A stretch of DNA of 64,000 nucleotides from the sequence record PP400784. One strand, written 5' to 3'. The notes below the pieces were generated by a model. That model made no database searches. It was not told where the DNA came from and was given only the letters and a program-made list of their open reading frames with translations. Position numbers and translations under genes: made by a program. Shown here piece after piece: positions 1 to 64,000 of this stretch. This DNA comes from Escherichia phage FL38. How positions within the stretch are numbered: position 1 is the first letter of the stretch; every line of letters starts with the position of its first letter.

Positions 1-561
1 CTGGTGTATGCTGTTAAGGTTCCAGAAAACAGATTGAATTATGAAATGGACCGTAACCACAATGCGCCAAACATTCGAATTACCGGACGTGATTTTGATC
101 CGCTTGTGTTGAGCTTTAGAATGGACTCTAGCGCATCAAACTATAGAGCAATGCAGGATTGGGTTAACTCAGTAGAAGACCCCGTTACAGGGCTTCGTGC
201 GCTTCCTGTTGACGTTGAAGCAGATATTCAGGTCAACTTACATAACCGAATGGGAGTCCCTCACACGATCATGATGTTTAATGGTTGTGTTCCTGTTGGT
301 GTGAGTGCACCGGAATTAACCTATGAAAACAACAACGAAATTACAACATTCGATGTTACTTTTGCGTATAGGACTATGCAAACTGGTGCTGTAGGAGAGC
401 AAGCCGCGCGAGAATGGATTGAGGATAAGGCAATAAACGCAATAACAAACACTTTCGGCAATAATTTACTTGATAGTGGGTTATCTGCTGCTGGTAATGC
501 TTTATCTCGTCTAAATGGCGTTGGTGGGCGTGTGGTGAATACTGTCACTAACTGGTTCTGA
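1..561 (+). CDS. 54: Late structural protein, probably baseplate/tail-tube gp54-like, C-terminal part; gene starts upstream of window
   Basis: Open frame runs from window edge to stop at 559-561; position upstream of alt matches T4 order 48-54-alt. No direct motif recognised. Confidence 0.45.
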   Translation: MVYAVKVPENRLNYEMDRNHNAPNIRITGRDFDPLVLSFRMDSSASNYRAMQDWVNSVEDPVTGLRALPVDVEADIQVNLHNRMGVPHTIMMFNGCVPVGVSAPELTYENNNEITTFDVTFAYRTMQTGAVGEQAAREWIEDKAINAITNTFGNNLLDSGLSAAGNALSRLNGVGGRVVNTVTNWF

Positions 562-568
562 TAATCGA

Positions 569-599
569 AAGGCGGGGATAATCCCCGCCTTTTTATTTT
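569..599. terminator. Bidirectional rho-independent terminator between convergent genes
   Basis: GC hairpin GGCGGGG-ataat-CCCCGCC followed by T-run on plus strand; sits between gp54 stop and minus-strand lipoprotein stop. Confidence 0.7.
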
Positions 600-1078
600 G
601 CTAAATCATTGCAATATTTTAGTGCCTTAGTTTGAAATTCTGCGCTGTTAAGTTCTTCATAACGGTCATAATCACCGTTTAATGCTGCCTTTCTTGCTTC
701 TTGCTCTATCTGCATGTCAGACATGATAATACAGCGATCCCGCGCTTTCATCTTCTCAAGTTGTATAGACTCTTCTTTCTGCTTGCGCAATTCTTCTTGA
801 CGCTTCTTTTCTTCTTGTGCTTTCTCTTCCCGCGCTTCTTTGATTGCATCCTTGAACATCTGCGTTTGTGGTGCTAAGCCAACTTTAACGCGATCCACGT
901 CTCGACGTTCCATTTTAGAAATAAAGCATGATTCAATCTGATCATCACTTGCATATGCTGCTTTACATTCACGAAGCAAGAAAACCGGATCTGATTTAGC
1001 ATTCATCATAGCTTCCATGTTGGCACAACCAGTAAGCATGAATGCAGCCGCAAGACCAATCAGTTTAATCATTTTCAT
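593..1078 (-). CDS. Predicted lipoprotein with charged coiled-coil region
   Basis: N-terminal signal peptide with lipobox LTGC (MKMIKLIGLAAAFMLTGC); K/E-rich helical segment. Confidence 0.6.
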   Translation of the reverse strand: MKMIKLIGLAAAFMLTGCANMEAMMNAKSDPVFLLRECKAAYASDDQIESCFISKMERRDVDRVKVGLAPQTQMFKDAIKEAREEKAQEEKKRQEELRKQKEESIQLEKMKARDRCIIMSDMQIEQEARKAALNGDYDRYEELNSAEFQTKALKYCNDLAK

Positions 1079-1899
1079 TTAGTCACCTCACCGAAAATTG
1101 TAAATTGTCTACGATTCTCATCGCCGAAAGATTCTACTACGTCGTTTACCTTGACGCAAGTCCCGCGCGGTAAAATTACTTCACATTCGCAAGGATTCCA
1201 TGCAATGGACCCAACAACAAAACCTTTATGATCTTTTACGTCAATTACCCATGATACATTACAAGAATGTTGCATCTTTCCGGTCATTGATTCATATCGA
1301 TTCTCACAATAAAGGCTAGTGCTGTTTGATAGCCATCCTCCAAAGATGATCGGTGTCATGCTGGTAGATACAAAGTTTTTAAAGGTAAACTCCTTATCTT
1401 CAATGATACGCTCTATTGTCTGAATGTCAAGATGTTGACCGCGATAAAGAGTACCGTTTAACTTTTCGGTTTTATCCATGACACAATCCATCAAATCAAC
1501 AATCTCTGATATCTCATCGGTCATGTCTTCTTCCCCTAAGAGAGCACCATTTACCCATTCGTATTGCTCAGACACATAATCACAGATTGCATTATATTCT
1601 GCTGGTGTTATGTTGTTATGTTTGTAATGTTTGAATACATTATCTCCAAAGTCTTCGGAGTGTACTTCATACATCACATTAATGATTTTCTTGACAAATC
1701 CATAATCTTGTGTCTCACGCTCAAGGAAGCGGATAACCTTCACATAATCATCAAAGTTAATCTGATCGCTGATCATCTCAGTGATCATGTAGCCATTAAT
1801 CCCCTCAATGTCATATGTTTCGATGTAATTATCCATACGTTCCATCATTGATTCGCGTGATTCTTCCGAAAGACGAAAATCCTGTAATTTCTTGAACAT
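1075..1899 (-). CDS. Alt-like ADP-ribosyltransferase paralog
   Basis: R-S-E ART motifs (LYRGQ, FVSTSM, CECEVILPRG) closely parallel the C-terminal domain of the adjacent Alt ORF. Confidence 0.7.
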   Translation of the reverse strand: MFKKLQDFRLSEESRESMMERMDNYIETYDIEGINGYMITEMISDQINFDDYVKVIRFLERETQDYGFVKKIINVMYEVHSEDFGDNVFKHYKHNNITPAEYNAICDYVSEQYEWVNGALLGEEDMTDEISEIVDLMDCVMDKTEKLNGTLYRGQHLDIQTIERIIEDKEFTFKNFVSTSMTPIIFGGWLSNSTSLYCENRYESMTGKMQHSCNVSWVIDVKDHKGFVVGSIAWNPCECEVILPRGTCVKVNDVVESFGDENRRQFTIFGEVTK

Positions 1900-1924
1900 T
1901 TTAAACCTCCCATATAACAGAAAA

Positions 1925-1951
1925 CGGGGCTAGTATAAAACTAGTCCCCGT
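1925..1951 (-). terminator. Hairpin/terminator downstream of alt
   Basis: Stem GGGGCTAGT/ACTAGTCCCC with U-rich tract on minus strand. Confidence 0.5.
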
Positions 1952-1977
1952 TTGAGTCAACCATTATTTCTTAAAAA

Positions 1978-4029
1978 TTACATTTTAAATTTATCTGGCA
2001 TTGCGTCTACAGATACCAGATCAGCGATAAGCTGACGTAGAGTTGCCTTATCTGCTTTCTTACGTTCGGTTTTAGCTTCGCTAATGAAGCTGGAGAAAGA
2101 CAGGTCAGAAGCAGGTTTAACAACACCTTCACGGATGAATGCATCACCGTCCGCGATCATCTCGCCAGATTCTTGCAATGCTGCCAGTTCATTTTTGTTC
2201 ATAATATGTGCCTCAATGTAATAAGTTTCTTGTGAATCCGTCGATGCCGTAGCACGAGTTACCGTATCAAAGGATAACACAACACCGCGAGGAAGTAAAA
2301 TCTCGCATTCTTTGTAAGCAAATGCTTTGTTACCTACTGGCAAGACAGGGATGTTTTCCGCGCCAGCAATGGAGAAAGCAACATTAGCGCCACCTTCACC
2401 GCGAGAGCCAGCCATAGAATCAACACCAGCAACGGCACTAGCCACGTTTGCATTCCAGCCGCCAAAAATGTTAGGTGCAAGGGAAGTGCTCACATAGTTT
2501 TTAAAGTAAAACGCTTTTTGCTTACGTGCAGTTTCCCACATTTGCGACCGGAAGTCCATACCACGATACAGAATAGTACCCGGATCAAGTTTAACGCCAT
2601 AGTTGGAGAAGGCATTATCCAGTGCATCGCACATCTTGACCAATTCTTCTGGATCTGAGATGCCTTCAAACTCTTCCAGCTTACGGTCGGTTAGGAAGTT
2701 GTTCATATTGATGTATGCTGCATCGGCATATTCGCTCAACACAAAACCTTCCGCGCCTGGCAGATCAAGATCAATATCTGCCATCATTTCACCCATGTTG
2801 CTAGCAATTGCTTCAAACATACCGGAAGCAACATTACGTAGGGCATCGGTTTTGATCTGGGTGATATGACTACGCAGCATTTCAGCTTTTACATCTGCTG
2901 GCATAGACTGGTCTACTCGATCCATTGCCAGGGCGGTGATCTTGTTTTCGAATACTTCCTCGCTCATGATTTCTTTTAAGCGTTTGATTGATGCTGCGAT
3001 AACTTCCGCAGACAACGGATCATATTGATCCTGAACTTTTACCAGTTCGCTTACTGCGTATTTTGCATCGGCTTCGCTTTCAAAAATAGTACGCATGAAA
3101 CCATAGCGAGTGATAATATCACTTGTCCATTCATTCAGAGAACGGGCGGTTGAACGTTCTAAGGCTTGACGATCAATCAGAGTATTAAACTGTTTCTTAG
3201 GTTCGGCTTCGGTGATATCTTCTTCCGGTTTAAGATTAATTTTTTCTGGATGATTCACATAGTCGCTGTTATAGGTCGCTTGAGTTTTCAGCATTTCTTC
3301 TTTAGTCAAACGAGATTTAGCCGCTACGCGTTGTTCTGCTTCCGCGTTTCGTTCTTCTTCTGACACAAGACTGGCCGCATATGCCTCATCTTTAGTCAGA
3401 GATTCACCAGTAGCCTTAGATACCCAGCGATCACCTAAATCACTTTCTACTTTAGTGAACAAGGATTCATCAAGTTTAATCCCTTTAATCTTATCAATCG
3501 CCATCCCGCGACGCTTGACAACAACTAAAGCGATCTTTTTGCTGGTCATTACTTCCTGCTGGAATACTTCAAACTTCGGTGTACGACGCACCAAACGCTC
3601 TATAACGCGCTTAACCAGTTCGGTCTTACCTTTCATGCGGGATACGTTAAAACGGAACATAACAGCGTCTAATTGCGCTTTACGGGCTGTTTCCATAACC
3701 ACATCAAAAGCACTTGACATAACTGCAATCGGGTTATCGCCTAGACCATTTTTAAGCTGTACAATACGACCGCTTTTGTTCATTTCGCACAGTACAACAT
3801 GTGCGGTCTTGTCACCCATACGAATGATTTTAGGTGTTTTGTTGGTGAAGTTACAAAGACGGACAATCACATCTTTATCGCGTGTCTGTACTGCAAAAAG
3901 CTGTTTAGGATTCTGCTTAGGCTTTAAGCACTGTACCGGAGCAATACTGCCAAAGTTTTCTTCCTCTTCCGTCAACAGCCATTTCTCGAAAGATTCAATC
4001 ATTAGATCGTCGATTTCTAAGTTAAACAT
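1978..4029 (-). CDS. alt: Alt, packaged ADP-ribosyltransferase acting on host RNA polymerase
   Basis: 683 aa (T4 Alt 682 aa); ART motifs YRGMDF / YVSTSL / ECEILLPRG; position between gp54 and DNA ligase region. Confidence 0.85.
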   Translation of the reverse strand: MFNLEIDDLMIESFEKWLLTEEEENFGSIAPVQCLKPKQNPKQLFAVQTRDKDVIVRLCNFTNKTPKIIRMGDKTAHVVLCEMNKSGRIVQLKNGLGDNPIAVMSSAFDVVMETARKAQLDAVMFRFNVSRMKGKTELVKRVIERLVRRTPKFEVFQQEVMTSKKIALVVVKRRGMAIDKIKGIKLDESLFTKVESDLGDRWVSKATGESLTKDEAYAASLVSEEERNAEAEQRVAAKSRLTKEEMLKTQATYNSDYVNHPEKINLKPEEDITEAEPKKQFNTLIDRQALERSTARSLNEWTSDIITRYGFMRTIFESEADAKYAVSELVKVQDQYDPLSAEVIAASIKRLKEIMSEEVFENKITALAMDRVDQSMPADVKAEMLRSHITQIKTDALRNVASGMFEAIASNMGEMMADIDLDLPGAEGFVLSEYADAAYINMNNFLTDRKLEEFEGISDPEELVKMCDALDNAFSNYGVKLDPGTILYRGMDFRSQMWETARKQKAFYFKNYVSTSLAPNIFGGWNANVASAVAGVDSMAGSRGEGGANVAFSIAGAENIPVLPVGNKAFAYKECEILLPRGVVLSFDTVTRATASTDSQETYYIEAHIMNKNELAALQESGEMIADGDAFIREGVVKPASDLSFSSFISEAKTERKKADKATLRQLIADLVSVDAMPDKFKM

Positions 4030-4062
4030 TTTATATCCTCTAGTTGATAACCTATAAACCTA

Positions 4063-4070
4063 TATTTATG
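4063..4070 (-). promoter_or_regulatory. Possible T4-type late promoter for alt (CATAAATA, 7/8 match to TATAAATA)
   Basis: Minus-strand CATAAATA about 35 nt upstream of alt ATG, just downstream of a terminator hairpin. Confidence 0.3.
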
Positions 4071-4073
4071 AAA

Positions 4074-4097
4074 ACGGGGCTTAACGCCCCCTTTTTA
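4074..4097. terminator. Hairpin terminator upstream of alt
   Basis: GGGGC-ttaac-GCCCC stem-loop flanked by T/A-rich tracts on both strands. Confidence 0.55.
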
Positions 4098-4310
4098 TTA
4101 TAATGCACCATCGAGCAATTGCTCTAAGGTGTATCCTGAATAGTCTTTTTCAATCAGGATATATTTTCCTACTCGTTTAATACAACCGCGCATTTCAACG
4201 TATTCTGCGTAGTTGATGGTACGAGTTGTTCCATCTTCCAGTAATGCAGTACCGATTTCGTTAATGCGGTCATAAGTTACGTCGGTAATGATGATTTCGA
4301 TGTTAGCCAT
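4098..4310 (-). CDS. Hypothetical early protein (70 aa)
   Basis: ORF with SD AGGAG and upstream promoter cassette. Confidence 0.6.
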   Translation of the reverse strand: MANIEIIITDVTYDRINEIGTALLEDGTTRTINYAEYVEMRGCIKRVGKYILIEKDYSGYTLEQLLDGAL

Positions 4311-4346
4311 TTGATACTCCTTAGTAGTTCGTTTCGGTATGGGTGT

Positions 4347-4375
4347 ATTATGCTATACACCCTCTGTTATGTCAA
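4347..4375 (-). promoter_or_regulatory. Early sigma70-type promoter cassette (PeSL-like)
   Basis: Minus strand TTGACA-17 bp-CATAAT, A-tract upstream, conserved leader CCATACCGAAACGA then SD. Confidence 0.7.
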
Positions 4376-4381
4376 CAACTT

Positions 4382-4561
4382 TTAGAACATTTTTGAAATT
4401 AATTTTGCTTTGATTTCGCAGAGAACACCTAAAGATTTCTCGTCACCCGCTTTTGCTGCTTCTGATTGCATTTTTGAAATTGCTTCAATGTCAGTGCAAT
4501 TATAAGCCGCTTGAACTTTAGCGATTGCGATGATTGCCGATTCGATGGTTAAGTGTTTCAT
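4382..4561 (-). CDS. Hypothetical small protein (59 aa), not in ORF track
   Basis: ATG with SD AGGAGAA, flanked by promoter cassettes on both sides; translation MKHLTIESAIIAIAKVQAAYNCTD... Confidence 0.5.
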   Translation of the reverse strand: MKHLTIESAIIAIAKVQAAYNCTDIEAISKMQSEAAKAGDEKSLGVLCEIKAKLISKMF

Positions 4562-4593
4562 GTTTGATTCTCCTTTCGTTTCGGTATGTGTGC

Positions 4594-4622
4594 ATTATAG
4601 GGGATCACTGATCCCCTGTCAA
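4594..4622 (-). promoter_or_regulatory. Early promoter cassette with palindromic spacer
   Basis: TTGACA-GGGGATCAGTGATCCCC-TATAAT on minus strand; spacer is a perfect 17-bp palindrome. Confidence 0.7.
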
Positions 4623-4633
4623 CAACTTTTTAG

Positions 4634-5149
4634 TTATTTTTTTAATTGCTCATCTTGCAATAGGGCAATCACATGCTGGCGATGTTCTTCCGATTGAGGA
4701 ACACCGAAAAAGTTTGTTTTGTAGAAATACTCTAATCGGTCTTCTCGTGTGCTCTCTTCCATCATGATCGCGGGTAGTCCGAGATTTCGGAAACGTCGCT
4801 TTTCTGCTGGCGTAAAATCACTGTAATACAACATAGAATCATCATTACCAGCAATGCTAAACTCATCTTTCATGAAGGAGAATATTGCGTTTAAACGCTG
4901 TTTACCGTCCACGATTTCGATCTCATAGCGAGAGCCATCATCAATCTTAGCCATTGCGATAGCACCAACAGGAAAATCATTAATCATGTTTTCGATAAAC
5001 ATACGTTTGTTTTCGGTGTCCCATACCAAAGGACGCTGATAATCTGGGTTCATGTTGATAAAGCCATCTTCTAACCACGCCTCATAAACAGAGATGACAA
5101 AGTTTTTAGTATTGGTATAGTAACGGCGTTTAGGCGTTAAACGGTTCAT
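4634..5149 (-). CDS. DUF262 / ParB-like nuclease-domain protein (171 aa)
   Basis: Motifs DYQRPLVWD and IVDGKQRLNAI typical of DUF262 (GmrSD N-terminal, ParB/Srx fold); start trimmed to ATG with SD AGGAGA abutting upstream stop. Confidence 0.55.
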   Translation of the reverse strand: MNRLTPKRRYYTNTKNFVISVYEAWLEDGFINMNPDYQRPLVWDTENKRMFIENMINDFPVGAIAMAKIDDGSRYEIEIVDGKQRLNAIFSFMKDEFSIAGNDDSMLYYSDFTPAEKRRFRNLGLPAIMMEESTREDRLEYFYKTNFFGVPQSEEHRQHVIALLQDEQLKK

Positions 5150-5150
5150 G

Positions 5151-5480
5151 TTATAGTCTCCTGAATGGATCATCACGTAAATCAATATCTTTTAAGAACT
5201 CATCCCATGAATGGCGGATATTGTTCTCAATTCTCCAGATAAGCGCAGGGATTGAACGTTCTCCCATCTGGAAGTAAGGATCATATGATCCATATGCCCA
5301 ATATGCTACGACAATTCCACAATCAGCGCAATAATATTCTATTTCACTTGCTGGCGACCAAAGTCCATCAATATGATCAGTGATCTTGCTTTCGATGTTA
5401 TGGCTATGGCAATCAGGGCAACGGATGCAATGACCTTGTTTATCGTAATTTGACGTTAGAGAATACTTAAACAATCTCAT
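5151..5480 (-). CDS. Zinc-ribbon protein (109 aa)
   Basis: Cys clusters C-IRC-PDC and YCADCG; TAATG stop/start overlap with upstream gene. Confidence 0.5.
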   Translation of the reverse strand: MRLFKYSLTSNYDKQGHCIRCPDCHSHNIESKITDHIDGLWSPASEIEYYCADCGIVVAYWAYGSYDPYFQMGERSIPALIWRIENNIRHSWDEFLKDIDLRDDPFRRL

Positions 5481-6196
5481 TATAGATCCTTATTGGCTTC
5501 AAATACTGCCTTTGCGAATCCTCGCGGCGTAAGTGACCTGATAGTCTTTGTTTTCGTTCCTTTCCCGCCTAGCTTAGAATGCTGTTTACTGTACCCTTTA
5601 TTAATCTGCAAAGGTTTCTTTTCTGGCATTATAAAGCCTTGTCCGGTCCATAAGCAAGTCTTTTTCGGGTACATATCACGGGCGGCAATATACTCAGGAA
5701 ACGTAGGATGTTTGTCATCTTCCGGCAAATAACCGCCATATTCCCACGGATGGAACATGTAATCAGGCTTACGCCACATACTAGAGATAACGCTTACAGG
5801 ATTCTCTATCATGTAGGGAACTCCTAGCCATTCACCCAAATAAGCGGTTATTTTAGCTGCCCGTACATCATGAACTTGAATCAATGGTCCTTGTTCTCGT
5901 TTCTTTCGTTCAAAGTGCGCAGCGCCACTAACAGCTAAATTGGTGCACGGTGGGAATGCAAAGATAATATCCGGTTTCCCCCATTCAAGGTCCATTGCTC
6001 TTTCCAGCCAGTTCAAATCAATCCAGGTGTTTACATAGGTAATGTTTGGATGTTCAAATCTGGTATTATACTTTTTGTATGTACCGTGGTCGGCGTCATC
6101 CGCATTAAAGCAGACTACATTATGACCTGCTTTAGCCCATTCTAGCCCCATTATCCCCGATCCGTCAAAGTTGCAGAATATTAATTTTTGTTTCAT
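5480..6196 (-). CDS. SAM-dependent methyltransferase-like protein with C5-cytosine MTase-type motifs (238 aa)
   Basis: FCNFDGSG (motif I-like), FAFPPCTNLAVSGA (PC catalytic motif IV-like), VPYMIENP (ENV motif VI-like); no obvious target-recognition domain. Confidence 0.4.
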   Translation of the reverse strand: MKQKLIFCNFDGSGIMGLEWAKAGHNVVCFNADDADHGTYKKYNTRFEHPNITYVNTWIDLNWLERAMDLEWGKPDIIFAFPPCTNLAVSGAAHFERKKREQGPLIQVHDVRAAKITAYLGEWLGVPYMIENPVSVISSMWRKPDYMFHPWEYGGYLPEDDKHPTFPEYIAARDMYPKKTCLWTGQGFIMPEKKPLQINKGYSKQHSKLGGKGTKTKTIRSLTPRGFAKAVFEANKDL

Positions 6197-6438
6197 ATAC
6201 GACCCTTTAACCCAGTACAGATTTTAGTCGGTTCTTTACCGTGCCACATTAAGTAAAGTCCGTTAATGCGACCTTGTTTTGTGTGTGATTCTTTTCTGAT
6301 CTTCTTATAGTGTCGTGCTTCCTCAACCGATTGTTTAGAATACCAATCATAAAGGAATAGGCACAAAGGCCAACCATTAGCGGCCTTAATGCAGTTATTA
6401 AGAAATTCCTTATTGCGTTTAATTAATTTTCTTTTCAC
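6193..6438 (-). CDS. Hypothetical protein (81 aa), apparent GTG start
   Basis: ORF overlaps neighbours by 4 nt at both ends (GTGA / ATGA), suggesting translational coupling. Confidence 0.4.
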   Translation of the reverse strand: MKRKLIKRNKEFLNNCIKAANGWPLCLFLYDWYSKQSVEEARHYKKIRKESHTKQGRINGLYLMWHGKEPTKICTGLKGRI

Positions 6439-6686
6439 GCTGCCCCCATTGGTTTGATAGTAACAGAATCTAAAAGACCTTTGTTAGCCAGTTCGCGGCA
6501 AGTTTTCAGATCCGCAACTTCCCAGCCAGCCGCAATCAGGTTATCAATGAGGCTGTTAGCAACTTCTTCGCTCATGAAAGAGCACTGTTTGCCTATGGTG
6601 TAGCGTACACGCTGTAATTTCAGTTTACGGAAGCCTTTAACGTTCAGGTCTTTAGCGATTTTCTTTGCGGTTTCGATGTTAGCCAT
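6435..6686 (-). CDS. Hypothetical protein (83 aa), first gene of coupled cassette
   Basis: ATG with SD AGGAGAATCA directly downstream of promoter cassette. Confidence 0.6.
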   Translation of the reverse strand: MANIETAKKIAKDLNVKGFRKLKLQRVRYTIGKQCSFMSEEVANSLIDNLIAAGWEVADLKTCRELANKGLLDSVTIKPMGAA

Positions 6687-6726
6687 TGTTTGATTCTCCT
6701 AAGTGGTATCTCGTCTTGATGGTTGT

Positions 6727-6756
6727 ATTGTAGGGGATCTCCCGATCCCCTGTCAA
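6727..6756 (-). promoter_or_regulatory. Early promoter cassette
   Basis: TTGACA-18 bp (GGGGATCGGGAGATCCCC)-TACAAT on minus strand. Confidence 0.65.
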
Positions 6757-6770
6757 CACTTTTTATAAAA

Positions 6771-6938
6771 TTATTTGTTAATTTCTGGTGCGTTGCTAGG
6801 ATAGTAACCTTCTTTAACACCCAGGTATTTCGCAACCATCCCTACAATCTTCTGTGCTACTACAATGTCAAATTTCAGATAATCTTCGCCGTGGGTTTCA
6901 ATGATATATGCTTCACATGCTGCTTTAGTCTCGAACAT
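6771..6938 (-). CDS. Small protein (55 aa), copy A of duplicated gene
   Basis: MFETKAACEAYIIETHGEDYLKFDIVVAQKIVGMVAKYLGVKEGYYPSNAPEINK; near-identical second copy at 10581..10748. Confidence 0.65.
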   Translation of the reverse strand: MFETKAACEAYIIETHGEDYLKFDIVVAQKIVGMVAKYLGVKEGYYPSNAPEINK

Positions 6939-6971
6939 TTTGATTCTCCTATTTCGTTTCGTTATGTGTGT

Positions 6972-7000
6972 ATTATAGGGGATCTCCCGATCCCCGTCAA
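6972..7000 (-). promoter_or_regulatory. Early promoter cassette
   Basis: TTGACG-17 bp-TATAAT with GGGGATC...GATCCCC arms in spacer. Confidence 0.7.
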
Positions 7001-7013
7001 CAACTTTTTAAAA

Positions 7014-7487
7014 TTAGTTGCACCAAATTCGAATGATTTCGTCTCGTTCAAATTTTTGCCAGATTACTCGGTCGCCCGCTGCCATAATACTGACAAATCC
7101 AGTTATATTTCCGGTGTACTTGCTTTTAGTTTCTGCATCATATTCAAAGAATGGAGCTTTAAGATCGCTAAACTCATCTTTTCCCACAAACTTCATAACA
7201 TGACGGTGTGCGTAATATTCGCTTCTTAGTGTTGTTGTGATAGTTCCGTCATCATTTGATTTCAGATGCAATTCGGCATCTTCATAAAGACTTGCATCTC
7301 GTTGTTTACTTTCGATACCATCATTATATGTTGATTTGGTTGCACTCCAACATTGATATGTCTTATCTACATTTTCGATCTTTTCCTGTGTCATGTCAAA
7401 AAGCGGCGCAACCTTTTTCTTAGCCGCGTGCGCAACGTTGGTCATAGACAGTGCCGCAACAACCACAATCGCAATAATTTTCTTCAT
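7014..7487 (-). CDS. Predicted secreted/periplasmic protein (157 aa)
   Basis: N-terminal signal peptide MKKIIAIVVVAALSMTNVAHA with AHA-A cleavage site. Confidence 0.6.
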   Translation of the reverse strand: MKKIIAIVVVAALSMTNVAHAAKKKVAPLFDMTQEKIENVDKTYQCWSATKSTYNDGIESKQRDASLYEDAELHLKSNDDGTITTTLRSEYYAHRHVMKFVGKDEFSDLKAPFFEYDAETKSKYTGNITGFVSIMAAGDRVIWQKFERDEIIRIWCN

Positions 7488-7548
7488 AATATCATCTCCT
7501 TTGGTTTATATGGCGGGAGTATCTTAGCAATACTCCCTTAATACTATA

Positions 7549-7830
7549 TTATTCGTGATTAGTTTCGATGTTGTGCATTTTGCACCAGTTCAGCCAATCG
7601 CCCAGATCTTGATAGTTGATGCTTTTATCTGCTGCCATCGTTTTTGTCTTGATACCCATATGTGCGTTATGAGTAAGCATTTTTACAGTGAACTCAATTT
7701 TATCGCCTTTAGCTTTAACATCAACCAGTTTGGTCCACTGGCTACCAGCGCCGCGAATGTTCATGCCAACGATGTTTCCGATGTATGCTTCTTTGTTTTT
7801 CAGGATTTCGGTTGCTTTGATGAATTTCAT
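7549..7830 (-). CDS. Hypothetical protein (93 aa)
   Basis: ORF with SD and upstream promoter cassette. Confidence 0.55.
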   Translation of the reverse strand: MKFIKATEILKNKEAYIGNIVGMNIRGAGSQWTKLVDVKAKGDKIEFTVKMLTHNAHMGIKTKTMAADKSINYQDLGDWLNWCKMHNIETNHE

Positions 7831-7863
7831 TTTTGATTCTCCAGTTCGTTTCGGTATGGGTGT

Positions 7864-7892
7864 ATTATGCTATGTTCTTACTTTGGTGTCAA
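7864..7892 (-). promoter_or_regulatory. Early promoter cassette
   Basis: TTGACA-17 bp-CATAAT on minus strand with conserved leader. Confidence 0.7.
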
Positions 7893-7902
7893 CAACTTTT
7901 TT

Positions 7903-8172
7903 TTAGATATTTTCAGAAATAAATTTTAAAACTTGACGTAAATGTTTCTCATCTTTGATGGTCGCCGGAAGTTCTTCTTTTACTTCCTGTGCAAGATAGA
8001 TATTTCCGTTCCAAGTGAAAGATCCGTCTTCGTTTACGCGATAGCTGAACATCCACTCGCAATCATTTTCGATTTCATATACACACAGAAGGGTGTAATC
8101 GTTAAAGCTATTGATTTCAATGTCGAAGCCGTGACGTTTTGCAAAGTTGGTAGTGGTTTTAGTCAGTGCCAT
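7903..8172 (-). CDS. Hypothetical protein (89 aa)
   Basis: ORF with SD AGGAGAATCA and promoter cassette. Confidence 0.55.
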   Translation of the reverse strand: MALTKTTTNFAKRHGFDIEINSFNDYTLLCVYEIENDCEWMFSYRVNEDGSFTWNGNIYLAQEVKEELPATIKDEKHLRQVLKFISENI

Positions 8173-8212
8173 TGTTTGATTCTCCTAAGTGGTATCTCGT
8201 TTCGATGGGTGT

Positions 8213-8241
8213 ATTATGCTATAGGCGTGGTCTGGTGTCAA
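8213..8241 (-). promoter_or_regulatory. Early promoter cassette
   Basis: TTGACA-17 bp-CATAAT on minus strand. Confidence 0.7.
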
Positions 8242-8261
8242 TTCTTTTTTTAATTTTATGC

Positions 8262-8292
8262 AATAAAAAAAGCCGACGCTAAGGTCGGCTAA
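8262..8292 (-). terminator. Rho-independent terminator
   Basis: GCCGAC-gctaag-GTCGGC hairpin followed by U7 on minus strand, downstream of 8298..8606. Confidence 0.7.
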
Positions 8293-8297
8293 TAAAA

Positions 8298-8606
8298 TCA
8301 TTTAGACAAATAATCATTCAGTGCAATCCGGTCGGCGTATGCTGGTGTTACGTCAATCACAATCACTTTAACGCGTGCTTTCTTGCGACCTGGGTTTTCA
8401 CGTAACCAGTGCTCATGACCGTGAACATTTTTATACTGCGATGCTTCTTCGAAGGTACGGATCGGACCTGGGTAATCAGCGTAAAGGATCTCTAGATCTT
8501 CGGTGATGTAAAAATATACATCATAATTACTGTTCTCTAGTTTAAGCAGAGACTTTCGGAACATTGGGAGATTTTCGCGGGTAAATTCAAAGATATTATC
8601 TTTCAT
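8298..8606 (-). CDS. H-x-H-W family small protein, member 1 (102 aa)
   Basis: Shares Y-I-x-D ... H-x-H-W ... V-x-V-x-V pattern (VHGHEHW) with five paralogs nearby. Confidence 0.55.
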   Translation of the reverse strand: MKDNIFEFTRENLPMFRKSLLKLENSNYDVYFYITEDLEILYADYPGPIRTFEEASQYKNVHGHEHWLRENPGRKKARVKVIVIDVTPAYADRIALNDYLSK

Positions 8607-8656
8607 AGTATTATCCTCAATAGTTGGATGAAAAGGGGCGTTAACGCCCCCATATA

Positions 8657-8944
8657 TTAAAACAGTCCTTCCTGTACACCGTAGTAGAGTTCGTCGCTGA
8701 TAATTTCATTAATGCGACGGTGTGCATATTCCTGATTTGCGAAGTTGTCAGCAAGTTCTACTTTAGTTTCGCCGTCATGTGTCCATTTAGTGATAACTTT
8801 ACCATCTGCAAATTTGAAGTTGAACTCTTTAGCTACTGCATCGCGTACCAGACGTGCAAACTTATTGTTGCGGATTGCATTGTCGGTTTCGTGTGCAGCG
8901 TGAGCAAATTTGTTAACTTTCAGAGTGATAGTGATGTATGCCAT
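8657..8944 (-). CDS. Hypothetical protein (95 aa), paralog of 11984..12295
   Basis: Shared segment R..VR.A.AKEFN.K with 11984..12295 product. Confidence 0.55.
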   Translation of the reverse strand: MAYITITLKVNKFAHAAHETDNAIRNNKFARLVRDAVAKEFNFKFADGKVITKWTHDGETKVELADNFANQEYAHRRINEIISDELYYGVQEGLF

Positions 8945-8990
8945 AATTTGATTCTCCTAGTTAGAAAGTGTATCTCGTTTCGATGGGGAT

Positions 8991-9019
8991 ATTATGCTAT
9001 ATCCCCGATCCGGTGTCAA
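8991..9019 (-). promoter_or_regulatory. Early promoter cassette
   Basis: TTGACA-17 bp-CATAAT on minus strand. Confidence 0.7.
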
Positions 9020-9025
9020 CACTTT

Positions 9026-9304
9026 TTATAAAATAATTTTTTGATATTTTTCTATGATGTTCGTGTAAGTCACCTCAACCGCTAGCACCGTTGCTTCGAA
9101 TCCACCGTTTAGCCAATGGCTATGATCATGATCGTGAAAGAAACCAAGACCAGTACGAAGACCTTCTTTATATTCGGCGCGTACATTTAGATCATCATCG
9201 ATAAACAGATAAAACCATGAATTTTTACTAGGATTGATGATACAACCTTTCAGATTAGGGAGAATATCACGACTAAGAATAAACTTATCACCTACTTTGA
9301 ACAT
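9026..9304 (-). CDS. H-x-H-W family small protein, member 2 (92 aa)
   Basis: FHDHDHSHW motif; start trimmed to ATG (MFKVGDKF) preceded by SD GTGAGGA. Confidence 0.55.
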   Translation of the reverse strand: MFKVGDKFILSRDILPNLKGCIINPSKNSWFYLFIDDDLNVRAEYKEGLRTGLGFFHDHDHSHWLNGGFEATVLAVEVTYTNIIEKYQKIIL

Positions 9305-9308
9305 AATA

Positions 9309-9629
9309 TTAGTCCTCACTTATAAGGTCAAACCAATTGTTTTTCGCATAATGCTTAATGCGTGCTTGATCTGCTTCCGCTGGTGATAGATTCCATGCAA
9401 CCACTACAACTTCTGACGCATCGTCATCCGTTTCTGATACCCAGTGATTGTGATTCATACAGTTATTTGCTATCGAGTGAGCAAATGATTTCATCACTGG
9501 AGACGTATAATCATAGTAACGGATTTTCAGATTTTCATCAACATACAAATAGATCGTATAAGGTTTATATTCAGTAACCAGTAACAGACAGTTACGCAAT
9601 TCTGGGAAAATCTTTTTAGTTAATTTCAT
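9309..9629 (-). CDS. H-x-H-W family small protein, member 3 (106 aa)
   Basis: MNHNHW motif and family pattern. Confidence 0.55.
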   Translation of the reverse strand: MKLTKKIFPELRNCLLLVTEYKPYTIYLYVDENLKIRYYDYTSPVMKSFAHSIANNCMNHNHWVSETDDDASEVVVVAWNLSPAEADQARIKHYAKNNWFDLISED

Positions 9630-9843
9630 ATTCTAGTTCTCCGTAATACACGGTAATCCATTTTTCTTCATATTTTGTATCTTTCCAGCACACAATACCG
9701 TTTACTGTGCAATCTTTGGAATTGACGAATGATTCATATTGTTCCGCATCTTCCATCATTTCATGAGCGGTCTTTTCATCGAATATATCGCAGATCGCTT
9801 TATATGCTCGATAATCTTTAAATTTGCTCATAATTAACACCAC
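9616..9843 (-). CDS. Hypothetical protein (75 aa), tandem paralog of 9834..10043
   Basis: Both begin MSKFKDY(R/K)AY and share W(K/E)(D/E)T.Y motif. Confidence 0.5.
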   Translation of the reverse strand: MVLIMSKFKDYRAYKAICDIFDEKTAHEMMEDAEQYESFVNSKDCTVNGIVCWKDTKYEEKWITVYYGELEYEIN

Positions 9844-10043
9844 TCAAGAGTTTTTGAAAACACATCTATCCATTGTTGAGTATATGCGGTTTCTTTCCAT
9901 GATACAATACCAGTCGAATAATGGTTTTTGTTTCCAGAAAAGGACGGGCATTTTGATGCATCTTCCATCATCTTTTCGGCGAACTCTGGTGCGTATACTC
10001 GCAAAATCTGTTGATATGCTTTATAATCTTTAAACTTACTCAT
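9834..10043 (-). CDS. Hypothetical protein (69 aa), tandem paralog of 9616..9843
   Basis: N-terminal MSKFKDYKAY shared with neighbour. Confidence 0.5.
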   Translation of the reverse strand: MSKFKDYKAYQQILRVYAPEFAEKMMEDASKCPSFSGNKNHYSTGIVSWKETAYTQQWIDVFSKTLEWC

Positions 10044-10324
10044 AACAACACCACCGATACATCGTAATCATTCGCGGCCTTATCGGCTTCTTCAACCGAC
10101 ATAATACCTTCTGCGACAATTGGCATAGGGTGATCGTGATTCCACCAATGGTCATGTATATCAATTTCAGTTTTGCCGGAAAATGAATCATGTTTGACGT
10201 TTTTCACTTTATACCCGATGTGACCGTCGTGGTCAATAAAGATATAGTTTCCGAAAATCGGTGTCTGTAAAATCATACCGAAAAATTTTTCTTTGTTGTT
10301 CGGGTCGAGTGTAATCATTTTCAT
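10040..10324 (-). CDS. H-x-H-W family small protein, member 4 (94 aa)
   Basis: IFIDHDG ... IHDHWWNHDH motif. Confidence 0.55.
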   Translation of the reverse strand: MKMITLDPNNKEKFFGMILQTPIFGNYIFIDHDGHIGYKVKNVKHDSFSGKTEIDIHDHWWNHDHPMPIVAEGIMSVEEADKAANDYDVSVVLL

Positions 10325-10336
10325 AATATATTCCTC

Positions 10337-10516
10337 TTAGAAAGGGATGGTCATTTCTTGAGCTTGTACATTCTCATTAGGATTAAACTTAATCCAACCG
10401 ATATTGTCTACCAGCATATGCACATTTTTATCATATCCTACGTGAGTAGTCAACACTAAATGTGCTTTACCTTCAACGATGATTTCCATGTACTTCTGAA
10501 CTTCGATAGCTTTCAT
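10337..10516 (-). CDS. Hypothetical small protein (59 aa), not in ORF track
   Basis: ATG with SD GGAGAATCA directly downstream of promoter cassette; MKAIEVQKYMEIIVEGKAHLVL... Confidence 0.45.
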   Translation of the reverse strand: MKAIEVQKYMEIIVEGKAHLVLTTHVGYDKNVHMLVDNIGWIKFNPNENVQAQEMTIPF

Positions 10517-10548
10517 TTTGATTCTCCGTTTGTTGTCTTGATGGGAGT

Positions 10549-10577
10549 ATCTTACTACTCCCTTTAATCATTGTCAA
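10549..10577 (-). promoter_or_regulatory. Early promoter cassette
   Basis: TTGACA-17 bp-TAAGAT within GGGAGTAGTAAGATACTCCC inverted repeat. Confidence 0.6.
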
Positions 10578-10580
10578 CTA

Positions 10581-10748
10581 TTATTTGTTAATTTCCGGTG
10601 CGTTGCTTGGATAGTAACCTTCTTTAACACCCAGATATTTTGCAACCATTCCGGTGATCTTCTGTGCTACTACGATATCGAATTTCAGGTAGTCTTCACC
10701 GTGGTTTGCTACAATGTATGCTTCGCATTCTGCTTTAGTCTGGAACAT
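10581..10748 (-). CDS. Small protein (55 aa), copy B of duplicated gene
   Basis: MFQTKAECEAYIVANHGEDYLKFDIVVAQKITGMVAKYLGVKEGYYPSNAPEINK; ORF-track start 10814 is an extension through the promoter. Confidence 0.65.
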   Translation of the reverse strand: MFQTKAECEAYIVANHGEDYLKFDIVVAQKITGMVAKYLGVKEGYYPSNAPEINK

Positions 10749-10782
10749 TTTTGATTCTCCTATATCTCGTTGGTATGTGTGT

Positions 10783-10811
10783 AGTATAGGGGATCTCCCG
10801 ATCCCCGTCAA
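10783..10811 (-). promoter_or_regulatory. Early promoter cassette
   Basis: TTGACG-17 bp-TATACT; near-copy of cassette at 6972..7000. Confidence 0.6.
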
Positions 10812-10819
10812 CAACTTTT

Positions 10820-11128
10820 TTATTCTTCATCTTCATTTTTATCTTTATATGCGTACTTCATAAATTTGTCTGCTACTTTGTCCGCGTTTTCAGGTTCTAC
10901 GTCTGACGCTAGGACAACAGCTAGTTCGGTTTTGTCGTTTCCATCATACCAATGATTATGAGTGTCGTTTTCTTCGATATAAAACGAATCATTTGGAGTT
11001 GTGCGACAATATACGTCTAAATTCCCATCGATATAAAAGATCCAATCCGAATACAAAATGATTGCTTTAGCCAGATTTTTATTGTCTCTTACAAAAGGTT
11101 CCGCGACAAATAGCTTAGTTTGTTCCAT
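10820..11128 (-). CDS. H-x-H-W family small protein, member 5 (about 102 aa)
   Basis: WIFYIDGNLDVY ... THNHW motif; start trimmed to MEQTKLF with SD GAGGAAA. Confidence 0.5.
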   Translation of the reverse strand: MEQTKLFVAEPFVRDNKNLAKAIILYSDWIFYIDGNLDVYCRTTPNDSFYIEENDTHNHWYDGNDKTELAVVLASDVEPENADKVADKFMKYAYKDKNEDEE

Positions 11129-11144
11129 AATATTTTCCTCAAAA

Positions 11145-11336
11145 TTATACAGCTTCGTAAACTTCCCAATGTCCAACACCAGCACGCTTAACGAAAAGGT
11201 TTTCTTTGATGTTATTCATAAACGTCTGGATAGATTTAATGCGGTTTGAAGGTTTCCATTCTTCGTTGGCATTGCGTCGATACATCATAACATTACCAGT
11301 TCGCTTATATTCAGCAACCATTTTAAGACCACACAT
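11145..11336 (-). CDS. Hypothetical protein (63 aa)
   Basis: ORF with SD GAGGA upstream of ATG. Confidence 0.45.
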   Translation of the reverse strand: MCGLKMVAEYKRTGNVMMYRRNANEEWKPSNRIKSIQTFMNNIKENLFVKRAGVGHWEVYEAV

Positions 11337-11393
11337 AATATTATCCTCAATTTGTGGGAGAGTATTACCCCTCCCAATGATTGTTATGTTATA

Positions 11394-11714
11394 TCACACA
11401 AAATGGCGTGTCAATGCTTCTTTTGCGGTTCCGCTAAGACTTTCGATCTCGCCTGGCATAACATCAACCGCCAGAACTTCTACAACATCCTCGGACCCTA
11501 ACCAGTGAGTATGGCCTTTGTAGAACTTGATAACCAGACTACCTTCCTCATCCCATTTAACGCTATCGCTAGCCCACCACACATCACCGTCGATAAAGTT
11601 GATGTAAAGCACACTACGCCACATTGAATTAATTACTTTCAATACTGCGCCTTTCATCTCTTCCACGGTATGGTCTTCCATTTTGAAGACCTCACCTACC
11701 TGAACTTTTGCCAT
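11394..11714 (-). CDS. H-x-H-W family small protein, member 6 (106 aa)
   Basis: LYINFIDGDVWW ... KGHTHW ... VVEVLAVDV pattern. Confidence 0.55.
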   Translation of the reverse strand: MAKVQVGEVFKMEDHTVEEMKGAVLKVINSMWRSVLYINFIDGDVWWASDSVKWDEEGSLVIKFYKGHTHWLGSEDVVEVLAVDVMPGEIESLSGTAKEALTRHFV

Positions 11715-11731
11715 TTAGTCACCTCTCTTTA

Positions 11732-11911
11732 TTACATAACAATCACGCCAGCCGTTGAAAGTTGATGTTTCAACTGAGCATTTTCTGCTACCGTCAAATC
11801 AATGATTTCTTGTGACGCTGCAATCATATATCCATTGGTGATATTGTTTTGCATCAGTTCAATGGTTTCTTCGTTGTAGCGGATTTTAGCGATGATTTCG
11901 TTGAAGTTCAT
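11732..11911 (-). CDS. Hypothetical small protein (about 59 aa), not in ORF track
   Basis: ATG with SD AGGAGAATCA downstream of promoter cassette; boundaries approximate. Confidence 0.35.
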   Translation of the reverse strand: MNFNEIIAKIRYNEETIELMQNNITNGYMIAASQEIIDLTVAENAQLKHQLSTAGVIVM

Positions 11912-11945
11912 AATTGATTCTCCTAGTTCGTTTCGGTATGTGTGT

Positions 11946-11975
11946 ATTATAGGGGAGTTTAACCTCCCTTGTCAA
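11946..11975 (-). promoter_or_regulatory. Early promoter cassette
   Basis: TTGACA-18 bp-TATAAT on minus strand. Confidence 0.65.
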
Positions 11976-11983
11976 CAACTTTT

Positions 11984-12295
11984 TTAAAGTTTTTCCATGA
12001 TAACGGTCATAATTACATCTTCTGCGCGAGCGGTCAGATTATCAGCGTCAGCATGTGGGCGGTTGGTTGTTACAGAGATAACACCGTTGCGCACTGGTTT
12101 GATATTGATATCAAGATGATCCGCGAAACGTTCGCCAGTTACAGAATGAATTTTGGTGTTAAATTCTTTTGCCAGTGCCTTGCGAACTTCACGAATCAGG
12201 GTAGCGTTTTTCAGTTGGTTCTCCGCGCTCATGGTCTTCTGGGTGTTCATGGTTCCGTCGAAGTCAATCATTGGCAGCGTTACGATGTATTTCAT
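11984..12295 (-). CDS. Hypothetical protein (103 aa), paralog of 8657..8944
   Basis: Shared REVRKALAKEFNTK segment; SD and promoter cassette upstream. Confidence 0.55.
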   Translation of the reverse strand: MKYIVTLPMIDFDGTMNTQKTMSAENQLKNATLIREVRKALAKEFNTKIHSVTGERFADHLDINIKPVRNGVISVTTNRPHADADNLTARAEDVIMTVIMEKL

Positions 12296-12340
12296 TTTTG
12301 ATTCTCCGTTTAAGAAAGTGTGTTTCGTTTTGATGTGTGT

Positions 12341-12369
12341 AGTATAGGGGATACGTGATCCCCTGTCAA
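12341..12369 (-). promoter_or_regulatory. Early promoter cassette
   Basis: TTGACA-GGGGATCACGTATCCCC-TATACT on minus strand. Confidence 0.65.
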
Positions 12370-12382
12370 CAACTTTTTTGAA

Positions 12383-12859
12383 TTATTTTTCTTGATGCTC
12401 GCGCTCGTACTTTTCGAAATAAAATTCTACTGGCTGGTCATGAATTGACAGCAAGCCAAAGCGTTTAGCCGCTCGCAATCCCATATTGCGCTGAATGTAC
12501 TTCTGGAAGTTCTCGCGTATACACTTACGCCAGTATTCTAAGCCCATACAGCTTTTATAAAGGTTGCATTGCACACACGCCGGATTCATGTTATCAAGTA
12601 TATCATGTTCCGGTTTATGCATTCCTACAACCTTATACTTCCACGATCCATCATCATTACGGGCAATTCGTCCATTTTCATCATAGACTACCTTTGATCG
12701 TCGCAATACTGGTTTGATATGGTCTGCGTGCCAGCGATCCCCTAGTTCCTCGCCACAATAGGCACAACGTCCACCGTATTTCATTTTCAGGATCTGGCGT
12801 TGCTCTTTCTTTGACAATTTTTTAGGTTTAGGGGCTTTCGCCCCTTCATTATCACACAT
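12383..12859 (-). CDS. HNH endonuclease (158 aa)
   Basis: CAYCGEEL ... WHADHIKP ... NPACVQCN: HNH/zinc-finger signature; overlaps ligase stop by 8 nt. Confidence 0.7.
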   Translation of the reverse strand: MCDNEGAKAPKPKKLSKKEQRQILKMKYGGRCAYCGEELGDRWHADHIKPVLRRSKVVYDENGRIARNDDGSWKYKVVGMHKPEHDILDNMNPACVQCNLYKSCMGLEYWRKCIRENFQKYIQRNMGLRAAKRFGLLSIHDQPVEFYFEKYEREHQEK

Positions 12860-14354
12860 CGAATACCTCTTTTACTGTATTTGCAGTGGTCTTGTCGTAG
12901 CGAATACGTTTGATGATTGGGAGAAATAAAGAGAACTCCGGTTCATCTTCTTTACGTGATTTGCTGCGGATATACCCGTTGCATGTCATCTCAATAACTT
13001 TTCCAATCAGGTTATGACGGTCAGCCCATAACATTTCTCGGTCGAGTTCATTTCGACGATCGAACGGAATTACACGTTCAGTACCATCATCACCTTTTTC
13101 GGTTGTAGTGTCGGTTAATCCCGATCCGGTGTTAGTCATCATTCGTCCGCACGCACTACGGACAGTAAAACCGCCTACCTTATTGGGGTCTTTACTATGC
13201 GGATATACATCAACAATTTCCGCGTCGAAGTCAATCACTTCTTTAAATTTAACCTGATCTTTACTACGGCGATCTTCAAATACACCATGTAAATTTTTAA
13301 GGATAATACCTTCTAAGCCCATGTTGACATAACGATGATATACTTCGCGAGCTTCATCGATATTGTTAACTACAGTGTTTTCGATGATCTGAACACGAGG
13401 ATCGTTAAGTTCTTCAACAATCTGTTTTAGTTCTTCGAATCGATCTTTATATTGCTTCGTTGCTTTCTCGTTTCCGTAATACACATCACGGTCGATAACA
13501 TCCCAGACAGTGTAAACAATACATTGGGCTTCTTCTTTTGGAATAGTTCCTTTAAGTGATTTGTTGAGGATACCATTTCCGGTCTGACGATCTGCAACAA
13601 CGGATTCTTTCACTGCTTCCGCTACTGGCGTTAATGGCATTTCCTCTTCTTCAAATATCCATGACAGAGTACCATCATAAACGCTTTCAACGAAGTTCTG
13701 CGCTGGTGTTTGCGAAAGGGTAGGCATATATACCAATTCGCCATCTAGAACAATTCCACGGCCTCGTAGACGCTCTAAAACCGCAAACAAATCATCAAGC
13801 CCTTGATAGGTATTACCTGAGCGGGTATAGATTGCTAATGTTTCCCCGTCAATATCAGCCATACCACGAGCGCCATCGCTTTTAAGTTGTGCATACGCCG
13901 GATACTTGATATTAGCAATAGTCTTATCAGAACATGACGATGCAAGGTGGCACGGCTGCTGGGGGATCAGTTTCTTCCATACCTTGTTTGCAGTGGTAGC
14001 GGAACAACCACATTCCAGGTCACGATTCAGGACCATCATTGCAACTTTAGCATCATCCTCTGACAAGCAAGTCAGAGTATCGGTAACTAGCTGTAATGCT
14101 GCATTACCAGTTACTTGACGAGTGGCAAGTTTATTTTTAAAGACCTGTAATGCACCGGATAAAGACAATACAGACGAATAACGCGATGGTTTATCGTATT
14201 TCTTTACGCCAAACGTAACCTGTTTGCAATATGCCAGATAAAAGCATTCTTTCAGCGTTTCATTGCTCGCGGATTCTTTCAGAATCTTTTCTTTCAGCGA
14301 TGTTTTGTCTGTTGCTGCAAGCTGATTAATGATATTAAGAATTGACATTTTCAC
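12852..14354 (-). CDS. 30: ATP-dependent DNA ligase
   Basis: 500 aa; adenylation motif YAQLKSDGARG (KxDG), EGIILKN, GIANKSLKGTI closely parallel T4 gp30. Confidence 0.92.
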   Translation of the reverse strand: MKMSILNIINQLAATDKTSLKEKILKESASNETLKECFYLAYCKQVTFGVKKYDKPSRYSSVLSLSGALQVFKNKLATRQVTGNAALQLVTDTLTCLSEDDAKVAMMVLNRDLECGCSATTANKVWKKLIPQQPCHLASSCSDKTIANIKYPAYAQLKSDGARGMADIDGETLAIYTRSGNTYQGLDDLFAVLERLRGRGIVLDGELVYMPTLSQTPAQNFVESVYDGTLSWIFEEEEMPLTPVAEAVKESVVADRQTGNGILNKSLKGTIPKEEAQCIVYTVWDVIDRDVYYGNEKATKQYKDRFEELKQIVEELNDPRVQIIENTVVNNIDEAREVYHRYVNMGLEGIILKNLHGVFEDRRSKDQVKFKEVIDFDAEIVDVYPHSKDPNKVGGFTVRSACGRMMTNTGSGLTDTTTEKGDDGTERVIPFDRRNELDREMLWADRHNLIGKVIEMTCNGYIRSKSRKEDEPEFSLFLPIIKRIRYDKTTANTVKEVFDV

Positions 14355-14814
14355 CTCGTTTTGTTAAACGTTCACGAATATCATTGAGGATACTACAAAA
14401 TTCCGATTCAGTCAATATAGTCTTTAACGGATCAGTTCCACCTATGCTATGACGTAATTTCTTATTTCCGGTAGAGAGTAATGCTTTACAAAATTCTGGG
14501 TTATTCCGTGCCATCGTAACAAATGCCAGATGTACCAGTCTGTAATAATGCTCACTCATTCGATGAATCGGGCGACCCTGAAAATATAACATGTGATTCT
14601 CAATCTTTTCAGTTCTTCCGGTTCTTTTTGCTTTGCCACCGTGCATCAAAAAGATTTCTCTTTGTCTCTGAGGGTTCTTAAATCTTAGCCCCTGTAAAAA
14701 TCCTTCTGTGCTGTTAATATCGCAACCAAATAGACGGAATGGTCTTTTATTGAAATTACTCAATTCACCCGATGGATAAGGTCCACCCGCATAGATATCA
14801 ATTTCAGAAGTCAT
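14335..14814 (-). CDS. NADAR-like (YbiA/DUF1768) protein, putative ADP-ribose-processing enzyme
   Basis: IDIYAGGPY..GELSNF, EGFLQGLRF, AKRTGR, ALLSTGNKKLRHSIGGTDP resemble NADAR conserved blocks. Confidence 0.55.
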   Translation of the reverse strand: MTSEIDIYAGGPYPSGELSNFNKRPFRLFGCDINSTEGFLQGLRFKNPQRQREIFLMHGGKAKRTGRTEKIENHMLYFQGRPIHRMSEHYYRLVHLAFVTMARNNPEFCKALLSTGNKKLRHSIGGTDPLKTILTESEFCSILNDIRERLTKRGENVNS

Positions 14815-15019
14815 TGAAACTAATCTCGCTAATCAGAGAGAACGGATCATAATCGTCATTAGGAATATCGATAGTAATCGAATGAGGGTTTACCCATACA
14901 CCAAACTGGTCTTCTTCGGTGAATACTTCGGTATGGATTTCGTGGATGTTTACATTCATAGTTTTCATAATAAAATTTCCTTAATAATCAATAACTTACA
15001 AAATCATATAGCCAAAATA

Positions 15020-15042
15020 TAGGCGGGATTATTTCCCGCCGT
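15020..15042 (-). terminator. Rho-independent terminator downstream of gene 31
   Basis: GGCGGGA-ttatt-TCCCGCC hairpin followed by U-rich tract on minus strand. Confidence 0.65.
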
Positions 15043-15051
15043 TTAAAATCA

Positions 15052-15375
15052 TTAACCGTAAACTACCACAATATTCTGTTTGTGCGTTACAGTCCATTTC
15101 AGGTCGATCTCTTCTTCCTTCTTAACGCCGTTAATAACGTCTGGATGAGGAACTTTATTCATCTTGCCATGTGGCAGTAAAACAGTTTTACCCAGCAATT
15201 CTTTATCTACCGTTTCACCGATATCAATAATCTTACCTACCAGCGGAATCTCGCCCATAGTGCGCTTTTGCTCAATAATGATCCCCATAGAGCTTTTTAC
15301 TTCTGTCCCTGCGCTTTCTGCTTTAGCTTCAATAATCACATAGTCACCAAGTGCTTTAGGAGTTTTAACGGTCAT
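15052..15375 (-). CDS. 31: Co-chaperonin gp31 (GroES analogue)
   Basis: 107 aa; GDYVII, mobile-loop-like region, LPHGK, VPHP parallel T4 gp31; T4 position. Confidence 0.75.
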   Translation of the reverse strand: MTVKTPKALGDYVIIEAKAESAGTEVKSSMGIIIEQKRTMGEIPLVGKIIDIGETVDKELLGKTVLLPHGKMNKVPHPDVINGVKKEEEIDLKWTVTHKQNIVVVYG

Positions 15376-15416
15376 AATTTTATTACCTCTTCAAATCAAT
15401 ACAGTTTAATGATGAA

Positions 15417-15737
15417 TTATTTATAAATTTCGACGATCTGCGCTGGAGTCAGCCCGTCTACATTAATCAGACTATCAAGCCCAAAACTACGGAAACCTTC
15501 AACTGCAATTTCATATACTGGCAAAGATGTTTCTGATTCTTTACGCGGTTTTTCAACATTAGGAACTAACCACTTTTCGTATGTTTCGAAAGGCATCAGT
15601 GCCGGATCTCGCGTGGCGATCATCTCACGGACAGTACCATCTTTCTTAGTAAACTGCAAAGAGTGAGTACCGACCGAAAACATTTTCTTTAGTGCTTCAC
15701 GAAGTGCGATATTATCAACTTGTTCAGTCATTATCAA
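15417..15737 (-). CDS. Hypothetical protein (106 aa)
   Basis: ORF between gene 31 and cd (T4 31.x position). Confidence 0.5.
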   Translation of the reverse strand: MIMTEQVDNIALREALKKMFSVGTHSLQFTKKDGTVREMIATRDPALMPFETYEKWLVPNVEKPRKESETSLPVYEIAVEGFRSFGLDSLINVDGLTPAQIVEIYK

Positions 15738-16230
15738 TACCCTTCAAATCAGTCAATAATGCTTTTGGAATACGCGTGATTGTAATATCTGCATTATTCA
15801 GAATATCAGCCCAATCACGCCCACCATTTCGATCATATGTGTCGCAATAGTATAGATGTTTAATACCACTGTTTGCAATTGCTTTAGCGCAATCTGGACA
15901 CGGTGAAGCAGTACACCACATACTAGCGCCTTCAATCGATACACCGCTACGGGCAGCAAACAAAATAGCATTTAATTCAGCATGGATCTCGTTTTTCTGT
16001 GACCATGCACTATGCTCTGGTCGTTTTTCTGGGATCATTTTGCCGTCATCATCCAGCCAACCGTTTTTATGTGCATGACAGCTACAATTTACTTGCCCTG
16101 CTGGAGTTCCGTTAAATCCAGTAGAAATGATTCGCCCGTCTTTTTCGATCAGTGCGCCTACCTTCCACGAAACGCATTTAGAGTTCTTTGCGATTAGATA
16201 GGCGATCTGCATGTAAGTTTGTGACAACAT
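15724..16230 (-). CDS. cd: dCMP deaminase
   Basis: Zinc-binding cytidine/dCMP deaminase motifs HAELNAI and PCPDCAKAI; N-terminus parallels T4 Cd. Confidence 0.9.
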   Translation of the reverse strand: MLSQTYMQIAYLIAKNSKCVSWKVGALIEKDGRIISTGFNGTPAGQVNCSCHAHKNGWLDDDGKMIPEKRPEHSAWSQKNEIHAELNAILFAARSGVSIEGASMWCTASPCPDCAKAIANSGIKHLYYCDTYDRNGGRDWADILNNADITITRIPKALLTDLKGIDND

Positions 16231-16251
16231 AATATAATCCTCACATAGTAA

Positions 16252-16455
16252 TTAACCGTATACGCGAAAGTATTCTACTGATCCGTCGCTATACTGTTTT
16301 ACATTGAATGTATTCACACCATGATTATTTCTCATGATGACATATACACTGCGACGTTCATCGCTAAACGGCATAACTGGCGCTGGTTCAATATCAACAC
16401 TAAAACCACGTTTAGCAAGTGCTTCGCCTAATTGCTTGAGTTTATCGGTAAACAT
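16252..16455 (-). CDS. Hypothetical protein (67 aa)
   Basis: ORF between cd and pseT. Confidence 0.45.
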   Translation of the reverse strand: MFTDKLKQLGEALAKRGFSVDIEPAPVMPFSDERRSVYVIMRNNHGVNTFNVKQYSDGSVEYFRVYG

Positions 16456-17333
16456 TAAAAGTCTCCGTAGTTAACCTGAAAACATTCTACACCAATTGAG
16501 CGGTACATGTCAACCACTTGATCACGGTCATCTACCGCCAACACAACATGATAACGCGGTGCAATTTCAGAGAAGAAGATCTCTTTCTTCACTTCATGAT
16601 CAGGACGACGATCATTAGTTTCACGTTGAAAGTGATCACTAGGTTCAATACCCTGTTCACGCAGCCATTGCAGAGTATCTTCTTCGCAAACATCCTCACG
16701 CCCTGAGCATGTAATGATACGATAACCATTATCACGATACAGTTTAAGCATTTCGATCACTTGCGGACGCGGTTTATCTTCTTTGACCTTTGTCCAGTCA
16801 AACGGATGACGACCGCCCTTATCCGCTAATGTTCCATCAATATCAAAGATCACTGCCTTCGGCAGCATGGTATTCGGTTTGTATACTTCTTGACCCATAT
16901 ATTCCTGCATCAGATAAAATTGGTTGCGCAAATTAGAAAGTGGAATTGCTTTCTCTCCGCGATAGAAATTACGTTTCTTTAGTGTCTCAAATGATTCATT
17001 GAACACTTGTTCAGTATACACCGCGTTAAATTCTTTTGCAAGTTCTTTGTAGAATACACGATGTTTTTCTTTCAGGTTGGTATCGGAGATAATGATACTC
17101 AATCCGCGTGATAGAGTCTCACGAGCAATCATTCTCTGAATAGACTCTACCAGCTTTTCTTTTTCCTTAGTATACTTGTATTTCAAATGTGAGTCAACAC
17201 CAAACAACATAAGACGAAGATCATCACGATTCACATTACGATAATTACTAAACCGTTTACATGTTTCCATCGCCCATGTAGTTTTACCGGACCCAGAACA
17301 ACCAACGGTTAAAATCACTTCACATTTCGGCAT
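16455..17333 (-). CDS. pseT: Polynucleotide 5'-kinase/3'-phosphatase
   Basis: P-loop GCSGSGKTTWA and HAD phosphatase motif VIFDIDGTL; start trimmed to MPKCEVILTVG aligning with T4 Pnk N-terminus. Confidence 0.9.
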   Translation of the reverse strand: MPKCEVILTVGCSGSGKTTWAMETCKRFSNYRNVNRDDLRLMLFGVDSHLKYKYTKEKEKLVESIQRMIARETLSRGLSIIISDTNLKEKHRVFYKELAKEFNAVYTEQVFNESFETLKKRNFYRGEKAIPLSNLRNQFYLMQEYMGQEVYKPNTMLPKAVIFDIDGTLADKGGRHPFDWTKVKEDKPRPQVIEMLKLYRDNGYRIITCSGREDVCEEDTLQWLREQGIEPSDHFQRETNDRRPDHEVKKEIFFSEIAPRYHVVLAVDDRDQVVDMYRSIGVECFQVNYGDF

Positions 17334-17785
17334 TATTTCTCCTTCGGTTTGCACCGTTCCTCATTAAGTTCTTTTCGATAATAACACATGATCAACTTAC
17401 TTTCAAGTGTATATCTCTTAATATCCGCAAGCCAGACTCTGAATTTTTGGGAGTCCTCCCACGACATAGAAACTCTAGGTTTACCGTCTATTGTATCCAC
17501 TTTCAGGTCAATGTCAACTTTTTCTATTGGTGCTGGTAGTGGAGGATGTAATTTCGGTTCCTGTGAATAATGGTCCATTGTACACGAAGAAAGCGCAAAT
17601 ACAATAGGCAAAGCGAAGACATGGATTATGGAGGTCTGAAAATTCTTATGTGCTTTCTTAAACATCCAGTGTATCACGAAAATTGAAAACACCATCAGGA
17701 TAATAATGCTTGCACCTATCCACAGATAATCAACCAGATTAAAATTGCTTATCTGCTCTTGTGTAGGCAATATTTCTATGCTCAT
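17333..17785 (-). CDS. Predicted membrane protein (150 aa)
   Basis: Hydrophobic segments WIGASIIILMVFSIFVIHWMF and IIHVFALPIVFAL. Confidence 0.5.
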   Translation of the reverse strand: MSIEILPTQEQISNFNLVDYLWIGASIIILMVFSIFVIHWMFKKAHKNFQTSIIHVFALPIVFALSSCTMDHYSQEPKLHPPLPAPIEKVDIDLKVDTIDGKPRVSMSWEDSQKFRVWLADIKRYTLESKLIMCYYRKELNEERCKPKEK

Positions 17786-18108
17786 TTAGTAGCCTCCTTT
17801 AATTCTTCGGTAAACTCCTTAAATGAGTCATTAAGCTGTTTCTCTACCAACTTGGGTTTTTGTGCTACTACATAGCCTCGTGTAGCGTCTTTCATTGCTT
17901 TGTTTTGTTCTTCCGCAAACTTAGTTCTTATTCCATACATCTCCTTTTGTAGTGAGTCTACGACCTTCATCTTTTCATCGGTCTTTTTCTTATACTCTGT
18001 AAATTCCTGATTCAGTCGATCTACCTCCTTTTTATTTTCCCACCACATATTGCCACCTACCCCCAGCAACACAGATATGATAACAATGTATATCAGCTTT
18101 GACATATT
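17782..18108 (-). CDS. Predicted single-pass membrane protein with coiled coil (about 108 aa)
   Basis: TM segment LIYIVIISVLLGVGG; ORF-track start trimmed because the terminator hairpin lies in the extension. Confidence 0.5.
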   Translation of the reverse strand, partial: NMSKLIYIVIISVLLGVGGNMWWENKKEVDRLNQEFTEYKKKTDEKMKVVDSLQKEMYGIRTKFAEEQNKAMKDATRGYVVAQKPKLVEKQLNDSFKEFTEELKEATK

Positions 18109-18123
18109 ACCCCCAACGACAAA

Positions 18124-18145
18124 AGGCGGGGAACTAGCCCCGCTT
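18124..18145 (-). terminator. Rho-independent terminator after rnlA
   Basis: GCGGGG-aactag-CCCCGC hairpin with U-tract on minus strand. Confidence 0.65.
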
Positions 18146-18149
18146 ATTA

Positions 18150-19319
18150 TTACCAATCAATCTTATCAGCCGGAATAAGTTTCTTATAATTCCGTAGATA
18201 GTAAGTTTTCATTGAATCCAGAATACGGTCATAATCAAGACCATCAAATGCAATCATCAGACACATGAAAATATATGCTTGTGCATCACCATGTTTACGT
18301 GATTCGATAGTCGCATTGGATGCATATGTCTTTCTGTCTTCTCCTGCGTGTGCGTTATAAAATTCTGTTGCTGTCGTGAAGGCATTGCGAAGAATAGACC
18401 TGAATGCTTCCTCGAATAGCTCGATTCGTTCCAGTGCTTCCGGTTCGCCTTCATATGCAGCACGCAAATCATCGGTTTCGCTTTCTACGACATAGTAGAT
18501 CAGGTTATTAGGAAACATCGATGTGTTTTTAATGTTATGCACACCAATATACCATTCACTCTTCACTTTGAACATTTGACCGTCTTTAGTGCGTGCAACA
18601 ATTCCTTCGATACCTTCTGCGGTCCGAACTTCATCAAGAATATTGCTAAAACGCGCTGAATCAACCTGTAACGCATTTACCAGATGAGGACGTAGGATTG
18701 CGTCAGCAAATAGCATTTGATGCGGTACGTACTCTCCTGTGACGTTATGGCGTACATTCAGAAGTGTTAGCGACGGTTCAGAATATTCTACAACAATTCG
18801 GTTGCTGGGCGCTGTATATTCAAAGTTGAAAGTATAATCAGACCCAATATCAGCAATCTTAGCGCGTAGATCCGCATACTTCTCTGAATACAGAAGACCG
18901 TTTGCTCTCTCTGCCTGGCTTGAGTACAAGGCCGCTTTAGACTTCAACTGAACATAGCCGTTATCAATGTATGTGCTTACTAGACTACCGTCCATTTTGT
19001 CCATGACCATTTCCACATCTTCCGGCTTAAAGCGAGCGCGATCATTCTCACCCAAATTAAAAAACTTCTCCATAGGACGAGATGCGATGCGGACCGGACG
19101 ACCTTTATCGTCAATTTCAAACATGATCCCGCGACACTCTAACGCATCTGGTTTATTCCACATTTCCGGTTTGCTCAAGTACAGATAGCTAAAAATGCGC
19201 ATACGGGTTTGCATCGCCGTAATTTCATCTTTGTAATAGAACGTATCAGATCCGTCACATAGTGCCATCAGATTTTTGAACAATGCTAAAACTTTTTTGT
19301 TGTTTTCTTTTGTTAACAT
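18150..19319 (-). CDS. rnlA: RNA ligase 1
   Basis: RIFSYLYLS, PDALECRGIMFE, PVRIASRPMEKFFNL, ligase motif I KMDGSLV parallel T4 Rnl1; true start may be the ATG at about 19268, which removes the overlap with denA. Confidence 0.9.
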   Translation of the reverse strand: MLTKENNKKVLALFKNLMALCDGSDTFYYKDEITAMQTRMRIFSYLYLSKPEMWNKPDALECRGIMFEIDDKGRPVRIASRPMEKFFNLGENDRARFKPEDVEMVMDKMDGSLVSTYIDNGYVQLKSKAALYSSQAERANGLLYSEKYADLRAKIADIGSDYTFNFEYTAPSNRIVVEYSEPSLTLLNVRHNVTGEYVPHQMLFADAILRPHLVNALQVDSARFSNILDEVRTAEGIEGIVARTKDGQMFKVKSEWYIGVHNIKNTSMFPNNLIYYVVESETDDLRAAYEGEPEALERIELFEEAFRSILRNAFTTATEFYNAHAGEDRKTYASNATIESRKHGDAQAYIFMCLMIAFDGLDYDRILDSMKTYYLRNYKKLIPADKIDW

Positions 19320-19716
19320 AATTTGTGTTCCATTCTGGTTTAAATTTGGTGATCAAAACAGGTTCTTCGATATCGGCAGTGCTTATAATATCCTTACCCG
19401 TTGGATTCTCAATATATAACTCAAAGCACTGACGGTAATAGAATGTTACTGTCTTACCTTCCTCTAGCGCCTTATGAATATTCTTACTCTTGCGAGTATC
19501 CGCTGTTGGTGTTTGTCTGTTAATGCTAGTCCGGTAATAATTGATCCGCTTTCTGAGATTGACAGTCTGTCCAATATATACCAGTTCATCATCAACAACA
19601 ATAGCGTAAAGAACATTTAAACGGTTCTTCTGAGGCGGTAGAATCACATCACCATCTTTACACTCTAAACATGAATATTTAACGAATCCATAGTTTTCTA
19701 TTAGCTCATTAATCAT
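19255..19716 (-). CDS. denA: Endonuclease II (GIY-YIG family)
   Basis: NVLYAIVVDDELVYIGQTVNLRKRINYYRTSINR parallels T4 DenA GIY-YIG core. Confidence 0.85.
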   Translation of the reverse strand: MINELIENYGFVKYSCLECKDGDVILPPQKNRLNVLYAIVVDDELVYIGQTVNLRKRINYYRTSINRQTPTADTRKSKNIHKALEEGKTVTFYYRQCFELYIENPTGKDIISTADIEEPVLITKFKPEWNTNYVNKRKQQKSFSIVQKSDGTM

Positions 19717-19739
19717 TATCCTTTCCTCACGTCACAACA

Positions 19740-19762
19740 AAGGCGGGATTTCTCCCGCCCAC
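19740..19762 (-). terminator. Rho-independent terminator
   Basis: GGCGGGA-tttc-TCCCGCC hairpin downstream of 19767..20165. Confidence 0.6.
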
Positions 19763-19766
19763 CTTA

Positions 19767-20165
19767 TTAACTTTCCAGAATATCGCGAGCTTCGTTACGC
19801 TCCTTGATGATTTTCAGGACAAATTCCAGTTTTTCTTTGTTCAGCGTTCCATTTTCCATTGCTTCTTTGACGGTAAACACTCCGCCACCTTGCCCGTATA
19901 CAGTGACAGTGATTTCACCTAACATCGTGGTGTGAAAACCGCCAATTTTCGGTGATTCGAAAGAAACAATTACCTCGCGAACAGTATTACCGTCGTTGAT
20001 TTCTGAGAGGGTAATGTCGTTTTTGTAGGCGGTTGCTTTAACCATACGGATCAGCATAGTCTGATCTGGGGAGATGGTCATTTTGTCCATTGCATGTTGC
20101 AATGCAGCGTAACCGAAAACTTTAACGAAGTCCAGAACGTCTTTGCGAGTTTGAAATTTAATCAT
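19767..20165 (-). CDS. Hypothetical protein (132 aa)
   Basis: ORF with SD AGGAGTATCA and promoter cassette upstream. Confidence 0.55.
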   Translation of the reverse strand: MIKFQTRKDVLDFVKVFGYAALQHAMDKMTISPDQTMLIRMVKATAYKNDITLSEINDGNTVREVIVSFESPKIGGFHTTMLGEITVTVYGQGGGVFTVKEAMENGTLNKEKLEFVLKIIKERNEARDILES

Positions 20166-20198
20166 CTTGATACTCCTTAGTTGTTTTGGTATGGGAGT

Positions 20199-20228
20199 AT
20201 CTTACTACTCCCGTGATATGCTGTCAAC
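20199..20228 (-). promoter_or_regulatory. Early promoter cassette
   Basis: TTGACA-18 bp-TAAGAT within GGGAGTAGTAAGATACTCCC inverted repeat. Confidence 0.6.
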
Positions 20229-20235
20229 TGCTTTT

Positions 20236-20385
20236 TTATGCAACCGCAAACATCAACATTTGAACATTCTTGGCTGTCTGGCTTTCAAAGTTCTGACATT
20301 CTTTGATAATGTCCTCTACTTTCTCGCCGGAGATCTCCGCGTAAGTTTCGATTGCCATTTTCAGTACCGCGTCAAAGTTGTTCAT
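20236..20385 (-). CDS. Hypothetical small protein (49 aa), not in ORF track
   Basis: MNNFDAVLKMAIETYAEISGEKVEDIIKECQNFESQ...; SD AAGGAGAATCA; promoter cassettes both sides. Confidence 0.45.
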   Translation of the reverse strand: MNNFDAVLKMAIETYAEISGEKVEDIIKECQNFESQTAKNVQMLMFAVA

Positions 20386-20423
20386 TTGATTCTCCTTAAA
20401 GTTTATTTCGTTTCGATGGGGGT

Positions 20424-20452
20424 ATATTAATACCCCCGTTATTCAGTGTCAA
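20424..20452 (-). promoter_or_regulatory. Early promoter cassette
   Basis: TTGACA-17 bp-TAATAT inside GGGGGTATTAATATACCCCC palindrome. Confidence 0.65.
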
Positions 20453-20671
20453 CTACTTTTTAATGACAATTTCGAATTTTGCTACCTTGCGTCCTCGTTT
20501 ATTGAAAGCAACCCACGGACGGTTTTCAATATAGAACAATTCTTCGCCAATAATGAATACTGGCTGATTGTAAAGGCGACCCATCAGGTCACGCTGGCGA
20601 ATGGTAGTAGATTCGTATACTTCGCCTACTACAAAGTGTTTGCTGATAGAGTCGGTGCAAGTAAATTTCAT
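20453..20671 (-). CDS. Hypothetical protein (72 aa)
   Basis: ORF with SD AGGAGAATCA after promoter cassette. Confidence 0.55.
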   Translation of the reverse strand: MKFTCTDSISKHFVVGEVYESTTIRQRDLMGRLYNQPVFIIGEELFYIENRPWVAFNKRGRKVAKFEIVIKK

Positions 20672-20704
20672 TTTGATTCTCCTTTGTTTCGTTTCGATGG
20701 GAGT

Positions 20705-20733
20705 ATCTTACTACCCCCGTTATTCAGTGTCAA
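20705..20733 (-). promoter_or_regulatory. Early promoter cassette
   Basis: TTGACA-17 bp-TAAGAT. Confidence 0.6.
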
Positions 20734-20740
20734 CTACTTT

Positions 20741-20959
20741 TTACTTGTTGTATTCATTCCACCATTGGGTGAGCTTATCAATTATTTTTGTGTTTCTATC
20801 CAACTTATCCCACCGTTTTCTAGGGTTTATCAACCGGAATAGGTAAGGTGTACTTGTTAAGTGAACTCGGTCAATGTAGTGATTGATGTACTGCTTTTCG
20901 ATTCTAAGTTTCATCTTTTTACGATGAAAATATGCAATGACTTGTTCTTCTGTTTCCAT
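20741..20959 (-). CDS. Hypothetical protein (72 aa)
   Basis: ORF with SD GGAGGAACAT after promoter cassette. Confidence 0.55.
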   Translation of the reverse strand: METEEQVIAYFHRKKMKLRIEKQYINHYIDRVHLTSTPYLFRLINPRKRWDKLDRNTKIIDKLTQWWNEYNK

Positions 20960-20983
20960 ATGTTCCTCCGTTTCGATGGGTGC

Positions 20984-21012
20984 ATTATGTTATACCCCGA
21001 TCCGATTGTCAA
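20984..21012 (-). promoter_or_regulatory. Early promoter cassette
   Basis: TTGACA-17 bp-CATAAT. Confidence 0.65.
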
Positions 21013-21059
21013 CACCCAATAACAAAAAAGTCGCCACTATGGGCGACTTTGAACAAACA

Positions 21060-21536
21060 TTAATCATGACCGTGATTTGCAATATCCGCTCGCGTCTTAT
21101 CTTTGTGATTTCCTACGTCAAAGACACGATAACCATTTTCACGCAAAACTTTAATCACTTCTGGGTTATCCTCAAAGACTCCGACAACTTCATCTTTATC
21201 AAAGGATTTAATTACCTCTAATTTTATGTGATAGTCTTTACGGGAATCGGTACGGCCTCTCATAAAGATTTTATCAAAACACACCCCGTTAGAAATTAAC
21301 CAATCAATTGTTTCCATGTAAGCATGTGAACTTCGTCCGGTGAGGATGTAAATCAAATGCCCGTTGTCGGAAAGAGCATTAATAACACGAATTACATCGT
21401 AAATGGGGGAATCACCCCCACATGCCTTGTTATATTCGATCCATGACTCGACTTTATCAAGATTTTCAGTTGGCATCTTTGCTAGTCGATGCGTTGGATC
21501 TGTGATCGTAAAATCTAAATCGACAAAATATATCAT
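21060..21536 (-). CDS. HAD-superfamily phosphatase, probable nucleotidase (158 aa)
   Basis: HAD motif I FVDLDFTIT (DxDxT), motif II ILTGR, motif IV FEDNPE. Confidence 0.6.
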   Translation of the reverse strand: MIYFVDLDFTITDPTHRLAKMPTENLDKVESWIEYNKACGGDSPIYDVIRVINALSDNGHLIYILTGRSSHAYMETIDWLISNGVCFDKIFMRGRTDSRKDYHIKLEVIKSFDKDEVVGVFEDNPEVIKVLRENGYRVFDVGNHKDKTRADIANHGHD

Positions 21537-22693
21537 AGATATTTCCCGAATCGGTTGTAGTCATCGTCTGTTAAATCGGTATTAACCTGAGATACCAGAT
21601 ACATAATCTCTACTTCTTGCGCCGCGTTTTGAACTTCGTCAGAGTTCAACCATTTACGCATCCACGGTAACGGATGACGACGAACACTAAACGGGCTTTT
21701 CAGTCCGGCAGCGCGCATACGGGAATCTGCCAGGTATTCTACATAGGTTTTCAGAATTTCCGGTGACAGGTTAGGAATTGCCCCCATTGCGAATAGGTGG
21801 TCTACCCATTCTTTTTCTTGCTCGACAACATCCAGAAAGATTTTCGTTGCTTCGCCTTCAAGTTCTTCCGCAATCTGTTTCCACTCATCACCATCAACCC
21901 CCGTTTGCCATTGACGAATAATGTATTGTGTTCCTTTTAAGTGAAGTTGTTCATCACGCGCAATAAATTTCATGATCTTCGCGTTACCTTCCAGTAAACC
22001 ACGTTCGGCAAAGCTGAAAGTACATGCAAAGGACACATAAAAACGGATTGCTTCCAGTGCATTTACGCAGTGTGCACACAGATAAATCGAAGCCATCAGA
22101 TCTCGTTTTGTATCTTCAAAAAATCTTCTTGCATCATCTAATGCTGTCTGGTCGTCTCGTTCTTCCCAATAGCGGAGATCTTCTTTTGCATTCTCATACT
22201 TACGAATCCAATAAAGAACATCATCATAATATTTCCCGATAGATTCCGCTCGCTTCATGATAGCAGGGTTATCGATGATCTGGTCGAACTCACTAGCCGG
22301 ATCAATGAAACAGTTACGCATAATGTGTGTATAGCTTCGGCTATGAATCGTTTCGCTGAATGTCCATGTTTGCAACCATGTATCGAGAGTTGGATCAGAT
22401 ACAATTGGACCAAATGCTGCGGACGGTGCGCGACCTTGAATAGAATCAAGTAATGTCTGATACTTCAAGTTTTCAGTAAAGAAACGCTTTTCAACGTCAC
22501 CCATATTAAGATATTGAATGCGGTCGGTTGCAAGTGAAATTTCTTCTGGACGCCAGAAAAATGACAATTGCTTTTCGATCAGTTCTTCAAATACTTGATG
22601 ACGCTGAATATCATAGCGAGCGATACCCAACCCACTACCCAGAAACATTGGTTCGTTCATAATATCAACATGTTCGCGGTTAAATACGCTCAT
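21533..22693 (-). CDS. nrdB: Ribonucleotide reductase small subunit (class Ia, beta)
   Basis: 386 aa, uninterrupted; ferritin-like R2 features (FFWRPEEI ... ) and T4 position next to nrdA. Confidence 0.9.
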   Translation of the reverse strand: MSVFNREHVDIMNEPMFLGSGLGIARYDIQRHQVFEELIEKQLSFFWRPEEISLATDRIQYLNMGDVEKRFFTENLKYQTLLDSIQGRAPSAAFGPIVSDPTLDTWLQTWTFSETIHSRSYTHIMRNCFIDPASEFDQIIDNPAIMKRAESIGKYYDDVLYWIRKYENAKEDLRYWEERDDQTALDDARRFFEDTKRDLMASIYLCAHCVNALEAIRFYVSFACTFSFAERGLLEGNAKIMKFIARDEQLHLKGTQYIIRQWQTGVDGDEWKQIAEELEGEATKIFLDVVEQEKEWVDHLFAMGAIPNLSPEILKTYVEYLADSRMRAAGLKSPFSVRRHPLPWMRKWLNSDEVQNAAQEVEIMYLVSQVNTDLTDDDYNRFGKYL

Positions 22694-22708
22694 TAATTCA
22701 CCTCACTA

Positions 22709-22876
22709 TCACTTTTTAACACAAAAGAACTTAGTATTTCTGTTTATTTCGTTATCCTGTTGCAATTCCTGCACGGCTTCAAAACAGCTTTGATGTGATG
22801 AAAACTCCACGCTGGTAACAGTTCCTTTATTATATGAGCCTACGCTAACGGAAAGCAATAACCATAATGTAGCCAT
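22709..22876 (-). CDS. Small protein (55 aa), tandem paralog 1, hydrophobic N-terminus
   Basis: MATLWLLLSVSVGSYNKGTVTSVEFSSHQSCFEAVQELQQDNEINRNTKFFCVKK; SD AAGGTG; not in ORF track. Confidence 0.55.
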   Translation of the reverse strand: MATLWLLLSVSVGSYNKGTVTSVEFSSHQSCFEAVQELQQDNEINRNTKFFCVKK

Positions 22877-23049
22877 TAGTTCACCTTTTGTTTTTCAACG
22901 CAATATAGATTCATAAAGCGTTTATTGTCTTCGCGGATAATCTCGCGAGCTTTAACGCAATCCTGCTTTGTTGCAAATTCAATGCTTGACATATTTCCGT
23001 AATTATACATTGAATTGCTGATTGCAATCAATAACCATACAGTAGCCAT
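22876..23049 (-). CDS. Small protein (57 aa), tandem paralog 2
   Basis: MATVWLLIAISNSMYNYGNMSSIEFATKQDCVKAREIIREDNKRFMNLYCVEKQKVN; TAATG overlap with paralog 1; SD GAGGTTG. Confidence 0.55.
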   Translation of the reverse strand: MATVWLLIAISNSMYNYGNMSSIEFATKQDCVKAREIIREDNKRFMNLYCVEKQKVN

Positions 23050-23217
23050 TATCCGACAACCTCAAAACATTTATCATCAGGAAGAATCGCCCATTCTACA
23101 CCATATTCATCCTCGACGTAGTAGCAAGTCCCATCATGTCGAGCATCATATTCATCACCAACAACAAAGCTATCAGCTAGTTCAAAAATCTACAGCAACA
23201 CATTTTAATTTGGTCAT
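23049..23217 (-). pseudogene. Small ORF interrupted by a frameshift in an A5/T5 homopolymer (about 56 aa if one T removed)
   Basis: ATG with SD GTGAGGA after promoter gives MTKLKCVAVDF then stop; the +1 frame continues 45 codons and ends in a TAATG overlap with the next gene. Confidence 0.4.
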
Positions 23218-23248
23218 AATAAAATCCTCACTTGTTTTTGATGGTTGT

Positions 23249-23277
23249 ATTATAGCGGGGATTTCTCCCCGCGTCAA
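23249..23277 (-). promoter_or_regulatory. Early promoter cassette
   Basis: TTGACG-17 bp (CGGGGAGAAATCCCCGC)-TATAAT. Confidence 0.65.
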
Positions 23278-23285
23278 CACTTATT

Positions 23286-25529
23286 TTACAGCTTGCAAGA
23301 TGAGCACTCGCTAGCGTCTTCCGTACCATCTGCACCGTCGCGAACGTTCGCATAATACAGGGTTTTCAGACCGTAATATTGAGCAAACAGCATATCATCT
23401 AACACATCAGCAATATCGACTTTACCAGTCTTATAAGTGCTTGGATCGTATGATGTATTGGAACTAATCGCCTGATCCACAAACTTCTGCATGATCGCTG
23501 CCAGTGTCAGATAAGGCTTGTTACCTTTCTTGATCAGTGTCCAAAGCAGGTCAATAACATCAGCATTATTCTCTACGTTCGGAATAACCTGATTAAATTG
23601 CCCTTCTTTCGATCCTTTAACCGATACAATCCCGCGAGGCGGTTCAATACCATTTGTGCTGTTAGACACCTGAGAAGATGACTCACAAGGCATCAGCGCC
23701 GAAAGCGTACTGTTACGAATGCCATATTTTTTCAGGTCTTCGCGCAGTTCTTCCCAATCCATCTCATACACCGGATCAACCAGTTCATCTACTGTCTTTT
23801 TGTACCAGTCGATAGGCAGTTCACCGCGACCATAACGTGTTTCATGCATCAGTTCGCAAGCACCCTTCTCTTTAGCCAGTTGCACACTAGCCTTAATCAG
23901 AGCATATTGCAAGCGTTCAAACGTTTTATGCGTAAACTCGTTAGCATCTTCATATGTGAAGAAATTATCTGCTAGATATGATGCAAAGTTAGTAACACCA
24001 ACACCCAGAGAGCGACGTTTTTTGGCTGTCAGTGCTTGTTCTACAGGATAATCCTGATAATCTAACAGGTTGTCAAGTGCACGCACCATAACCATAGCAA
24101 TGCGTTCTACTTCTTCCATATTTTCGATATCGAAATTACCTAAAACATATGCTGCCAAAGTACATAGGCTAATTTCTGAATCATCACGACCCATCGGTTT
24201 TGTTGGCAGAGCAATTTCACAACACAGGTTAGATTGTTTAATCGGTGCTACATTACGAATAAACGCCCCGTGATTGTTCATGTTGTCTGTGAACGTTGGG
24301 TAGATTCGACCAGTGTTAAAACGTTCAATTGCCACCGCTAAAAACAGGTCTTCGGCTTTAACACGAGTTTTACGAACACTCGGATCTTTTTCCAGTTTTT
24401 CGTAAAGTTGGCGGAAACCTTCCTCGTCTCGGAAGTACAGATCCCACAACAAGCCACCCGCAACATCTGGACTAAACAGAGTAATGTAATCCCGTTTAAG
24501 GAATCGCTCTACCATCAGGTTATTAATCTGTACGCCGTAGTCAAGATGGCGAATGCGGTTATCTTCCACGCCCTTATTGTTCTTTAACACAATCAGACTT
24601 TCAAACTCTAAATGCCACATTGGGTAATAGAGTGTCGCTGCCCCGCCACGAATACCGCCTTGTGAGCATGACTTAACGGCAGTCTGAAAATGTTTCCAGA
24701 ATGGGATAACTCCAGTATGACGAACTTCACCATGCCCGATCTTAGATCCTTCCGCGCGAATCATGCCAGCGTTGATACCGATACCAGCACGCTTGCTAAT
24801 ATACTTGATGATTGCATTTGCGGTTTCATTAATACCCTGCAATGAGTCATCACTTTCAATCACCACACACGAACTAAATTGGCGTGTTGGGGTACGCACA
24901 CCTGCCATAATCGGAGTAGGCAGAGAGATTTGCTTATTCGCAACCGCATTATAAAAATCAATCACATGTTCAAGTCGATTTTCTGTCTCTTCTTGATGCA
25001 AGCACATACCGATCAGCATATACGCAAATTGCGGTGTTTCGATGATTTTCTTAGTGCTGCGATCTTGAACAAGATATTTCTCTTTTAACTGCATCGCACC
25101 AGCATAGGTCATTTTAAAATCAAGTTTATGGTCGATGAATTTCTCCAGATATTCCACTTCTTCACGGGAATACTTTTGCAGAATTTCGCGATCATATTTT
25201 CCGGTTGCAATATTACGCTCAATATGGCTGTAAAAATCAATTGGTTGGAATTGACCGTATACTGATTTGCGAAGCGCGAACATTGCAAGGTTACTTGCTA
25301 CATATTGATAATCGGGTGTTTCTACAGTAATGTTATCTGCTGCGACCTTAATCAATACTTTCTGGATATCGTTGGTAGACATACCTTCTGTCAGAAGTGG
25401 TTCAACCATATCAAACAATTCATATGGATCAACGTTATGACCTTCGGCTGCCGCTTCCAGAATTTTCATTACTTTTTCTTTTTCAAAAGGAACAGTCAGA
25501 CCGGAAGACTTAACAACATTTTTAATCAT
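23286..25529 (-). CDS. nrdA: Ribonucleotide reductase large subunit (class Ia, alpha)
   Basis: 747 aa; C-terminal redox tail ECSSCKL; size and position as in T4. Confidence 0.9.
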   Translation of the reverse strand: MIKNVVKSSGLTVPFEKEKVMKILEAAAEGHNVDPYELFDMVEPLLTEGMSTNDIQKVLIKVAADNITVETPDYQYVASNLAMFALRKSVYGQFQPIDFYSHIERNIATGKYDREILQKYSREEVEYLEKFIDHKLDFKMTYAGAMQLKEKYLVQDRSTKKIIETPQFAYMLIGMCLHQEETENRLEHVIDFYNAVANKQISLPTPIMAGVRTPTRQFSSCVVIESDDSLQGINETANAIIKYISKRAGIGINAGMIRAEGSKIGHGEVRHTGVIPFWKHFQTAVKSCSQGGIRGGAATLYYPMWHLEFESLIVLKNNKGVEDNRIRHLDYGVQINNLMVERFLKRDYITLFSPDVAGGLLWDLYFRDEEGFRQLYEKLEKDPSVRKTRVKAEDLFLAVAIERFNTGRIYPTFTDNMNNHGAFIRNVAPIKQSNLCCEIALPTKPMGRDDSEISLCTLAAYVLGNFDIENMEEVERIAMVMVRALDNLLDYQDYPVEQALTAKKRRSLGVGVTNFASYLADNFFTYEDANEFTHKTFERLQYALIKASVQLAKEKGACELMHETRYGRGELPIDWYKKTVDELVDPVYEMDWEELREDLKKYGIRNSTLSALMPCESSSQVSNSTNGIEPPRGIVSVKGSKEGQFNQVIPNVENNADVIDLLWTLIKKGNKPYLTLAAIMQKFVDQAISSNTSYDPSTYKTGKVDIADVLDDMLFAQYYGLKTLYYANVRDGADGTEDASECSSCKL

Positions 25530-25597
25530 ATTACCTCACTTCATATTTTAGCAGGAACAAGTTTATCCTCCATATTGGGGGCTTTCGCCCCCTTTGT

Positions 25598-26830
25598 TTA
25601 TACTGCCATTTGAGCGGTGATTGCTGGATGGCTTTGATAGTTGTGAATTTTAAAGTCTTTCGGAGTCTTTGTCAATACCTCATCTAAAGATTTAAATTCC
25701 GGCAACTCAATCGTTGGTTTATCAAACGGAACACGGCTTAACTGTTCCATAACTTGATCAAAATGGTTTTTGTAAATGTGAGTATCTCCACCAGAGAAAA
25801 TCAGTTCTCCTACCTCAAGATCACACATTTTCGCTATGATGTGAGTTAACAGCGCATAGCTGGCGACGTTAAAGGGCAAGCCTAAAAAGCTGTCTACGCT
25901 TCTCTGAAACCACATACAAGACAGTTTACCTTCATTGACGTAGAATTGCACGAAAGGATGACATACACCCAATACAGCATTATGTGTTCCTTGTACGTTC
26001 CATGAGTCAATAATGATCCGGCGATCCGTTGGATTGTTTTTAATTTGTTCAATCACGTTTTGTAACTGGTCTTCCCAAATCTTCGGGCGATAGACATATT
26101 CTTCATCGTCTTTAGTGCTCGATGTGTCTACGTCCATACTAGCAAAGATCGTGGTATCTGGTGCTAAAATATCCCCACCCAGATAATCACTATCAAGCAG
26201 ATAACCGAAATAACCATCATCTACCCATTCCTGGAATCCCCACAAGCAATATGCATCATTAACAAAATTAGATTGAGTCTTCCAGTGGTCTGCTACTAAG
26301 AATAGATTATACTCAGAATCAAACTCTTCATAACGCATACCACGCCAGATAGCACATAAACGGTCTTCTGTTTCATTGGTTGGCGTAAAGTCTTCTACCC
26401 ACGGGTGCTTAAATGTATGTGCATATTTGCTCTTAACGCGCTTAATTTTGATTTCACCGTGTGGATGGATCGGTTTGCGTCGCCATGCCATACCATACAT
26501 ATTGCCGACATTATAACCATTGAATCGCAAAGGATTCTTTTCTTTCATATCAAGGCAGTTGCCGCGCCAAATGTCGAAGGCTTCTTCGTCAAACTTACCG
26601 CGTGTAATTTCCTGTAAGCGACGGCGGTCAAGTGATCCCTCCATAAACCATAGCAACTCGCCAATTACAGAGGCTGTAGCCATCTTTTTAGTGGTCAGTA
26701 ATGGGAAACCCTTGCTTAAATCAATTCGCATCTCTGCGCCGAATTTAGATAGCGTACCTACCCCCGTGCGGTCTTCACGAGGCCAACCATTATCAAGAAC
26801 ATCACGCAACAGTTTCAAATATTCTTTCAT
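25598..26830 (-). CDS. td: Thymidylate synthase with about 125-aa internal insertion
   Basis: Conserved TS blocks DRTGVGT, RRIIIDSWN, CHPFVQFYV, FQRSVDSFLGLPFNVASYALL, SGGDTHIYKNH, C-terminal QMAV; 410 aa vs about 286 in T4. Confidence 0.85.
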   Translation of the reverse strand: MKEYLKLLRDVLDNGWPREDRTGVGTLSKFGAEMRIDLSKGFPLLTTKKMATASVIGELLWFMEGSLDRRRLQEITRGKFDEEAFDIWRGNCLDMKEKNPLRFNGYNVGNMYGMAWRRKPIHPHGEIKIKRVKSKYAHTFKHPWVEDFTPTNETEDRLCAIWRGMRYEEFDSEYNLFLVADHWKTQSNFVNDAYCLWGFQEWVDDGYFGYLLDSDYLGGDILAPDTTIFASMDVDTSSTKDDEEYVYRPKIWEDQLQNVIEQIKNNPTDRRIIIDSWNVQGTHNAVLGVCHPFVQFYVNEGKLSCMWFQRSVDSFLGLPFNVASYALLTHIIAKMCDLEVGELIFSGGDTHIYKNHFDQVMEQLSRVPFDKPTIELPEFKSLDEVLTKTPKDFKIHNYQSHPAITAQMAV

Positions 26831-27071
26831 CCCACATCACCTTTTTCTTGTTGATTGCTTTCTTACGCAGTTTTGCTACTGTCTCGTCAATATCGATAAA
26901 GACAACGCCACGGTCGAATATAGTAGCAGGTCTTGAGATATCGCTATTTTCTTGCACAGGAAGCCATGATGCGCTCGCTTCATCATAGAGATATTGTAAA
27001 CCGTAATAATCTACGGCTACTGCGTAGTTTTCACTGGTAGCCGTCCATAATTGAATAATACCGACTTTCAT
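26802..27071 (-). CDS. Hypothetical protein (about 89 aa)
   Basis: ORF overlapping td start; start trimmed to MKVGIIQLW. Confidence 0.4.
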   Translation of the reverse strand: MKVGIIQLWTATSENYAVAVDYYGLQYLYDEASASWLPVQENSDISRPATIFDRGVVFIDIDETVAKLRKKAINKKKVMWDERIFETVA

Positions 27072-27164
27072 TATTGTTCCCGTCCGCAATGTAAGCACCG
27101 ACTACCAGCAAACATCAAAGATTCACCACAATGTTTGCACTCATAATCTGTCAGAATTTTCATG

Positions 27165-27734
27165 TTACGCCTTCTTACGTTCTAAAATTTGTTCGCTGAT
27201 CAGGTAATCATCAAGGAAGTAATTATGTTCTTCTTTTGTTGCAAAGTCAAAATATAATTCCTGAATCATTTCCTTAGAGATACCAACATCATATTCGAAC
27301 GGATCATTAATTCCTGCTCGTTGAACATATGTTAACACAATACGATCCGCAAAGTCAACCGCTTTTTCAATCAGGGAAGGTCCACCGATAACACTTACCA
27401 AACCTTGCGTTTTCTCCAGGACTTTTAACAGATCCTTTAATTCAATTCCAGTATACACATTAGGCTGGTCGCCGTTTTTGGCTTTCGGTGTCGGCTTGCT
27501 GGCATCGGTACTAATAACCACATTAAGACGACCTTCCAGTGCTTTAGGCAGACTTTCAAAGGTATTACGTCCCATTACAACCGCCGCAAGTTCAACATCT
27601 CCCATAGTGCGCATTTTAAAGTTTTCCATGTCCTTTTTGATTGGACGACCCCACGGTAAACCGCCTTTAAAACCAAAAGCCCAATTTTCATCTGACATTT
27701 TAGTGTCACCAATCGCAAATACACATTGAATCAT
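27165..27734 (-). CDS. frd: Dihydrofolate reductase
   Basis: 189 aa; DHFR motifs GGLPWG, VVMGRNTFESLP; T4 position after td. Confidence 0.85.
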   Translation of the reverse strand: MIQCVFAIGDTKMSDENWAFGFKGGLPWGRPIKKDMENFKMRTMGDVELAAVVMGRNTFESLPKALEGRLNVVISTDASKPTPKAKNGDQPNVYTGIELKDLLKVLEKTQGLVSVIGGPSLIEKAVDFADRIVLTYVQRAGINDPFEYDVGISKEMIQELYFDFATKEEHNYFLDDYLISEQILERKKA

Positions 27735-27749
27735 AATATAAATCTCCCA

Positions 27750-28079
27750 TCAAATCAGTTTGAAATAGTTTTCGTTTACATTTTCTTCTGTGATTGCTGT
27801 CTTAAATTCAGTCCCATCATCAGGCGAAACATAATAGTGTTCGGAATAATCACGCCACTTTTTCAGTAAGCTGACACCAATATTAACACCATTTTCCCAG
27901 AAACGGAAGACAATTTTATCGGCAGTGTAACGATAATCACTTTGAATCAAGCTACTGTCACCGCGTCGTGTTTCGTAAATTGTAATACAATCGCGATTGG
28001 CTACTTTTAGGCATGTTTCAATAGTCCCACATGCGATAATTTCGAACGAATCGTTAACTTCTTTTTCTACGGTCCACAT
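27750..28079 (-). CDS. Hypothetical protein (about 109 aa)
   Basis: Start trimmed to MWTVEKEV with SD GAGAGGA; ORF-track start lies in the promoter -10. Confidence 0.5.
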   Translation of the reverse strand: MWTVEKEVNDSFEIIACGTIETCLKVANRDCITIYETRRGDSSLIQSDYRYTADKIVFRFWENGVNIGVSLLKKWRDYSEHYYVSPDDGTEFKTAITEENVNENYFKLI

Positions 28080-28112
28080 AATATAATCCTCTCTTTGTTT
28101 CGATGTATGTGT

Positions 28113-28140
28113 ATTATACACTACTGCGTTACACTGTCAA
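28113..28140 (-). promoter_or_regulatory. Early promoter cassette
   Basis: TTGACA-16 bp-TATAAT overlapping the 3' end of upstream gene. Confidence 0.6.
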
Positions 28141-29511
28141 CTCTTTTTCAAAAGATTTTACGATATACATGATAGTGCTCAATTCTGACGGCGCTACTGT
28201 CTCTGTGTAGCCATCCGGCATATCTTCTTTTGAGATATAGGAAGTTTTACCTTTCATCGCTTCCTTGATCGTGTTCTCTAATTCTAAGATCTTTTGACCG
28301 TCTTGTAAAGTCAATTCATAAAAGATCTCGTGGTCGAACTTAGAAACACGAGATTGGTTTTTCATTCGTTCTTGTGTTGTTAAATTGGTTATTCCAAACT
28401 TAACTGCCGTTAACGATTTATGTTTGTTTAGTTTCTGTACATAAAATGTTCCCGGTTTTATAGGTTGATAGCCCATTTTAGAACATTTTCTGCATCTTGT
28501 CCCAGATTGTACAAATTTACTATATGTTGGTGTATACTCATGACCCATTTCACATGTAATTTTTAATCTTGTTTCGACCCCAGAATAGCTACCTCCACAA
28601 AATCCGTGAAATTTATTATTACCCAACACGGAAATTATATTTTTTATTGCATCGTCTTCGTTCCTGCGACCACTACATACTCCACATCTATATCCACCAT
28701 GAAAAAAATCACTAAACGCAATATTGTACTCATGTCCATTATTACACGTCATATTAAGTCTCGTCCTTATATTTTCGTATTTTCCACCAACAAATCCATT
28801 GAAAATATGGTCTCCTTTGACCGAATTAATTCTATCTAACGCGGTAGTTTCTGTTAAACGCTTTGTCCCGCAGCATTCCGGGCATCTAGTTCCTTGAATA
28901 AAATGACCATACGTTGGTTGATATATGTGTCCATTATTACACTCTATTATTAACTTTGTTTTATGTGCACCAATGTAAGCACCACCAACAAATCCATGAA
29001 ATTTTTCATCGACCAGTGCGTTGATGATATTTTGTATAGCTTCATCATTCGATTTTTTGTGTTTATTATTGCAAATTGGACATGTATTGACACCACCAAT
29101 TATGCTGGAATAACATCTATGGTATTCGTGACCGTGTTCTTTACATTTTAATATAATTTTAGATGTCGATACATTTTTAAACTCTTCTGTCGTGAAACCC
29201 ATAAACTCGCTATCTGTTAATGAAGATTTTATATCATCAATAACTTGTTCGGTTGATTTCTTTGCATTGGGTGCGCATAAACCACATTTGGTTTTTCTTC
29301 CAACTAGTGTTTTAATAGTTTTTGTGTGTGTTGTGTGTCCTTTATCGCACATTATACATACCCTTGTATCACATCCTTTCCAATCATCAACAAACCCGAG
29401 AAATTTGTAATTTATAGAGTGACAATATTCGCGTACTGTATTCTCGTGAATTGTCGGTTGTTTTTGTCTCTTACCAACGCAAATGTCCTTAGCAAAGTAT
29501 GTTTTCAACAT
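28129..29511 (-). CDS. Multi-zinc-ribbon repeat protein with C-terminal GIY-YIG-like (T5orf172-type) domain
   Basis: Five repeats of about 65 aa (GF.GG.Y ... C..GHEY ... C..C); C-terminus GTFYVQKL ... KFGIT ... DGYTETV; start trimmed to MLKTYF with SD GGAGGA. Confidence 0.55.
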   Translation of the reverse strand: MLKTYFAKDICVGKRQKQPTIHENTVREYCHSINYKFLGFVDDWKGCDTRVCIMCDKGHTTHTKTIKTLVGRKTKCGLCAPNAKKSTEQVIDDIKSSLTDSEFMGFTTEEFKNVSTSKIILKCKEHGHEYHRCYSSIIGGVNTCPICNNKHKKSNDEAIQNIINALVDEKFHGFVGGAYIGAHKTKLIIECNNGHIYQPTYGHFIQGTRCPECCGTKRLTETTALDRINSVKGDHIFNGFVGGKYENIRTRLNMTCNNGHEYNIAFSDFFHGGYRCGVCSGRRNEDDAIKNIISVLGNNKFHGFCGGSYSGVETRLKITCEMGHEYTPTYSKFVQSGTRCRKCSKMGYQPIKPGTFYVQKLNKHKSLTAVKFGITNLTTQERMKNQSRVSKFDHEIFYELTLQDGQKILELENTIKEAMKGKTSYISKEDMPDGYTETVAPSELSTIMYIVKSFEKELTV

Positions 29512-29539
29512 TTTTATCCTCCGTTGTTTCGATGTGTGC

Positions 29540-29567
29540 ATTATACATTACCACATAAGCATGTCAA
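29540..29567 (-). promoter_or_regulatory. Early promoter cassette
   Basis: TTGACA-16 bp-TATAAT followed by conserved leader ACACATCGAAACAA. Confidence 0.65.
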
Positions 29568-29592
29568 CACCTTTTTTCATAAAATTTTAGAC

Positions 29593-29620
29593 AATAAAAA
29601 AGCCTCCCCGAAGGGAGGCT
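29593..29620 (-). terminator. Rho-independent terminator after gene 32
   Basis: GCCTCCC-cgaa-GGGAGGC hairpin followed by U6 on minus strand. Confidence 0.75.
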
Positions 29621-29630
29621 GTAAAATTCA

Positions 29631-30599
29631 TTACATCGCTAACAGAGAGTCCAGGTCATCCAGATCAGAAGCTGAGGAAGTACCGCCACCCAGATCCAGA
29701 GATGCCATCAGGTCATCAGCGGAAGAATCTAACGCCGTGCTAGCTGCGTTAATACCAACTACAGTGCTAGCTGTGGTAGTACCAGCGTCGAATGCATTCA
29801 TCTGTGCGTCAAAATCATCAAGCTGGCTGTTAATCGCTGCCGCAGCACTGGAAGCCGCAGCACCAGCTACCATAGAAACGCCCATAGTTTTCTTAAATTT
29901 GGTTTCCAGTTCATCGAACGGTTTAAACTGACTAGGCGCTACAATCTCACTCAGATCAACCATGTTTTCCATCAGATATTTCTGATATGCTTCGTCTTCA
30001 ATTTTCGGAAGCTGTGATTGCTGCATGAAACGAGAATCATCATAGTTCTGGTGTTTATCAACCTTCTTAGCTTTCAGGAGGAAGTTAGCACCGGAGAACA
30101 CACAAGTTACATCTACCGGAACTTCGCCCATGTCGGTATTCACGTTCACCATTGCAACGATCTTATCATAAATTTTCTGACCGAAGCGGAATTTGAATAC
30201 CTTACCTTCATTTTCTGGTGCTTGAGGATCTTTCAGTACCAGAATATTTGCGTAGTAAGACGCTTTACGCTTAATCAGTTGCCATTCGGTTTTATCGGTA
30301 TTGTATAGGTCTTTTTCGTTAATATATTTGCACACAGGGCAAGAATCAAAATCACCGTGGGTGCTTGAGCAGTTTTCCCAATACCATTTACCATTAACTT
30401 TGAAGGAATGGTTTACCAGTTTCACAATCGGCAGACCGTCTTCTGTCTTAGACGGCAGGAAGCGAATCAGGGCTTCACCGTTACCTGCTGCATCAGTCTT
30501 AATCTTCCACTCTTTCGGATCTTCTTTGGAGAAACCGTTGCCACCTTTCAGTGCGGCCAGTTGAGCTTGCAGTTTGGAAGAATCTTGGCGTTTAAACAT
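29631..30599 (-). CDS. 32: Single-stranded DNA-binding protein gp32
   Basis: [27 protein letters not shown], zinc-site [12 protein letters not shown], acidic C-terminal tail parallel T4 gp32; start set at ATG matching T4 N-terminus. Confidence 0.93.
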
Positions 30600-30635
30600 A
30601 TTCACTATTCCTTCTTTTGATTAATTTACTAGACT

Positions 30636-30663
30636 ATTATACAGATTTAAATTTACTTGTCAA
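30636..30663 (-). promoter_or_regulatory. Promoter for gene 32 with A/U-rich leader
   Basis: TTGACA-16 bp-TATAAT on minus strand overlapping gp59 stop; unstructured A/U-rich 5' UTR. Confidence 0.55.
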
Positions 30664-31340
30664 CTATTTGTTTCGGCTTTTAATTGAGATATTTCTTTAC
30701 ACTCTTTAACTACTTTAACAAATAATGCTCTTGCTTTTGCGGCGTCAATAACAAGTAGTTTCTTGTACGCCTTCATTTTAACACTATAAGTTTGCCAAAT
30801 CAAGTCTTTGGCTACCTTGTCGTGTTCGTCGATTATATTTAGAAAGCTATCTAACAACATAAACGACTCAAACGATATAATCCGATTTTGCAGTAGTTTA
30901 AATATACCGCTAGTTTCGGTTGCGGGATTGTATGTAATTAGCTCTTTAAGAGTAACCCCGCGTTTCTCGGAGAAGTATACCAGACTTTTAATGTCATCGT
31001 CAAATCGTGTTGCTGCATCGGTTATCTTTCCTATGTATTCCATATAAAAGCCGTATGCGTCAACATCAGTGATTTCACCTACCCATGCATCGGTATTAGC
31101 TACCAGATTGCTTAGGAATAGGAAGTATAATTCTCTTAGATTGTACTTTTCCGCTAATTTTGCGAAATAATACTTATCTCTGCGTTTATTGAATGCGGCA
31201 TCAGATAACCGCATCCTCCAATTGTATTTTACGCAATCATAACGCCCGTTCATGTGAGCTTTCATCATGCAATATAACATATACACAGATTTAGCATTAA
31301 TTCGCATATCTGGATCTGGAGGAAGACGGTTTCTGATCAT
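30660..31340 (-). CDS. 59: Helicase loader gp59
   Basis: 226 aa; GKSVYMLY, HMNGRYD..KYNW, LVANTDAW, NIIDEHD parallel T4 gp59. Confidence 0.9.
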   Translation of the reverse strand: MIRNRLPPDPDMRINAKSVYMLYCMMKAHMNGRYDCVKYNWRMRLSDAAFNKRRDKYYFAKLAEKYNLRELYFLFLSNLVANTDAWVGEITDVDAYGFYMEYIGKITDAATRFDDDIKSLVYFSEKRGVTLKELITYNPATETSGIFKLLQNRIISFESFMLLDSFLNIIDEHDKVAKDLIWQTYSVKMKAYKKLLVIDAAKARALFVKVVKECKEISQLKAETNS

Positions 31341-31349
31341 ACATACCCC

Positions 31350-31619
31350 TTAAATATCGAGAGTGTTGGTCGGTTCGTCGATCACTCCCTTCCTGAGCGT
31401 TCTATTTACTATACATTCTTGTGTGATCTTGTCAATAATGGACACCGGAATATACTTCTGATAGTGACCATATTCTATAGAGTTTTCCTCTACAAACTGA
31501 GTTGTCGCTTCAAGATAAGTCAATCCCTCTTCAACAACCAGTTTTTCGATTGCAAGACCGTTTGCTGTTTTATTCGCGGCTTTTACCGCATGTTCATTAA
31601 GCATTGAACACCCGATCAT
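31350..31619 (-). CDS. 33: Late transcription co-activator gp33
   Basis: EKLVVEEGLTYLEATTQFVEENSI parallels T4 gp33 core; true start uncertain. Confidence 0.75.
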   Translation of the reverse strand: MIGCSMLNEHAVKAANKTANGLAIEKLVVEEGLTYLEATTQFVEENSIEYGHYQKYIPVSIIDKITQECIVNRTLRKGVIDEPTNTLDI

Positions 31620-31872
31620 AGAGTTCTACCGCTTCATCGCGTTCTGCTTCGAAGGTTTCGCGCTGTTGCTGGTGATACAGTTTAAACAGAATGCCCCACA
31701 TTTTACCATCTACGCCTAATTCTTCTTTAGCACGCTGTTTGATCTCTTTGATCTTATCGCCATATGCTTCTTGAATGGTTTTCTGATCGCTGGCTTCTTT
31801 AATCAGTTGTGCCAGGGTATTTCCGTGCACTGCTTCGTCAAATACTACTTTTTCTTTTTTCTGTTCAGTCAT
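31597..31872 (-). CDS. dsbA: dsDNA-binding protein DsbA
   Basis: 91 aa; N-terminal MTEQKK and FEAERDEAVELYD pattern and T4 position. Confidence 0.65.
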   Translation of the reverse strand: MTEQKKEKVVFDEAVHGNTLAQLIKEASDQKTIQEAYGDKIKEIKQRAKEELGVDGKMWGILFKLYHQQQRETFEAERDEAVELYDRVFNA

Positions 31873-31876
31873 AATA

Positions 31877-32476
31877 TTAACCCTCTTTAGTCATTAATTG
31901 AAAACCACGTTCAGATTTTGAGATTTCGCTAGGACGTAAATCGTCACCAACATATTCTAGCATCATTTCTCGGATAATGTCAAGTGCTTTTTCATCACCT
32001 GATTTTAACTCGAACTCAAGTTCATAATGAGCAGTGTCGCCCAATCCTTCTCCTACTTTGCCATAATAGAAAGTGTCTTTGCACATTTCCACTATACCGC
32101 AACCCATATCTAGAGTCAATGACTTGCGATATGTCATTACTTGCATTATTGTAGTGATATAGTCGGAGTTTACCCCTAGACTATCAATAAAATGGACGAA
32201 CTCATCCCAATTTGAAAATGTCATTTCCTCGCGGTTGAATAGTCCAGATTCATTATCACCCATTTTGACCATGATCTCTGATTTTCTACAGTCAAGTCGT
32301 GCATAAATTCCTTTTTGACGTAGCGCATGATCTTCGGTATCATAATAAAATTCGTGTTTTAATATGTTATCTCGATCGACGATATTATAACCGTCATACA
32401 TTGCCACCCACAAATCACAGATGGTTTCGACGCCAATTTGTGAGTGTGCATAGTATTTTAACTCAAGTTCTTTCAT
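31877..32476 (-). CDS. CYTH-domain protein (triphosphate tunnel metalloenzyme family)
   Basis: N-terminal ELELKYY (ExExK), EFYYDTEDHALRQKGIYARL, YRKSLTLDMGCGIVEM, C-terminal HYELEFELK: CYTH signature blocks. Confidence 0.6.
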   Translation of the reverse strand: MKELELKYYAHSQIGVETICDLWVAMYDGYNIVDRDNILKHEFYYDTEDHALRQKGIYARLDCRKSEIMVKMGDNESGLFNREEMTFSNWDEFVHFIDSLGVNSDYITTIMQVMTYRKSLTLDMGCGIVEMCKDTFYYGKVGEGLGDTAHYELEFELKSGDEKALDIIREMMLEYVGDDLRPSEISKSERGFQLMTKEG

Positions 32477-32486
32477 GTGTCAACCC

Positions 32487-33434
32487 TTAGAACTCACCAA
32501 TTTTCTGCAACATTTTAACTAACGCATTTGTTACAAAATAGTTATAAATTTTACCGCGTGGTGCTGGTTTAGATTTCTCCCATGCTAACAAAATTTCATA
32601 TTCGATGTTATCAGGAATAAATTCAAAATCAATAAGTTCGCGGTTTTCGTCAAAGCGTCGTGCTTCTTCCTCTGTCATCAAAGACTTTGGATCTTCGGCA
32701 TCGAAAATTTGCTCTAACCATTTGGTTGCAATTGGTTTAGCTCGTTCTCCTTCCAGTCGTGAGATAATGAAATCACTACGGCACTTGATAGAAGCTACAC
32801 CGTCTTTTGCGTCACCCTTAACACATTTTACCATAAGGTCTTTGTAAGGGCTACCATATTTGCATTTCTTCCACGCTTTCTGTACTGGCGACCACTGTTT
32901 CACGTTTTTGTATTTGTGCAACTGTGTGTAGTCACCATCGCCTGAGTTGATCAGCACCTGGCGACCTTCGACAGAAAACTTTTTAGTTAACACAGCGATT
33001 ATATCATCCGCTTCAACTTTGTCAACCTTAATAACGTGATAAGGCATGTTCTCTTTAAACTCTTCGGTGATCTTATTGATCGCAGCAAAGATCATCTCCC
33101 AATCACGCGGATCTGCGTCTCGTTTTTCCTTACGGTTGCGTTTATAGTAAGGGGCGATATCACGTCGCCAGTAACCTTTACTTGAATCAAAGGCAAGTAC
33201 CGTAATTGGGTATTGCTCTTTGAATTTTGTCATATTATAACGCATGGTGTCAAGAATAAGATGACGAATCATGCCTTCATTAATAGGATCTTCCGGTTTA
33301 AAGGTATGCGAGATAGTAGCAATCATAAGCTGCGACATATCAATCAAATGCACACCTTCCGGCAGTTTATCTTCTGGATCATCGAAGAAATCATTAAGTG
33401 TAGCGGTAGTTTTTGTAAACGGGTTATACGTCAT
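32487..33434 (-). CDS. rnh: RNase H / FEN-family 5'-3' exonuclease
   Basis: 315 aa; N-terminal LIDMSQLMIATI block parallels T4 RNase H; position before gene 34. Confidence 0.8.
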   Translation of the reverse strand: MTYNPFTKTTATLNDFFDDPEDKLPEGVHLIDMSQLMIATISHTFKPEDPINEGMIRHLILDTMRYNMTKFKEQYPITVLAFDSSKGYWRRDIAPYYKRNRKEKRDADPRDWEMIFAAINKITEEFKENMPYHVIKVDKVEADDIIAVLTKKFSVEGRQVLINSGDGDYTQLHKYKNVKQWSPVQKAWKKCKYGSPYKDLMVKCVKGDAKDGVASIKCRSDFIISRLEGERAKPIATKWLEQIFDAEDPKSLMTEEEARRFDENRELIDFEFIPDNIEYEILLAWEKSKPAPRGKIYNYFVTNALVKMLQKIGEF

Positions 33435-33436
33435 AA

Positions 33437-33622
33437 TTAAGTTCTCTCCACTCTCACAACAACATATTCGCCAAACGAGTTAGATACTTCACGATCATAC
33501 CCGTACTTCTCCATAACTCGCAGAATTGCATTGTTTAATTCAGCACGGAAATAATTATAATCCTTATCAGGGATTCTGTCAACTACCCATTTTGCACCTT
33601 CTGACAAATCAACTTTAACCAT
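33437..33622 (-). CDS. Hypothetical protein (61 aa)
   Basis: ORF between rnh and gene 34 late promoter. Confidence 0.4.
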   Translation of the reverse strand: MVKVDLSEGAKWVVDRIPDKDYNYFRAELNNAILRVMEKYGYDREVSNSFGEYVVVRVERT

Positions 33623-33660
33623 AATATATCATCCTCTTTTGTTTCTATCAAGCCTCATTT

Positions 33661-33668
33661 TATAAATA
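33661..33668 (+). promoter_or_regulatory. T4-type late promoter (TATAAATA) for gene 34
   Basis: Exact TATAAATA about 30 nt upstream of gp34 ATG, followed by SD AAGGAG. Confidence 0.8.
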
Positions 33669-33696
33669 TGAACATACTATAAAAGGAGACCCAATA

Positions 33697-36600
33697 ATGG
33701 CAGATTTTTCTCAACATTTCAAGGCCACATTTGGCTTTGACGCTGGTAATGAAAAGGTCGTCAATGTAGCATTGGCTGATAAGAATGTCAACACCGATGC
33801 GATCAACGTTGAATTTTTCAATTACCATAATGGTATTACTCAGTATGACACAACTCGCGGTTATGATCAATACGGAACTACAATCTATCAAAACCGTCCG
33901 TATTATGCAAAAGAAGATATCACAAAACCAGCAGGTGATTTTGACCCGACTAAATGGCAAGCACTGCGCACGGACCCACGTTGGGATTATATTGCAGCAA
34001 CTTCCGGTGATACTCCTTTACAGTCTGGTGATTATATCGCAGCAGATGGTCAATTTGCAAACTTGACTTTCTCTATGCCAACTAAGCCAGCAGAGGGAGA
34101 CACTATAACAGTAAAAGATATCGGTGGCAAGTGTGGTGTTAACGAATTATCGTTCTTGAGTACAGGACATGAGTTTTACCATAACGGTAATGTGTATAAC
34201 CGAAAATGGTATTGCACTACCCCGTATGCAATGAACTATTTCATCTTTGTTCGTAATCGTTGGCATGTTTATCAGACAGGAACAGAGCCACGCGGTGTGT
34301 ACGCACAGCCAGCGATTGATGCTATTCAAATGCAGAATGGTGATCAGGTATTTCGTCGTAGTTCGTTGGGTAATATTACCTTAGTGCTTCCTAAGTTTGC
34401 CAACAATGGCGACATGATCCAGACTACAGACCTTGACGGATTAACCGCAACCAACCACGTTACGGTTAAAGTTCATGAGCACGCAGAAGAACAATCAATT
34501 GGCACGTCCGGTCTAAAAGAGATTATCGGTAAGCGTAGCGGTCATGGTGTATTCATCTTTGACAAGACGGAAAACTTATGGCGTTTGTGGGATGGTGATC
34601 AGTCTGTTCGTCTTAAACCGATCATCGATGACACTCGCTTGCAACCTAATAGCTATGTTGCTGTATTTGGTGATCGTGATGTTACTCTGACGCTGCCGAC
34701 CAATATCGAGCCGGGTGATCGTATTCAAGTTTCTATGCAGTATATGAACGGAAACCAGAATTGCCGTATTATCACCGCCACAGAGGATACAAAAATCCTT
34801 ATGCAGAAAAACATGGTTCAGTTTCCTAAGCGTAGCGAGTACCCATTCAATGGGACCGATACATGGACGGGAGTATCTGAATTGTCTTTCAACGCTGCAA
34901 ATGATTATGTACCTTATCTGGAGTTCTCTTATTCAGAAGGTGATGATGGTAAGAAATACTGGTTGGTGGCACATCCTCACCCGATTGTAGAACGAGTAGA
35001 TCCGACTCGTAAAGATCGTGTTGGTGTAATTGCACTGGCTACCCAAACTGAAACGAATAAAAACCATGAAGAGAATCCTAGCGACGAAGTTGCAGTAACA
35101 CCAAAAATGCTGGCTAATAAAACCGCCAACGAAACTCGACGCGGTATTGCTCGCATTGCGACTCAAGCGGAAACGCATCAAGATACTGGTTCCAACTTCC
35201 TGGATGATGTTATCGTTACGCCTAAAAAGTTAAATGACTGTGTTGCTACCGAAGCCCGTCGTGGTGTGATGGAAATTGCAACCCAGCACGAAACCAATGA
35301 AGGTTTAGACGATACCCGCGCTATTACTCCTAAGAAATTAGAAGAACGTCGCGCTTCCGAAGATCTCGCTGGTATTGCTGAAATTGTTCAGGCTGGCGGC
35401 AGTGCTGCCGCTCGACGTGGCGAAGCTGGTACAGGGATCTATAACATCAATGACCATGCTAAAATTGTTACGCCAAAAAACATCAACGAAGTCAAGGCGA
35501 CCGAAACTTCCCGTGGTGTTGGCTATCTGGCAACTGACGCGGAAGTGCAAGGGGCTACAGAATCAACCCCGCAAGATGCTTTACTCATCACGACTCGCAC
35601 GCTAACGAAACGTACTGCTACCGAATCGCGCACTGGTATCGCTGAAATTGCAACTCAGGAAGAAACAAACTTAGGTCAAAGTGATAACCATATCATCACG
35701 CCTAAAAAGTTGCATACTCGCCGCGCAACGGAAACTTTACACGGTTTAGCAGAAATTGCAACTCAGCCGGAGTTTGACGCAGGTCGTGACGATTCTCGCA
35801 TTTCTACCCCATTGAAGATTAAAACCTTCTTTGAGAATGCACAGCGTTTGAAAGTAGATCCGACTCAGGGGCTTAACCTTACTGGTGATTTGTGGCAAGG
35901 TATCATGATCAGCGGTCTGGATGCAACCGAAGACACAAAAGGTGTCGCTAAAGTTGCTACTACTCAGCTTACTGACGCTGGTCAAGATGATACTACAATC
36001 ATCACGCCTAAAAAGCTGCAAGGCAAAAAGGCCACCGAAGGTAAAGAAGGCATTATCCGAGTTGGTACTCAAGCCGAAACCGTGGCTGGTATTATGGACA
36101 ATGTAGCAATTTCTCCGAAGAACTTCAAATATGTTGTTCAGACAGAGGATACATGGAAAGCAACCGAAGCGCGTCGTGGCTTCTTGAAAGTTGCTACTCA
36201 GGAAAACTGTTTTGTTGGTGATAATCTGCAAGGTTCTACTCAAGAACTAGGAAACTACCAGCATGACGGAATTGCTGTTACTCCGAAAGGATTAAACTAC
36301 GCACTTGCTAATTTCTTACCTAAGATGGCAACCGCTCAGAATAGTTTGAAATTGGGTAACGTAGAGGCCGCTAAATGGGCGCGTAGAGACATTGACCAGA
36401 CCATAGAGAGCAATTACACGTTTAATAAAAAAGTTAACGTGAAGGGCGATTTAGAGTGCTTAAAATCAGGTTCCTTTGAAACTCTGTCTGTGACTAAGAA
36501 CTCGACCGATGTTCCGAGTAATGGTCATCTGGTGTTGGGTGAGCGTGGAGTTGACGGTCACACCGGAATTACTCTGCATGGCACAACCGCATCGGAAGGC

Positions 36601-37437
36601 ATGAAAAACTCTTGGTCTATTATCGTTGGTGGTACTGGAACAGCGCAAGTTGTTGATAGTGATGCTATCGCTTTCGGTAAAATCAATGATGGTGGAGTCG
36701 TTGAGCATTACGCCTTTGCTATGAAACACAATGGCGACGCGACAGCATATCGAGACTTTATTGCAGGTCGTAACCTGTATGCGAAACAAGGCGGTTTATA
36801 CATTGTTGACCAGTCTAATCCGGCAATGACTCGTTCCCCAGATGGTATGCTGAATATCGGTCACGGTGGAAGTGTTAACATCAAGGCAGGGCATCAAACG
36901 TTAACTACAGAGATCGCCGGACAGAAGTATCAGATCGTACATGCAGGAAACGCTGACGAAGTTCTTAACCGTCAGTTTGTTAAGAATGCTGGCGATACAA
37001 TGGTCGGTAAGCTGACTATGGATAATGCGCCTATTGTTTCTGTTAAGCATGAAGCTAGCGCGGCAACCGCTCCGGCAATCGGTAACATCGGTTTCTGGAA
37101 TATGCGAGTTACTACCCAGAACATCAAAGAAACTTATCCAGAGAAGAAAAACGGTACTCTGATGCAATGGGGTACTGACGCGGACGGGCTTACCCAGCTT
37201 TGGTCCCCTGATGGTACTCATAAACATTATATCCGTTCCGGTACTGGTGGTCAATGGACCGCATGGGGTGAAATTTACACCAAACAGAACAAGCCTACCG
37301 CTCAGGAAATTGGGGCAGTGGTTGCCGAAGGTGGTTTGATGAACTCTATGACGGTTCGTGATTGGATCAAAGTTGGTAATGTTAAAATCATCGCCAATAA
37401 TCTGACTCGTACCGTAGACTTTATCTGGGAAGACTAA
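33697..37437 (+). CDS. 34: Long tail fibre proximal subunit gp34
   Basis: 1246 aa; TETRRGIARIATQ, ISTPLKIKT, RISTPLK and repeat architecture parallel T4 gp34. Confidence 0.93.
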   Translation: MADFSQHFKATFGFDAGNEKVVNVALADKNVNTDAINVEFFNYHNGITQYDTTRGYDQYGTTIYQNRPYYAKEDITKPAGDFDPTKWQALRTDPRWDYIAATSGDTPLQSGDYIAADGQFANLTFSMPTKPAEGDTITVKDIGGKCGVNELSFLSTGHEFYHNGNVYNRKWYCTTPYAMNYFIFVRNRWHVYQTGTEPRGVYAQPAIDAIQMQNGDQVFRRSSLGNITLVLPKFANNGDMIQTTDLDGLTATNHVTVKVHEHAEEQSIGTSGLKEIIGKRSGHGVFIFDKTENLWRLWDGDQSVRLKPIIDDTRLQPNSYVAVFGDRDVTLTLPTNIEPGDRIQVSMQYMNGNQNCRIITATEDTKILMQKNMVQFPKRSEYPFNGTDTWTGVSELSFNAANDYVPYLEFSYSEGDDGKKYWLVAHPHPIVERVDPTRKDRVGVIALATQTETNKNHEENPSDEVAVTPKMLANKTANETRRGIARIATQAETHQDTGSNFLDDVIVTPKKLNDCVATEARRGVMEIATQHETNEGLDDTRAITPKKLEERRASEDLAGIAEIVQAGGSAAARRGEAGTGIYNINDHAKIVTPKNINEVKATETSRGVGYLATDAEVQGATESTPQDALLITTRTLTKRTATESRTGIAEIATQEETNLGQSDNHIITPKKLHTRRATETLHGLAEIATQPEFDAGRDDSRISTPLKIKTFFENAQRLKVDPTQGLNLTGDLWQGIMISGLDATEDTKGVAKVATTQLTDAGQDDTTIITPKKLQGKKATEGKEGIIRVGTQAETVAGIMDNVAISPKNFKYVVQTEDTWKATEARRGFLKVATQENCFVGDNLQGSTQELGNYQHDGIAVTPKGLNYALANFLPKMATAQNSLKLGNVEAAKWARRDIDQTIESNYTFNKKVNVKGDLECLKSGSFETLSVTKNSTDVPSNGHLVLGERGVDGHTGITLHGTTASEGMKNSWSIIVGGTGTAQVVDSDAIAFGKINDGGVVEHYAFAMKHNGDATAYRDFIAGRNLYAKQGGLYIVDQSNPAMTRSPDGMLNIGHGGSVNIKAGHQTLTTEIAGQKYQIVHAGNADEVLNRQFVKNAGDTMVGKLTMDNAPIVSVKHEASAATAPAIGNIGFWNMRVTTQNIKETYPEKKNGTLMQWGTDADGLTQLWSPDGTHKHYIRSGTGGQWTAWGEIYTKQNKPTAQEIGAVVAEGGLMNSMTVRDWIKVGNVKIIANNLTRTVDFIWED

Positions 37438-37442
37438 TTAAA

Positions 37443-37458
37443 GGGGGCGAAAGCCCCC
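37443..37458 (+). other. GNRA-loop GC hairpin between genes 34 and 35
   Basis: GGGGGC-GAAA-GCCCCC; the C-tract could alternatively pair with the GGGG Shine-Dalgarno of gene 35. Confidence 0.5.
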
Positions 37459-37470
37459 TATGGGGTTATT

Positions 37471-38610
37471 ATGACACAAGATATAGAATTACGCAATACT
37501 GGAATTAGGTTTGCGCATTTCGACGAAGACTCTGCGACATTTACCAGCATTTCAGAAAATAACTCTGTGATGTATAAGCTGGAAGTGCGCGGATCTAATG
37601 CGGATTCTACCAAACCAGCAAGGATTAGATTTAATGGAGTGGAGATCGTTGGCACTGGCTATGAAAATGGCCTAAATTTTAAAGTTCTTACTCCAACTGG
37701 ACAACTACACGAAGAAAAGGTATTCTATGGTCGCGGTGCTGTTTTGGCAATGCGTGATTATCTTTCTTTGCTGAAAGGTGACTATATCATTGCGATGGCA
37801 ACGCATGGAGAATTGTTTGCAGATCCGATCAGTGATGGTGTATTCTCTAAGCTGGGATCTGTATCATTCCCGAATCACATTTTGCTACAGCAAATGCCTC
37901 GTGTATCCTATGCAGCAATTTATTCTACTAAAATGGGTAAAATTGTGTGCGAAGGGATGCAAGCAACTCACGGGGAAGGACAAGATTCATCTATACAAAT
38001 TGAGAAAGTCTATGATACTATAGATGATCTTGCTATAACAGGAACACCACAACGATTTTTAGATTATCCGGTTGAGTATGTTAGCGAAGATTCCGAACAT
38101 TTCGAGCTAATACAATGGCCTCGTGATGAGACCAGCGCCCCACTTGAGGATTTTAACATAAAGGCAGGTGACAAACTATCAATATCCTTTGAATTGTTCC
38201 GTGATAGTGCCGCAGCCGCAGCCAACGTAACAGCGCGTTTCTATCACAACTACTTCACCGATGGACAATATCAAACTGGTGTTCGATACAATGCCAGCAA
38301 AAAAGACCAATGGGAAAAGTTTGAAGCCGTCTATACCGTACCGGAAGGAGTTGATAGTGTAGTAACTGGTTGTATCAGATATCCAACCAACTCCAATGAA
38401 GGTATTGTTAAAATTAGAAACATACTAATAACGCCGATCAGTGGAGTCGTCAAAACTACTGGTCCTACTTCATTTGGTGTTAATGGTGTTAGAACAACTC
38501 ATATTCAGGATAACGGTGATTTTACTAACCCTGTAATGAGTCTTCTTAAACTACCCAGAGATAATAAACACATCACATCCAACAACTTTAAAGAGTTCGA
38601 TGTTGATTAA
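37471..38610 (+). CDS. 35: Long tail fibre hinge connector gp35
   Basis: 379 aa (T4 372 aa); position between 34 and 36. Confidence 0.8.
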   Translation: MTQDIELRNTGIRFAHFDEDSATFTSISENNSVMYKLEVRGSNADSTKPARIRFNGVEIVGTGYENGLNFKVLTPTGQLHEEKVFYGRGAVLAMRDYLSLLKGDYIIAMATHGELFADPISDGVFSKLGSVSFPNHILLQQMPRVSYAAIYSTKMGKIVCEGMQATHGEGQDSSIQIEKVYDTIDDLAITGTPQRFLDYPVEYVSEDSEHFELIQWPRDETSAPLEDFNIKAGDKLSISFELFRDSAAAAANVTARFYHNYFTDGQYQTGVRYNASKKDQWEKFEAVYTVPEGVDSVVTGCIRYPTNSNEGIVKIRNILITPISGVVKTTGPTSFGVNGVRTTHIQDNGDFTNPVMSLLKLPRDNKHITSNNFKEFDVD

Positions 38611-38622
38611 CATTTTTTAACA

Positions 38623-38652
38623 AGCCGATCCATGTGGTCGGCTTTATTTTTA
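38623..38652 (+). terminator. Rho-independent terminator after gene 35
   Basis: AGCCGATCC-atg-GGTCGGCT hairpin followed by TTATTTTTAT. Confidence 0.7.
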
Positions 38653-38773
38653 TACAGTTGGTTAAAATGTAACCAAAACGAAGAAAGATCTTTAGAATAA
38701 TAGAAAATTTGTTTCGGTTAAAAATTAGTCAGTGCCTACGGCACGTCGCGAAGCGATATTTTTGTTAACATTC

Positions 38774-38781
38774 TATAAATA
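38774..38781 (+). promoter_or_regulatory. T4-type late promoter (TATAAATA) for gene 36
   Basis: Exact TATAAATA about 35 nt upstream of gp36 ATG. Confidence 0.8.
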
Positions 38782-38815
38782 CTCGGAACTATAACTAATT
38801 TTTTGAGGTTACTTT

Positions 38816-40306
38816 ATGGCAGATTTGAAATATGGATCTACTGTAGGTGGATCTCCCATTTGGACGCAAGGAAACTTGACGATCCAGCCAGCGGGGGATC
38901 AGCTTTTCTACAAAGGTCATAAAATCTATACCGCTTTTGATAGACCTTCGGCTACCGATTTTGATGCTGTTAGTGCATCCGAAGGTGGCACATTTCAAAA
39001 GCAAGTTCATTTCGAGGAAGGTTTAAGCGTAGGTAGCGCATCGGCTGGAGAAACCAAAAAGAATGGTATCTTTAAAGGTCAGAGCGACGCTGCTAATTTT
39101 GACGGCGTAAGCTGGGGTTTGCATTCATGGAAGTCAATCGGCTTTGTTAATGCCCGTGATGGCGTTATTATGGCGTATATTGACACCACAACGGGCGAAT
39201 TTAAGTCTAAAGGGACTATCGAAGGGACAACCATTAAAGACACAGGTCAACGCGTCTATAGCCCTGTTAATAAACCAACGAATAATGATTTAGATTTGGT
39301 GTCTCGTCGCGGTGATACCCTCACAGGAACATATAATTTAAACACTGTCACTGTTAAACTATCGGTTGATTCGAAATTAATTGCAAGGGAACGTGATTTA
39401 ATTAATTTTGATGCGACTAAGATCTATTATGGTAACGTTCTTGACACGTTGGTCTTCCGAAGTAAAGATGAGCCTACCATTTTTGTTAATGACAGAGAAG
39501 GTCGTTTTTATCACACCAACAATAAACCAACTAAAGCCGATGTTGGACTAGGCAATGTCACCAATGATGCACAGGTTAAACGTGCTGGTGATATTATGGA
39601 AGGTAACTTGCAAGCGCCTAGAATGTTGGCGACAAACGATCCTGCTGGTCCTAATGAATTGGTTCGTTTGAGCTACTTTGAGAGAAAATCAATGGTAGCA
39701 AATCCAACCATCATTGGAAACGTTGATTGGAACACTCTTATTAATCGCGGTATCTATCGTGTGGAAAATGCTGGATCAGGTACTAATAAACCGTCTGATA
39801 GCTATTATAACGGCGTTTTGATGGTATATCGCCCAGAAGATGCTGTTGGTACTCGTCGAATTGTTCAGGTGTATTATCCTGAATCTATTGACCATCCGAT
39901 GTGCTGGCGTTCGTGTTCTAATGAATCATGGACTGCATGGAACTATGTAGATCACCGTAAATTGGCTGATATTCTCTATGTTAACGTCACTGGCGATACC
40001 ATGACAGGACCGTTAACTGTTCCGGCTGCAAACGGTGTTAGAACAGCTAAAACTAACTATAACGGGGATAACTGTTATGCGGCGTTAAGCGGTGCTGATG
40101 GTACTGCTATGATTCACCGCATTAGTGATATTAAAGGGACCGAAAAGCTGGGGATCACCCACGACTCAAAGGTCGTGTTTTTCCGTTCTCGAAACAATAC
40201 TCAAACCGTGGACCGCTATCAGCTTTATCATGAAGGTAATAAACCTACTCCGGCTGATGTTGGAGCGGTTCCACTTAATGCGGTGATTGATTTTGGTACT
40301 TTCTAA
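38816..40306 (+). CDS. 36: Long tail fibre distal connector gp36 (extended, 496 aa)
   Basis: N-terminus MADLKYGSTVGGSPIWTQGN parallels T4 gp36 MADLKVGSTTGGSVIWHQGN. Confidence 0.8.
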   Translation: MADLKYGSTVGGSPIWTQGNLTIQPAGDQLFYKGHKIYTAFDRPSATDFDAVSASEGGTFQKQVHFEEGLSVGSASAGETKKNGIFKGQSDAANFDGVSWGLHSWKSIGFVNARDGVIMAYIDTTTGEFKSKGTIEGTTIKDTGQRVYSPVNKPTNNDLDLVSRRGDTLTGTYNLNTVTVKLSVDSKLIARERDLINFDATKIYYGNVLDTLVFRSKDEPTIFVNDREGRFYHTNNKPTKADVGLGNVTNDAQVKRAGDIMEGNLQAPRMLATNDPAGPNELVRLSYFERKSMVANPTIIGNVDWNTLINRGIYRVENAGSGTNKPSDSYYNGVLMVYRPEDAVGTRRIVQVYYPESIDHPMCWRSCSNESWTAWNYVDHRKLADILYVNVTGDTMTGPLTVPAANGVRTAKTNYNGDNCYAALSGADGTAMIHRISDIKGTEKLGITHDSKVVFFRSRNNTQTVDRYQLYHEGNKPTPADVGAVPLNAVIDFGTF

Positions 40307-40310
40307 TTTT

Positions 40311-40336
40311 AGCGGGGATTATCTCCCCGCTTTTCT
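40311..40336 (+). terminator. Hairpin/terminator after gene 36
   Basis: GCGGGGA-ttatc-TCCCCGC followed by TTTTCT. Confidence 0.6.
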
Positions 40337-40376
40337 AAATAATATTATTCTAATAACCGTTTAAGGATTTTATAAA

Positions 40377-43166
40377 ATGGCAGATTTAAGCAGAATCCAA
40401 TTTAAACGCACTAGCACTAAAGGTCGTAAACCTGATGCTAGTACGATGAATCCGGGGGAATTGGCAATCAACCTTGCGGATCAATATCTTCTTACTAAAA
40501 ATGATTCCGGTGCTATTATCAATTTAAGTTGTCCTCCTGTTTATGACCGCGATGTTACAATGGCGGGTAAGGTTAAAGGTAATAATTATATCTTAAGTAA
40601 AACCGCTAACTATCTGGAAGATCAGACCGCACGAGATCTTAATTACTTTGGTGCTTTCCGAACTAATGGACAAGATGGTCTTTTAGATCTAACTCTTAAT
40701 GTTCCTCATTCTGCTGGCATTAATCATGGTCGAGGATTTACTTTCCGTTATGCGACTGGCGGATCTCGTGTTGAAACCTATGGGTATAATGCACAGGGAC
40801 AAAAAGCATTTAGCTATAAAATGTATCACGAAGGTGATAAACCAACTCCAGGAGAATTGAACGTCTATAGCAAACAAGAAATTGACCGGATGTTTGTTAA
40901 GAACGTTAAAATGGTTGTTCCTTCTGGTGGTACAAACCGTGGTTATTTTAAAATTGCATCCGCAATGATCCCGCAGAGTGGTCGGATGGCGTTTCTGCGA
41001 ATCTATGGTGGTAATGGATATAATGTAAACTCATATGACCAAGTTGATTTTCTTGAAATTGTTATTCGTAGTGGTAATAATAACCCTAAAGGCGTTAGTA
41101 TTGCTGCATATCGTCGAAATTCTTTGAACGTCCATGAAGTATTTGCAATTAATACTTCCGGTGATAGCTATGACATTTATGTTAACTATGGTCGTTACAC
41201 TGATAACGTTATTGTAGAGTTTGGAAAAACTGTTGACGTCGCATTGACTGTTCATGATGTTCCTGAATTTTCGGCGACTAAACCAGAAACCGGAACTAAA
41301 TTTGATGCTCGTGTTATTACGATGTTCAACACCGAAAACAAAGCCGGAACATTGATGTTTGATAATAACAATCAGTTAACCTATGATATTGTTAGCCTTA
41401 GCAATGGTCCTGATGATGTTAGAAATTATCTGCGTAAATTCCGAAGTAAAGCGGGTGAAATGATTTGGCATGAAACCGTTCAGGGTGCTGTATATCGTCT
41501 TGCTACTGGAACTACTGATTCTACGGAAGTTCTTAGAGTTGATTCTAACAGTGCTCTCCCGGGTAGCTATAAAGGATATGTAATTACTGGTAAAATGGAA
41601 TTGCACGGTAGCGGTAGTGCGATGAATTTACACCGCCAGACTGGTCAAGCTGCATATATGGCGTGGTGGGATCGTCGTGATGGTAAAAACCAACGTAGTG
41701 GTTATATCGGCCATGCGGATGGTACTACTGATGGTTTTGTGTGGCGTAATGATGTTGGTGCGAACTCATTTGATTTGGAAAGTAGTGGACAAGTAAATTT
41801 GACTACAGGAAAAACAAAAATTGTATATACCAACGGACAATATTATTCCGCTAACTCTGATGCATTCCGTATGATTTACGGCAATTATGGCGCATTCTGG
41901 CGTAATGACGGCACTAAAGTTTATCTTCTTTCTACTGCCGAAAATGATCGTTTTGGTGGATGGAACGGCAACCGACCATTCATTTACGATTTGACTTCCG
42001 GTAACGTTCAATTAGGCGGTGACGGTAACGAAGCTGCATTAACGTTAGAACGTGCAAGCAAAGCCGCTCGTTTTACGGGTGATGTTTATGTAGAAAAAGG
42101 TTTCCTTCATTTCTCTAGTGGACGATTAGGATCTCGTGATTTCTTTAAAATCAACCATTGGGGTGATAGCAATAACGGTCGTGATAACATTTTGCAGTTT
42201 GAAGACAATAGCGGTGCACACTTCACAACTGAACGTAAAATGGCAACCGGTGAAATTACTGCGCGATTTAAAGGATTTGTGCGTGTAGAATCTGGCGAAA
42301 TTACATTCCATGCTAACCGTGGTTCTTCTTCGCAATTTAGTCTCAATACATGGGGTAATGAATCACGAAAACAAGTTTTTGAATGTAAGGATGCAACAAG
42401 TTATCATTGGTATACCGAACGTACTGCGGGTGGAACTGGTCCGGTTAAGTTCTCTGTTGCAGGTTCTTTCTATAGCGGAAGCGATGCTAACGTAGGCGGT
42501 AGTCTGAATTTTGGTAATGCTATTCAACGCGGCGCTAGCGTCATTACTATAGATTCTGGTTCTGCGGGTGCTGGTTCTTTTGCATCTCAACATGATGATA
42601 ACGTCAAAGCACCTATTTTCCAACGTTTAGACCGTGGTGATGCGTCTACATATGTTCCTTTGATCAAGCAACGTTATGTTCAAGGTGCAGTAACATTCTC
42701 GTTGGGTATGCTTCTTAATGAAGGTTCATGGCGAGTTCATGTTAAAGGTTCTGGTGTTGAATCTAATACTACCTTCTATAAAAACGGCGATTTCCAAGCT
42801 GGACGCAATGGTAACTTTAACGACGTTTACATTCGCTCTGATGCTCGCCTTAAAATCAACAAGGAAGAGTATAAGGAGAATGCCACTGATAAAGTTAATC
42901 GCTTGACGGTATACACCTATGACAAGGTTAAATCTTTAACCGACCGTACTGTCATTGCTCATGAAGTTGGTATTATTGCTCAGGATCTTGAAAAAGAATT
43001 ACCGGAAGCAGTAACAACTTCTAACATCGGCGATCCCGATAAGCCAGAAGAGATCTTAACAATTTCTAACTCTGCTGTCAACGCTCTTTTAATTAAGGCG
43101 TTTCAGGAAATGAGCGAAGAATTGAATGCCGTTAAAGCTGAACTAGCGGAACTTAAAAAGAATTAA
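40377..43166 (+). CDS. 37: Long tail fibre distal subunit gp37 with C-terminal intramolecular chaperone-like domain
   Basis: N-terminus MADLSRIQFKRTSTKGRKPDAS, AGAGSFASQ, YVPLIKQRYVQGA parallel T4 gp37; C-terminus SDARLKINKEEY ... AHEVGIIAQDLEKELPEAV resembles S74-type autocleaving chaperone. Confidence 0.88.
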   Translation: MADLSRIQFKRTSTKGRKPDASTMNPGELAINLADQYLLTKNDSGAIINLSCPPVYDRDVTMAGKVKGNNYILSKTANYLEDQTARDLNYFGAFRTNGQDGLLDLTLNVPHSAGINHGRGFTFRYATGGSRVETYGYNAQGQKAFSYKMYHEGDKPTPGELNVYSKQEIDRMFVKNVKMVVPSGGTNRGYFKIASAMIPQSGRMAFLRIYGGNGYNVNSYDQVDFLEIVIRSGNNNPKGVSIAAYRRNSLNVHEVFAINTSGDSYDIYVNYGRYTDNVIVEFGKTVDVALTVHDVPEFSATKPETGTKFDARVITMFNTENKAGTLMFDNNNQLTYDIVSLSNGPDDVRNYLRKFRSKAGEMIWHETVQGAVYRLATGTTDSTEVLRVDSNSALPGSYKGYVITGKMELHGSGSAMNLHRQTGQAAYMAWWDRRDGKNQRSGYIGHADGTTDGFVWRNDVGANSFDLESSGQVNLTTGKTKIVYTNGQYYSANSDAFRMIYGNYGAFWRNDGTKVYLLSTAENDRFGGWNGNRPFIYDLTSGNVQLGGDGNEAALTLERASKAARFTGDVYVEKGFLHFSSGRLGSRDFFKINHWGDSNNGRDNILQFEDNSGAHFTTERKMATGEITARFKGFVRVESGEITFHANRGSSSQFSLNTWGNESRKQVFECKDATSYHWYTERTAGGTGPVKFSVAGSFYSGSDANVGGSLNFGNAIQRGASVITIDSGSAGAGSFASQHDDNVKAPIFQRLDRGDASTYVPLIKQRYVQGAVTFSLGMLLNEGSWRVHVKGSGVESNTTFYKNGDFQAGRNGNFNDVYIRSDARLKINKEEYKENATDKVNRLTVYTYDKVKSLTDRTVIAHEVGIIAQDLEKELPEAVTTSNIGDPDKPEEILTISNSAVNALLIKAFQEMSEELNAVKAELAELKKN

Positions 43167-43206
43167 GGAAACTCCCAGGGAAGGGAACTACTAAGGAGAA
43201 ACGGCT

Positions 43207-43446
43207 ATGGTCTATAATATCGTCATTGGTGCTTTGTCTAATTTCGGAATGAAATTATTGTCAAAGTTAATTAGTGAAAAGATGCTCACTAAAATTTTCT
43301 TCTATTGCGCTCGTCGTCTTGCGGATTATACCAATACGCCAATTGATGATCGTTTTGTGGAAGAACTTTATAAGGAGTTTAATAAAGATCAGTCAGAAGA
43401 TAGTAACGAGCAAGATAAACCTAGTGATAGTCAACTACCTAAATAA
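43207..43446 (+). CDS. Small protein with N-terminal hydrophobic segment and acidic tail (79 aa)
   Basis: Occupies the gene-38 position but is not gp38-like; SD AAGGAG. Confidence 0.5.
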   Translation: MVYNIVIGALSNFGMKLLSKLISEKMLTKIFFYCARRLADYTNTPIDDRFVEELYKEFNKDQSEDSNEQDKPSDSQLPK

Positions 43447-43479
43447 GAGTACACTGTCATAGTTATCTTAGGGCATTAT

Positions 43480-44136
43480 ATGCAAGTTTCTGAAAAAGGG
43501 AAAGACTTTGCTATCTCAAATGTCCTGCGCGCTATTTTCACAACTAAAAGCACGGAGTTGCTCGTACTTCGTGTTTTTGCTGCCGTCGTGTTGTCCATAT
43601 TAGCATTTGTCGTTTATAGTAAAAACGAGTTATTTGCGCTTTATAAAGAGACTCGTTATGAGACTTATGCTCACATTCTCCAGGTAGAGAAAGACCGCAA
43701 TTTTGATAATGCAGCACAGGAGCAGTTACAGATAGTTCATGTGTCGGCTGATGCCGATTTTTCTGCTGTTTTTAGTTTTCGTCCGAAAAACCTAAACTAT
43801 TTTGTTGATTTGGTGGCATATGAAGGAAAGCTACCGCATACAATCGATGAAAAAAATTTAGGTGGATTCCCTATCAATAAAACGAGTGAAGAATATCGTA
43901 GGCATCTTTTAGGTAAATCCTATTTTACCGATAAAGATTTCCAGTATATTCCATCAAGAGAAAAGAAATTAGAGAATATCGATATAGGTTTCATGTATTC
44001 TTGTCCTATATTCAATCTCGATAATGTCTATTCTGGTAGTATCGCCATTTCATGGAAGAATAAACCGGATATTGACATTGAGAATTTAGATACTCTTTGC
44101 AATCAATCTGCCAGAATCCTCGGAAGGATTAGATAA
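43480..44136 (+). CDS. t: Holin T
   Basis: 218 aa; QLQIVHVSADADFSAVFSFRPKNLNYFVDLVAYEGKLP and YSCPIFNLDNVYSG closely parallel T4 holin. Confidence 0.93.
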   Translation: MQVSEKGKDFAISNVLRAIFTTKSTELLVLRVFAAVVLSILAFVVYSKNELFALYKETRYETYAHILQVEKDRNFDNAAQEQLQIVHVSADADFSAVFSFRPKNLNYFVDLVAYEGKLPHTIDEKNLGGFPINKTSEEYRRHLLGKSYFTDKDFQYIPSREKKLENIDIGFMYSCPIFNLDNVYSGSIAISWKNKPDIDIENLDTLCNQSARILGRIR

Positions 44137-44140
44137 CTTA

Positions 44141-44172
44141 AAGGGGAAGCCTTTCGGCCTCCCCTTCTTTTT
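44141..44172. terminator. Bidirectional terminator between t and convergent minus-strand genes
   Basis: GGGGAAGCC-tttc-GGCCTCCCC hairpin followed by TTCTTTTTATT. Confidence 0.7.
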
Positions 44173-44419
44173 ATTGGCGCATAGACGCGCCTGAATCGCA
44201 TTTTGACGCTGTATGATGAAAACAGGTAGCGTACCAGTCATCGGCTTGTTTGTCTTCGTCAGAAAACGCGTAATTGCGTTGTATGCCGTTTTCTACTTTG
44301 ACCAGTGCAATAGCTGTTTCTGGAAGATCAATCAATCGGACAAAATCGCCATCTTCCCATTCTACACGAGCAATATCATAACCCATCTCAAAATAAACAA
44401 TCACTTGCTCTAATCTCAT
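44171..44419 (-). CDS. Hypothetical protein (82 aa)
   Basis: ORF in the region where T4 carries asiA/arn/motA; no similarity recognised. Confidence 0.45.
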   Translation of the reverse strand: MRLEQVIVYFEMGYDIARVEWEDGDFVRLIDLPETAIALVKVENGIQRNYAFSDEDKQADDWYATCFHHTASKCDSGASMRQ

Positions 44420-44763
44420 TCTGGAAACTTCCCGTAAACATTCTCTGCCAACTTACGTGCATCGCTAATAATATCTTTCATGTGATGGTCGTATTGCTTT
44501 GCCATAATAAGAATACAATCAATGAAGAATGAATAACGTCTAGAATTTACTAAAAAGTTTTTACCTAGTGAATCAAACGGATCTGGATCATCAAGTTCGA
44601 TAGATTCTCTAACTTTAGACAATTCTTTCATTACAAGGTTTACATCGTTTATAATATCTTTTGATTTATATGCGCCTTTCTTTAACAATATGGCGGTCAA
44701 TTCTGACGCAGTTTCTTGAAATTCTTTCTGATAAGCTGAGTTTACATCATCGATATTAAACAT
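44416..44763 (-). CDS. Hypothetical protein (115 aa), tandem paralog
   Basis: N-terminus MFNIDDVNSAYQKEF resembles neighbour MFNFDQYESWKATEL. Confidence 0.5.
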   Translation of the reverse strand: MFNIDDVNSAYQKEFQETASELTAILLKKGAYKSKDIINDVNLVMKELSKVRESIELDDPDPFDSLGKNFLVNSRRYSFFIDCILIMAKQYDHHMKDIISDARKLAENVYGKFPE

Positions 44764-44772
44764 AATCGCCTC

Positions 44773-45105
44773 TCAAATATTGCCGTAAATGTTTTCAGTC
44801 ATGGTTCTTGCTTCTTCCAGCATTTTGGTCATGCTCATGGTGTAGTTGTTATCTCGTACAGACTTAATAACGACAAGCAAGGAATCTAGGAAAACTTTAT
44901 ATACTCTCCATTTTACGCTATTGTTGAATAGTTTTATATCTTCTACTTTATCGATCAGATAACCTAAAACAGATAGCGCCTCGTTCACTTCTTCCGTTAC
45001 TTTACTGCCACTAAACCAGATGGGGTAAAGCTGGATTGACAGCGACCGTGCTGCCTCTTTCAGTTCGGTCGCCTTCCATGATTCATATTGATCAAAGTTA
45101 AACAT
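44773..45105 (-). CDS. Hypothetical protein (110 aa), tandem paralog
   Basis: Paralogous to 44416..44763. Confidence 0.5.
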   Translation of the reverse strand: MFNFDQYESWKATELKEAARSLSIQLYPIWFSGSKVTEEVNEALSVLGYLIDKVEDIKLFNNSVKWRVYKVFLDSLLVVIKSVRDNNYTMSMTKMLEEARTMTENIYGNI

Positions 45106-45117
45106 TATAGAATACCA

Positions 45118-45450
45118 TTACAGATGAAAACCTGTTACGATCACCGCATCGATCATACCGCTAGGAATAAACGGTTCGCCCTCTTTTATTTCAACTTTGA
45201 ATTGATGCCATTTCGCTAATACTTCTTCCGGTACACCCAGCGATTTGGCGTCTGCTTTAGTTTCATCCATAATCCAACTAGGCTGCATGAGAGCATAGTT
45301 TACATAGTCCATTTCTGGGGTCATGTCATCAATGTTAATATATTTGCAGTTGACGCGTTTCAGAATTTCAAATTCTTTATTGTCAACCTGTACCATGTAT
45401 AATTCAGTAGTTTCTGGAATCAGTTCCCACACAACCAGTACATTTTTCAT
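45118..45450 (-). CDS. Hypothetical protein (110 aa)
   Basis: ORF in early small-gene block. Confidence 0.45.
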   Translation of the reverse strand: MKNVLVVWELIPETTELYMVQVDNKEFEILKRVNCKYINIDDMTPEMDYVNYALMQPSWIMDETKADAKSLGVPEEVLAKWHQFKVEIKEGEPFIPSGMIDAVIVTGFHL

Positions 45451-45458
45451 AGTTCACC

Positions 45459-45827
45459 TCACTTAACAAAGATTTTCTTTAATGCTTTCAGGATCGTTGC
45501 TTCCGGTGCTTCTTCCGGTGGAGGAAGCAATTCTACCACTTCCTCTTCCAACTCGATATAGTCTACCAGATATTCTACATAGAATGCAAGTGCTTCCATG
45601 AAATTAGATGCTACATCCGATTCACCACAAGCGCCTACATGCATTGTATAAACATCACTGCGATCAAGTTTGTGGATGCTTCCCAGATAGTTTCGGTTAT
45701 ACCAGACTTCCCACACTTTCAGCTTTCCGGTTTTGGTTGCTGTTTTATAATCGGTTTCGTAATGATGCAATTGACGTTGCAGATCATTGATAATAACACA
45801 TTTTTCGTAATTGTTTTGAATTTCCAT
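45459..45827 (-). CDS. Hypothetical protein (122 aa)
   Basis: ORF in early small-gene block. Confidence 0.45.
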   Translation of the reverse strand: MEIQNNYEKCVIINDLQRQLHHYETDYKTATKTGKLKVWEVWYNRNYLGSIHKLDRSDVYTMHVGACGESDVASNFMEALAFYVEYLVDYIELEEEVVELLPPPEEAPEATILKALKKIFVK

Positions 45828-45837
45828 GATGTAATCC

Positions 45838-46029
45838 TCACTTATCGTTAAGAAGTTCTAAAACTTTCTGTCGTACTTTGTCAATATTAGTTGATTCAAA
45901 AACTGTACGGTATCCCCAGCTTTGACCGTATGAGCGCGAGCAATCCCCATATCCCCATTGTTCAACCTGATAGTATTCAAGGAATGGGTGCTGCCGAACT
46001 ATGATACCATCGCGATTAAAAATTACCAT
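45838..46029 (-). CDS. Hypothetical protein (63 aa)
   Basis: ORF in early small-gene block. Confidence 0.4.
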   Translation of the reverse strand: MVIFNRDGIIVRQHPFLEYYQVEQWGYGDCSRSYGQSWGYRTVFESTNIDKVRQKVLELLNDK

Positions 46030-46052
46030 AATATAATCCTCACGTCAAAAAC

Positions 46053-46340
46053 TTATTTTCGGTTGTGGTCACGATATGTTTTAAAATATCCCTCGTACCA
46101 CGGTAAAATATCTGGATTTTTACCACTATACAGACATTTAACCATCATGTCAATAAGGCCATCTGGTGTTTGATAGTTTCCAGCTTTTATAAGCTCTTTG
46201 ATTAAAATCTCTCTGTATATGTCTTTCGGATCTTCGTAATCAACTTGTATTGTGGTTGTGGTCTCATTCAATTTGGTTTCTGGAGTATCTCGCATTGCAT
46301 CCCACCAATCTTTTGTGACCTTCATGTTATTGAATTGCAT
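46053..46340 (-). CDS. Hypothetical protein (95 aa)
   Basis: ORF in early small-gene block. Confidence 0.45.
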   Translation of the reverse strand: MQFNNMKVTKDWWDAMRDTPETKLNETTTTIQVDYEDPKDIYREILIKELIKAGNYQTPDGLIDMMVKCLYSGKNPDILPWYEGYFKTYRDHNRK

Positions 46341-46351
46341 AATTTAACCTC

Positions 46352-47110
46352 TTACTTGCAAACGTATTGATCTACATCAATTGCGCCACCGAATGTAGGG
46401 TGACGTTTTTCAAATCGAATAGTTCCGTCGTTTGGTTCGAAAACGGAGTATTCATATAGATCTTTCTTGCCAACATTCTTATAAAACCCGCCTTTAGTCA
46501 TAACGGTTTCTTGTACGTTTGCTTTGTGTACGTTGTATTCGTCAATGTATACAAAATCAACCATCTTCCCATTTTTAATGGTTACTTTAAGATCTCCTGG
46601 CTGGTTTCCATATTTTGCATACAGTGGAGCTTCTTTAATTTTGGTGGAAATTCCATCTTTAATACTCCACTCATAACGAACGGTGCATTGATAGGTAAAA
46701 GTTTCGACCTTCGGTTCTTCCACCATTTTTTCTTCCTGTTTCGGTTGTTCTTCTTCAACCTTCGCAGAAGTCTCTGAATCGCTTTCTGACGCGGTTTCTT
46801 CTTTAGGTAATACATTCATCAAGTTTTGGATTTGAGCGTTGTATACAGCCTCCAGTGGCTGAATCTGCCCGATATTGATCATTGTATCACGAACAGTTTT
46901 ATTCCAGTTGAGTTGCTCTTGTTTAAGAGACGGATCAATCTTAACAGCCTTAACATATACTTCATGAAGTTTCGAATCCAGTGCGGAGATTGACTCATTA
47001 GCACAAATAAACTTCTCTGATTTGGTAGTGGCTTTAGCGCAATCAAAGGACGCAGCATTAGCACCGAAAGCAGTAGCGGAAAGAACGATAGCAGCGATAA
47101 TGTTTTTCAT
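46352..47110 (-). CDS. Secreted protein with LprI-like (DUF1311-type) N-terminal domain (252 aa)
   Basis: Signal peptide MKNIIAAIVLSATAFGANA; then C...E.IC...L..LD..L..Y pattern; acidic linker; C-terminal beta-rich domain. Confidence 0.5.
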   Translation of the reverse strand: MKNIIAAIVLSATAFGANAASFDCAKATTKSEKFICANESISALDSKLHEVYVKAVKIDPSLKQEQLNWNKTVRDTMINIGQIQPLEAVYNAQIQNLMNVLPKEETASESDSETSAKVEEEQPKQEEKMVEEPKVETFTYQCTVRYEWSIKDGISTKIKEAPLYAKYGNQPGDLKVTIKNGKMVDFVYIDEYNVHKANVQETVMTKGGFYKNVGKKDLYEYSVFEPNDGTIRFEKRHPTFGGAIDVDQYVCK

Positions 47111-47144
47111 AATATATTCCTCAATGTTTTGTCTTGATGGGAGT

Positions 47145-47173
47145 ATCTTACTACTCCCTTAATCCGGTGTCAA
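47145..47173 (-). promoter_or_regulatory. Early promoter cassette
   Basis: TTGACA-17 bp-TAAGAT. Confidence 0.6.
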
Positions 47174-47179
47174 CTATTT

Positions 47180-47335
47180 TTAAATTTCTTCTACAGTAAA
47201 GTCTTCAATGTTATTGTGCTCGGAGAACGTTGCCAGACCAGCATTCCATGCATCATCCTCAGAGAAGAATACACCGTAACGTTCATATCCTTTAGCGCCT
47301 TCAAATTTAACCATTAATTTGTGAGTATGTTTCAT
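47180..47335 (-). CDS. Hypothetical small protein (about 51 aa)
   Basis: Start trimmed to MKHTHKLMVKF with SD AGGAGAATCA; ORF-track start lies in the promoter -35. Confidence 0.45.
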   Translation of the reverse strand: MKHTHKLMVKFEGAKGYERYGVFFSEDDAWNAGLATFSEHNNIEDFTVEEI

Positions 47336-47366
47336 TTTGATTCTCCTTCGTTGTCTTGATGAGTTC

Positions 47367-47395
47367 ATTGTAGGGGATCGGCGATCCCCTGTCAA
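47367..47395 (-). promoter_or_regulatory. Early promoter cassette with palindromic spacer
   Basis: TTGACA-GGGGATCGCCGATCCCC-TACAAT. Confidence 0.65.
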
Positions 47396-47405
47396 CAACT
47401 ATTTT

Positions 47406-47618
47406 TTAATTTTTACCCGCTCGTGCATTAATACGCATTTTCTGAATAGCCATGATCTGGCTTACTGCTTCTTCTTTACGTTCTTGCGTGATAACGTGAC
47501 CAGATTCCGCAAACTCTCCCGCAACTTCTTCTACGATCTCGCGAACTTGAGAACGTCCAAAGATGCGGTTTCCTTCGTAGCTCATAAACTCGGTTACTAC
47601 TTGCTCGATAGATTTCAT
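47406..47618 (-). CDS. Hypothetical protein (70 aa)
   Basis: ORF with SD AGGAGAATCA after promoter cassette. Confidence 0.5.
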   Translation of the reverse strand: MKSIEQVVTEFMSYEGNRIFGRSQVREIVEEVAGEFAESGHVITQERKEEAVSQIMAIQKMRINARAGKN

Positions 47619-47648
47619 GTGATTCTCCTTTCGTTTCGGTGTGGGAGT

Positions 47649-47677
47649 ATGTTAATACTCCCATTTCTTTACGTCAA
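47649..47677 (-). promoter_or_regulatory. Early promoter cassette
   Basis: TTGACG-17 bp-TAACAT within GGGAGTATTAACATACTCCC inverted repeat. Confidence 0.55.
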
Positions 47678-47684
47678 CCAGTTT

Positions 47685-47927
47685 TTAGAAATTTTTCGCT
47701 TCTTCTTCGGTCATCATCACCGCGCATTCGTGCATAACTTTGAAAACCGGATCAATCATATCGAATGCTTCGCGGGACAGTTTACGAGAAGCGATTTTGA
47801 TTGCTTCTACGTCTTCTACTACAGGAACAAAAACAGTTTTCAGTTCATCGAGAACGGCAGCTTCTTTTTCATTCAGGAAGATACCAGCGTCATACAGTGC
47901 AACTTCGATAACATTAACTTTAACCAT
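47685..47927 (-). CDS. Hypothetical protein (80 aa)
   Basis: ORF with SD GGAGGAAT after promoter cassette. Confidence 0.5.
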   Translation of the reverse strand: MVKVNVIEVALYDAGIFLNEKEAAVLDELKTVFVPVVEDVEAIKIASRKLSREAFDMIDPVFKVMHECAVMMTEEEAKNF

Positions 47928-47960
47928 TTTAATTCCTCCAGTTCGTTTAGGTATGGGAGT

Positions 47961-47989
47961 ATAATACTACCGATGACCTTTGGCGTCAA
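47961..47989 (-). promoter_or_regulatory. Early promoter cassette
   Basis: TTGACG-17 bp-TATTAT; overlaps the 3' end of upstream ORF 47967..48191. Confidence 0.55.
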
Positions 47990-48191
47990 CTGCTTTTTTA
48001 TTATTTTCGTGAAAATTTTTCGTCGCCTCATGTGCTTTTCGCTGGGCTTCTTGTTGTGCTTGCTGGCGTGCTGCCTCTTGTGAAGCCATAACGGAAGCAT
48101 TTGCAGCAGTTACAGCCGCTACCATCGCTGCGGTATTAGCATTTACAGTACATGCACTAGCCAGCAAAGCAATTGCAATCATTTTCTTCAT
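47967..48191 (-). CDS. Small secreted protein (74 aa)
   Basis: Signal peptide MKKMIAIALLASACTVNA; Q/A-rich helical region; C-terminus encoded across downstream promoter. Confidence 0.5.
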   Translation of the reverse strand: MKKMIAIALLASACTVNANTAAMVAAVTAANASVMASQEAARQQAQQEAQRKAHEATKNFHENNKKAVDAKGHR

Positions 48192-48358
48192 AGTTTCCCC
48201 TTTAGGTTATCTTCGACCTTCACCCATTCCGCGTATTCTTGCGCGGCTACTTTCGGATTTAGTCCGTCTTCGTACATTGCTTCAAGTAATGCTTCGTCGG
48301 TGGGCTTATACCCTAGATAAGCCTCCACCTGATTTTTCCAAATTTTATACCAGTTCAT
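48188..48358 (-). CDS. Hypothetical small protein (about 56 aa)
   Basis: Start trimmed to MNWYKIW, 4 nt after upstream stop. Confidence 0.4.
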   Translation of the reverse strand: MNWYKIWKNQVEAYLGYKPTDEALLEAMYEDGLNPKVAAQEYAEWVKVEDNLKGKL

Positions 48359-48362
48359 ATTA

Positions 48363-48635
48363 TCACCAGTCAAGAGCGCGTGTCTCTGCGTCTTCCCATG
48401 CTTGATCCATAACAGCCTTGAAAACATATTCTAAAGTATCATCTTTAGAGAATCCGAAGACCTTAGACGGAATATCTTCAATTGCTACTCCCGCGACTTC
48501 TGCATTACGCGCTTGGCAATAATGCAACTCTAAGTTATCGAGATAGCGACCGCCTAATTTCTCCATATCATCCCAGCATTTCCAGTAACCTACTTTATTT
48601 GCAATCGCTAACACCTTGCTGTTTTCGTTGTTCAT
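48363..48635 (-). CDS. Hypothetical protein (about 90 aa)
   Basis: Start trimmed to MNNENSKVL with SD AAGGAGAATCA; ORF-track start lies in the promoter -35. Confidence 0.5.
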   Translation of the reverse strand: MNNENSKVLAIANKVGYWKCWDDMEKLGGRYLDNLELHYCQARNAEVAGVAIEDIPSKVFGFSKDDTLEYVFKAVMDQAWEDAETRALDW

Positions 48636-48666
48636 CTTTGATTCTCCTTTTGTTTGGTATGTGTGT

Positions 48667-48695
48667 ATTATGCAATGATGGATTTGTGAAGTCAA
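48667..48695 (-). promoter_or_regulatory. Early promoter cassette
   Basis: TTGACT-17 bp-CATAAT. Confidence 0.6.
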
Positions 48696-48707
48696 CAACT
48701 TTTTAAA

Positions 48708-48737
48708 ATAAAAAAGCCGACCACACGGATCGGCTTA
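48708..48737 (-). terminator. Rho-independent terminator
   Basis: GCCGA-ccacacgga-TCGGC hairpin followed by U6AU4 on minus strand. Confidence 0.7.
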
Positions 48738-48745
48738 ATAATCAG

Positions 48746-49141
48746 TTACTTACTAAATTTCTTTTTGGCTTCGTCTACCGCATGAGATGCCAGTACCGCA
48801 GCCGCATGTGCACTTTTATCTGTGTTGCAGAGAACGCCCAGATAAACATCACGCCAAAGTTTAATCATCTCGTAGATCATATCAATATCATTTTCTTGTT
48901 TGTTGGCGATGCTATTCGTCGTTATCTGGTAAGATAACGGCTTGATCTGTACTGGTTCCGCCATCGGGCTAATCGGTTTCGGATCAGTCATAATAGGTGC
49001 TGTTGTGGGTGGTGTTTTCCATACGTCATTATTCCACGGTTTAATCGTTGTATCGTAAAGTTTATAAGGATTTTTGTCTGGATTAACCATCCAGGCATGA
49101 TGAGTACCCAAACCATTTGAAGTGATGCGTCGTTCAGTCAT
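48746..49141 (-). CDS. Hypothetical protein (131 aa)
   Basis: ORF upstream of terminator; no similarity recognised. Confidence 0.45.
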   Translation of the reverse strand: MTERRITSNGLGTHHAWMVNPDKNPYKLYDTTIKPWNNDVWKTPPTTAPIMTDPKPISPMAEPVQIKPLSYQITTNSIANKQENDIDMIYEMIKLWRDVYLGVLCNTDKSAHAAAVLASHAVDEAKKKFSK

Positions 49142-49343
49142 ACTTTCCCTCCAAAAATTCTTTCATCAAATAGTCTATCGTTGCTCTGTGTTCTGGTGTG
49201 TTTGTTATCTCTGCTAACTTATTCAGAGATTCAATAGTGATCCGGTTGGATTCTTCCAGTGTTTCAACGACAATTGGAACAATCTTTTTATTGTTGTACA
49301 CAAATGCAATATAACCGCCTTCTGGATATTCTTTCATAATCAA
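49134..49343 (-). CDS. Hypothetical protein (69 aa)
   Basis: ORF immediately downstream of gene 52, overlapping both neighbours by a few nt. Confidence 0.45.
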   Translation of the reverse strand: MIMKEYPEGGYIAFVYNNKKIVPIVVETLEESNRITIESLNKLAEITNTPEHRATIDYLMKEFLEGKYD

Positions 49344-50701
49344 CCCTTCTTAAGTTCTTTAAGATCTTTCTTATATTCCTTCATTGCGGTCGTCTTTGTC
49401 CAATACTCATATTCACTATGATGTTTATCGGCATCTTTGACCAGTCGATCATACTCTTCTTGAGTAACGCTATACAATGGCATAGAAACTAGCTTATCGG
49501 CGTATGGACGCAGTTTTTCATGTCCATTGATGGATTGCATTACCTCGGCCTTTTTCTTGCCCTGTAGCTCGATTTCGCCCTTAATTACGCGGTCGATAAA
49601 TTCAGCTTTAGCCATTGCATAATTGTATGCTTCCAGTGTTTCCGCTTGCATCAATTCAATGCGTTTATCGACATACCCTAATCGGATTTCGACGAATCGA
49701 CGGATCAGATCGCTCGCTTTCTCGAATACTTCTACTAAACCACGTTCATTAACCACTACGATATTCTGGGCTACTAACTGTGTTAGTTTAAAATCCTTCA
49801 TGATTTGCTCATGTCGAGCGGATTCATCTTCGCTTTTGAAATAATCGCGTTTCAGTGTTACTTCAAATCTGAATCCATCCTTAGAGCAACGGTCATTATA
49901 TGAGACAATCAGATCTTTTTCTTCCAGTGCATCCAGTACCGCTACATATTCTTCACGGTCGAACTTATAAGGAACTTCTGATATTGTCAGTTTAGTCTTG
50001 CCGTTTAGTTCATATGTACCCTCAAGAATCACACCATCGCGATCATCTCGCGGGATAACTTTACCCGTGAATTTCGGGAATTGAACATTAGGTTCTTTAT
50101 CCAGTTTTCCGGCAAGTGCTAGCTCTGTGCATTCAATGAGGCTTTCCAGTGAATGCGGTAAAATGTCAGTTTTATACCCTGAAGCAATACCACTAATACC
50201 ATTAGCCAATACCATTGGCACAACTGGCAAGTAGAACGCTGGCGGGATGTGTTCCAGATCTTCGTGCTTAGGTGCGCAATTCATATCTTTATAGATTTTA
50301 AAGAAGTTTTCATGCACACGAGCAAAGATATAACGTGCCGCTCCTGCTTTCTGGACTAAACGCGATCCGAAGTTACCTTGACCGTCAAGCAGTGGAGTAT
50401 TATTGCTCCATGTATTCGCCATGAGTGATCCGGCTTCTACGGCATTAGTTTCGCCGTGGTGATACCCCAACTCAGCGACACCAGATCCAATATCTGCCAT
50501 CTTACGGAATTTCTTACGGTCGCCTTTACTCTTTTGCAAAGCACATTCCATAACAAAGCGTTGCACTGGTTTAAGCCCATCCACTAATTGAGGAATCCCG
50601 CGTTCCTCGGCAGAATAGATCGCATATTCCTTAGCTTCATTATGTACAATGCTTTCAAGGCTGCGGTAAGTAACTGATTTATTCATCTTCACCTCATACA
50701 C
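49340..50701 (-). CDS. 52: DNA topoisomerase II medium subunit gp52
   Basis: 453 aa; LKPVQRFVM, LGYHHGE, LMANTWSNNTPLLDGQGNFGSR, HIPPAFYLP parallel T4 gp52. Confidence 0.93.
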   Translation of the reverse strand: MYEVKMNKSVTYRSLESIVHNEAKEYAIYSAEERGIPQLVDGLKPVQRFVMECALQKSKGDRKKFRKMADIGSGVAELGYHHGETNAVEAGSLMANTWSNNTPLLDGQGNFGSRLVQKAGAARYIFARVHENFFKIYKDMNCAPKHEDLEHIPPAFYLPVVPMVLANGISGIASGYKTDILPHSLESLIECTELALAGKLDKEPNVQFPKFTGKVIPRDDRDGVILEGTYELNGKTKLTISEVPYKFDREEYVAVLDALEEKDLIVSYNDRCSKDGFRFEVTLKRDYFKSEDESARHEQIMKDFKLTQLVAQNIVVVNERGLVEVFEKASDLIRRFVEIRLGYVDKRIELMQAETLEAYNYAMAKAEFIDRVIKGEIELQGKKKAEVMQSINGHEKLRPYADKLVSMPLYSVTQEEYDRLVKDADKHHSEYEYWTKTTAMKEYKKDLKELKKG

Positions 50702-51056
50702 GCTTACAAATCACATTCTTTACTTTATCAGATTTATCAGCCCAATCCAATAGCCATTTTAACGGAAGGATTGACACAATAAACGGGGCAGCAATCAAAG
50801 CAAACATGATACACCTGATAATCAGGAAAACGCAAGTGACAAAACTAGCGATAGTGATCCCGACAAAACAAAATACCATAGAAAACAGAGTAATGATATA
50901 TAAAGGCCAGAATACCCACTCCCGCATCTTAACGCCTTTGTATTCTCTGAATTGCTTAAAATCTACAAACAACTCTCGGATAGACGCGTACAGGACCGAA
51001 AAATCATCTTTCATTGCTCTGAATGAGCAATCTTCTATTTTAGAATGACCTAGCAT
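50694..51056 (-). CDS. Predicted multi-pass membrane protein (120 aa)
   Basis: Hydrophobic stretches WVFWPLYIITLFSMVFCFVGITIASFVTCVFLII and ALIAAPFIVSILPL. Confidence 0.5.
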   Translation of the reverse strand: MLGHSKIEDCSFRAMKDDFSVLYASIRELFVDFKQFREYKGVKMREWVFWPLYIITLFSMVFCFVGITIASFVTCVFLIIRCIMFALIAAPFIVSILPLKWLLDWADKSDKVKNVICKRV

Positions 51057-51058
51057 TA

Positions 51059-51352
51059 TTAACCGCCTTTAACCATTGATACAGGAATTGTTTTCTGATT
51101 TGTGTATAAGTGGCCTACTTCAATTTTTTCTTGAATCACCACGACGTTACAATATCCACTGTCTTTAAGTTTTCTGATAATGACTCGCTTTTGTTCGTCG
51201 GTGATAGGATTGACTGTTCTCACCAATTCACCGCAAATAATAGCACCATCTTTACAATTACCAGTAACTTTCATGCTACGACCGTGAACAACAACCACGT
51301 CACCGTAAATCACATTTTCGTCGTCGTATTTGGTAATAACCGTGACCGTCAT
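51059..51352 (-). CDS. Hypothetical protein (97 aa)
   Basis: ORF between rIIB and gene 52. Confidence 0.45.
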   Translation of the reverse strand: MTVTVITKYDDENVIYGDVVVVHGRSMKVTGNCKDGAIICGELVRTVNPITDEQKRVIIRKLKDSGYCNVVVIQEKIEVGHLYTNQKTIPVSMVKGG

Positions 51353-51397
51353 AATGTATTCCCTCTAAGAAAGGCCGCGCAAAGCGGCCTATGTTGA

Positions 51398-51724
51398 TTA
51401 TTGTTCTACAGTATAACCGTTGTTTTCAAGCCATGCAATAACAATCTTTTCGCCAATTTCATCGAGCATTTCATCAGCGCCATATTCTTTAATGAAAGTC
51501 GATGGATCATTATTGCTTACTACGTGCTGGATCACAACATGTTCAGGAATTGCGTCTAGTAGTTCGCTATGATCATACTCATTAACGATATCTTCAACAC
51601 TAACATTATTAACCAAATCAACATCATCCATAGTCACAGTAACGCGACCGGACGGACGCAATGAATATTGGCTACTTTCAACTTCAACATGTGCACTTTC
51701 GCAAGTAACTTTCATATCAACCAT
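51398..51724 (-). CDS. Highly acidic small protein (108 aa)
   Basis: D/E-rich throughout (EVESSQYS ... DDVDLVNN ... EDIVNEYDHSELLD ... DEMLDEIGE). Confidence 0.5.
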   Translation of the reverse strand: MVDMKVTCESAHVEVESSQYSLRPSGRVTVTMDDVDLVNNVSVEDIVNEYDHSELLDAIPEHVVIQHVVSNNDPSTFIKEYGADEMLDEIGEKIVIAWLENNGYTVEQ

Positions 51725-51738
51725 AATTAATTCCTCTG

Positions 51739-52740
51739 TTAGTAATGGCTAAAACCTTCGGTTACATCTTCAACCACATAGTAACGATGACAGCGCATTT
51801 TGGCATTCGCATAATCTTTCGGGATACTTACAACGTGACGCGGATCAACTTTACATTTAATGATTCGGCCTCGTCCACCGCCATAGTGCGGAATATAGTG
51901 TTTAGCTGCAACGTGGAGGCCATTAGAGCAAGTGCGATCATCATCTGGGTCCACGTCTTTACGCTTCATTTTAACCGTGCGACCTGGGCTATTATCAAAC
52001 GTATGCGTAAAGAAATCTTTATAATCAACATCAACACGTTTCCATGCATAGAAACAACCATCTTCCACGATCTCAATGTCGTTGTGCTCTAAGAAGTCAA
52101 ATAGACGATCTACGGCCTTACGGCTAGGGTTTTTCTTGCACTTCTCAAAGAAGTTCAGATAGTGCGTATATGGCTTATTCTCTTTAATCGACTCCACAAC
52201 TCGACGAGTCAGATTATTATCAAGAACAATATTATGATAATACACAATACCATTTTCGATACGGAAAGCGCCGTGATAATATACTTCAACCGCTTTCTTA
52301 ATGTCAATCAGCGTAATAGCTTTGATGAAATCATTATGTTTAATCGCTTCCAGTGCTTCATTAAAGTTAACATGCGATGGATCAGCAGTATAAACAATGT
52401 CACCACATGTAATAGTAATAAACTTAGTTGAGGCTATTGCTACGATTTTTGAGGAAGTAGTCACGGGCTTTTTTGCGCGTTCACCGCCTTTTCCTTTACT
52501 GGTTTTACGGCGTGCTTTACGTTTTTCTAGTGCCTTGCGACCTTCCGCTACTGCGTCTTTCTGAATCAGTAATACACGGGAGGCAGTACGACGAGATACC
52601 CCAAATGCTGACGCAAGTGCTTCGCGGGTAGTAAACTTACCTTCGCCCCACTGTTTAGCCAGTTTGATTTGTTTCGCAGAATCCAGGCATTGAACGTTAC
52701 GGTCAGAGCCGGTGATTTTTGCTTTAGTCATAGTATTCAT
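51739..52740 (-). CDS. rIIB: rIIB protein
   Basis: 333 aa; N-terminal HTH-like REALASAFGVSRRTASRVL; conserved C-terminal region; T4 position next to rIIA. Confidence 0.7.
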   Translation of the reverse strand: MNTMTKAKITGSDRNVQCLDSAKQIKLAKQWGEGKFTTREALASAFGVSRRTASRVLLIQKDAVAEGRKALEKRKARRKTSKGKGGERAKKPVTTSSKIVAIASTKFITITCGDIVYTADPSHVNFNEALEAIKHNDFIKAITLIDIKKAVEVYYHGAFRIENGIVYYHNIVLDNNLTRRVVESIKENKPYTHYLNFFEKCKKNPSRKAVDRLFDFLEHNDIEIVEDGCFYAWKRVDVDYKDFFTHTFDNSPGRTVKMKRKDVDPDDDRTCSNGLHVAAKHYIPHYGGGRGRIIKCKVDPRHVVSIPKDYANAKMRCHRYYVVEDVTEGFSHY

Positions 52741-52793
52741 TCCTCTATTAGTTGGGCGACTCTCGCCGCCCGATTCACATCATTATACCAGAA

Positions 52794-52925
52794 TTATTTT
52801 GCTTCTACAACCTTGCGGATTGTGCGGTCTGATACATTATAGATTCGTGCCAGTTCGCCTTTAGTCAAGCCGCGAGCGTATTGTTTACGGATTGTTTCTT
52901 TCTGGATAGCGGTCAGTTTAGTCAT
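52794..52925 (-). CDS. Small HTH protein (43 aa) resembling the rIIB N-terminal domain
   Basis: MTKLTAIQKETIRKQYARGLTKGELARIYNVSDRTIRKVVEAK; SD GAGGTGA; not in ORF track. Confidence 0.4.
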   Translation of the reverse strand: MTKLTAIQKETIRKQYARGLTKGELARIYNVSDRTIRKVVEAK

Positions 52926-52936
52926 AATATCACCTC

Positions 52937-55045
52937 TTAAAATTTAACATTCTTAACCAGTTTCATAAAGTCTTGTGCGCGTTTGTCATTATGCAGAATA
53001 CGATACCAGTTATCTACAATATCATACAGTAACGGGCTATTCTCTTTAAACTTCGCACAAACTGCTTTAATTCGTTCGTTTGCTACCGTGAATTTTTCAT
53101 CACAAATCTTTTTAGTTTCTTCGTCCATAATCCAACGAGTACGAAGGAGTAACTTGGAAACCTCTTTATTATAATGACGACCGTACAGTCTGTCAATAAA
53201 TTCTGGAACACAGCGTTCTAGTTCATCGTCATGAAACAACATAGTGATCACACCCAGATATTCGCCATACCCCAGATGATTGGTCTTAACCTTCTTAGCC
53301 AGACCAGCCAGCTTACCGCGAACAAATTCTAGCGCACATTCCAATTGTTCGTCAACGAGATATTTTTGTGTCTCGTTTCGAGTAATAATATACTTTGTTA
53401 CCCCGAAGTAGTCAAGCGCCGTGTGTAATGTATTTTCACTATGGATCGATTTACGACTACGGCTTTCGAATGAATCACCTACGCGGAACATGTGCAAGCC
53501 TGATAACTCGCGAATCTCTGCCGCTTTCATGTGATGGCTGGTTTTATTCCAACTGTCACCAATCTTTTCCATGATATACACGTTAGGCAGCTTAGGAGTC
53601 GCTTCACGTTGTGTACGCTCGGTCTTCTCCGGTTTAACTGCTTTAGCACGCAGATCATCGGCCTCAGAAACTTTAATCACGGTCATTTCAGAATCATCAT
53701 AATACTGTTTGATGTACTCGAAAGTTTCCATATGTTTTTCGTTGCGCTGACGGAACACCAATACCTTTTTATTGATTCCGTATTCCTGGACCATGCCGTT
53801 AAGAGTCAGTGCACGCAGTTTCGGTTTATCGGTATCATCAATAAGACACGTAATATCTTCTTTATGCATCCATACAAAATGCGTAATGTTGTATTGACTG
53901 CTAACGAAAGCAGGGCGCAATTTACTGATTGTGTTACGAGTACGATATAGAGTATACACCTGACCTTCTACGTCATTTGGCGAATCTTTACCCGCATTCA
54001 CAAACTTATTATAGATTGCTACCGGATCATCCCACTGCCCGATCTTACCCATCTTGCTAATAATATTGCGTTGAGTCGATGAATACTCGCTCATAAATTG
54101 CGCAAGTTTACGCTCTGTTTTAATGTTGGCGATCTTCTCTTTAACCTTTTCCAACATCATTTCATTGATTTCTGCAATACGTTTTTCGATGTTCGCTTTA
54201 GTCTCAATTGACAAGTGAACTTCTTCACGCGATGGCATCAGGTCCAGATCACCCAACTCAAAATTAATGTAAATGGTCTGGTGCTGGCGGTTTACAGCTT
54301 CTAACCATGTTCCGCGAACATATTCATACGGGATCGGATACTGGATCTTACCCATGATTGCATATACTACATAGGAATCGTTATCACGCCCATTACAAAC
54401 ATAATAATTATCAAAGCTAGGGAAATAATTAATTTCGATTGCATTGATATTAGGTTTGTGTTCCCCAAAATGACGCAGTACAAATTGCGCTTCTCGATGC
54501 CATGTCTGAATGTCTTTTTCTTTCACTGGAATAGTGATTTTCAGACCATTGTCTTCATAGGTCGGTTCGTCGAAAATCTGCACCATTTTCGGCATAGAGT
54601 TTTGCACAAATGCCGTAAAGCCATAAGCGCGACCATTGTAATAGTTTACGATTGTAAAGGTGTCAGTGTAGCTATAAGCAGATTTCGCACCTAAACCAAA
54701 AGACCCGATATAGTCATTAGTCTGGTCTTTTGTTGATTCAAAGTAAACCGTAAACAGTTGTTCTAATTCTTTCTTAGACGGAATACCAGTACCATAATCA
54801 CGCACAGAAAAATACGGTTCGATTGCAGTCGGTAAATGAATATCAAACGGACGATCTAAGGTTCCGGCTTCTTTGTGAGTGTCGGTAGCATTGCACGAAT
54901 ACTCACGGACGCAAGCACGCTCACAATATTGATAAGTGTTCTTAGAAAGCACCATAAAAGCCTTGCTACTTGCTTTCAGTGAAAAATCAACCGCACCGCT
55001 CAGGTCACTGCCAAATACTTCTTCATTATCAATATGCATTTTCAT
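52937..55045 (-). CDS. rIIA: rIIA protein (GHKL-type ATPase domain)
   Basis: 702 aa (T4 725 aa); GHKL boxes RDYGTGIP and GSFGLGAKSA; T4 position. Confidence 0.8.
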   Translation of the reverse strand: MKMHIDNEEVFGSDLSGAVDFSLKASSKAFMVLSKNTYQYCERACVREYSCNATDTHKEAGTLDRPFDIHLPTAIEPYFSVRDYGTGIPSKKELEQLFTVYFESTKDQTNDYIGSFGLGAKSAYSYTDTFTIVNYYNGRAYGFTAFVQNSMPKMVQIFDEPTYEDNGLKITIPVKEKDIQTWHREAQFVLRHFGEHKPNINAIEINYFPSFDNYYVCNGRDNDSYVVYAIMGKIQYPIPYEYVRGTWLEAVNRQHQTIYINFELGDLDLMPSREEVHLSIETKANIEKRIAEINEMMLEKVKEKIANIKTERKLAQFMSEYSSTQRNIISKMGKIGQWDDPVAIYNKFVNAGKDSPNDVEGQVYTLYRTRNTISKLRPAFVSSQYNITHFVWMHKEDITCLIDDTDKPKLRALTLNGMVQEYGINKKVLVFRQRNEKHMETFEYIKQYYDDSEMTVIKVSEADDLRAKAVKPEKTERTQREATPKLPNVYIMEKIGDSWNKTSHHMKAAEIRELSGLHMFRVGDSFESRSRKSIHSENTLHTALDYFGVTKYIITRNETQKYLVDEQLECALEFVRGKLAGLAKKVKTNHLGYGEYLGVITMLFHDDELERCVPEFIDRLYGRHYNKEVSKLLLRTRWIMDEETKKICDEKFTVANERIKAVCAKFKENSPLLYDIVDNWYRILHNDKRAQDFMKLVKNVKF

Positions 55046-55059
55046 AATATAATCCTCAC

Positions 55060-55317
55060 TTAATTAAAATCTTCTTTGTCCATCTCTGCGTAGATTACAT
55101 CCCACGCCCATAAATCAATAAACGCATTATATGTCACGGTGCAATCGTTGTCAATCACTTCTTTCGCATATTTCTTGATGTTTTCGTAGGAAACTTGCGG
55201 GTCAATTTTGTGTTTACGAAGGTGCGCATATTCATATCTCAGACATTTCATAAACAGGTCCATCGATTTCTTTTCTCGATGACACTTGGCGATCATAAAA
55301 TCAAAACTTCGACTCAT
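55060..55317 (-). CDS. Hypothetical protein (85 aa)
   Basis: ORF between rIIA and gene 39. Confidence 0.45.
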   Translation of the reverse strand: MSRSFDFMIAKCHREKKSMDLFMKCLRYEYAHLRKHKIDPQVSYENIKKYAKEVIDNDCTVTYNAFIDLWAWDVIYAEMDKEDFN

Positions 55318-55328
55318 TTTTCTACTCC

Positions 55329-55523
55329 TTATACATTTTCAATTACCCATTGCAGATGGGCTTCTGCGTCAACCAGTTCAGCGCGGCTTTTCTCTAAGCA
55401 CTTGCTGTATTCTTTACGTTCCCACTCGGCAATTTCGTTTTTCAGGACTTCTTCATAGTAAGCAATTACGCCTTTCAGGTCTGAAACTTTACGGCTTGCC
55501 AATTCGATGTAATGGTTACGCAT
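55329..55523 (-). CDS. Hypothetical protein (64 aa)
   Basis: Helical/charged small ORF. Confidence 0.4.
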   Translation of the reverse strand: MRNHYIELASRKVSDLKGVIAYYEEVLKNEIAEWERKEYSKCLEKSRAELVDAEAHLQWVIENV

Positions 55524-55710
55524 TTTGATTCTCCTTTGTTACTAGATAACGAATTTGGTCTTGCATTGCGATCAGTTCCCAGCGTGCTACTTTCATCATG
55601 GAAACTGACTCTTTGAACATAATATTAGCTTTTTCCTTCTCCCCTGTCAAGTAGATTTCTGCAATTTTTTCACAAAATTTTTGAGTTTCTTCATTCTTAA
55701 ACGGTTTCAT
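55516..55710 (-). CDS. Hypothetical protein (about 64 aa)
   Basis: Start trimmed to MKPFKNEETQKF; ORF-track start is a TTG in the leader. Confidence 0.4.
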   Translation of the reverse strand: MKPFKNEETQKFCEKIAEIYLTGEKEKANIMFKESVSMMKVARWELIAMQDQIRYLVTKENQNA

Positions 55711-55740
55711 ATAAGTCAACCTTTTGTTTTCGATGGGGAC

Positions 55741-55769
55741 ATTATGATATATCCCCGATCCAGTGTCAA
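55741..55769 (-). promoter_or_regulatory. Early promoter cassette
   Basis: TTGACA-17 bp-CATAAT followed by leader GTCCCCATCGAAAAC. Confidence 0.65.
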
Positions 55770-55776
55770 CAGATTT

Positions 55777-56079
55777 TTAATCTTTTTTCAATGCATCCAT
55801 TACTCGCTCTGCGATCAGTTCTCGTAAGCACTGATAACCATGATATTTGATGGCAATGTCACGCAGATCATTAACCAGTTCCCGTACTTCATGGTCTTTC
55901 AGATCGTCTCTGTATTTCGATTTAACCGTGTCTTTAGGTGGATTGTGGATAACCTGAAAACCTTGTTCTGCAATCACTGCGGCTTCTCGCTGGCGTTCAT
56001 GTTGTACTGTATTTTTGATCAGGTCTACTTCCATGAACTTTGTCATGCTCATCATCATGTTATTCTTTTTGCTCATTAT
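55777..56079 (-). CDS. Hypothetical protein (about 100 aa)
   Basis: Start trimmed to MSKKNNMMMS downstream of promoter at 56111..56138. Confidence 0.45.
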   Translation of the reverse strand: MMSKKNNMMMSMTKFMEVDLIKNTVQHERQREAAVIAEQGFQVIHNPPKDTVKSKYRDDLKDHEVRELVNDLRDIAIKYHGYQCLRELIAERVMDALKKD

Positions 56080-56110
56080 TAAATCCTCATAAACGAAAAG
56101 GGAGACTCCC

Positions 56111-56138
56111 ATTATAGAGAATCTCCCTTGTATGTCAA
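56111..56138 (-). promoter_or_regulatory. Early promoter immediately downstream of gene 39
   Basis: TTGACA-16 bp-TATAAT followed by GGGAGTCTCCC hairpin. Confidence 0.6.
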
Positions 56139-56141
56139 GTG

Positions 56142-57965
56142 TTATGATTGCATCCAAATTTTGCGGCGGTCTGAATCTTCGCTATAGAGCAAATCGAATA
56201 GCTCTTTATAGTTTTCCGGTAACGTGATGATTTCCATTACAGGATCGTTGATCACGCGATGATAATCTGATTCTGTAAGAGATGCTAACCCTTTGATATA
56301 TCGAATGCTATAACCTTTGATATTATCTCGGTCGTTCTCGAAATCTTCTAGGTCATAATACCATCGAACATCATCACCTTTCTTTGGTTCCGCAATGATA
56401 ATAGGTGTTTTGATAAACCGGATTCGTCCATCTTCGAACAATTCAGGCCAACGTGCAAAGAAAGAGATCAGACTAGGTTTAATAGACCCGATCCCGTCAG
56501 TATCAGCGTCTGTCATAATCGCAATATTTTTGTATTGCATAACTTCCAATGCATCAACACCAAATTGCAAACCAGTGATCGCCATGATGTTAAAAATTTC
56601 GGCGTTCTTAACGATCTTTGCCTCCGGTTGTTCCCACGTTGTAAGAGTTTTGCCTCGCAACGGGAAACCTCCATGTAAATCTGGATCACGTACAGAGACC
56701 AGATAGTTGATCGCGGAATCACCTTCCGTCAAAAACAGGGTAGTTTCTGCGTCAGTTCCAATAAGGTTAGCTTTAACGTGTTTTGCTACCTTAGCCCGTT
56801 TCGCTGCTTTGGCTGCCTTAGTCGCTGCCGCTTTATCTGCTGCCTCTTTGCGTGCCAGGACTACAGCAATAATAGGCATGATAATGTTTTCTTTCTTCGC
56901 AATGACTTTAGCCAGCTTTTTAAAATCAAGATCAATATGACGCTTGATATCACCAGTTGGATTAGTCAATCGTTCTTTTGTCTGTGAATCAAAACGAAGG
57001 TTAGGCAATTCACGAACAATAAGAATACAGGTCAATCCAGACTTAACCGCAGCTTTAGTAACATCAACCTTATGTTCTTTCTTGATTCGTTTTACAATCT
57101 CTTCACAAAGATCATCTGTCACGTAGTCTACGTGTGTTCCCCCGTTTTTGGTAAACAGACCATTAGCAAAGGATACTGATTTAAAACCTTCTCCCTCGAC
57201 CGCAGGAACTAGGGCAAGTGAAAAGTTTTTATCTTCAATGACAAACGGATCATCATTGTATAGTTTAGCATAATCCTTGAACTTACTAACAATACGTTTA
57301 CCATTAAACTTAAACGTGATCTTAGGAAAGATTACGCTCAATGATTGCAGACGATCATGAACAATATCTAAAACAGAGTTGTCCATCATATAACCTTCGA
57401 AGTGGTCGAAGTCTGGACAAAATGTAACCTTCGTTCCCTTCAATTTTGATGGTTTTGATGACCATGTGATATTTTCAGCCCCGTTTGTGCATTGAACGGT
57501 CATTTCTGTTTCACCATCACAGGTCACACCAGTAAACCAATCGCTAAAGAAATTTGACAACGACGACCCCACACCGTTCATCCCTTGCGTTAATCGATTG
57601 GTATCATCAAAGTTAGACCCTGCTTTTGTTCGTGTCCATGCGGCTACAGGTTGCGGAATCTGCGTACCCTCTGGGGTAGTAACCATATGTTGAGGAATAC
57701 CGCGACCATTGTCTGTTACCGTAACAATATTGTTTTGGATATCGACGCTAATCACATTGGCAAATTCAAAGTTAGTGCGGATCGCCTCGTCTACAGAGTT
57801 GTCGATGATCTCATCAATGATTTTAACCAGTCCAGGAACATATGAAATTTTTGTCCACTTACCGAACAGGAAACGTTGATGTTCTTCGTAAGTTGTTGAT
57901 CCTATATACATTCCTGCACGCTTAAGGACATGTTCACGATCAGATAAAATGCGAAACTCACTCAT
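56142..57965 (-). CDS. 39: DNA topoisomerase II large subunit (GyrB-like ATPase plus TOPRIM), single uninterrupted gene
   Basis: 607 aa; GHKL/ATPase N-terminus, TOPRIM TLFLTEGDSA, and C-terminal region equivalent to T4 gp60 in one frame. Confidence 0.92.
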   Translation of the reverse strand: MSEFRILSDREHVLKRAGMYIGSTTYEEHQRFLFGKWTKISYVPGLVKIIDEIIDNSVDEAIRTNFEFANVISVDIQNNIVTVTDNGRGIPQHMVTTPEGTQIPQPVAAWTRTKAGSNFDDTNRLTQGMNGVGSSLSNFFSDWFTGVTCDGETEMTVQCTNGAENITWSSKPSKLKGTKVTFCPDFDHFEGYMMDNSVLDIVHDRLQSLSVIFPKITFKFNGKRIVSKFKDYAKLYNDDPFVIEDKNFSLALVPAVEGEGFKSVSFANGLFTKNGGTHVDYVTDDLCEEIVKRIKKEHKVDVTKAAVKSGLTCILIVRELPNLRFDSQTKERLTNPTGDIKRHIDLDFKKLAKVIAKKENIIMPIIAVVLARKEAADKAAATKAAKAAKRAKVAKHVKANLIGTDAETTLFLTEGDSAINYLVSVRDPDLHGGFPLRGKTLTTWEQPEAKIVKNAEIFNIMAITGLQFGVDALEVMQYKNIAIMTDADTDGIGSIKPSLISFFARWPELFEDGRIRFIKTPIIIAEPKKGDDVRWYYDLEDFENDRDNIKGYSIRYIKGLASLTESDYHRVINDPVMEIITLPENYKELFDLLYSEDSDRRKIWMQS

Positions 57966-58064
57966 TATTAAACCTCTTCATAACATAACCATAACTTACT
58001 GCAACCGCCACAAAGACGGCTGCAACAATCATATTAAAAATTGAGTGATTGTCAAGTATATGAC

Positions 58065-58238
58065 TCATGACACGCGCACATTTTTATCATAGTACCCGCC
58101 ATTAATCCCGCGCGGGGCAGTTAATCCCTGTTTGCATTCTTTACCACATTCAGGGCATTCTGCCTTTTCACGTTCGGAAATTTTGCGGATTTTCTGAAAT
58201 TGACCGTGTTCTTCACAAGAATAATCATATAATGGCAT
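58065..58238 (-). CDS. Zinc-ribbon protein (FmdB-like CxxC ... CxxC), about 57 aa
   Basis: MPLYDYSCEEHGQF ... CPECG; start trimmed to MPLYDY. Confidence 0.45.
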   Translation of the reverse strand: MPLYDYSCEEHGQFQKIRKISEREKAECPECGKECKQGLTAPRGINGGYYDKNVRVS

Positions 58239-58239
58239 A

Positions 58240-58908
58240 TTATCCCCTTTGTTTCTTAACTGAATTTGGATCTGGATTTTCTGGTAGGTCTTCCAGACCC
58301 ATAGCATAACGTTGTGCATAGATTAGCATAAGAATATCGCGAGCGCAATCATGAATTGCATCATGTGCGATAAAACCATCTAGCGTACCCATTGGTAACG
58401 GACACTCACACATCCCGCGATGCATCAATGTACGCTCAATGGCGGTGCGAACATCTCGGATATTCCAGAATCGCACAGGTTCAAGGCTGAACGTCTCTCG
58501 TGTATTGTGTGCACGTCGAATCATATCAACTAGTAATGGAATATCAAACGCATTACCGCGTGACCACATTACGGATTTAACCGGATCTACCCCTACGGAT
58601 TCACAGAATGCGTTAAAACGCGCTAAACCTTCTTTAGTTGATACTTCCGTACCATTTGTGATTAATTGCTTTCTCATGCCTTCTGAGGCGGTATTCTTCC
58701 ACCATTCAACCACACCATGATCAAACACCCTTACACCTTTCTGGGAAGGAATATCAAATTTTACCAGAAAGGAATTGTCAACCAGTTCTTTAAATGTAGG
58801 TGGATTGTGCGGATCTTCTTTAAATCCGATTGCCGCCATATTGATAACCGCCCCATCAGGCGGATAACCTAAACTTTCAAAGTCAATCATTAAATCCACT
58901 GGAAGCAT
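58240..58908 (-). CDS. dexA: Exonuclease A (DEDD-family 3'-5' exonuclease)
   Basis: Exo motif I MLPVDLMIDFESLG; size about 222 aa as T4 DexA; start trimmed to MLPVDLM. Confidence 0.75.
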   Translation of the reverse strand: MLPVDLMIDFESLGYPPDGAVINMAAIGFKEDPHNPPTFKELVDNSFLVKFDIPSQKGVRVFDHGVVEWWKNTASEGMRKQLITNGTEVSTKEGLARFNAFCESVGVDPVKSVMWSRGNAFDIPLLVDMIRRAHNTRETFSLEPVRFWNIRDVRTAIERTLMHRGMCECPLPMGTLDGFIAHDAIHDCARDILMLIYAQRYAMGLEDLPENPDPNSVKKQRG

Positions 58909-58909
58909 G

Positions 58910-59152
58910 TTAAATATCCTCCGCGATGTGCCGGAACAACTCCAGATCGTTTTTATCCAGAATGAAACCGCTACAATCAATAATCCCGTTACCGTAATTA
59001 TCGGTTAACAGTCGTTCCGTTGCCATGTATGCGCGTACTTTGTTGTTAAAATTCATTACATGTTGTGCATAGTCACAATGAATCTTTTGACGGTTCCACG
59101 CGACAATTGATTGTAGATGTATTACATTAGCCACATTATTAATAACAACCAT
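58910..59152 (-). CDS. Hypothetical protein (80 aa)
   Basis: Start trimmed to ATG (MVVINNVANV) 1 nt after upstream stop; ORF-track start is GTG. Confidence 0.45.
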   Translation of the reverse strand: MVVINNVANVIHLQSIVAWNRQKIHCDYAQHVMNFNNKVRAYMATERLLTDNYGNGIIDCSGFILDKNDLELFRHIAEDI

Positions 59153-59153
59153 A

Positions 59154-59330
59154 TCAAAACCCTCGCTTAGTGGAATGTTCTGGCATTTTATTGATACATT
59201 CAGCTTGGTAGTCACGAGATTTTTTTGACGAATTAAGAGCTACAGCCAAAAAATCCTGTAACTGTTCGTTTGTCATTTTTGGCTTACACCGCGTATCTAA
59301 ACCCTTCGTTCTTCTAGCTTCATTAGCCAT
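59154..59330 (-). CDS. Small protein (58 aa), tandem paralog
   Basis: Ends YQAECINKMPEHSTKRGF, matching C-terminus of 59332..59499 product; not in ORF track. Confidence 0.45.
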   Translation of the reverse strand: MANEARRTKGLDTRCKPKMTNEQLQDFLAVALNSSKKSRDYQAECINKMPEHSTKRGF

Positions 59331-59331
59331 A

Positions 59332-59499
59332 TCAAAAACCTCGCTTAGTGAAATGCTCGATCATTTTATTGATACATGCAGCTTCACTATCGCCGGACAC
59401 GTTCCAGCCGTATAGACCCCATCTAAAGCACATGGTAACAGTTCCATTGTGACGGCTTACCGTCACATCATTAAATTCTGGGATACTTCGCATAATCAT
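59332..59499 (-). CDS. Small protein (55 aa), tandem paralog
   Basis: Ends EAACINKMIEHFTKRGF; SD GAGGAA; directly downstream of dda. Confidence 0.45.
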   Translation of the reverse strand: MIMRSIPEFNDVTVSRHNGTVTMCFRWGLYGWNVSGDSEAACINKMIEHFTKRGF

Positions 59500-59509
59500 A
59501 ATAATTTCC

Positions 59510-60901
59510 TCAAATATAGTCTACTCGATACCTCGCACGGGTAACACCCACATATAATAACTGCATTGCCAATTCAAAGTCAACATTGTCTGTACACATG
59601 CAAGGAGTATACAGGAACACGCGGTCTACGCTGATCCCTTGTGACTTATGAATGGTGCAAGCTGGTAATGCTTTTACATTCAAGAACATACGCTTCATCG
59701 TCCAGAAGGAATCCCAATCTGGTTTAAATTTTGGATTCTCTTTCTTCATTTCGCGATATTGTCCGGCGACCGTATTCAGATAGATAGAGAAAATGTTCTT
59801 CTGACGTTGTTCTGTCAGAATGTTGATTTCTACTAAATCTGGTTTATCTGTAGTGATTCCGACTGCATCTAAACCGACTTTCTGATTTAGGATTTCTTTG
59901 TCTTCGTCATCATCGACGCTTTCCACTTTCAGAGTATATCCTAAAACTGGTTGCGGATCTACCCCCGTGCAACGTAATGTAAATTCACGCGGGATGACCT
60001 CTTTAACTCGGATCATCTCACCATTGTTAAAAATAACATTGGGAATCTTCTTCCCGCGTTCATCTCGCAGATATTCGATCAATGGTTCCTGAGTAACCAG
60101 AATTTCATCTACAATCACTGGTTCATCGGTGTTATAAACGCGCTTACGTACAATTTCATTGAGTTTTTCGACGCTCTTGTTAGTGTAGGCCAGAATACGG
60201 TTTTCTAGAAGGTCTTCCGGCGTTTTAACGGTTTCGAAATAATGCTTCATAAACTCCGGCAGAGTTGAGCTATGGAATACACCCTCGTTACCGCACTGCT
60301 TTTCGAATACCCATTTACCATTACGGACAGCGGTCGCCACATCAATTATTGGAGCATTAGATCGTTTAATCTCTGTAAGTTCTACATTCTGAAACCTTTC
60401 ATCGGTGAAGAAAGGAGAGATCGACGTTGCACCGCTCGGATCAACTGGTCGTAACTGGTTCAGATCACCCACGGCAATAATAACAATTCGACCGTTGATA
60501 CTCTTCATGAGAATATCAAATAGTTTCTTATCGACCATACTCGCTTCATCAACAATGATGATCTGAACATCATCTAGCTTAGGAGTATCTTTTTGCTCAA
60601 ATACTTGAGTATCTTCATAGTTGGTCGGGTTTAGTCGCAGTAGTGCATGTAAAGTAAATGCTTGACGACCTACCGCTTTACTCAAAACTTTTTTAGCCTG
60701 GTGGGTAGGCGTTGCCAAAACCACACCAGTTACCCCACGACGGACCATTTCCTGAACAATGAATTTCATCATTGCGGTTTTACCAGTACCCGCCGCACCA
60801 CGGACAGTTGTATGCTTCTTTTGTTCAATACGTTTCATTAGAACATCAAAAGCATGTTTTTGCCCGTCTGTTAACATATCGAAAGTTAATACTCTGCTCA
60901 T
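59510..60901 (-). CDS. dda: Dda DNA helicase (SF1B)
   Basis: 463 aa; Walker A GAAGTGKT, LATPTHQAKK, IIVDEASM, HKSQGISVDRVF, YVGVTRAR parallel T4 Dda. Confidence 0.93.
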   Translation of the reverse strand: MSRVLTFDMLTDGQKHAFDVLMKRIEQKKHTTVRGAAGTGKTAMMKFIVQEMVRRGVTGVVLATPTHQAKKVLSKAVGRQAFTLHALLRLNPTNYEDTQVFEQKDTPKLDDVQIIIVDEASMVDKKLFDILMKSINGRIVIIAVGDLNQLRPVDPSGATSISPFFTDERFQNVELTEIKRSNAPIIDVATAVRNGKWVFEKQCGNEGVFHSSTLPEFMKHYFETVKTPEDLLENRILAYTNKSVEKLNEIVRKRVYNTDEPVIVDEILVTQEPLIEYLRDERGKKIPNVIFNNGEMIRVKEVIPREFTLRCTGVDPQPVLGYTLKVESVDDDEDKEILNQKVGLDAVGITTDKPDLVEINILTEQRQKNIFSIYLNTVAGQYREMKKENPKFKPDWDSFWTMKRMFLNVKALPACTIHKSQGISVDRVFLYTPCMCTDNVDFELAMQLLYVGVTRARYRVDYI

Positions 60902-61215
60902 TATCCTAAAATCCTCACCTTGCGAACACAGATAGTATTGAGTTCTCGCCGTACCCGTTCTTTTTCATATTCAGGAATTTTATATTCGATACCATCCCGA
61001 ACAATTTCAGAAGACCGGATTATGCCAAATTTTCGTTTAGGTACAACCTTGTATTTCGGTTCACCCGCCAATAGACTCTCACAATAATCTATCTGATCAC
61101 ACATTGACGCTAACGCAGCATCATGTGTTTCGCAAGTTAGGACGCGACCCTTCGCGTCCACTGAGTATTGAAAGAATCCGTCTTTATCACGATAACATAC
61201 AGCAAATACATGCAT
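60901..61215 (-). CDS. Hypothetical protein (104 aa)
   Basis: ORF with ATGA overlap to dda start. Confidence 0.45.
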   Translation of the reverse strand: MHVFAVCYRDKDGFFQYSVDAKGRVLTCETHDAALASMCDQIDYCESLLAGEPKYKVVPKRKFGIIRSSEIVRDGIEYKIPEYEKERVRRELNTICVRKVRILG

Positions 61216-61970
61216 TATAAACCTACCTTCGCTTTCATCAATTCAATCCACGACGCATCAATCGGAAGCCCGTATTTCACGCGTTCTTTTTGTGCTGGCG
61301 TTAAGTTCTCATACTTAGAAAGAGATTCAATCAAAACGCTGGTATATTTTAGCACGATTTCGGTATTGTTTGCAATAGCCTTAAGTTTTTCTTCTTTCTT
61401 GTTGATTTCGCTAAGTGCTTGCTTGAGATCTGCAATTTTCTGATAACGTTCTTCCATACGGAAGAGAGTATTTTTAATCGCTCGCTCGGCTGCCTCTGCT
61501 TTCTCCGGTTCGTTGTGCTTTTTATGGCGCTCGATTGCTAATTTCTTTTCTTCGATTGCCATTTCCTGATTTTTGATGCGATTCTCGTTAAGTTCGATCC
61601 ACTCGATGTACTTCGCACGTAGGGCAATTTCATCATCAGAAAGTTTACCGTTAGTTCCTAGTTCCTGGATCTCTTTAAGAGATTCGATAGTGTGATTGCC
61701 ACGGAAAGAATTGTATTTCAGTTTAACCGGAATTACATTGCCATCAACATATCCCAGATTGCAATCAATGCGCTCTAAGGAGAGTCCGTCATCACCTTCA
61801 CCGAAAGCCTCACCTGAATAGGCACAATGAGTCTGACGGTAAATGTTACGAACAGTGACTAAGCTCATAGAGAAGTCTTTGTTGCGACGTGAAGCACCAG
61901 CCATGATAGAGTTCAGCCGGAAAACAACCAGCGCCAATTCTTCGTTAGATTTAAAAGCAAACAGTTTCAT
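61215..61970 (-). CDS. Hypothetical protein with possible degenerate HNH-like N-terminus and coiled-coil C-terminus (251 aa)
   Basis: CAYSGEAF ... RIDCNLGYVDGNVIPV then K/E-rich heptad-like region. Confidence 0.4.
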   Translation of the reverse strand: MKLFAFKSNEELALVVFRLNSIMAGASRRNKDFSMSLVTVRNIYRQTHCAYSGEAFGEGDDGLSLERIDCNLGYVDGNVIPVKLKYNSFRGNHTIESLKEIQELGTNGKLSDDEIALRAKYIEWIELNENRIKNQEMAIEEKKLAIERHKKHNEPEKAEAAERAIKNTLFRMEERYQKIADLKQALSEINKKEEKLKAIANNTEIVLKYTSVLIESLSKYENLTPAQKERVKYGLPIDASWIELMKAKVGL

Positions 61971-61999
61971 AATTGATTCTCCTTAGTTGGTATGTGTGT

Positions 62000-62028
62000 A
62001 TTATTGTCTATCTGGTTTGTGCTGTCAA
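62000..62028 (-). promoter_or_regulatory. Early promoter cassette
   Basis: TTGACA-17 bp-AATAAT. Confidence 0.5.
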
Positions 62029-62031
62029 CAC

Positions 62032-62535
62032 TTAAATTAAAGAAAATTTGTAAATCTCTATCCGATCGCCATTACACGCGTAAACTTCCTCGATCTCATC
62101 AAGGATCATGGTCGTCCCTGTCTTGTATATGCACTCGCGCTCATCTGCCAACATAGCATACAAAGACAGTCGAGTAGTCGGATTGTCATACTCTTTAGAC
62201 ACCACTCGGTCAATAGCATGTTCGTAATAATTCATGCAAGGCTTGGTAGGTTTTATTGCAATAATCTTTCCTGTTGCATAAACATCGGTCGCAAAGTCCT
62301 CTGCTGTTGATTGCAGTGGCGTAAAGCTCATAGGACGCTCTACAACGAAAGAATCGCCTACAATTAAGGTATCCAGCTTACGACCTTCTCTTTTGCTCAC
62401 ACCGCGATACAAGGCTTCATGATGCACTAACCGCTCAGTCTTTTCGATCAATCCATTAAGGATCGACATATCGATATTTTCTTTAGAGTTCATCACTTCA
62501 TCAATGATGTTAAGTTCTTCTGGTGTAAATTGCAT
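62032..62535 (-). CDS. Possible Mod-like ADP-ribosyltransferase (167 aa)
   Basis: Candidate R-S-E triad: EALYRGV, MSFTP, ADERECI; T4 position of modA/modB. Confidence 0.35.
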   Translation of the reverse strand: MQFTPEELNIIDEVMNSKENIDMSILNGLIEKTERLVHHEALYRGVSKREGRKLDTLIVGDSFVVERPMSFTPLQSTAEDFATDVYATGKIIAIKPTKPCMNYYEHAIDRVVSKEYDNPTTRLSLYAMLADERECIYKTGTTMILDEIEEVYACNGDRIEIYKFSLI

Positions 62536-62568
62536 AATAAAAAAGCCTCCAATCTTTCGACGGGAGGC

Positions 62569-62597
62569 ATAATAAAACCATTATAGAGTAGTGTCAA
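62569..62597 (-). promoter_or_regulatory. Early promoter cassette with leader hairpin
   Basis: TTGACA-17 bp-TATTAT followed by GCCTCC...GGAGGC hairpin and U-run before ATG. Confidence 0.55.
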
Positions 62598-62604
62598 CTA
62601 ATTT

Positions 62605-63129
62605 TTAGTAGCCGCGTTCTTGACGGGCGAAGTTTTCAGCATTTTTCAGATAGTACAGAATAAAGAGTTCTTGAGCGTCAATACCCAGCGGGATCATCTT
62701 TGACAGAATGAAGTGGATCGCGTCCACAAATTCAAATTTCACTTCAAGCTGATCTTCCGGTGACAGTTCAGAGAATTTACGCGCTCGCGCTTCTCCGTGG
62801 TTCTTTTTCCACATTTTCCAGATTGCACTTGCATCTTTACCATTGGACATTCCACCCAGCGATGTGTAAAGCTCTCGTGTTTCGTCTGCGATAGCGTCAT
62901 CCATCCGTTGCATCCAATCCAGCATTTCACCGCAAGTCTCTAGCTTAGTTGGATTTGGGACCCAATCAAATTTTTCGGATAATGCAACCTGCAAACCAGT
63001 TTGCATTTCGAGCATCACCTGAAACGGATCTTTACCTTCTGCAATAGCGTGATGATATGCGGCGATAGCCGCGTTAATATCTTTTTCGTTAACCAGACCA
63101 GCACAAGAATTAAATTCTGACATATTCAC
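62605..63129 (-). CDS. 56: dCTPase/dUTPase gp56 (MazG-like all-alpha NTP pyrophosphatase)
   Basis: 174 aa; DPFQVMLEMQ, SPEDQLEVKFEFVDAIHFIL, LYYLKNAENFARQERGY parallel T4 gp56. Confidence 0.8.
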   Translation of the reverse strand: MNMSEFNSCAGLVNEKDINAAIAAYHHAIAEGKDPFQVMLEMQTGLQVALSEKFDWVPNPTKLETCGEMLDWMQRMDDAIADETRELYTSLGGMSNGKDASAIWKMWKKNHGEARARKFSELSPEDQLEVKFEFVDAIHFILSKMIPLGIDAQELFILYYLKNAENFARQERGY

Positions 63130-63137
63130 CTCATTAA

Positions 63138-64000
63138 TTAAAATTTACAATATTTCATAAACCGCATTTTAGCCATCAGACCTTGTACGGTGTTCTCTTT
63201 GATGTATTCCATGATCTGGTCGCGTGTAGCGCCCTCGTCCTGAATCATGGCGTTAACGTCTTTAGAATGCCACGGGCAACGATCCCACAATACAATCTTT
63301 TCCCCTGCATTGATAAACTTTTCCAGTCGGTGCATTGTATCGGCAGACCGTGGTTCCGCATCAAGTACAAACACTCGCTGGTCTGGGAAAGGGATTTCAT
63401 CTAATCCCAAAGTACCGCCAGTAATTGCACACCCGTTATCAATAAACAATGAATCGATCGGACCTTCTAAGAAATACACTGGTTTACTCGGATCGGCGCG
63501 TTCAAGACCATAGACCTTACTCGCTAACTCGTGAGTTTTAATCGTCATATATTTGGTCTTTCCGTAATCCTTTCTCAATGCTCGCCCCTGAATGGATTCT
63601 ATCTTGTTCTCGCGGTTAAAGATAGGAATCACTAAACGCGGTTCAGGTTGTGGATTCTTGAAAGTATCAGCCTTAATGTGATTTGCTACCTTTTGCCATT
63701 CTCTCGTGAAATACAGAAGATCCCATTTATCGTGAGGAATACAGCGATCACTGACATACTTTATTATAGGATGATTAGCCGGAAGAGTATCTAATCTCTC
63801 GCAGAAAGGCAATGTTTGCACTTTCTTAATCTCCGGCTTTTCTACCTTTTTCAGTGGCTTGAACGTGGTGTTCTTGTGGTCGCCTTGTTCCTTCCGTCGT
63901 TCCATAAGCCATTCCCTGAATAGGTCCGGCTTATACTGTTTGAGAAATTCACCTAACGGCTGATTGTAGTTACAGTTGAAACAGCCGCAACGCAAACTAT
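63138..64000 (-). CDS. 61: DNA primase gp61, C-terminal about 285 aa; gene start lies beyond window end
   Basis: CFNCNYN zinc-site remnant, DHPIIKYV, EPRLVIPI, TOPRIM YFLEGPIDSLFIDNG and VLDAEPR parallel T4 gp61. Confidence 0.9.
   Translation of the reverse strand, partial: SLRCGCFNCNYNQPLGEFLKQYKPDLFREWLMERRKEQGDHKNTTFKPLKKVEKPEIKKVQTLPFCERLDTLPANHPIIKYVSDRCIPHDKWDLLYFTREWQKVANHIKADTFKNPQPEPRLVIPIFNRENKIESIQGRALRKDYGKTKYMTIKTHELASKVYGLERADPSKPVYFLEGPIDSLFIDNGCAITGGTLGLDEIPFPDQRVFVLDAEPRSADTMHRLEKFINAGEKIVLWDRCPWHSKDVNAMIQDEGATRDQIMEYIKENTVQGLMAKMRFMKYCKF

Follow-up and report, generated by a model that had tools for sequence, protein, structure and literature searches.

The window, a stretch of 64,000 nucleotides of Escherichia phage FL38 (record PP400784), codes for an uncharacterised phage lipoprotein that is predicted for the outer membrane and could be assigned to no named family. 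The gene as such is already known; it has been in GenBank since 2003 and is labelled as a putative lipoprotein. New, as judged from the sequences compared, are a conserved unit of apparent early type, which joins the lipoprotein gene to an ADP-ribosyltransferase (ART) gene, and three seemingly ancient alleles of the lipoprotein that are joined at the lipobox and appear independent of the tail-fibre tips and of gp5. Structural models add a predicted rod shape, the stalk of which varies in length. As a genus-wide lipoprotein of early type with discrete old alleles the protein is a candidate for a role in superinfection or envelope conflicts of Krischvirus.

593..1078, minus strand: lipoprotein gene, homologue of RB49 ORF182c; ATG start, 161 aa and stop codon, match to phrog_16112

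In a PHROGs profile search the protein matched phrog_16112 end to end with an E of 9e-110. It corresponds to ORF182c of phage RB49 (RB49p182, NP_891753), which carries the label 'hypothetical protein' in the RB49 record, while homologues were already called lipoproteins by UniProt (phage KFS-EC) and in the record of W115. The first 4.1 kb of the window were 99% identical to the Escherichia phages kvi, FL37 and RB49 (Krischvirus, Straboviridae) and were matched by 58 records, all with an identity of at least 95%. The gene was located at the same locus in 58/58 Krischvirus records by tblastn. The protein of the window was 99.4% identical to that of RB49 and 100% to those of 14 other Krischvirus records. 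The dN/dS of the gene versus diverged relatives was 0.08-0.15 (Nei-Gojobori), indicating purifying selection; pervasive positive selection was ruled out by these values. Because of its presence in 58/58 records, the dN/dS and the match to phrog_16112 the ORF is more than a chance event and, on this comparative sequence evidence, is a real gene. The family is tiny, because an HMM search with the mature part retrieved just 9 clusters among 1.84 billion cluster representatives. Invariant in an alignment of 14 members, which spans a divergence down to 24% identity, were G17-C18 of the lipobox, C38, C51, D60, G67, C116, G135 and C156. Invariant cysteines are expected of a periplasmic protein oxidised by DsbA.

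1025..1078, minus strand: signal peptide with lipobox by a PROSITE-type rule, codons 1-18 (MKMIKLIGLAAAFMLTGC)
1025..1027, minus strand: codon of Cys18, predicted to be lipid-modified from its position in the lipobox

The N-terminus of the 161-aa protein reads MKMIKLIGLAAAFMLTGCANME. It comprises an n-region with K2 and K5, a hydrophobic core LIGLAAAFM and L-T-G-C at residues 15-18, and the predicted cleavage is MKMIKLIGLAAAFMLTGC^ANME.... Lipoproteins were recognised by a coded PROSITE-type rule that asks for positive charge in the n-region, hydrophobicity in the h-region and the lipobox [LVI][ASTVI][GAS]C with the Cys at 15-35. All of these elements were present in the window protein and in 12/16 family sequences tested; the type-C signal peptides (see below) carry an Asn at -2 of the lipobox and were not recognised by the strict rule. 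The pattern x-x-G-C was kept in 16/16 family sequences tested, and each of the 16 has exactly four further Cys. Thus, the claim of the original prediction that the 161-aa ORF with its LTGC lipobox is a phage-encoded lipoprotein was borne out, the Gly-Cys being invariant in distant homologues as well, and a lipoprotein of the Lgt/LspA/Lnt type is a well supported prediction from sequence. The residue at +2 of the lipobox was Ala in 15/16 family sequences, Ser in 1/16 and Asp in none. By the Lol rule of E. coli, lipoproteins lacking Asp at +2 are sorted to the outer membrane. Because the 161-aa protein has Ala at +2 and no Lol avoidance signal, outer-membrane sorting is predicted, and the lipoprotein would reside in the inner leaflet of this membrane. 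The C-terminus (...TKALKYCNDLAK) is polar, and there are no hydrophobic segments beyond residue 18. The last residue was Lys in 12/14 family members with Whisky (...DILN) and P0048 (...KLN) as exceptions.

The structure of the type-A lipoprotein, i.e. the sequence type of the window, was modelled by AlphaFold2 with the family alignment. The model was confident and all-helical with a mean pLDDT of 87.5 and had helices at residues 31-41, 45-65, 72-133 (a single helix of ~62 residues), 137-143 and 146-159. The mature lipoprotein (143 aa, 16.8 kDa) consists of the following parts.

842..1024, minus strand: N-terminal helical subdomain of the mature protein, residues 19-79, with C38, C51, D60 and G67 invariant in the alignment; pLDDT >90 in helices 31-41 and 45-65
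755..841, minus strand: charged central helix or stalk, residues 80-108, within helix 72-133
596..754, minus strand: helical subdomain at the C-terminus, residues 109-161; C116, G135 and C156 invariant; helices 137-143 and 146-159

The model of the type-B lipoprotein of phage Whisky (pLDDT 85.8) showed the same topology despite an identity of ~30%. The C-terminal subdomain (109-161) was the best conserved part of the family. Because of the layout of the helices in the model, C38-C51 and C116-C156 probably pair as intradomain disulfides. A charged coiled-coil region had been claimed. Residues 80-108 were indeed 66% charged and 17% hydrophobic and part of a helix, yet a heptad hydrophobic stripe was absent. 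We therefore describe the segment as an ER/K-like stalk, not as a demonstrated coiled coil, since it looks like a single helix of that type. The length of the lipoprotein ranged from 146 to 172 aa among close relatives. Type-A relatives showed five indels, four of which (-5, -7, -15 and +11 aa) mapped to the charged helix; the fifth was a 4-residue deletion in the C-terminal subdomain. The data fit a charged helix that serves as a spacer of variable length and separates the distal subdomain from the one near the membrane.

The gene is located between gp54 and the alt genes as had been stated originally. The locus and its expression signals comprise:

4..561, plus strand: 3' end of gp54 (tail tube; Phage_T4_gp19 / phrog_45), convergent with the lipoprotein gene
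567..593, no strand assigned: bidirectional intrinsic terminator between lipoprotein gene and gp54; 12-bp stem with 7 GC pairs, dG -20.5 kcal/mol, z -4.8
1075..1899, minus strand: small Alt-like ADP-ribosyltransferase (ART), 274 aa, upstream partner of the lipoprotein gene; PF03496 with E 4e-16, phrog_15144
1085..1089, minus strand: Shine-Dalgarno (SD) sequence GAGGT of the lipoprotein gene, formed by the terminal Glu-Val codons of the ART gene
1925..1950, minus strand: alt terminator hairpin that encloses the -10 hexamer of the promoter and is followed by a T run; dG -15.3 kcal/mol, z -3.2
1932..1960, minus strand: sigma-70-type (T4 early-type) promoter with the sequence TTGACT-17-TATACT, upstream of the ART and lipoprotein genes; scan score 10/12
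1978..4029, minus strand: Alt, an Alt-type ADP-ribosyltransferase of 683 aa by profile matches

The ATG of the lipoprotein gene shares bases with the TGA stop codon of the ART (ATGA at 1078..1075). GAGGT was also found in the final ART codons of the relatives L006, L007 and L008, and the ATGA overlap plus an SD within the ART was kept in metagenomic relatives, the ART of which is 38-63% identical. From the sequence, translation of the lipoprotein is predicted to be coupled to that of the small ART. The promoter at 1932..1960 has been annotated independently in the record of phage GEC-3S. Across seven lineages, in which the flanking genes are merely 40-63% identical, TTGAC of the -35 element was invariant and the -10 element was TATACT or TAGAAT. 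In L007, L008 and L011 both arms of the alt terminator carry base changes, yet the stem is maintained. The terminator at 567..593 is annotated on both strands in GEC-3S and in TB34. A scan of the window for the T4-type late motif TATAAATA yielded none within 14 kb of the lipoprotein gene and three in total at 15418, 33661 and 38774, the latter two just upstream of tail-fibre ORFs starting at 33697 and 38816, respectively. Because the sigma-70-type promoter is conserved and a late promoter is absent, early expression of the lipoprotein is predicted, and the promoter motifs suggest early synthesis of the ART-lipoprotein unit as a whole.

The order Alt, small ART, lipoprotein and convergent gp54-gp48-gp29 was kept in every relative placed on a contig. 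The lipoprotein gene is the final gene of the minus-strand unit and converges on the late gp29-48-54 cluster. Its position beside structural genes had been considered notable. This is uninformative because the gene closes a minus-strand unit of early type and lies across a bidirectional terminator from the late genes. The T4 ORFs at the equivalent position are unrelated to the lipoprotein; alt.-3 and alt.-2 of T4 were dismissed as positional counterparts since their translations are not lipoproteins. The annotation of T4 assigns alt.-1 to a duplicated 5' piece of alt.

The lipoproteins of the Krischvirus records were of three types.

Type A (window): 50 records, 95.7-100% identical to the window
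Type B (Whisky, JK32): 2 records, ~29-31% identical to type A
Type C (011D4, AV108, E26, PHB13, G37-3, PTE-Eco09): 6 records, ~29-30% identical to type A

The identity between types B and C was ~47%. The DNA of the window compared with those of Whisky and 011D4 was 96-100% identical through the ART gene, 81-96% in the codons of the signal peptide and 41-60% in the mature part. For Whisky the signal-peptide DNA was 96% identical and the next 420 bases ~50%. Identity with 011D4 recovered at the terminator. The 3' end of gp54 had diverged along with the lipoprotein allele in Whisky, but not in 011D4. In phage Skers the end of a type-C signal peptide (…ALVAMLNGC) is fused to a type-A mature part, a chimera that places recombination joints at the lipobox. 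Versus metagenomic type-A relatives the dS of the mature part was 0.7-1.3 as compared to 0.16-0.33 in ART and alt. The high dS of the mature part at a low dN/dS implies that this segment is older than its flanks and was imported by recombination. Thus, as far as sequence comparison goes, the mature segment was acquired by recombination and not by fast evolution in place. Old exchanged cassettes are, by analogy, a pattern typical of loci of phage-phage or phage-host surface conflict. On the other hand, high dS with low dN/dS could reflect a hot spot of recombination where convergent transcription units meet and not selection for diversity. Of the four genes of the locus, the lipoprotein gene had diverged most in each of the more distant lineages. 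Identities in L007 were 47% for the lipoprotein, 63% for ART, 89% for gp54 and 95% for alt; lipoprotein, ART and gp54 were 28, 45 and 75% identical in L008 and 24, 38 and 73% in L006.

The identity of the spike lysozyme gp5 was at least 98.8% throughout the Krischviruses, those with types B and C included, and ART was 96-100% identical across the alleles. Because both are near-invariant, co-evolution with gp5 or ART does not explain the variation of the alleles. The C-terminal halves of gp37 were compared indirectly, each being scored against that of the window and not pair versus pair: type-A lipoproteins (at least 95.7% identical) were combined with halves 46-99% identical to that of the window, RB49 (type A) and 011D4 (type C) had 72.4% and 74.6%, and Cognac (type A) and Whisky (type B) had 52.3% and 51.7%, respectively. 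The gp38 of Whisky is near that of RB49, while the gp38 of Brandy is divergent (Efimov et al., PMC9569957). Brandy has a type-A lipoprotein. Co-variation of the allele with gp37 tips, gp5 or ART was rejected, as each comparison came out unlinked. Because the allele is linked neither to the gp37 tip nor to the gp38 differences, a match of the lipoprotein to the fibre receptor in the style of Llp or Cor is unlikely on sequence grounds. This weakens the earlier proposal that the lipoprotein masks the receptor.

Searches of Pfam, NCBIfam and PADLOC with the window protein and 14 family members returned only noise, the sole PADLOC match being PDC-M38A (E 0.005, 14 bits), which aligned with the charged helix. 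PHROGs contained the family itself, which is unannotated, and a match to Cor (phrog_1119, E 0.007), nothing else. Cor was discarded because residues 1-45 aligned with positions 1-33 of 78 of the profile, i.e. with the signal peptide alone. No PHROG family annotated as Llp matched the lipoprotein at E up to 0.1, a sequence-profile search of the PDB gave nothing significant, relatives by fold were not found, and neither sequence nor fold similarity to known exclusion proteins was found. In the literature on RB49 ORF182c, Krischvirus lipoproteins and T-even exclusion lipoproteins we found no study of the protein. An o-spanin was rejected, as the neighbours are ART and gp54, there is no i-spanin gene next to it and the spanin pair is located elsewhere at 17333..18156 (phrog_812 and a protein with a TMD; pseT.2/pseT.3 in the RB49 annotation). 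The RB49 pair is listed among the T4-type separated spanins (PMC6139136). A unimolecular spanin of the T1 gp11 type was rejected because the lipoprotein has no C-terminal TMD. The pattern C-x12-C...D...RD-x-C in the lipoprotein recalls LprI/DUF1311 (PF07007). This family was rejected: hhalign of the lipoprotein family versus E. coli YecT gave a probability of 0.6%, and none of 14 members matched PF07007 at E up to 10, while the YecT control itself matched at E 1e-17.

Spackle of T4 (Sp, gp61.3) had no sequence or fold match to the lipoprotein. The Sp query was 100% identical to T4 orf61.3 and matched 971 phage records. No Sp homologue was found in the window, and the sole match in ~142 kb of RB49, an in-frame stretch within gene 41, was spurious. 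Neither imm nor sp is annotated in RB49 from 1-85 kb and 110-164 kb. Thus, with no detectable Sp in Krischvirus, the niche of Spackle appears to be open.

We propose the following mechanism. Transcription would start early at the host-type promoter, and the lipoprotein would be translated from the second of two cistrons, coupled to the small ART. The product would be processed by Sec and SPase II. The mature lipoprotein may form an elongated all-helical rod with the disulfide-clamped N-terminal subdomain beside the lipid anchor. The charged spacer helix of variable length would hold the conserved, likewise disulfide-clamped C-terminal subdomain several nanometres into the periplasm. The lipoprotein would then act at the envelope or in the periplasm soon after infection of the cell, and it might exclude or protect against secondary phages after adsorption, in the periplasm and not via masking of the fibre receptor. 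By analogy, we tentatively favor an early, envelope-level factor for post-adsorption exclusion or protection, because the timing and the compartment are like those of T4 Sp and T5 Llp, Sp was not detected and the alleles are old cassettes. Superinfection exclusion, which was part of the original prediction, is thus plausible with regard to predicted early expression and the outer-membrane signal, but homology to Llp, Cor or other exclusion proteins did not turn up. A more detailed version appears doubtful, namely that the lipoprotein founds a new class of T-even exclusion factors, in which a disulfide-stabilised outer-membrane rod with a conserved head deep in the periplasm intercepts the incoming tail-tube tip or DNA delivery and replaces Spackle and Imm functionally in Krischviruses, with the three ancient alleles, swapped as cassettes at the lipobox, as specificities against different competitors.

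Masking of the Llp/Cor type would mean that the lipoprotein binds and inactivates the phage's own outer-membrane protein receptor, e.g. OmpA, from the periplasmic side, and thereby prevents superinfection and spares the progeny from debris. We regard this as rather unlikely. As with T5 Llp, an early, outer-membrane-sorted lipoprotein with disulfides is predicted, and a rod of this size could reach the periplasmic domain of OmpA. RB49-like phages use O-antigens or, on rough K-12, OmpA or an OmpA-dependent structure (PMC9569957). Many of them use O-antigen for their primary receptor and the LPS core via the short fibres, neither of which can be masked by a lipoprotein of the inner leaflet. Furthermore, neither the tail-fibre tip nor the gp38 differences between Whisky and Brandy are linked to the allele type, and the mature lipoprotein, apparently unrelated in sequence to Llp or Cor, exceeds either of them more than two-fold in size. 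A somewhat less probable reading is an Lpp-like strut to peptidoglycan or inner-membrane partners that stabilises or re-spaces the envelope or modulates lysis timing or vesiculation; it would come into play in a long latent period or lysis inhibition. The rod shape and the spacer helix of variable length would suit a strut, and so would the terminal Lys in 12/14 members, since the C-terminal Lys of Lpp is its point of linkage. RB49 has rI, t and a spanin pair, i.e. an elaborate control of lysis. Yet the terminal Lys is not invariant and an Lpp-like YRK motif is missing, the models fold back into disulfide-clamped subdomains and not into a trimeric coiled coil, the gene is distant from the lysis genes, and ancient divergent alleles are unexpected in a housekeeping role.

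The tight association with ART could also point to a module for host takeover or counter-defence, in which the lipoprotein handles an envelope consequence or a sensor of ART activity. Adjacency and coupling were strict in 58/58 isolates and in the metagenomic relatives examined, and in L007 the pair has diverged jointly (63% and 47%), whereas alt (95%) and gp54 (89%) have not. However, ART lacks a signal peptide and should stay in the cytoplasm, while the lipoprotein is predicted to be exported; the mature lipoprotein was swapped alone with ART still 96-100% identical within the genus, and adjacency may be plain shared ancestry in a narrow clade. We consider a module improbable. Least of all do we expect a dispensable ORFan that has no significant role and is kept by linkage. 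It would agree with the tiny family (9 clusters in 1.84 billion representatives) and the absence of a known domain, but hardly with a dN/dS of 0.08-0.15, retention in 58/58 genomes, a lipobox and four Cys that are invariant at 24% identity, and a conserved promoter, SD and terminator. The remaining probability belongs to functions beyond these readings.

The human gut and therapeutic cocktails commonly contain RB49-like phages. If the lipoprotein excluded other T-even phages this would bear on the design of phage cocktails, and an exclusion role, if true, would add a structurally new periplasmic exclusion mechanism. If the lipoprotein had no detectable effect it would be one of many conserved phage ORFans.

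Several known systems share features with the lipoprotein. The Braun lipoprotein Lpp is likewise a helical strut anchored in the outer membrane with Lys at the C-terminus, as in most members of the family. Lpp has 58 aa, forms a trimeric coiled coil, has no cysteines in the mature rod and ends in YRK; the phage lipoprotein differs by two predicted disulfide-clamped subdomains and a variable terminal Lys. The o-spanins such as lambda Rz1 and T4 PseT.2 are also phage outer-membrane lipoproteins with periplasmic cysteines. They are short, proline-rich and paired with an adjacent or embedded i-spanin gene. Cor of T1, phi80 and N15 is a small exclusion lipoprotein of phages, the mature part of which is unrelated and two-fold different in length. 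T4 Sp is made early and exported; it is a helical protein of the periplasm, contains cysteines and stops superinfection once adsorption has taken place. It is soluble, has 97 aa and inhibits the gp5 lysozyme, whereas phages with lipoprotein alleles that differ by 70% share an essentially invariant gp5. Ltp of the Streptococcus phage TP-J34 is helical and stops DNA injection, not adsorption. It has been described as a phage lipoprotein that takes part in superinfection exclusion (PMC3952083). T5 Llp is a small early outer-membrane lipoprotein with disulfides. Its target is FhuA, to which the receptor-binding protein of T5 itself attaches, while the Krischvirus lipoprotein alleles are unlinked to the tail-fibre tip; the Krischvirus lipoprotein also differs from the small Llp by its rod-like mature part of 143 aa in the model and by an apparently unrelated sequence. 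Llp acts in the periplasm and excludes further phage, and the same is proposed for the lipoprotein of Krischvirus.

The charged helix of the lipoprotein varies in length. In P0033, a metagenomic relative of the window's own type (type A), residues about 84-105 comprise an exact 11-residue tandem duplication, EEESRKENKHQ, while other relatives have lost 5, 7 or 15 residues from this part of the helix. The occurrence of duplication and deletions in one stretch suggests that these length changes arise by slippage in GAA/AAG-rich DNA.

The signal peptide also occurs in a variant form. In phages 011D4 and Skers and in the homologue P0042 it ends in …ALVAM(L/I)NGC, with an Asn at position -2 of the lipobox, a departure from the strict lipobox rule. 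Because Skers combines an end of this kind with a type-A mature part, the variant signal peptide is presumably functional. A further homologue, the type-B/C-like P0039 from a metagenome-assembled phage, bears the source name 'outer membrane protein assembly factor'. A relationship to Bam was supported neither by a Pfam scan of P0039 nor by fold searches with the model of the window protein.

When phage Whisky was compared with window positions 421..600, divergence was seen to run past the lipoprotein gene into the final ~180 bases of gp54, with 53-75% identity; in 011D4 the divergent tract ends at the terminator. The gp54 end of Whisky may have diverged by hitch-hiking, or the tail-tube initiator may be functionally linked to the lipoprotein.

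FL38 appears to possess three ADP-ribosyltransferase genes:
1978..4029, minus strand: Alt
1075..1899, minus strand: small ADP-ribosyltransferase of 274 aa
62032..62535, minus strand: putative ModB, an ORF of 167 aa
The last of these appears to be ModB, judged by its length and by a gene order that matches RB49p014. Within the parts of the RB49 annotation inspected, neither asiA nor motA was listed.

The alt terminator overlaps the promoter that serves the following unit:
1925..1960, minus strand: alt terminator hairpin interlocked with the next unit's promoter
The -10 element of this promoter, TATACT, falls in the loop and 3' arm of the hairpin. The interlock is kept, with both stem arms altered, in lineages whose coding flanks are just 40-63% identical. 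Upstream of alt lies an early-type unit, to which the ORF of 183 aa belongs:
4634..5185, minus strand: ORF of 183 aa with a DUF262/GmrSD_N-type motif
5480..6196: ORF of 238 aa, a DNA methyltransferase according to the RB49 annotation
The homologue of the 183-aa ORF at a relative's locus (L019) is marked PF03235.

A spanin pair lies next to pseT:
17333..18156, minus strand: spanin pair
The ORF at 17782..18156 has an N-terminal transmembrane domain; its partner, the o-spanin lipoprotein, has the lipobox LSSC and belongs to phrog_812. The longest-ORF call of 150 aa fuses the o-spanin with a stretch upstream, and the start is probably an internal Met near 17662.

gp37 is encoded on the plus strand:
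40377..43166, plus strand: gp37, C-terminal sequence …DARLKINKEEYKENATDKVNRLTVYTYDKV…
We take this end to be a C-terminus of the intramolecular-chaperone type. Identity in the C-terminal half of gp37 ranges from 46 to 99% among Krischviruses. The locus 3' of gp37 in the window consists of a 79-aa ORF followed by the holin, with no gene for a gp38 adhesin; in RB49 the gp38-like gene is a distant one, RB49p079 (45.4 kb).

Follow-up and report, generated by a model that had tools for sequence, protein, structure and literature searches.

A short Alt-type ADP-ribosyltransferase paralog beside alt in a Krischvirus genome and its predicted early expression

Introduction

Alt of bacteriophage T4 is an arginine-specific mono-ADP-ribosyltransferase that is packaged and injected. 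Modification of the RNA polymerase alpha subunit at Arg265 is the mark of T4 Alt proper. In T4, alt belongs to the late genes, and ModA and ModB to the early proteins (PMC9697503). The processing sites of T4 Alt for the prohead protease gp21 include one at ITE-6, where six N-terminal residues are lost (PMC5694885), and T4 N-terminal targeting sequences of ten residues ending in such a motif suffice for protein packaging (PMC9026906, PMC5694885).

T4-type phages often carry Alt paralogs in tandem, and the RB49-type short copy considered here is an ordinary finding of a genome scan. In the Tevenvirinae tandems (the RB51/T2-type alt.-2, alta/altb of JS98 and the Moonvirus pair) the second gene likewise lies after alt and before gene 54, but is full length (685–708 aa) and has both termini. 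T4 carries in the slot between alt and gene 54 the remnants alt.-1 and alt.-2, annotated as duplicated from the first part of alt; these retain only the first, non-catalytic part, whereas in the Krischvirus copy the catalytic part alone is left. RB49ORF183c was listed as a paralogous duplication of alt by Nolan et al. 2006 (PMC1524935), and its RefSeq entry, RB49p183 (NP_891754.1), is named 'ADP-ribosyltransferase, similar to C-terminal part of T4 Alt'. The short paralog is thus already known, having been annotated and published since 2003–2006. Beyond the published 'paralog of alt' we add its predicted promoter, its missing propeptides and its mosaic history, which the published accounts of RB49 ORF183 do not contain.

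Results and discussion

The window, a stretch of 64,000 nucleotides of Escherichia phage FL38 (PP400784), belongs to Krischvirus, with 98.7–99.1% identity to RB49, JSE and phi1 and 98.8% DNA identity to RB49 across the alt/short-paralog locus. The full-length alt and the downstream 274-aa ORF that a sequence-only reading had described are both found there, on the minus strand (Table 1). The RB49 counterpart of alt is RB49p184 alt, the 274-aa ORF is recognizable as the Krischvirus homolog and the same gene as RB49 ORF183, and its protein recurs with 100% identity in other Krischvirus records.

Table 1. Positions in the window of the features at the alt locus and of two context genes
Feature	Position	Strand	Basis
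alt, full-length Alt-type ADP-ribosyltransferase, 683 aa	1978..4029	-	ORF, PF03496, phrog_802, RB49p184, motif positions
Late-promoter-like element CATAAATA, 34 nt upstream of alt ATG	4063..4070	-	7/8 match to T4-type TATAAATA; inferred
Terminator-like hairpin GGGGCGTTAAGCCCC then GTTTT, just upstream of alt promoter	4076..4090	-	fold -14.2 kcal/mol, z -3.5
PeSL cassette between alt and short gene	1923..1970	-	promoter scan 10/12; hairpin energy; conservation
PeSL -35 TTGACT	1960..1955	-	17-nt spacer to -10; AT-rich leader before
PeSL -10 TATACT	1937..1932	-	spacer and -10 overlapped by stem-loop
PeSL stem-loop, then U-tract	1952..1923	-	-17.5 kcal/mol, z -4.6
Shine-Dalgarno GGGAGG of short ADP-ribosyltransferase gene	1906..1911	-	sequence reading
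Short Alt paralog, RB49 ORF183 homolog, 274 aa	1075..1899	-	ORF, homology, fold model, dN/dS
Catalytic Arg153 codon, LYRGQ motif, short enzyme	1441..1443	-	alignment, invariant
S178-T179-S180 codons, short enzyme	1360..1368	-	alignment, invariant
E238-C239-E240 codons (E-x-E, ARTT substrate-recognition loop), short enzyme	1180..1188	-	E238 and E240 invariant
Predicted lipoprotein, 161 aa, lipobox LTGC	593..1078	-	ORF; phrog_16112
Bidirectional terminator-like hairpin, gap between lipoprotein ORF and gene 54	567..593	.	12-pair stem, 7 G-C pairs
Mod-type ADP-ribosyltransferase homolog, 167 aa (context)	62032..62535	-	phrog_832, BLASTP, synteny
gp30.3 homolog, NADAR fold (context)	14335..14814	-	PF08010, AlphaFold, Foldseek

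A BLASTP match between the short protein and the window Alt covers 109 residues at 37% identity (E 1e-16). Against the Pfam family PF03496 (ADPrib_exo_Tox) the two proteins score above the gathering cut-off of 23.4 bits, the short protein with 59.3 bits (E 4.3e-16; residues 82–266 on profile positions 2–187 of 196) and the window Alt with 38.2 bits (E 1.2e-9). The PHROG Alt profile, phrog_802, is matched by the window Alt over its full length (E 1e-179) and by residues 8–268 of the short protein at profile positions 330–602 (E 3e-45), and profile-profile comparison of the two families with hhalign gives a probability of 99.9 (E 2.4e-34). Membership of the Mod family was considered and rejected: the PHROG matches of the short protein are all Alt-type (15144, 802, 26651, 9935) and do not include phrog_832. 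The suggestion that it has a different N-terminal region proved mostly wrong, as residues 47–273 are collinear with Alt 379–610 in the profile-profile alignment and at most about 46 residues are left unmatched. The short protein is rather an Alt-like protein truncated on both sides, consisting of the catalytic module and about 100 residues of preceding helices.

The catalytic residues that had been read as parallel to the Alt domain are intact in both proteins of the window, at Y152-R153-G154, S178-T179-S180 and E238-C239-E240 in the short protein and at Y488-R489-G490, S514-T515-S516 and E574-C575-E576 in Alt. When the short protein is aligned with T4 Alt, the RB51 Alt paralog, ModA, ModB and the window Mod-like ORF, the catalytic residues are kept, with R153, E238 and E240 invariant; within the short family none of the six members departs from R153, S178-T179-S180 and E238-x-E240. 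The short protein belongs to the R-S-E clade (C3/VIP2/Alt), and its earlier identification as a second Alt-type ADP-ribosyltransferase is borne out by the full R / S-T-S / E-x-E set, its activity being predicted. As modelled by AlphaFold (pLDDT 82, pTM 0.81), it has the characteristic ADP-ribosyltransferase fold. A Foldseek search of the PDB with this model yields 130 matches at E <= 1e-3; among the matches listed 50/50 are ADP-ribosyltransferases, headed by the arginine-specific Vis toxin, C3, Certhrax, CDTa and iota Ia (E 5e-11 to 1e-8). The short protein shares with these toxins the Pfam family and the predicted fold (Foldseek probability 1.00, TM 0.6–0.7 on the target), but its sequence identity to them is 12–20%, and unlike them it would act inside the cell as a phage effector, with no partner for secretion or translocation.

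Two further genes of the ADP-ribosylation set had been proposed, and both are present. The Mod-like ORF, a single copy per Krischvirus record, matches phrog_832 (E 7e-21) and by BLASTP T4 ModB (33%, E 7e-11) and ModA (23%, E 2e-6), and it follows dda, dda.1 and srd, in the position of modA/modB. The gp30.3 homolog, probably the gene that had been called NADAR-like, matches PF08010 (E 6.5e-38), a family named after T4 gp30.3; its AlphaFold model has a pLDDT of 90, and its Foldseek PDB matches are YbiA (2b3w, E 8e-6) and NADAR entries 8bau and 8bat. The description of an 'unusually complete toolkit' does not hold, since T4 has Alt, ModA, ModB and gp30.3 and this is an ordinary T4-type set: T4 and Krischvirus (Alt, short paralog, one Mod) each amount to three transferases and one NADAR-fold protein.

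Compared with T4 Alt, the short protein is homologous in the catalytic module and preceding helices, shares R / S-T-S / E-x-E and is encoded next to an alt gene, but lacks the N-terminal ~380 residues (its first residue corresponds to Alt residue ~330–379), the ~63-residue C-terminal propeptide and the xPxKF tail. All 13 Alts examined, whether full-length, partial or split, end in a [MLIV][PS]xKF (or RF) tail, which in the window Alt takes the form MPDKFKM; the short proteins, 6/6, end at ...RQFxIFxEV without it. The L-Q-E620 of the window Alt aligns with L-T-E619, the C-terminal gp21 cleavage site of T4 Alt, and the short protein stops ~8 residues before this position; the C-terminal propeptide cleaved off T4 Alt by the prohead protease is missing from it.

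The six members of the short family are 42–88% identical, have intact reading frames and share 70 invariant alignment columns. With dN/dS of about 0.1 (0.11 overall, range 0.05–0.14, synonymous sites being saturated), and values of 0.05 in the catalytic and 0.10 in the N-terminal half, the short paralog is conserved under purifying selection. It is an old paralog of Alt, sharing 22–30% identity with the Alts tested and 24% with its neighbour, and the alt/gene 54 slot that it shares with other second copies suggests an old tandem duplication. Its identity to the Tevenvirinae second copies (26–30%) is not clearly higher than that to the first copies (26–28%), which leaves orthology with the former unproven. 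The ARTT loop reads FAYKECE or APSNEME in the Alts; in the short family it reads AWNPxECE, within the family-specific motif AWNPxE[CN]EVILPR.

When would the two genes be expressed? The late-promoter-like element CATAAATA upstream of alt occurs once in the window, and the divergent relative L005 has AATAAATA at the same place; TATAAATA occurs three times in the window, twice upstream of late genes, 34 and 36. The adjoining hairpin would, we infer, isolate alt from upstream early transcription, and a conserved terminator upstream of alt was noted by Nolan 2006 (PMC1524935). Upstream of the short gene we find no TATAAATA-like late element but a predicted sigma-70-type promoter, the 5' region reading TTTTTAAGAAATAATGG - TTGACT - 17 nt - TATACT ... 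GGGAGG ... ATG. PeSL elements of RB49 and phi1 have been shown by experiment to be strong early promoters and terminators (Arbiol 2010, PMC2839356). The short-gene element has the composition by which PMC2839356 defines them, namely an AT-rich leader, sigma-70 -35 and -10 boxes, a Shine-Dalgarno sequence and a start codon, with a stable G/C-tract hairpin overlapping the spacer and the -10 box; the main text of that paper mentions no PeSL between 184 and 183. The PeSL core is nearly invariant in five loci whose encoded proteins are only 42–88% identical, a compensatory change (CTAG/CTAG versus CAG/CTG) keeps the stem, and the hairpin of L005 folds at -17.8 kcal/mol (z -6.4). The lipoprotein start overlaps the short-gene stop (ATGA), so that the two genes are probably co-transcribed, and the hairpin before gene 54 probably ends this early unit. 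The lipoprotein gene adjoins the short gene in five relatives (L005, L007, L012, L017 and L018).

The short protein is most likely an early-made, arginine-specific ADP-ribosyltransferase. In the mechanism that we propose, alt would be transcribed late from its TATAAATA-like element between two terminator hairpins, the downstream one being part of the PeSL cassette, and its product would be packaged and injected as in T4. From the sigma-70-type promoter of the PeSL, the short gene and the downstream lipoprotein gene would be transcribed as soon as infection begins; given this predicted early promoter, the short enzyme would be made de novo in the infected cell. It would in this respect resemble T4 ModA and ModB, with which it aligns at R and E-x-E, as a small stand-alone R-S-E enzyme expressed from an early promoter. 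Judged from motifs alone, because the loop carries E-x-E rather than Q-x-E, it would mono-ADP-ribosylate arginine residues of host proteins, using NAD+. The different target that had been suggested is plausible, at least in that the target set would not be identical to Alt's, because the ARTT loop is unlike that of Alt and family-specific. Since Krischvirus has one Mod homolog against two in T4, the short paralog may also fill the place of a third transferase. As a whole, an old, catalytically intact paralog of Alt that is made early, modifies arginine and perhaps replaces a third transferase is the best explanation of the locus, to which we give a probability of about 0.6.

The sequence-only reading had left the second transferase as 'packaged or early'. 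This was the right question, and the predicted promoter leans the answer towards early expression, with packaging the less favoured option. A second packaged transferase would carry an N-terminal propeptide (MFKKLQDFRLSE, followed by E...) that targets it to the prohead core, would be cleaved by the gp21-type protease and would be injected together with Alt. An [LI]-x-E, the prohead-protease pattern, does end at residue 8–13 in 5/6 family members amid poorly conserved surroundings, against a background of 9/92 window ORFs, which is compatible with a targeting propeptide and hence with packaging; the T4 targeting sequences provide a precedent, and the short gene adjoins alt and virion genes. 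The motif test was, however, post hoc, its counts come from homologous members and are not independent, and the same motif is present (IDE-13) in the window Mod-like protein, whose T4 homologs are early and non-virion. The strongly conserved sigma-70 promoter without a TATAAATA-like element, the missing C-terminal propeptide and tail that every full-length Alt keeps, and the failure to identify internal proteins with targeting sequences in RB49 55–90 kb and the window also speak against packaging, which we consider unlikely but worth taking seriously. An early promoter may still allow later synthesis, and a leaky alt terminator could admit late read-through into the short gene. We found neither a virion proteome of any Krischvirus nor Krischvirus transcript or protein data in the literature.

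Another possibility is that the early transferase serves mainly counter-defence or a non-classical substrate rather than RNA polymerase, with a swappable N-terminal half for target recognition; its substrate might be a host toxin or defence protein, as in the case of Alt and MazF, or it might perform RNA-chain transfer, as in the case of ModB. Recombination between close relatives has exchanged the N-terminal 150 codons of the short gene, where dS is 1.9; the catalytic half has 0.62 and alt 0.30. The lipoprotein gene is hypervariable among relatives and has been replaced almost wholly (33% identity) in a contig whose Alt is 98% identical, and the cassette is bounded by a PeSL, an element proposed to shuffle adaptive genes (PMC2839356). 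The family-specific ARTT loop and the many non-polymerase targets of T4 Alt and ModB, in that part of the literature covered here, point the same way. The target is nevertheless purely conjectural, and the low dN/dS of both halves gives no sign of positive selection. We regard such a role as improbable; it overlaps our best explanation rather than excluding it. A reading of the ORF as what is left of a decaying alt duplicate, non-functional or a pseudoenzyme, is strongly disfavoured and very improbable: T4 alt.-1 and alt.-2 offer a parallel, as truncated copies in the same slot, but the intact frames of six divergent members, the invariant catalytic residues and columns, the low dN/dS, the conserved dedicated promoter and Shine-Dalgarno sequence and the confidently predicted fold all argue against it.

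Within the preferred reading of an early-made Alt paralog, we tentatively hypothesize, as a possible history, that an Alt-derived effector switched its delivery from virion-injected, with a late promoter and two propeptides, to early-transcribed by losing both ends and gaining a mobile promoter-terminator cassette. It would now act as a third transferase beside the one Mod, and recombination at the cassette, swapping its helical N-terminal half and the lipoprotein gene among related phages, may give phages differing target specificities.

Conclusions

The practical value of the finding is modest. The short paralog belongs to the set of ADP-ribosyltransferases that phages use in host take-over. 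Should it be an early-made derivative of Alt, a comparison with the neighbouring Alt would help to separate those parts of Alt that serve packaging from those needed for catalysis and target choice; Ali et al. 2017 raised the question of what Alt's two propeptides do. The short enzyme could also lengthen the list of host proteins modified in T4-type infections.

A second Alt-type ADP-ribosyltransferase

The presence of a second, shorter Alt-type ORF directly downstream of alt, as proposed by the sequence-only reading, is confirmed by our analysis: the gene is real, the location and family given for it are right, and both its annotation and its publication predate the present work. Over 500..4400 the window shares 98.7-99.1% identity with 58 phage records, each from a Krischvirus RB49-type coliphage (RB49, JSE, phi1, FL04 and others), and the gene order at the locus is that of RB49, with gene 54 on the plus strand and the 161-aa ORF, the 274-aa ORF, alt and small ORFs on the minus strand. 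RB49p183, its counterpart in RB49, carries the RefSeq description 'ADP-ribosyltransferase; similar to C-terminal part of T4 Alt protein', and RB49ORF183c was named a paralogous duplication of alt by Nolan et al. 2006 (PMC1524935). Tandem Alt copies are common among T4-type phages: JS98 carries alta and altb, one Moonvirus phage has two copies of ~700 aa each, and in T4 alt.-1 and alt.-2 are remnants of the first part of alt. Unlike the window's short gene, the second copy in RB51, alt.-2, is full-length (685 aa).

The two proteins share 37% identity over 109 residues (BLASTP, E 1e-16), and both pass the Pfam gathering score for PF03496 (ADPrib_exo_Tox). In PHROG, the full-length match of the short protein is to phrog_15144 ('ADP-ribosyltransferase', 658 bits), with a further match to the Alt family phrog_802 (E 3e-45). 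The YRG, STS and E-x-E motifs lie at Y152-R153-G154, S178-T179-S180 and E238-C239-E240 in the short protein and at Y488-R489-G490, S514-T515-S516 and E574-C575-E576 in the window Alt. Taken together, these matches and shared motifs establish an Alt-type paralogy far beyond chance. Alignment of the short protein with T4 Alt, RB51 alt.-2, T4 ModA and ModB and the window's Mod-like ORF reveals no loss of catalytic residues, R153, E238 and E240 being invariant. The ARTT loop recognizes the substrate, and its E-x-E form is arginine-specific in this clade, C3 with Q-x-E targeting asparagine and iota, Vis and Alt with E-x-E targeting arginine. The short protein and its relatives, six members in all, differ from all the Alts in two segments invariant among themselves, the ARTT loop AWNPxE[CN]E and PI[IV]FGGWxxNSTS[LM][YF]CE after S-T-S.

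Features of the window discussed in the text
Feature	Position	Strand	Remarks
bidirectional terminator	567..593	both	end of proposed early unit
predicted lipoprotein ORF	593..1078	-	161 aa; lipobox LTGC; sequence MKMIKLIGLAAAFMLTGC...; ATGA overlap with short-gene stop
short Alt paralog	1075..1899	-	274-aa ORF
stem-loop in alt/short-gene spacer	1952..1923	-	-17.5 kcal/mol, z -4.6
alt	1978..4029	-	683-aa ORF
terminator hairpin	4076..4090		upstream of alt
70-aa ORF	4098..4310		
second PeSL-like element	4347..4375	-	TTGACA-17-CATAAT overlapping hairpin GGGTGTATAGCATAATACACCC
DUF262 ORF, zinc-ribbon ORF, 238-aa ORF	among 4634..5185, 5151..5480, 5480..6196	-	just upstream of alt
157-aa ORF	7014..7487	-	position of RB49 ORFan192
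gp30.3 homolog	14335..14814	-	PF08010; found via Pfam and structure search
Mod-like ORF	62032..62535	-	167 aa; phrog_832, E 7e-21

Domain organization of the short protein

The parallel between the two proteins extends well beyond the catalytic motifs. In a profile-profile comparison of the six short-family members (42-88% identical) with five full-length Alts, residues 47-273 of the short family correspond to window Alt 379-610 (probability 99.9, E 2.4e-34), and with the PHROG Alt profile the aligned stretch grows to residues 8-268, which pair with positions 330-602 of the 674 in that profile. A single collinear hit was returned by hhalign, which found nothing in the Alt N-terminus that resembles the first ~46 residues. 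The 'different N-terminal region' of the earlier reading is therefore confined to at most ~46 residues, the remainder being collinear with Alt.

The other end is likewise shortened. All six short proteins terminate in ...RQFxIFxEV, and the full-length, partial and split Alts examined all run ~70 residues further, to a conserved [MLIV][PS]xKF or RF tail. Mass spectrometry has shown that the prohead protease cuts T4 Alt at ITE-6 and LTE-619, with the loss of 63 C-terminal residues (Ali et al. 2017, PMC5694885); we confirmed both motif positions in the T4 Alt sequence, and LQE-620 of the window Alt aligns with LTE-619. The short protein stops ~8 residues before this site, and thus ends roughly where mature Alt does once the propeptide is gone. 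On these alignments it is an Alt-like protein shortened at both ends, with no new N-terminus. In its AlphaFold model (pLDDT 82, pTM 0.81) an N-terminal helical region precedes a beta-core. Of the 130 PDB matches that Foldseek gave for this model at E <= 1e-3, the 50 listed are all ADP-ribosyltransferases (Vis toxin, C3 exoenzymes, Certhrax, CDTa and iota Ia); when the PDB was searched by sequence, the matches were marginal only (Tre1, E 0.07; Vis, E 0.55) and included no Alt structure. Another way of parting the catalytic from the N-terminal half is seen in a metagenomic T4-type contig (L008, 2366..4386), where Alt is seemingly split into adjacent ORFs of 356 aa and 316 aa, the latter bearing the catalytic domain and an LPEKFII tail.

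Other ADP-ribosylation genes

The Mod-like ORF follows dda, dda.1 and srd, the place of modA/modB in T4, and its product is closer to ModB (33% identity, E 7e-11) than to ModA (23%, E 2e-6), both of which are longer. There is one homolog per Krischvirus record and two copies in RB69-type phages. The ORF is preceded by TTGACA-17-TATTAT with a hairpin and then a T-run directly before the ATG. The canonical NADAR motif was absent from all window ORFs in a regular-expression scan; the NADAR-like gene that the earlier reading had mentioned without coordinates is most likely the gp30.3 homolog. YbiA of E. coli (2b3w, E 8e-6) and the NADAR structures 8bau and 8bat are the only significant matches of its AlphaFold model (pLDDT 90). 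A NADAR fold is confidently predicted for this protein, and its motif ELSNF...STEGFLQGLRF resembles the NADAR signature. Since Alt, ModA, ModB and gp30.3 are all present in T4 too, such a set is what T4-type phages normally carry, and its description as 'unusually complete' does not hold.

Origin and recombination of the locus

In the shared region, identity between the short protein and each of the Alts tested is 22-30%. A recent duplication of the resident alt is ruled out, as identity to the neighbour (24%) is no higher than to any other Alt; judged by these identities, the short protein is either a paralog of long standing or was acquired long ago. The gene occupies the same slot as alt.-2/altb of Tevenvirinae, second after alt and before gene 54. 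Its identity is 26-30% to these copies and 26-28% to the first copies, with no clear difference between the two.

All divergent relatives come from ENA/Logan contigs; a scan of IMG/VR with the short-family alignment returned two near-identical Krischvirus loci only. The 161-aa lipoprotein ORF homolog always directly follows the short gene in the relatives, and it is nearly replaced between close phages: in contig L017, Alt is 98%, the short enzyme 83% and the lipoprotein-like product 33% identical to those of the window. Compared with this contig, the window loses nucleotide identity precisely where the spacer between alt and the short gene lies, from ~94% to 70-79%; the catalytic half is again at ~90%, the lipoprotein ORF is down to ~50%, and in gene 54 identity is restored. 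In the comparison with L017, dN/dS for the short gene as a whole is 0.11, with omega at 0.05-0.14 throughout; dS is 1.9 in codons 1-150, 0.62 in codons 151-274 and 0.30 in alt. Positive selection on the N-terminal half is rejected, since its divergence is matched by dS (omega 0.10), and such high divergence with equally high dS and low omega indicates recombination with a distant allele. The two values of dS imply that the N-terminal helical half and the catalytic half differ in history, and the breakpoint (within 1400..1900) lies inside the short gene, close to where the LYRGQ catalytic core begins. By these comparisons the locus is a recombination mosaic without positive selection, and the evidence points to the short gene and its lipoprotein neighbour as a recombining cassette. 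The lipoprotein resembles the Cor superinfection-exclusion family weakly, in the signal peptide only (E 0.007).

Predicted expression of the two paralogs

What could be the source of the short gene's own expression? The 78-nt spacer separating it from alt reads, on the minus strand, TAA-TTTTTAAGAAATAATGG-TTGACT-caaacggggactagttt-TATACT-agccccgttttctgttatat-GGGAGG-tttaaa-ATG. TTGACT-17-TATACT scores 10/12 in a promoter scan, and a stem-loop encloses the promoter spacer and the -10 box, with a U-tract after it. This is the architecture of PeSL, described in RB49/phi1 as a strong sigma-70 early promoter with a stem-loop terminating upstream transcription, both activities having been shown for other copies (Arbiol et al. 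2010, PMC2839356). The core AATAATG-N-TTGAC[AT]...AACGGGG...AGTTTTATACT...CCCCGTTTTCT is invariant at five loci whose short enzymes are 42-88% identical, with a compensatory change in the stem (CTAG/CTAG in the window, CAG/CTG elsewhere). A second PeSL-like element lies upstream of the 70-aa ORF. ORFan192 served Arbiol et al. (PMC2839356) in mini-circle experiments on PeSL; the 157-aa ORF at its position in the window matches nothing in Pfam or PHROG at the thresholds used.

Upstream of alt, a terminator hairpin is followed by CATAAATA, found once in the 64-kb window, 34 nt before the ATG. The T4-type late promoter TATAAATA occurs three times in the window, two of the copies being comparably placed upstream of late genes 34 and 36, and the divergent relative L005 has a hairpin and AATAAATA at the equivalent place before alt. 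In T4, alt belongs to the late genes, and ModA and ModB are made early (PMC9697503). We hypothesize that alt forms a late, insulated transcription unit with a packaged product, and that the short gene would form an early unit with the 161-aa lipoprotein ORF, to which we infer it is translationally coupled. The predicted expression of the paralogs thus contrasts, alt being late and the short copy early from its PeSL.

The sequence-only reading had left it at 'packaged or early'. We favor an early protein that is not packaged, with a probability of roughly 0.6. Packaging in the virion appears unlikely, given the early-type promoter and the lack of both the C-terminal propeptide and the N-terminal 380 residues. 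In its favor is the protease recognition pattern [LI]-x-E, which ends at residue 8-13 in five of the six family members, as against 9 of 92 window ORFs; ten-residue N-terminal targeting sequences suffice for packaging in T4 (PMC9026906). This enrichment is, however, a post hoc test on sequences sharing descent and hence a hint only, and the Mod-like protein bears such a motif as well. For comparison with the N-terminus of the short enzyme, RB49 55-90 kb and the window were examined for internal head proteins bearing a capsid-targeting sequence; none is annotated there, and the candidate ORFs RB49p124, p125 and p130 have uninformative N-termini. A literature search yielded neither a usable Krischvirus virion proteome nor a usable RB49 transcriptome.

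Among the other neighbours of alt, one ORF carries the N-terminal (DUF262) domain of GmrSD (E 1e-19), a curious occurrence of a type IV restriction-enzyme domain in a phage; it adjoins the zinc-ribbon ORF and the 238-aa ORF, a DNA methyltransferase by RB49 annotation.

To the known duplication of alt our analysis adds a corrected domain map of the short protein, a predicted contrast in the expression of the two paralogs, and the probable exchange of the short gene and its lipoprotein neighbour as a recombining cassette.

Follow-up and report, generated by a model that had tools for sequence, protein, structure and literature searches.

Promoter-early stem-loops (PeSLs) were defined by Arbiol et al. 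(2010) as σ70 early promoters preceded by an AT-rich tract and carrying a GC-rich stem-loop that sits between the -35 and -10 or overlaps them; they were both defined and tested in hyperplastic region 3 (PMC2839356). In that study, PeSL206/205 drove ~13,000 Miller units of lacZ, and lacZ fell as much with the PeSL211/210 stem-loop as with rrnB T1, the authors' wording being 'terminator/attenuator' (PMC2839356). The window analysed here, a stretch of 64,000 nucleotides from Escherichia phage FL38 (PP400784), is, judging by its sequence, from a Krischvirus, and Escherichia phage Phi1 is 97.9% identical to it over 93% of the span 4347-12369. This span is the alt-to-gp30 region with ORF185-212, that is, hyperplastic region 3 itself. 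The ~85-bp units repeated there are almost certainly PeSLs, the composite cassettes of regulatory signals known from phi1/RB49-type T4-like coliphages, and the first-pass annotation of this DNA had named the right published element. Since PeSLs are already published and the phage is 98% identical to phi1, this observation is correct but ordinary. Our own analysis covers how the cassettes are built, how far their number exceeds chance, their conservation, the strand on which their arms pair, and the indel breakpoints associated with them; promoter activity, terminator activity and mini-circles of PeSLs are taken from the literature. Small additions to the known picture are sense-strand G·U wobbles and a ribosome-binding block (GGAGAATCAAA) similar to a RegB cleavage site.

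With an nhmmer profile made from 19 seeds, 25 strong copies were recovered in the window (E ≤ 3e-5), 6 of them non-seeds, all on the minus strand and co-directional with the genes. Eleven lie inside 4347-12369, as previously counted, and the other 14 at 20227-62028 (first base of the -35); together with two degenerate promoter-plus-hairpin copies bearing a different leader (56138 and 62597), they make up the 27 or so claimed at first, and additional relatives occur at 1960 and 11414. With ≤3 mismatches, TTGACA-N17-TATAATACACCCAT matched 18 times against 0.00 in 100 shuffles, and the ribosome-binding block with ≤1 mismatch 18 times against 1.8 by chance. An independent repeat finder returned families of 7 x 72 nt and 6 x 58 nt. 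The anatomy initially described recurs in each copy: an A-tract and TTGACA, then, after a spacer of 16-18 bp, a TATAAT-like -10, and before the ATG the leader AT(AC)CGAAACGA and the ribosome-binding block. Between the -10 and the leader there is, in addition, a C-rich discriminator. In most of them the -35 begins 0-14 nt past the upstream stop codon, and 24-46 nt separate the -10 from the ATG. The statement that the cassette precedes most small genes was, however, exaggerated: it directly precedes 11 of ~25 genes in the span (~44%), the others being arranged in mini-operons of 2-6 genes behind one cassette. The GEC-3S record carries promoter annotations at the same 11 in-span slots and at 11 of the 14 others, the slots 47989, 55769 and 62028 not being covered by that record. 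For RB49, the early consensus agrees with 5'-end mapping (Nolan 2006).

Two arrangements of the stem were distinguished: in class A it lies wholly in the spacer, and in class B the -10 occupies the loop and the 3' arm ends at -1. All features below are on the minus strand, and the first base of the -35 is given after each PeSL. The series in the span starts with the ORF185 homolog (ATG 4310; PeSL 4308-4393, -35 at 4375), with a class B stem GGGTGTAT/ATACACCC (4341-4362) and CATAAT in its loop, followed by the ORF186 homolog (ATG 4561; 4551-4638, 4622), with a class A GGGGATC-agt-GATCCCC and a perfect TTGACA-17-TATAAT. The ORF190 copy (6684-6774, 6756) contains the class A hairpin GGGGATC-ggga-GATCCCC, whereas most relatives have GGGGAG-gataa-CTCCCC at this slot. 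The class A copy of the ORF191 homolog (6931-7017, 7000) bounds the ORF192 insertion slot on the left, where a degenerate copy precedes an ORF192-like gene (7485-7548) with a GGGAGTAT-tgctaag-ATACTCCC hairpin and TAAGAT; its -35 is missing, whereas RB49 has TTGAAA-17-TAAGAT. At ORF193 (7823-7909, 7892) the hairpin is absent here and in every relative. The ORF194 copy (8170-8258, 8241) is also without an embedded hairpin and is adjoined upstream by a canonical intrinsic terminator (8271-8290, AGCCGAC...GTCGGCT then T7); in RB49, Sf20 and JK32, the upstream edge of this PeSL is the site at which ORF195/196 are inserted. The ORF198 copy (8945-9037, 9019) has the class B pair GGGGATAT/ATATCCCC, while JEP8 and JK32 have GGGTGTAT/ATACACCC and ECD7 a G·U intermediate. 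Class B GGGAGTA/TACTCCC with TAAGAT as -10 is found at ORF204 (10513-10590, 10577), and a class A stem at ORF205 (10739-10824, 10811), the slot of the promoter-tested PeSL206/205. ORF209 (11905-11993, 11975) carries class A GGGAG-gttaaa-CTCCC, and three other hairpin alleles among relatives. The last copy, at ORF210 (12287-12386, 12369), has the hairpin GGGGAT-cacgt-ATCCCC; over the stretch compared, its intergenic part and the beginning of ORF210 match the terminator-tested PeSL211/210 of RB49 exactly, all differences being further upstream, where the preceding gene's C-terminal codons lie.

Outside the span, four copies lie in the denA-nrdB small-gene block: class B GGGAGTA/TACTCCC (20161-20238, 20227), class B GGGGGTAT/ATACCCCC (20379-20468, 20452), class B GGGGGTA/TACTCCC, in which one pair is G·U on the sense strand (20667-20746, 20733), and a copy whose hairpin is weak and which has a canonical terminator, GTCGCC...GGCGAC then T6, just upstream (20937-21029, 21012). 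The next one (23209-23292, 23277) has a class A GCGGGGA-gaaa-TCCCCGC stem. In the window, the gene that follows this copy carries a frameshift. Spacers of 16 bp occur in the copy that heads the block with frd, where the hairpin is weak (28070-28158, 28140), and at 29510-29585 (29567), which has no embedded hairpin and a canonical terminator, AGCCTCCC...GGGAGGCT then T6, just upstream. Five copies at 47.1-48.7 kb, between the holin gene and gene 52, comprise class B GGGAGTA/TACTCCC (47101-47184, 47173), class A GGGGATC-gcc-GATCCCC (47329-47413, 47395), class B GGGAGTAT/ATACTCCC with TAACAT as -10 (47620-47695, 47677), one without significant hairpin (47921-48006, 47989) and one with no embedded hairpin, preceded by the canonical terminator AGCCGATC...GGTCGGCT then T6 (48627-48711, 48695). 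The remaining strong copies are class B GGGGATAT/ATGTCCCC, where one pair is U·G on the sense strand (55708-55786, 55769), and a hairpin-free copy with AATAAT as -10 (61961-62044, 62028). As for the two degenerate copies, in that at 56074-56138 a 13-bp hairpin, GGGAGATTCTC...GGGAGTCTCCC, then TTTTC, encloses a perfect TTGACA-16-TATAAT, and that at 62531-62597 has TTGACA-17-TATTAT, a GCCTCC...GGAGGC hairpin with T6 and an ATG right after.

A strong GC-rich hairpin was predicted in 18 of the 25 copies (ΔG ≤ -9 kcal/mol), with z-scores of -3.4 to -6.1 against shuffles, and a weak one or none in the other 7. The spacer or -10 region does usually sit in an inverted repeat, as first noted, but about a quarter of the copies have no strong embedded one, so the hairpin is not obligatory. 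All arm examples it quoted are present; there are ~8 different arm alleles, every one self-complementary, and GGGGATC arms occur with 7 different loops. The varying arms do keep their pairing, but much of the apparent covariation corresponds to exchanged whole hairpin modules: arm diversity largely reflects swapping of a few hairpin alleles and not stepwise compensatory mutation. Two base pairs of class B1 vary in both arms, with 0-1 of 500 shuffles reaching the observed cell count or covariation score; in subclass B2, covariation was not significant. In the window and its relatives, 7 internal sense-strand G·U wobbles were counted against 0 A·C mismatches, 2 of the 7 being A-U/G·U/G-C intermediates, a sign of selection on the transcribed sense strand. 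Since sense-strand A-to-G explains 6 of these events (the seventh being either A-to-G or C-to-T), a strand-specific mutation bias may also lie behind them. A lack of conservation of the inverted repeats in related phages had been set beforehand as a possible refutation, but the same-slot hairpins were kept across all 8-10 relatives examined. The GATC noted in GGGGATC arms is present, 14 times in 1.25 kb of promoter cores (~2x background), and at expectation window-wide (341 observed, 336 expected); since one arm allele carries it, the excess is a one-allele effect without demonstrated significance.

The proposed role as a substrate for gene shuffling is directly supported by indel breakpoints in a comparison with 8-10 relatives. 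Among 9 genomes, 6 of 7 indels ≥200 bp start or end at a PeSL, and the deletions of ORF186, ORF191 and ORF210 are exact one-period PeSL-to-PeSL events. In these three, the crossover lies between the -10 and the leader, giving chimeras with the promoter and hairpin of the upstream copy and the leader and gene of the downstream one. The ORF205 cassette is duplicated together with its gene, at 6770-7009 and 10580-10820, and hairpin alleles at one slot differ between phages.

From this organization, a working model can be drawn. Each PeSL fills an intergenic gap within an early minus-strand small-gene block and provides a near-consensus σ70 promoter (A-rich UP-like tract, TTGACA, 17±1 bp spacer, TATAAT-like -10, C-rich discriminator) that unmodified host RNA polymerase would use directly after infection. 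The start site, which we infer, is most likely the A of AT(AC)CGAAACGA. The GC-rich stem of 6-9 bp, packed inside the promoter, would lie upstream of the cassette's own start and would therefore be transcribed only as the 3' tail of the upstream unit's RNA. There it could act as a terminator/attenuator, or as a 3'-end structure presumably insulating neighbouring units, and the short unstructured leader with the fixed GGAGAATCAAA(N)ATG would ensure strong translation of the first gene. Since ~85 bp of near-identical sequence recurs every 0.25-2 kb in the same orientation, phage homologous recombination could remove, duplicate or exchange units of promoter plus gene by crossing over inside the cassettes.

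The 8 nt following class A stems (TATAATAC) include 3-4 T and those following class B stems (ATACCGAA, ATCGAAAC) merely 1-2, and a generic terminator scan called 0 embedded hairpins on the sense strand. The dual role first proposed, a 3' end for one transcript and a promoter for the next, is the one reported by Arbiol et al., with promoter activity at PeSL206/205 and a stem-loop as effective as rrnB T1 at PeSL211/210 (PMC2839356), but the embedded hairpins, being without a U-tract, are not canonical intrinsic terminators. This would suit a post-transcriptional function, in which RNA polymerase reads through and the stems serve as 3'-end stabilisers or processing sites, either as a barrier to 3' exonucleases or as an RNase III / RNase E determinant, so that RNA processing separates the units. 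The published terminator activity concerns one class A stem-loop only, and a lacZ reporter cannot separate termination from processing (PMC2839356); the sense-strand G·U bias indicates action at the RNA level and is silent on which role. On the other hand, a canonical terminator is found immediately upstream of 4 of the 7 copies without strong embedded hairpin, and such replacement suggests an equivalent function. Moreover, the hairpins at 56138 and 1960 do have a T-run behind them, and the tested stem-loop was as strong as rrnB T1. We consider a purely post-transcriptional role rather unlikely.

It is very improbable that the inverted repeats act as DNA, in the form of cruciforms or of palindromic sites for a phage protein (a recombinase/nuclease, integron-like, or a regulator of early promoters). 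Arbiol et al. speculated that a DNA-binding protein might recognise GGGG...CCCC (PMC2839356), indels do cluster at the cassettes, and ORF212, an HNH or putative endonuclease gene, flanks the region. However, the arms differ among alleles and the stem shifts its position within the promoter, so that there is no common recognition sequence; G·U wobbles are confined to the sense strand (7:0), and these would be A·C on the other strand of a cruciform; and crossovers fall in the shared -10-to-leader stretch with no fixed hairpin point, which fits homology-driven exchange. In a passage of their paper, the PeSL authors also hold the usual integrases, excisionases and recombinases to be inapplicable to these phages (PMC2839356). 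Still less credible is an incidental origin, with G-runs of the spacer pairing by chance with the C-rich discriminator and similarity due to recent promoter duplication. Recombination clearly homogenises the copies, several T4-like phages prefer C at -3 to -1 (Nolan 2006), and the 3' arm ACACCC of class B also occurs in hairpin-less copies, so this arm is part of the promoter consensus. Yet the 5' arm tracks each 3'-arm variant (TGT/ACA, GAT/ATC, AGT/ACT, GGT/ACC), class A stems include no promoter element, arms are kept and loops vary freely across 10 genomes, and the wobbles seen are pairing-compatible ones only; folding in the 18 copies is, as given above, far stronger than in shuffles.

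Just downstream of alt, a relative at 1897-1960 has TTGACT-17-TATACT inside ACGGGG(A)CTAG...CTAGCCCCGT, then TTTTC; its leader is different, and it was outside the 27 counted at first. A promoter-like TTGACA site precedes the ORF207 homolog (11334-11414), with GGGAG...CTCCC downstream of the -10, corresponding to the 'stem-loop after the -10' subclass. Between ORF198 and ORF197, a terminator-like hairpin without promoter (GGGGCGTTAACGCCCC then TTTTC, 8635-8650) is annotated in GEC-3S. The latter record also annotates a promoter at a non-PeSL gene-32 site, and in the RB49 record the equivalent of window position 30663 bears the label 'early RB49 promoter'.

A nucleotide profile (nhmmer) seeded with the 19 obvious copies of the promoter-early stem-loop (PeSL), a cassette of about 85 bp, matched 25 sites in the window at E ≤ 3e-5, without exception on the minus strand; six of them were non-seeds. 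Named by the first base of the -35 box, eleven copies (4375, 4622, 6756, 7000, 7892, 8241, 9019, 10577, 10811, 11975 and 12369) fall within the interval 4347-12369, hereafter the span, in which every gene, like the repeated unit, is read from the minus strand. The other fourteen begin at 20227, 20452, 20733, 21012, 23277, 28140, 29567, 47173, 47395, 47677, 47989, 48695, 55769 and 62028. Two promoter-plus-hairpin sites with a different leader, at 56138 and 62597, bring the total to 27; the first-pass annotation had counted about 27 copies, eleven of them in the span, and both figures are reproduced here. Further related sites are found at 1960 and 11414, and no copy was found in the plus-strand late tail-fibre block.

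A chance origin of these cassettes is excluded. Indeed, TTGACA-N17-TATAATACACCCAT with up to three mismatches occurs 18 times in the window against 0.00 in shuffles, GGAGAATCAAA with up to one mismatch occurs 18 times against 1.8, and an independent repeat finder recovered families of 7 x 72 nt and 6 x 58 nt. The total of a generic promoter scan with loose thresholds, 35, was not above that of shuffles (25.9 ± 6.4), only matches at 11/12 or 12/12 positions standing out, and this loose count was therefore left out of the evidence. The relatives used for comparison, Krischvirus genomes, were taken from GenBank phage records. In IMG/VR, the scan for cores with the hairpin inside the spacer, TTGACN{0,1}GGGGN{9,11}CCCCTA, gave almost only single unrelated matches among the matches listed, with one Krischvirus contig carrying two, and did not help to enlarge the sample; a related-loci search with the ORF198 protein returned one locus, on an ECD7-like contig.

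All 25 copies possess σ70-consensus boxes at promoter-like spacing. The -35 is TTGACA or differs from it by at most one mismatch, and in most copies it is preceded by an A-rich tract, typically AAAAAGTTG. The spacer is 17 bp long, except in two copies with 16 bp and two with 18 bp, and the -10 reads TATAAT, CATAAT, TATACT or TACAAT, or TAAGAT in one subclass. The C-rich discriminator (ACACCC, ACTCCC, ATCCCC or ACCCCC) and the leader AT(AC)CGAAACGA are followed by a ribosome-binding block, most often exactly GGAGAATCAAA; the ATG, with its GGAG-type Shine-Dalgarno sequence, is located 24-46 nt 3' of the -10. The cassettes are intergenic and stand mostly before ORFans, the downstream genes being annotated as 'hypothetical protein' in the relatives. 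An automated search placed the upstream stop codon for 21 copies and none for three: in 16 of the 21 the preceding gene ends 0-14 nt ahead of the -35, and in four others 47-63 nt from it. Within the span, PeSLs head 11 of about 25 genes; since the remainder are arranged in overlapping runs of 2-6 genes, the earlier statement that the cassette precedes most small genes is an overstatement.

This element is already known. In the original definition (Arbiol et al. 2010, Genome Biol Evol, PMC2839356), a PeSL is an early σ70 promoter preceded by an AT-rich tract and combined with a GC-rich stem-loop, often polyG...polyC, that can take five positions; it ends with a Shine-Dalgarno sequence plus ATG and is located mostly in hyperplastic regions before ORFans. 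Phi1 has 52 such copies and RB49 has 51, and the class was later widened to further T4-like phages (Comeau et al. 2014, PMC4122927). Against the span, Escherichia phage Phi1 has 97.9% identity and GEC-3S 97.8%, and the 58 records matched are without exception Krischvirus-type coliphages or Shigella phages. It corresponds to the region between alt and the gp30 ligase gene with ORF185-212, including HPR3, home of ORFan192, and the GEC-3S record has promoters annotated at the same slots. The 10811 copy occupies the slot of PeSL206/205, whose promoter gave about 13,000 Miller units, and the 12369 copy is identical to the intergenic sequence of RB49 PeSL211/210, whose stem-loop lowered lacZ expression as much as rrnB T1 (PMC2839356). 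The repeat is thus confirmed, and its initial assignment to the PeSLs is supported by the same lineage, the same region, the same anatomy (σ70 consensus, AT-rich tract, stem-loop, Shine-Dalgarno/ATG end) and one copy identical to a tested element. No essential difference from the phi1/RB49 PeSLs was seen, the indel association included; their density is about 27 in 64 kb here and 52 in 164 kb of phi1. The window has its own cassette content: its hairpin alleles at 6756 and 11975 differ from those of phi1/RB49, and its ORF192 allele, with a degenerate PeSL ahead, is 72% identical to that of RB49 and 99.4% to that of G2494, and is present in 6 of the 58 records. The value of the present data is accordingly that of a confirmation of the published system, experimentally tested slots included, and not of a discovery; for annotation, some 27-30 early transcription units can be delimited from sequence alone.

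T4-type early promoters have in common with the cassettes an A-rich UP-like tract (-40 to -44), a -35 hexamer with, as in RB49, G at -33, either T or C at -12, a C-rich -3 to -1 and a location 5' of early or novel ORFs, but their generic description (Nolan et al. 2006, PMC1524935) comprises neither an embedded hairpin nor a conserved leader and ribosome-binding block. The same source describes the early consensus of RB49 as consistent with the 5' ends mapped by Desplats et al. 2002. A perfect TTGACA-16-TATAAT is also present ahead of the gene 32 homolog (30636-30663, minus strand); it is devoid of PeSL leader and hairpin and corresponds to an 'early RB49 promoter' of the RB49 GenBank record.

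A stem is embedded in 18 of the 25 copies, with a ΔG of -9 to -15 kcal/mol and z of -3.4 to -6.1 against shuffles. In the eight class A copies it takes up the whole spacer (TTGACA-GGGGATCnnnGATCCCC-TATAAT, for example); in the ten of class B the loop contains the -10, and the 3' arm forms the discriminator and ends at -1. At 11414 and 62597 the hairpin is downstream of the -10, and the stem positions are those described for PeSLs, which allow a stem in the spacer, across a box, ahead of the -35 or past the -10. The remaining seven copies have no strong embedded stem, and 3-4 PeSLs have no hairpin at all. Four copies without a strong stem, 8241, 21012, 29567 and 48695, have a separate textbook terminator with T6-T7 directly upstream, at 8271-8290 for the first of them.

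The embedded stems resemble rho-independent terminators in their GC-rich 6-9 bp stem, their 3-6 nt loop, their folding energy and their location just past a stop codon, but most PeSL stems differ from them by the absence of a U-tract. No tract of at least 5 U in 8 nt was found after the embedded stems, which continue with TATAATAC or ATACCGAA, and the generic scan called none of them as a rho-independent terminator; its only sense-strand calls within the span are 8290-8271 and 4090-4076. The hairpins at 56138 and 1960, followed by a T-run, are exceptions. No Rfam family reached the gathering threshold in the whole window. On the minus strand at 62531-62597, a promoter-like site is separated from the following ATG by the terminator-like hairpin GCCTCC...GGAGGC with a T6 run behind it; the 3' arm provides the sole Shine-Dalgarno candidate, GGAGG, so that the signals for translation start and for termination overlap there.

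The predicted start of each cassette lies 3' of its stem, which would be transcribed only as the tail of the upstream RNA. Host σ70 RNA polymerase would start at each cassette, as suggested by the consensus and the published reporter data, and the embedded stem would end, attenuate or at least structure transcripts arriving from upstream. Such an effect has been demonstrated for one stem, that of PeSL211/210, and is inferred for the rest. Because the stems are devoid of U-tracts, the main rival explanation is that they act as 3'-end stabilisers or processing sites and not as terminators.

Pairing appears to be maintained in these hairpins. As the first-pass annotation had pointed out, the arms vary and the pairing is kept: there are about eight arm alleles, each self-complementary (GGGGATC/GATCCCC, GGGGAG/CTCCCC, GCGGGGA/TCCCCGC, GGGTGTAT/ATACACCC, GGGGATAT/ATATCCCC, GGGAGTA/TACTCCC, GGGGGTA/TACCCCC and others). 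Hairpin-less copies retain the discriminator without the complementary G-run. In subclass B1, two pairs are altered on both sides, and the cell count and the covariation score were each reached in 0-1 of 500 shuffles; in subclass B2, covariation by pair counting was not significant, 180 of 500 shuffles scoring as high. The basis for claiming covariation is subclass B1, the set of distinct arm alleles and the comparison of orthologous slots. For instance, the ORF198 slot carries GGGGATAT/ATATCCCC in the window and GGGTGTAT/ATACACCC in JEP8 and JK32, with a G·U intermediate in ECD7. GGGGATC arms enclose seven different loops across ten genomes, and the ORF209 slot shows four different hairpins in ten phages. 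Much of the arm diversity per slot comes from whole hairpin alleles swapped between cassettes.

The internal non-Watson-Crick pairs that keep a stem, as counted after completing the stem parsing by inspection, are all G·U on the sense strand (7/7) and never A·C, with p of about 0.01 if the events are independent. This supports selection at the RNA level, which appears to act on the hairpin in the sense-strand transcript and not on a palindrome in the DNA. The G·U excess could also come from a mutation bias that is A-to-G and strand-specific. A DNA-level reading of the hairpins fits the data poorly, and so does the view that they are incidental.

The proposal that the cassettes provide a substrate for gene shuffling was examined by pairwise alignment of the span with eight relatives, counting indels of at least 200 bp. 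Six of the seven distinct indels touch a PeSL, the sole exception being a deletion of 6191-6432 in JK32. Three cassettes, those of ORF186 (4328-4574), ORF191 (6719-6963) and ORF210 (11938-12332), are missing in some phages, each deletion removing exactly one PeSL-to-PeSL period. The surviving cassettes are chimeric, with the promoter and hairpin from the upstream copy and the leader and gene from the downstream copy; the switch point is between the -10 and the leader, the same crossover location as given for the junctions of the PeSL mini-circles for which inverse PCR provided evidence during infection (PMC2839356). The other three, at PeSL edges, concern the ORF192 slot (7014-7547), an ORF195/196 insertion at ~8250 and ORF211 at ~12389. 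The suggested shuffling is supported by this comparison across related genomes, with breakpoints at PeSLs and hairpin alleles swapped. The co-oriented 85-bp repeats would offer homology to the phage recombination system, a role supported by the breakpoints and the chimeras. Exact deletions, chimeric cassettes and swapped hairpin alleles in genomes sequenced after 2010 constitute independent support for PeSL-mediated shuffling.

Duplication of cassettes is also visible, as 6770-7009 (PeSL plus ORF191) recurs at 10580-10820 with 86-90% identity. Six small proteins, the homologs of ORF197, 199, 200, 203, 206 and 208 in 8298-11714 (minus strand) have an HxHW-type motif and a similar length in common, some being linked by BLASTP (E 1e-4 to 1e-13), and ORF201 and ORF202 are paralogs with 46% identity; this region looks built by repeated cassette duplication. 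The ORF192-like gene (7014-7487, minus strand) encodes 157 aa with a signal-peptide-like N-terminus; its first ~46 residues are nearly the same as in RB49 ORF192 and the remainder is sharply divergent, so that it looks like a mosaic or fast-evolving secreted protein. Lambdoid 'morons' and integron cassettes are likewise single genes with their own expression signals, gained or lost as whole modules at intergenic sites, a comparison also drawn by Arbiol et al. (PMC2839356). Unlike PeSLs, morons have no conserved flanking repeats, and integrons require an integrase and attC sites, whereas PeSL exchange looks driven by homology between regulatory repeats.

The ribosome-binding block could add a further function. 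The RegB/S1 target consensus in T4 early mRNAs is GGAGRAYARAA (Durand et al. 2006, PMC1702504), and RB49 encodes a RegB homolog (PMC3014915). The GGAGAAUCAAA / GGAGAATCAAA block agrees with this consensus at 10 of 11 positions and, like T4 RegB sites, is located in translation-initiation regions of early genes; it differs by a C at position 8, where A is strongly preferred in T4. The pattern GGAGRAYMRAA has 15 matches against 0.63 expected, and 12 of the 13 exact copies of the block stand behind a PeSL, internal operon genes having other Shine-Dalgarno sequences. An exact GGAGAATCAAA that does not follow a PeSL promoter (55524-55534, minus strand) lies where the 64-codon gene driven by PeSL-55769 ends and represents the ribosome-binding site of the next gene. 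A RegB link is not mentioned in the PeSL papers (PMC2839356, PMC4122927). We tentatively propose, as a possibility held with some doubt, that the PeSL is a three-function module, combining promoter, hairpin and GGAGAAUCAAA as a RegB/S1 site; the cassette may thus also carry a candidate early shut-off signal. If true, every PeSL-launched first cistron would have such a signal built in. The sense-strand-only wobble pairs and the RegB-like block are two small additions to the published description, which would refine how the cassettes insulate, then silence, early genes.

Some minor observations concern other parts of the window. In the minus-strand gene behind PeSL-23277, a run of T5 at ~23182-23190, T4 in GEC-3S, RB49 and JK32, shifts the frame of the ORF233 homolog, which is left with 11 codons before the stop; either a genuine pseudogene or a sequencing error in the homopolymer could explain this. 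GATC was considered as a Dam-type signal and rejected: its twofold enrichment in the cores comes from one arm allele, and it occurs at expectation window-wide. GGCC is much rarer than expected over the window (29 observed, ~70 expected, ratio 0.42), and a homolog encoded in the span, at 5480-6196, is annotated in the relatives as a C-5 cytosine (Dcm-like) methyltransferase.
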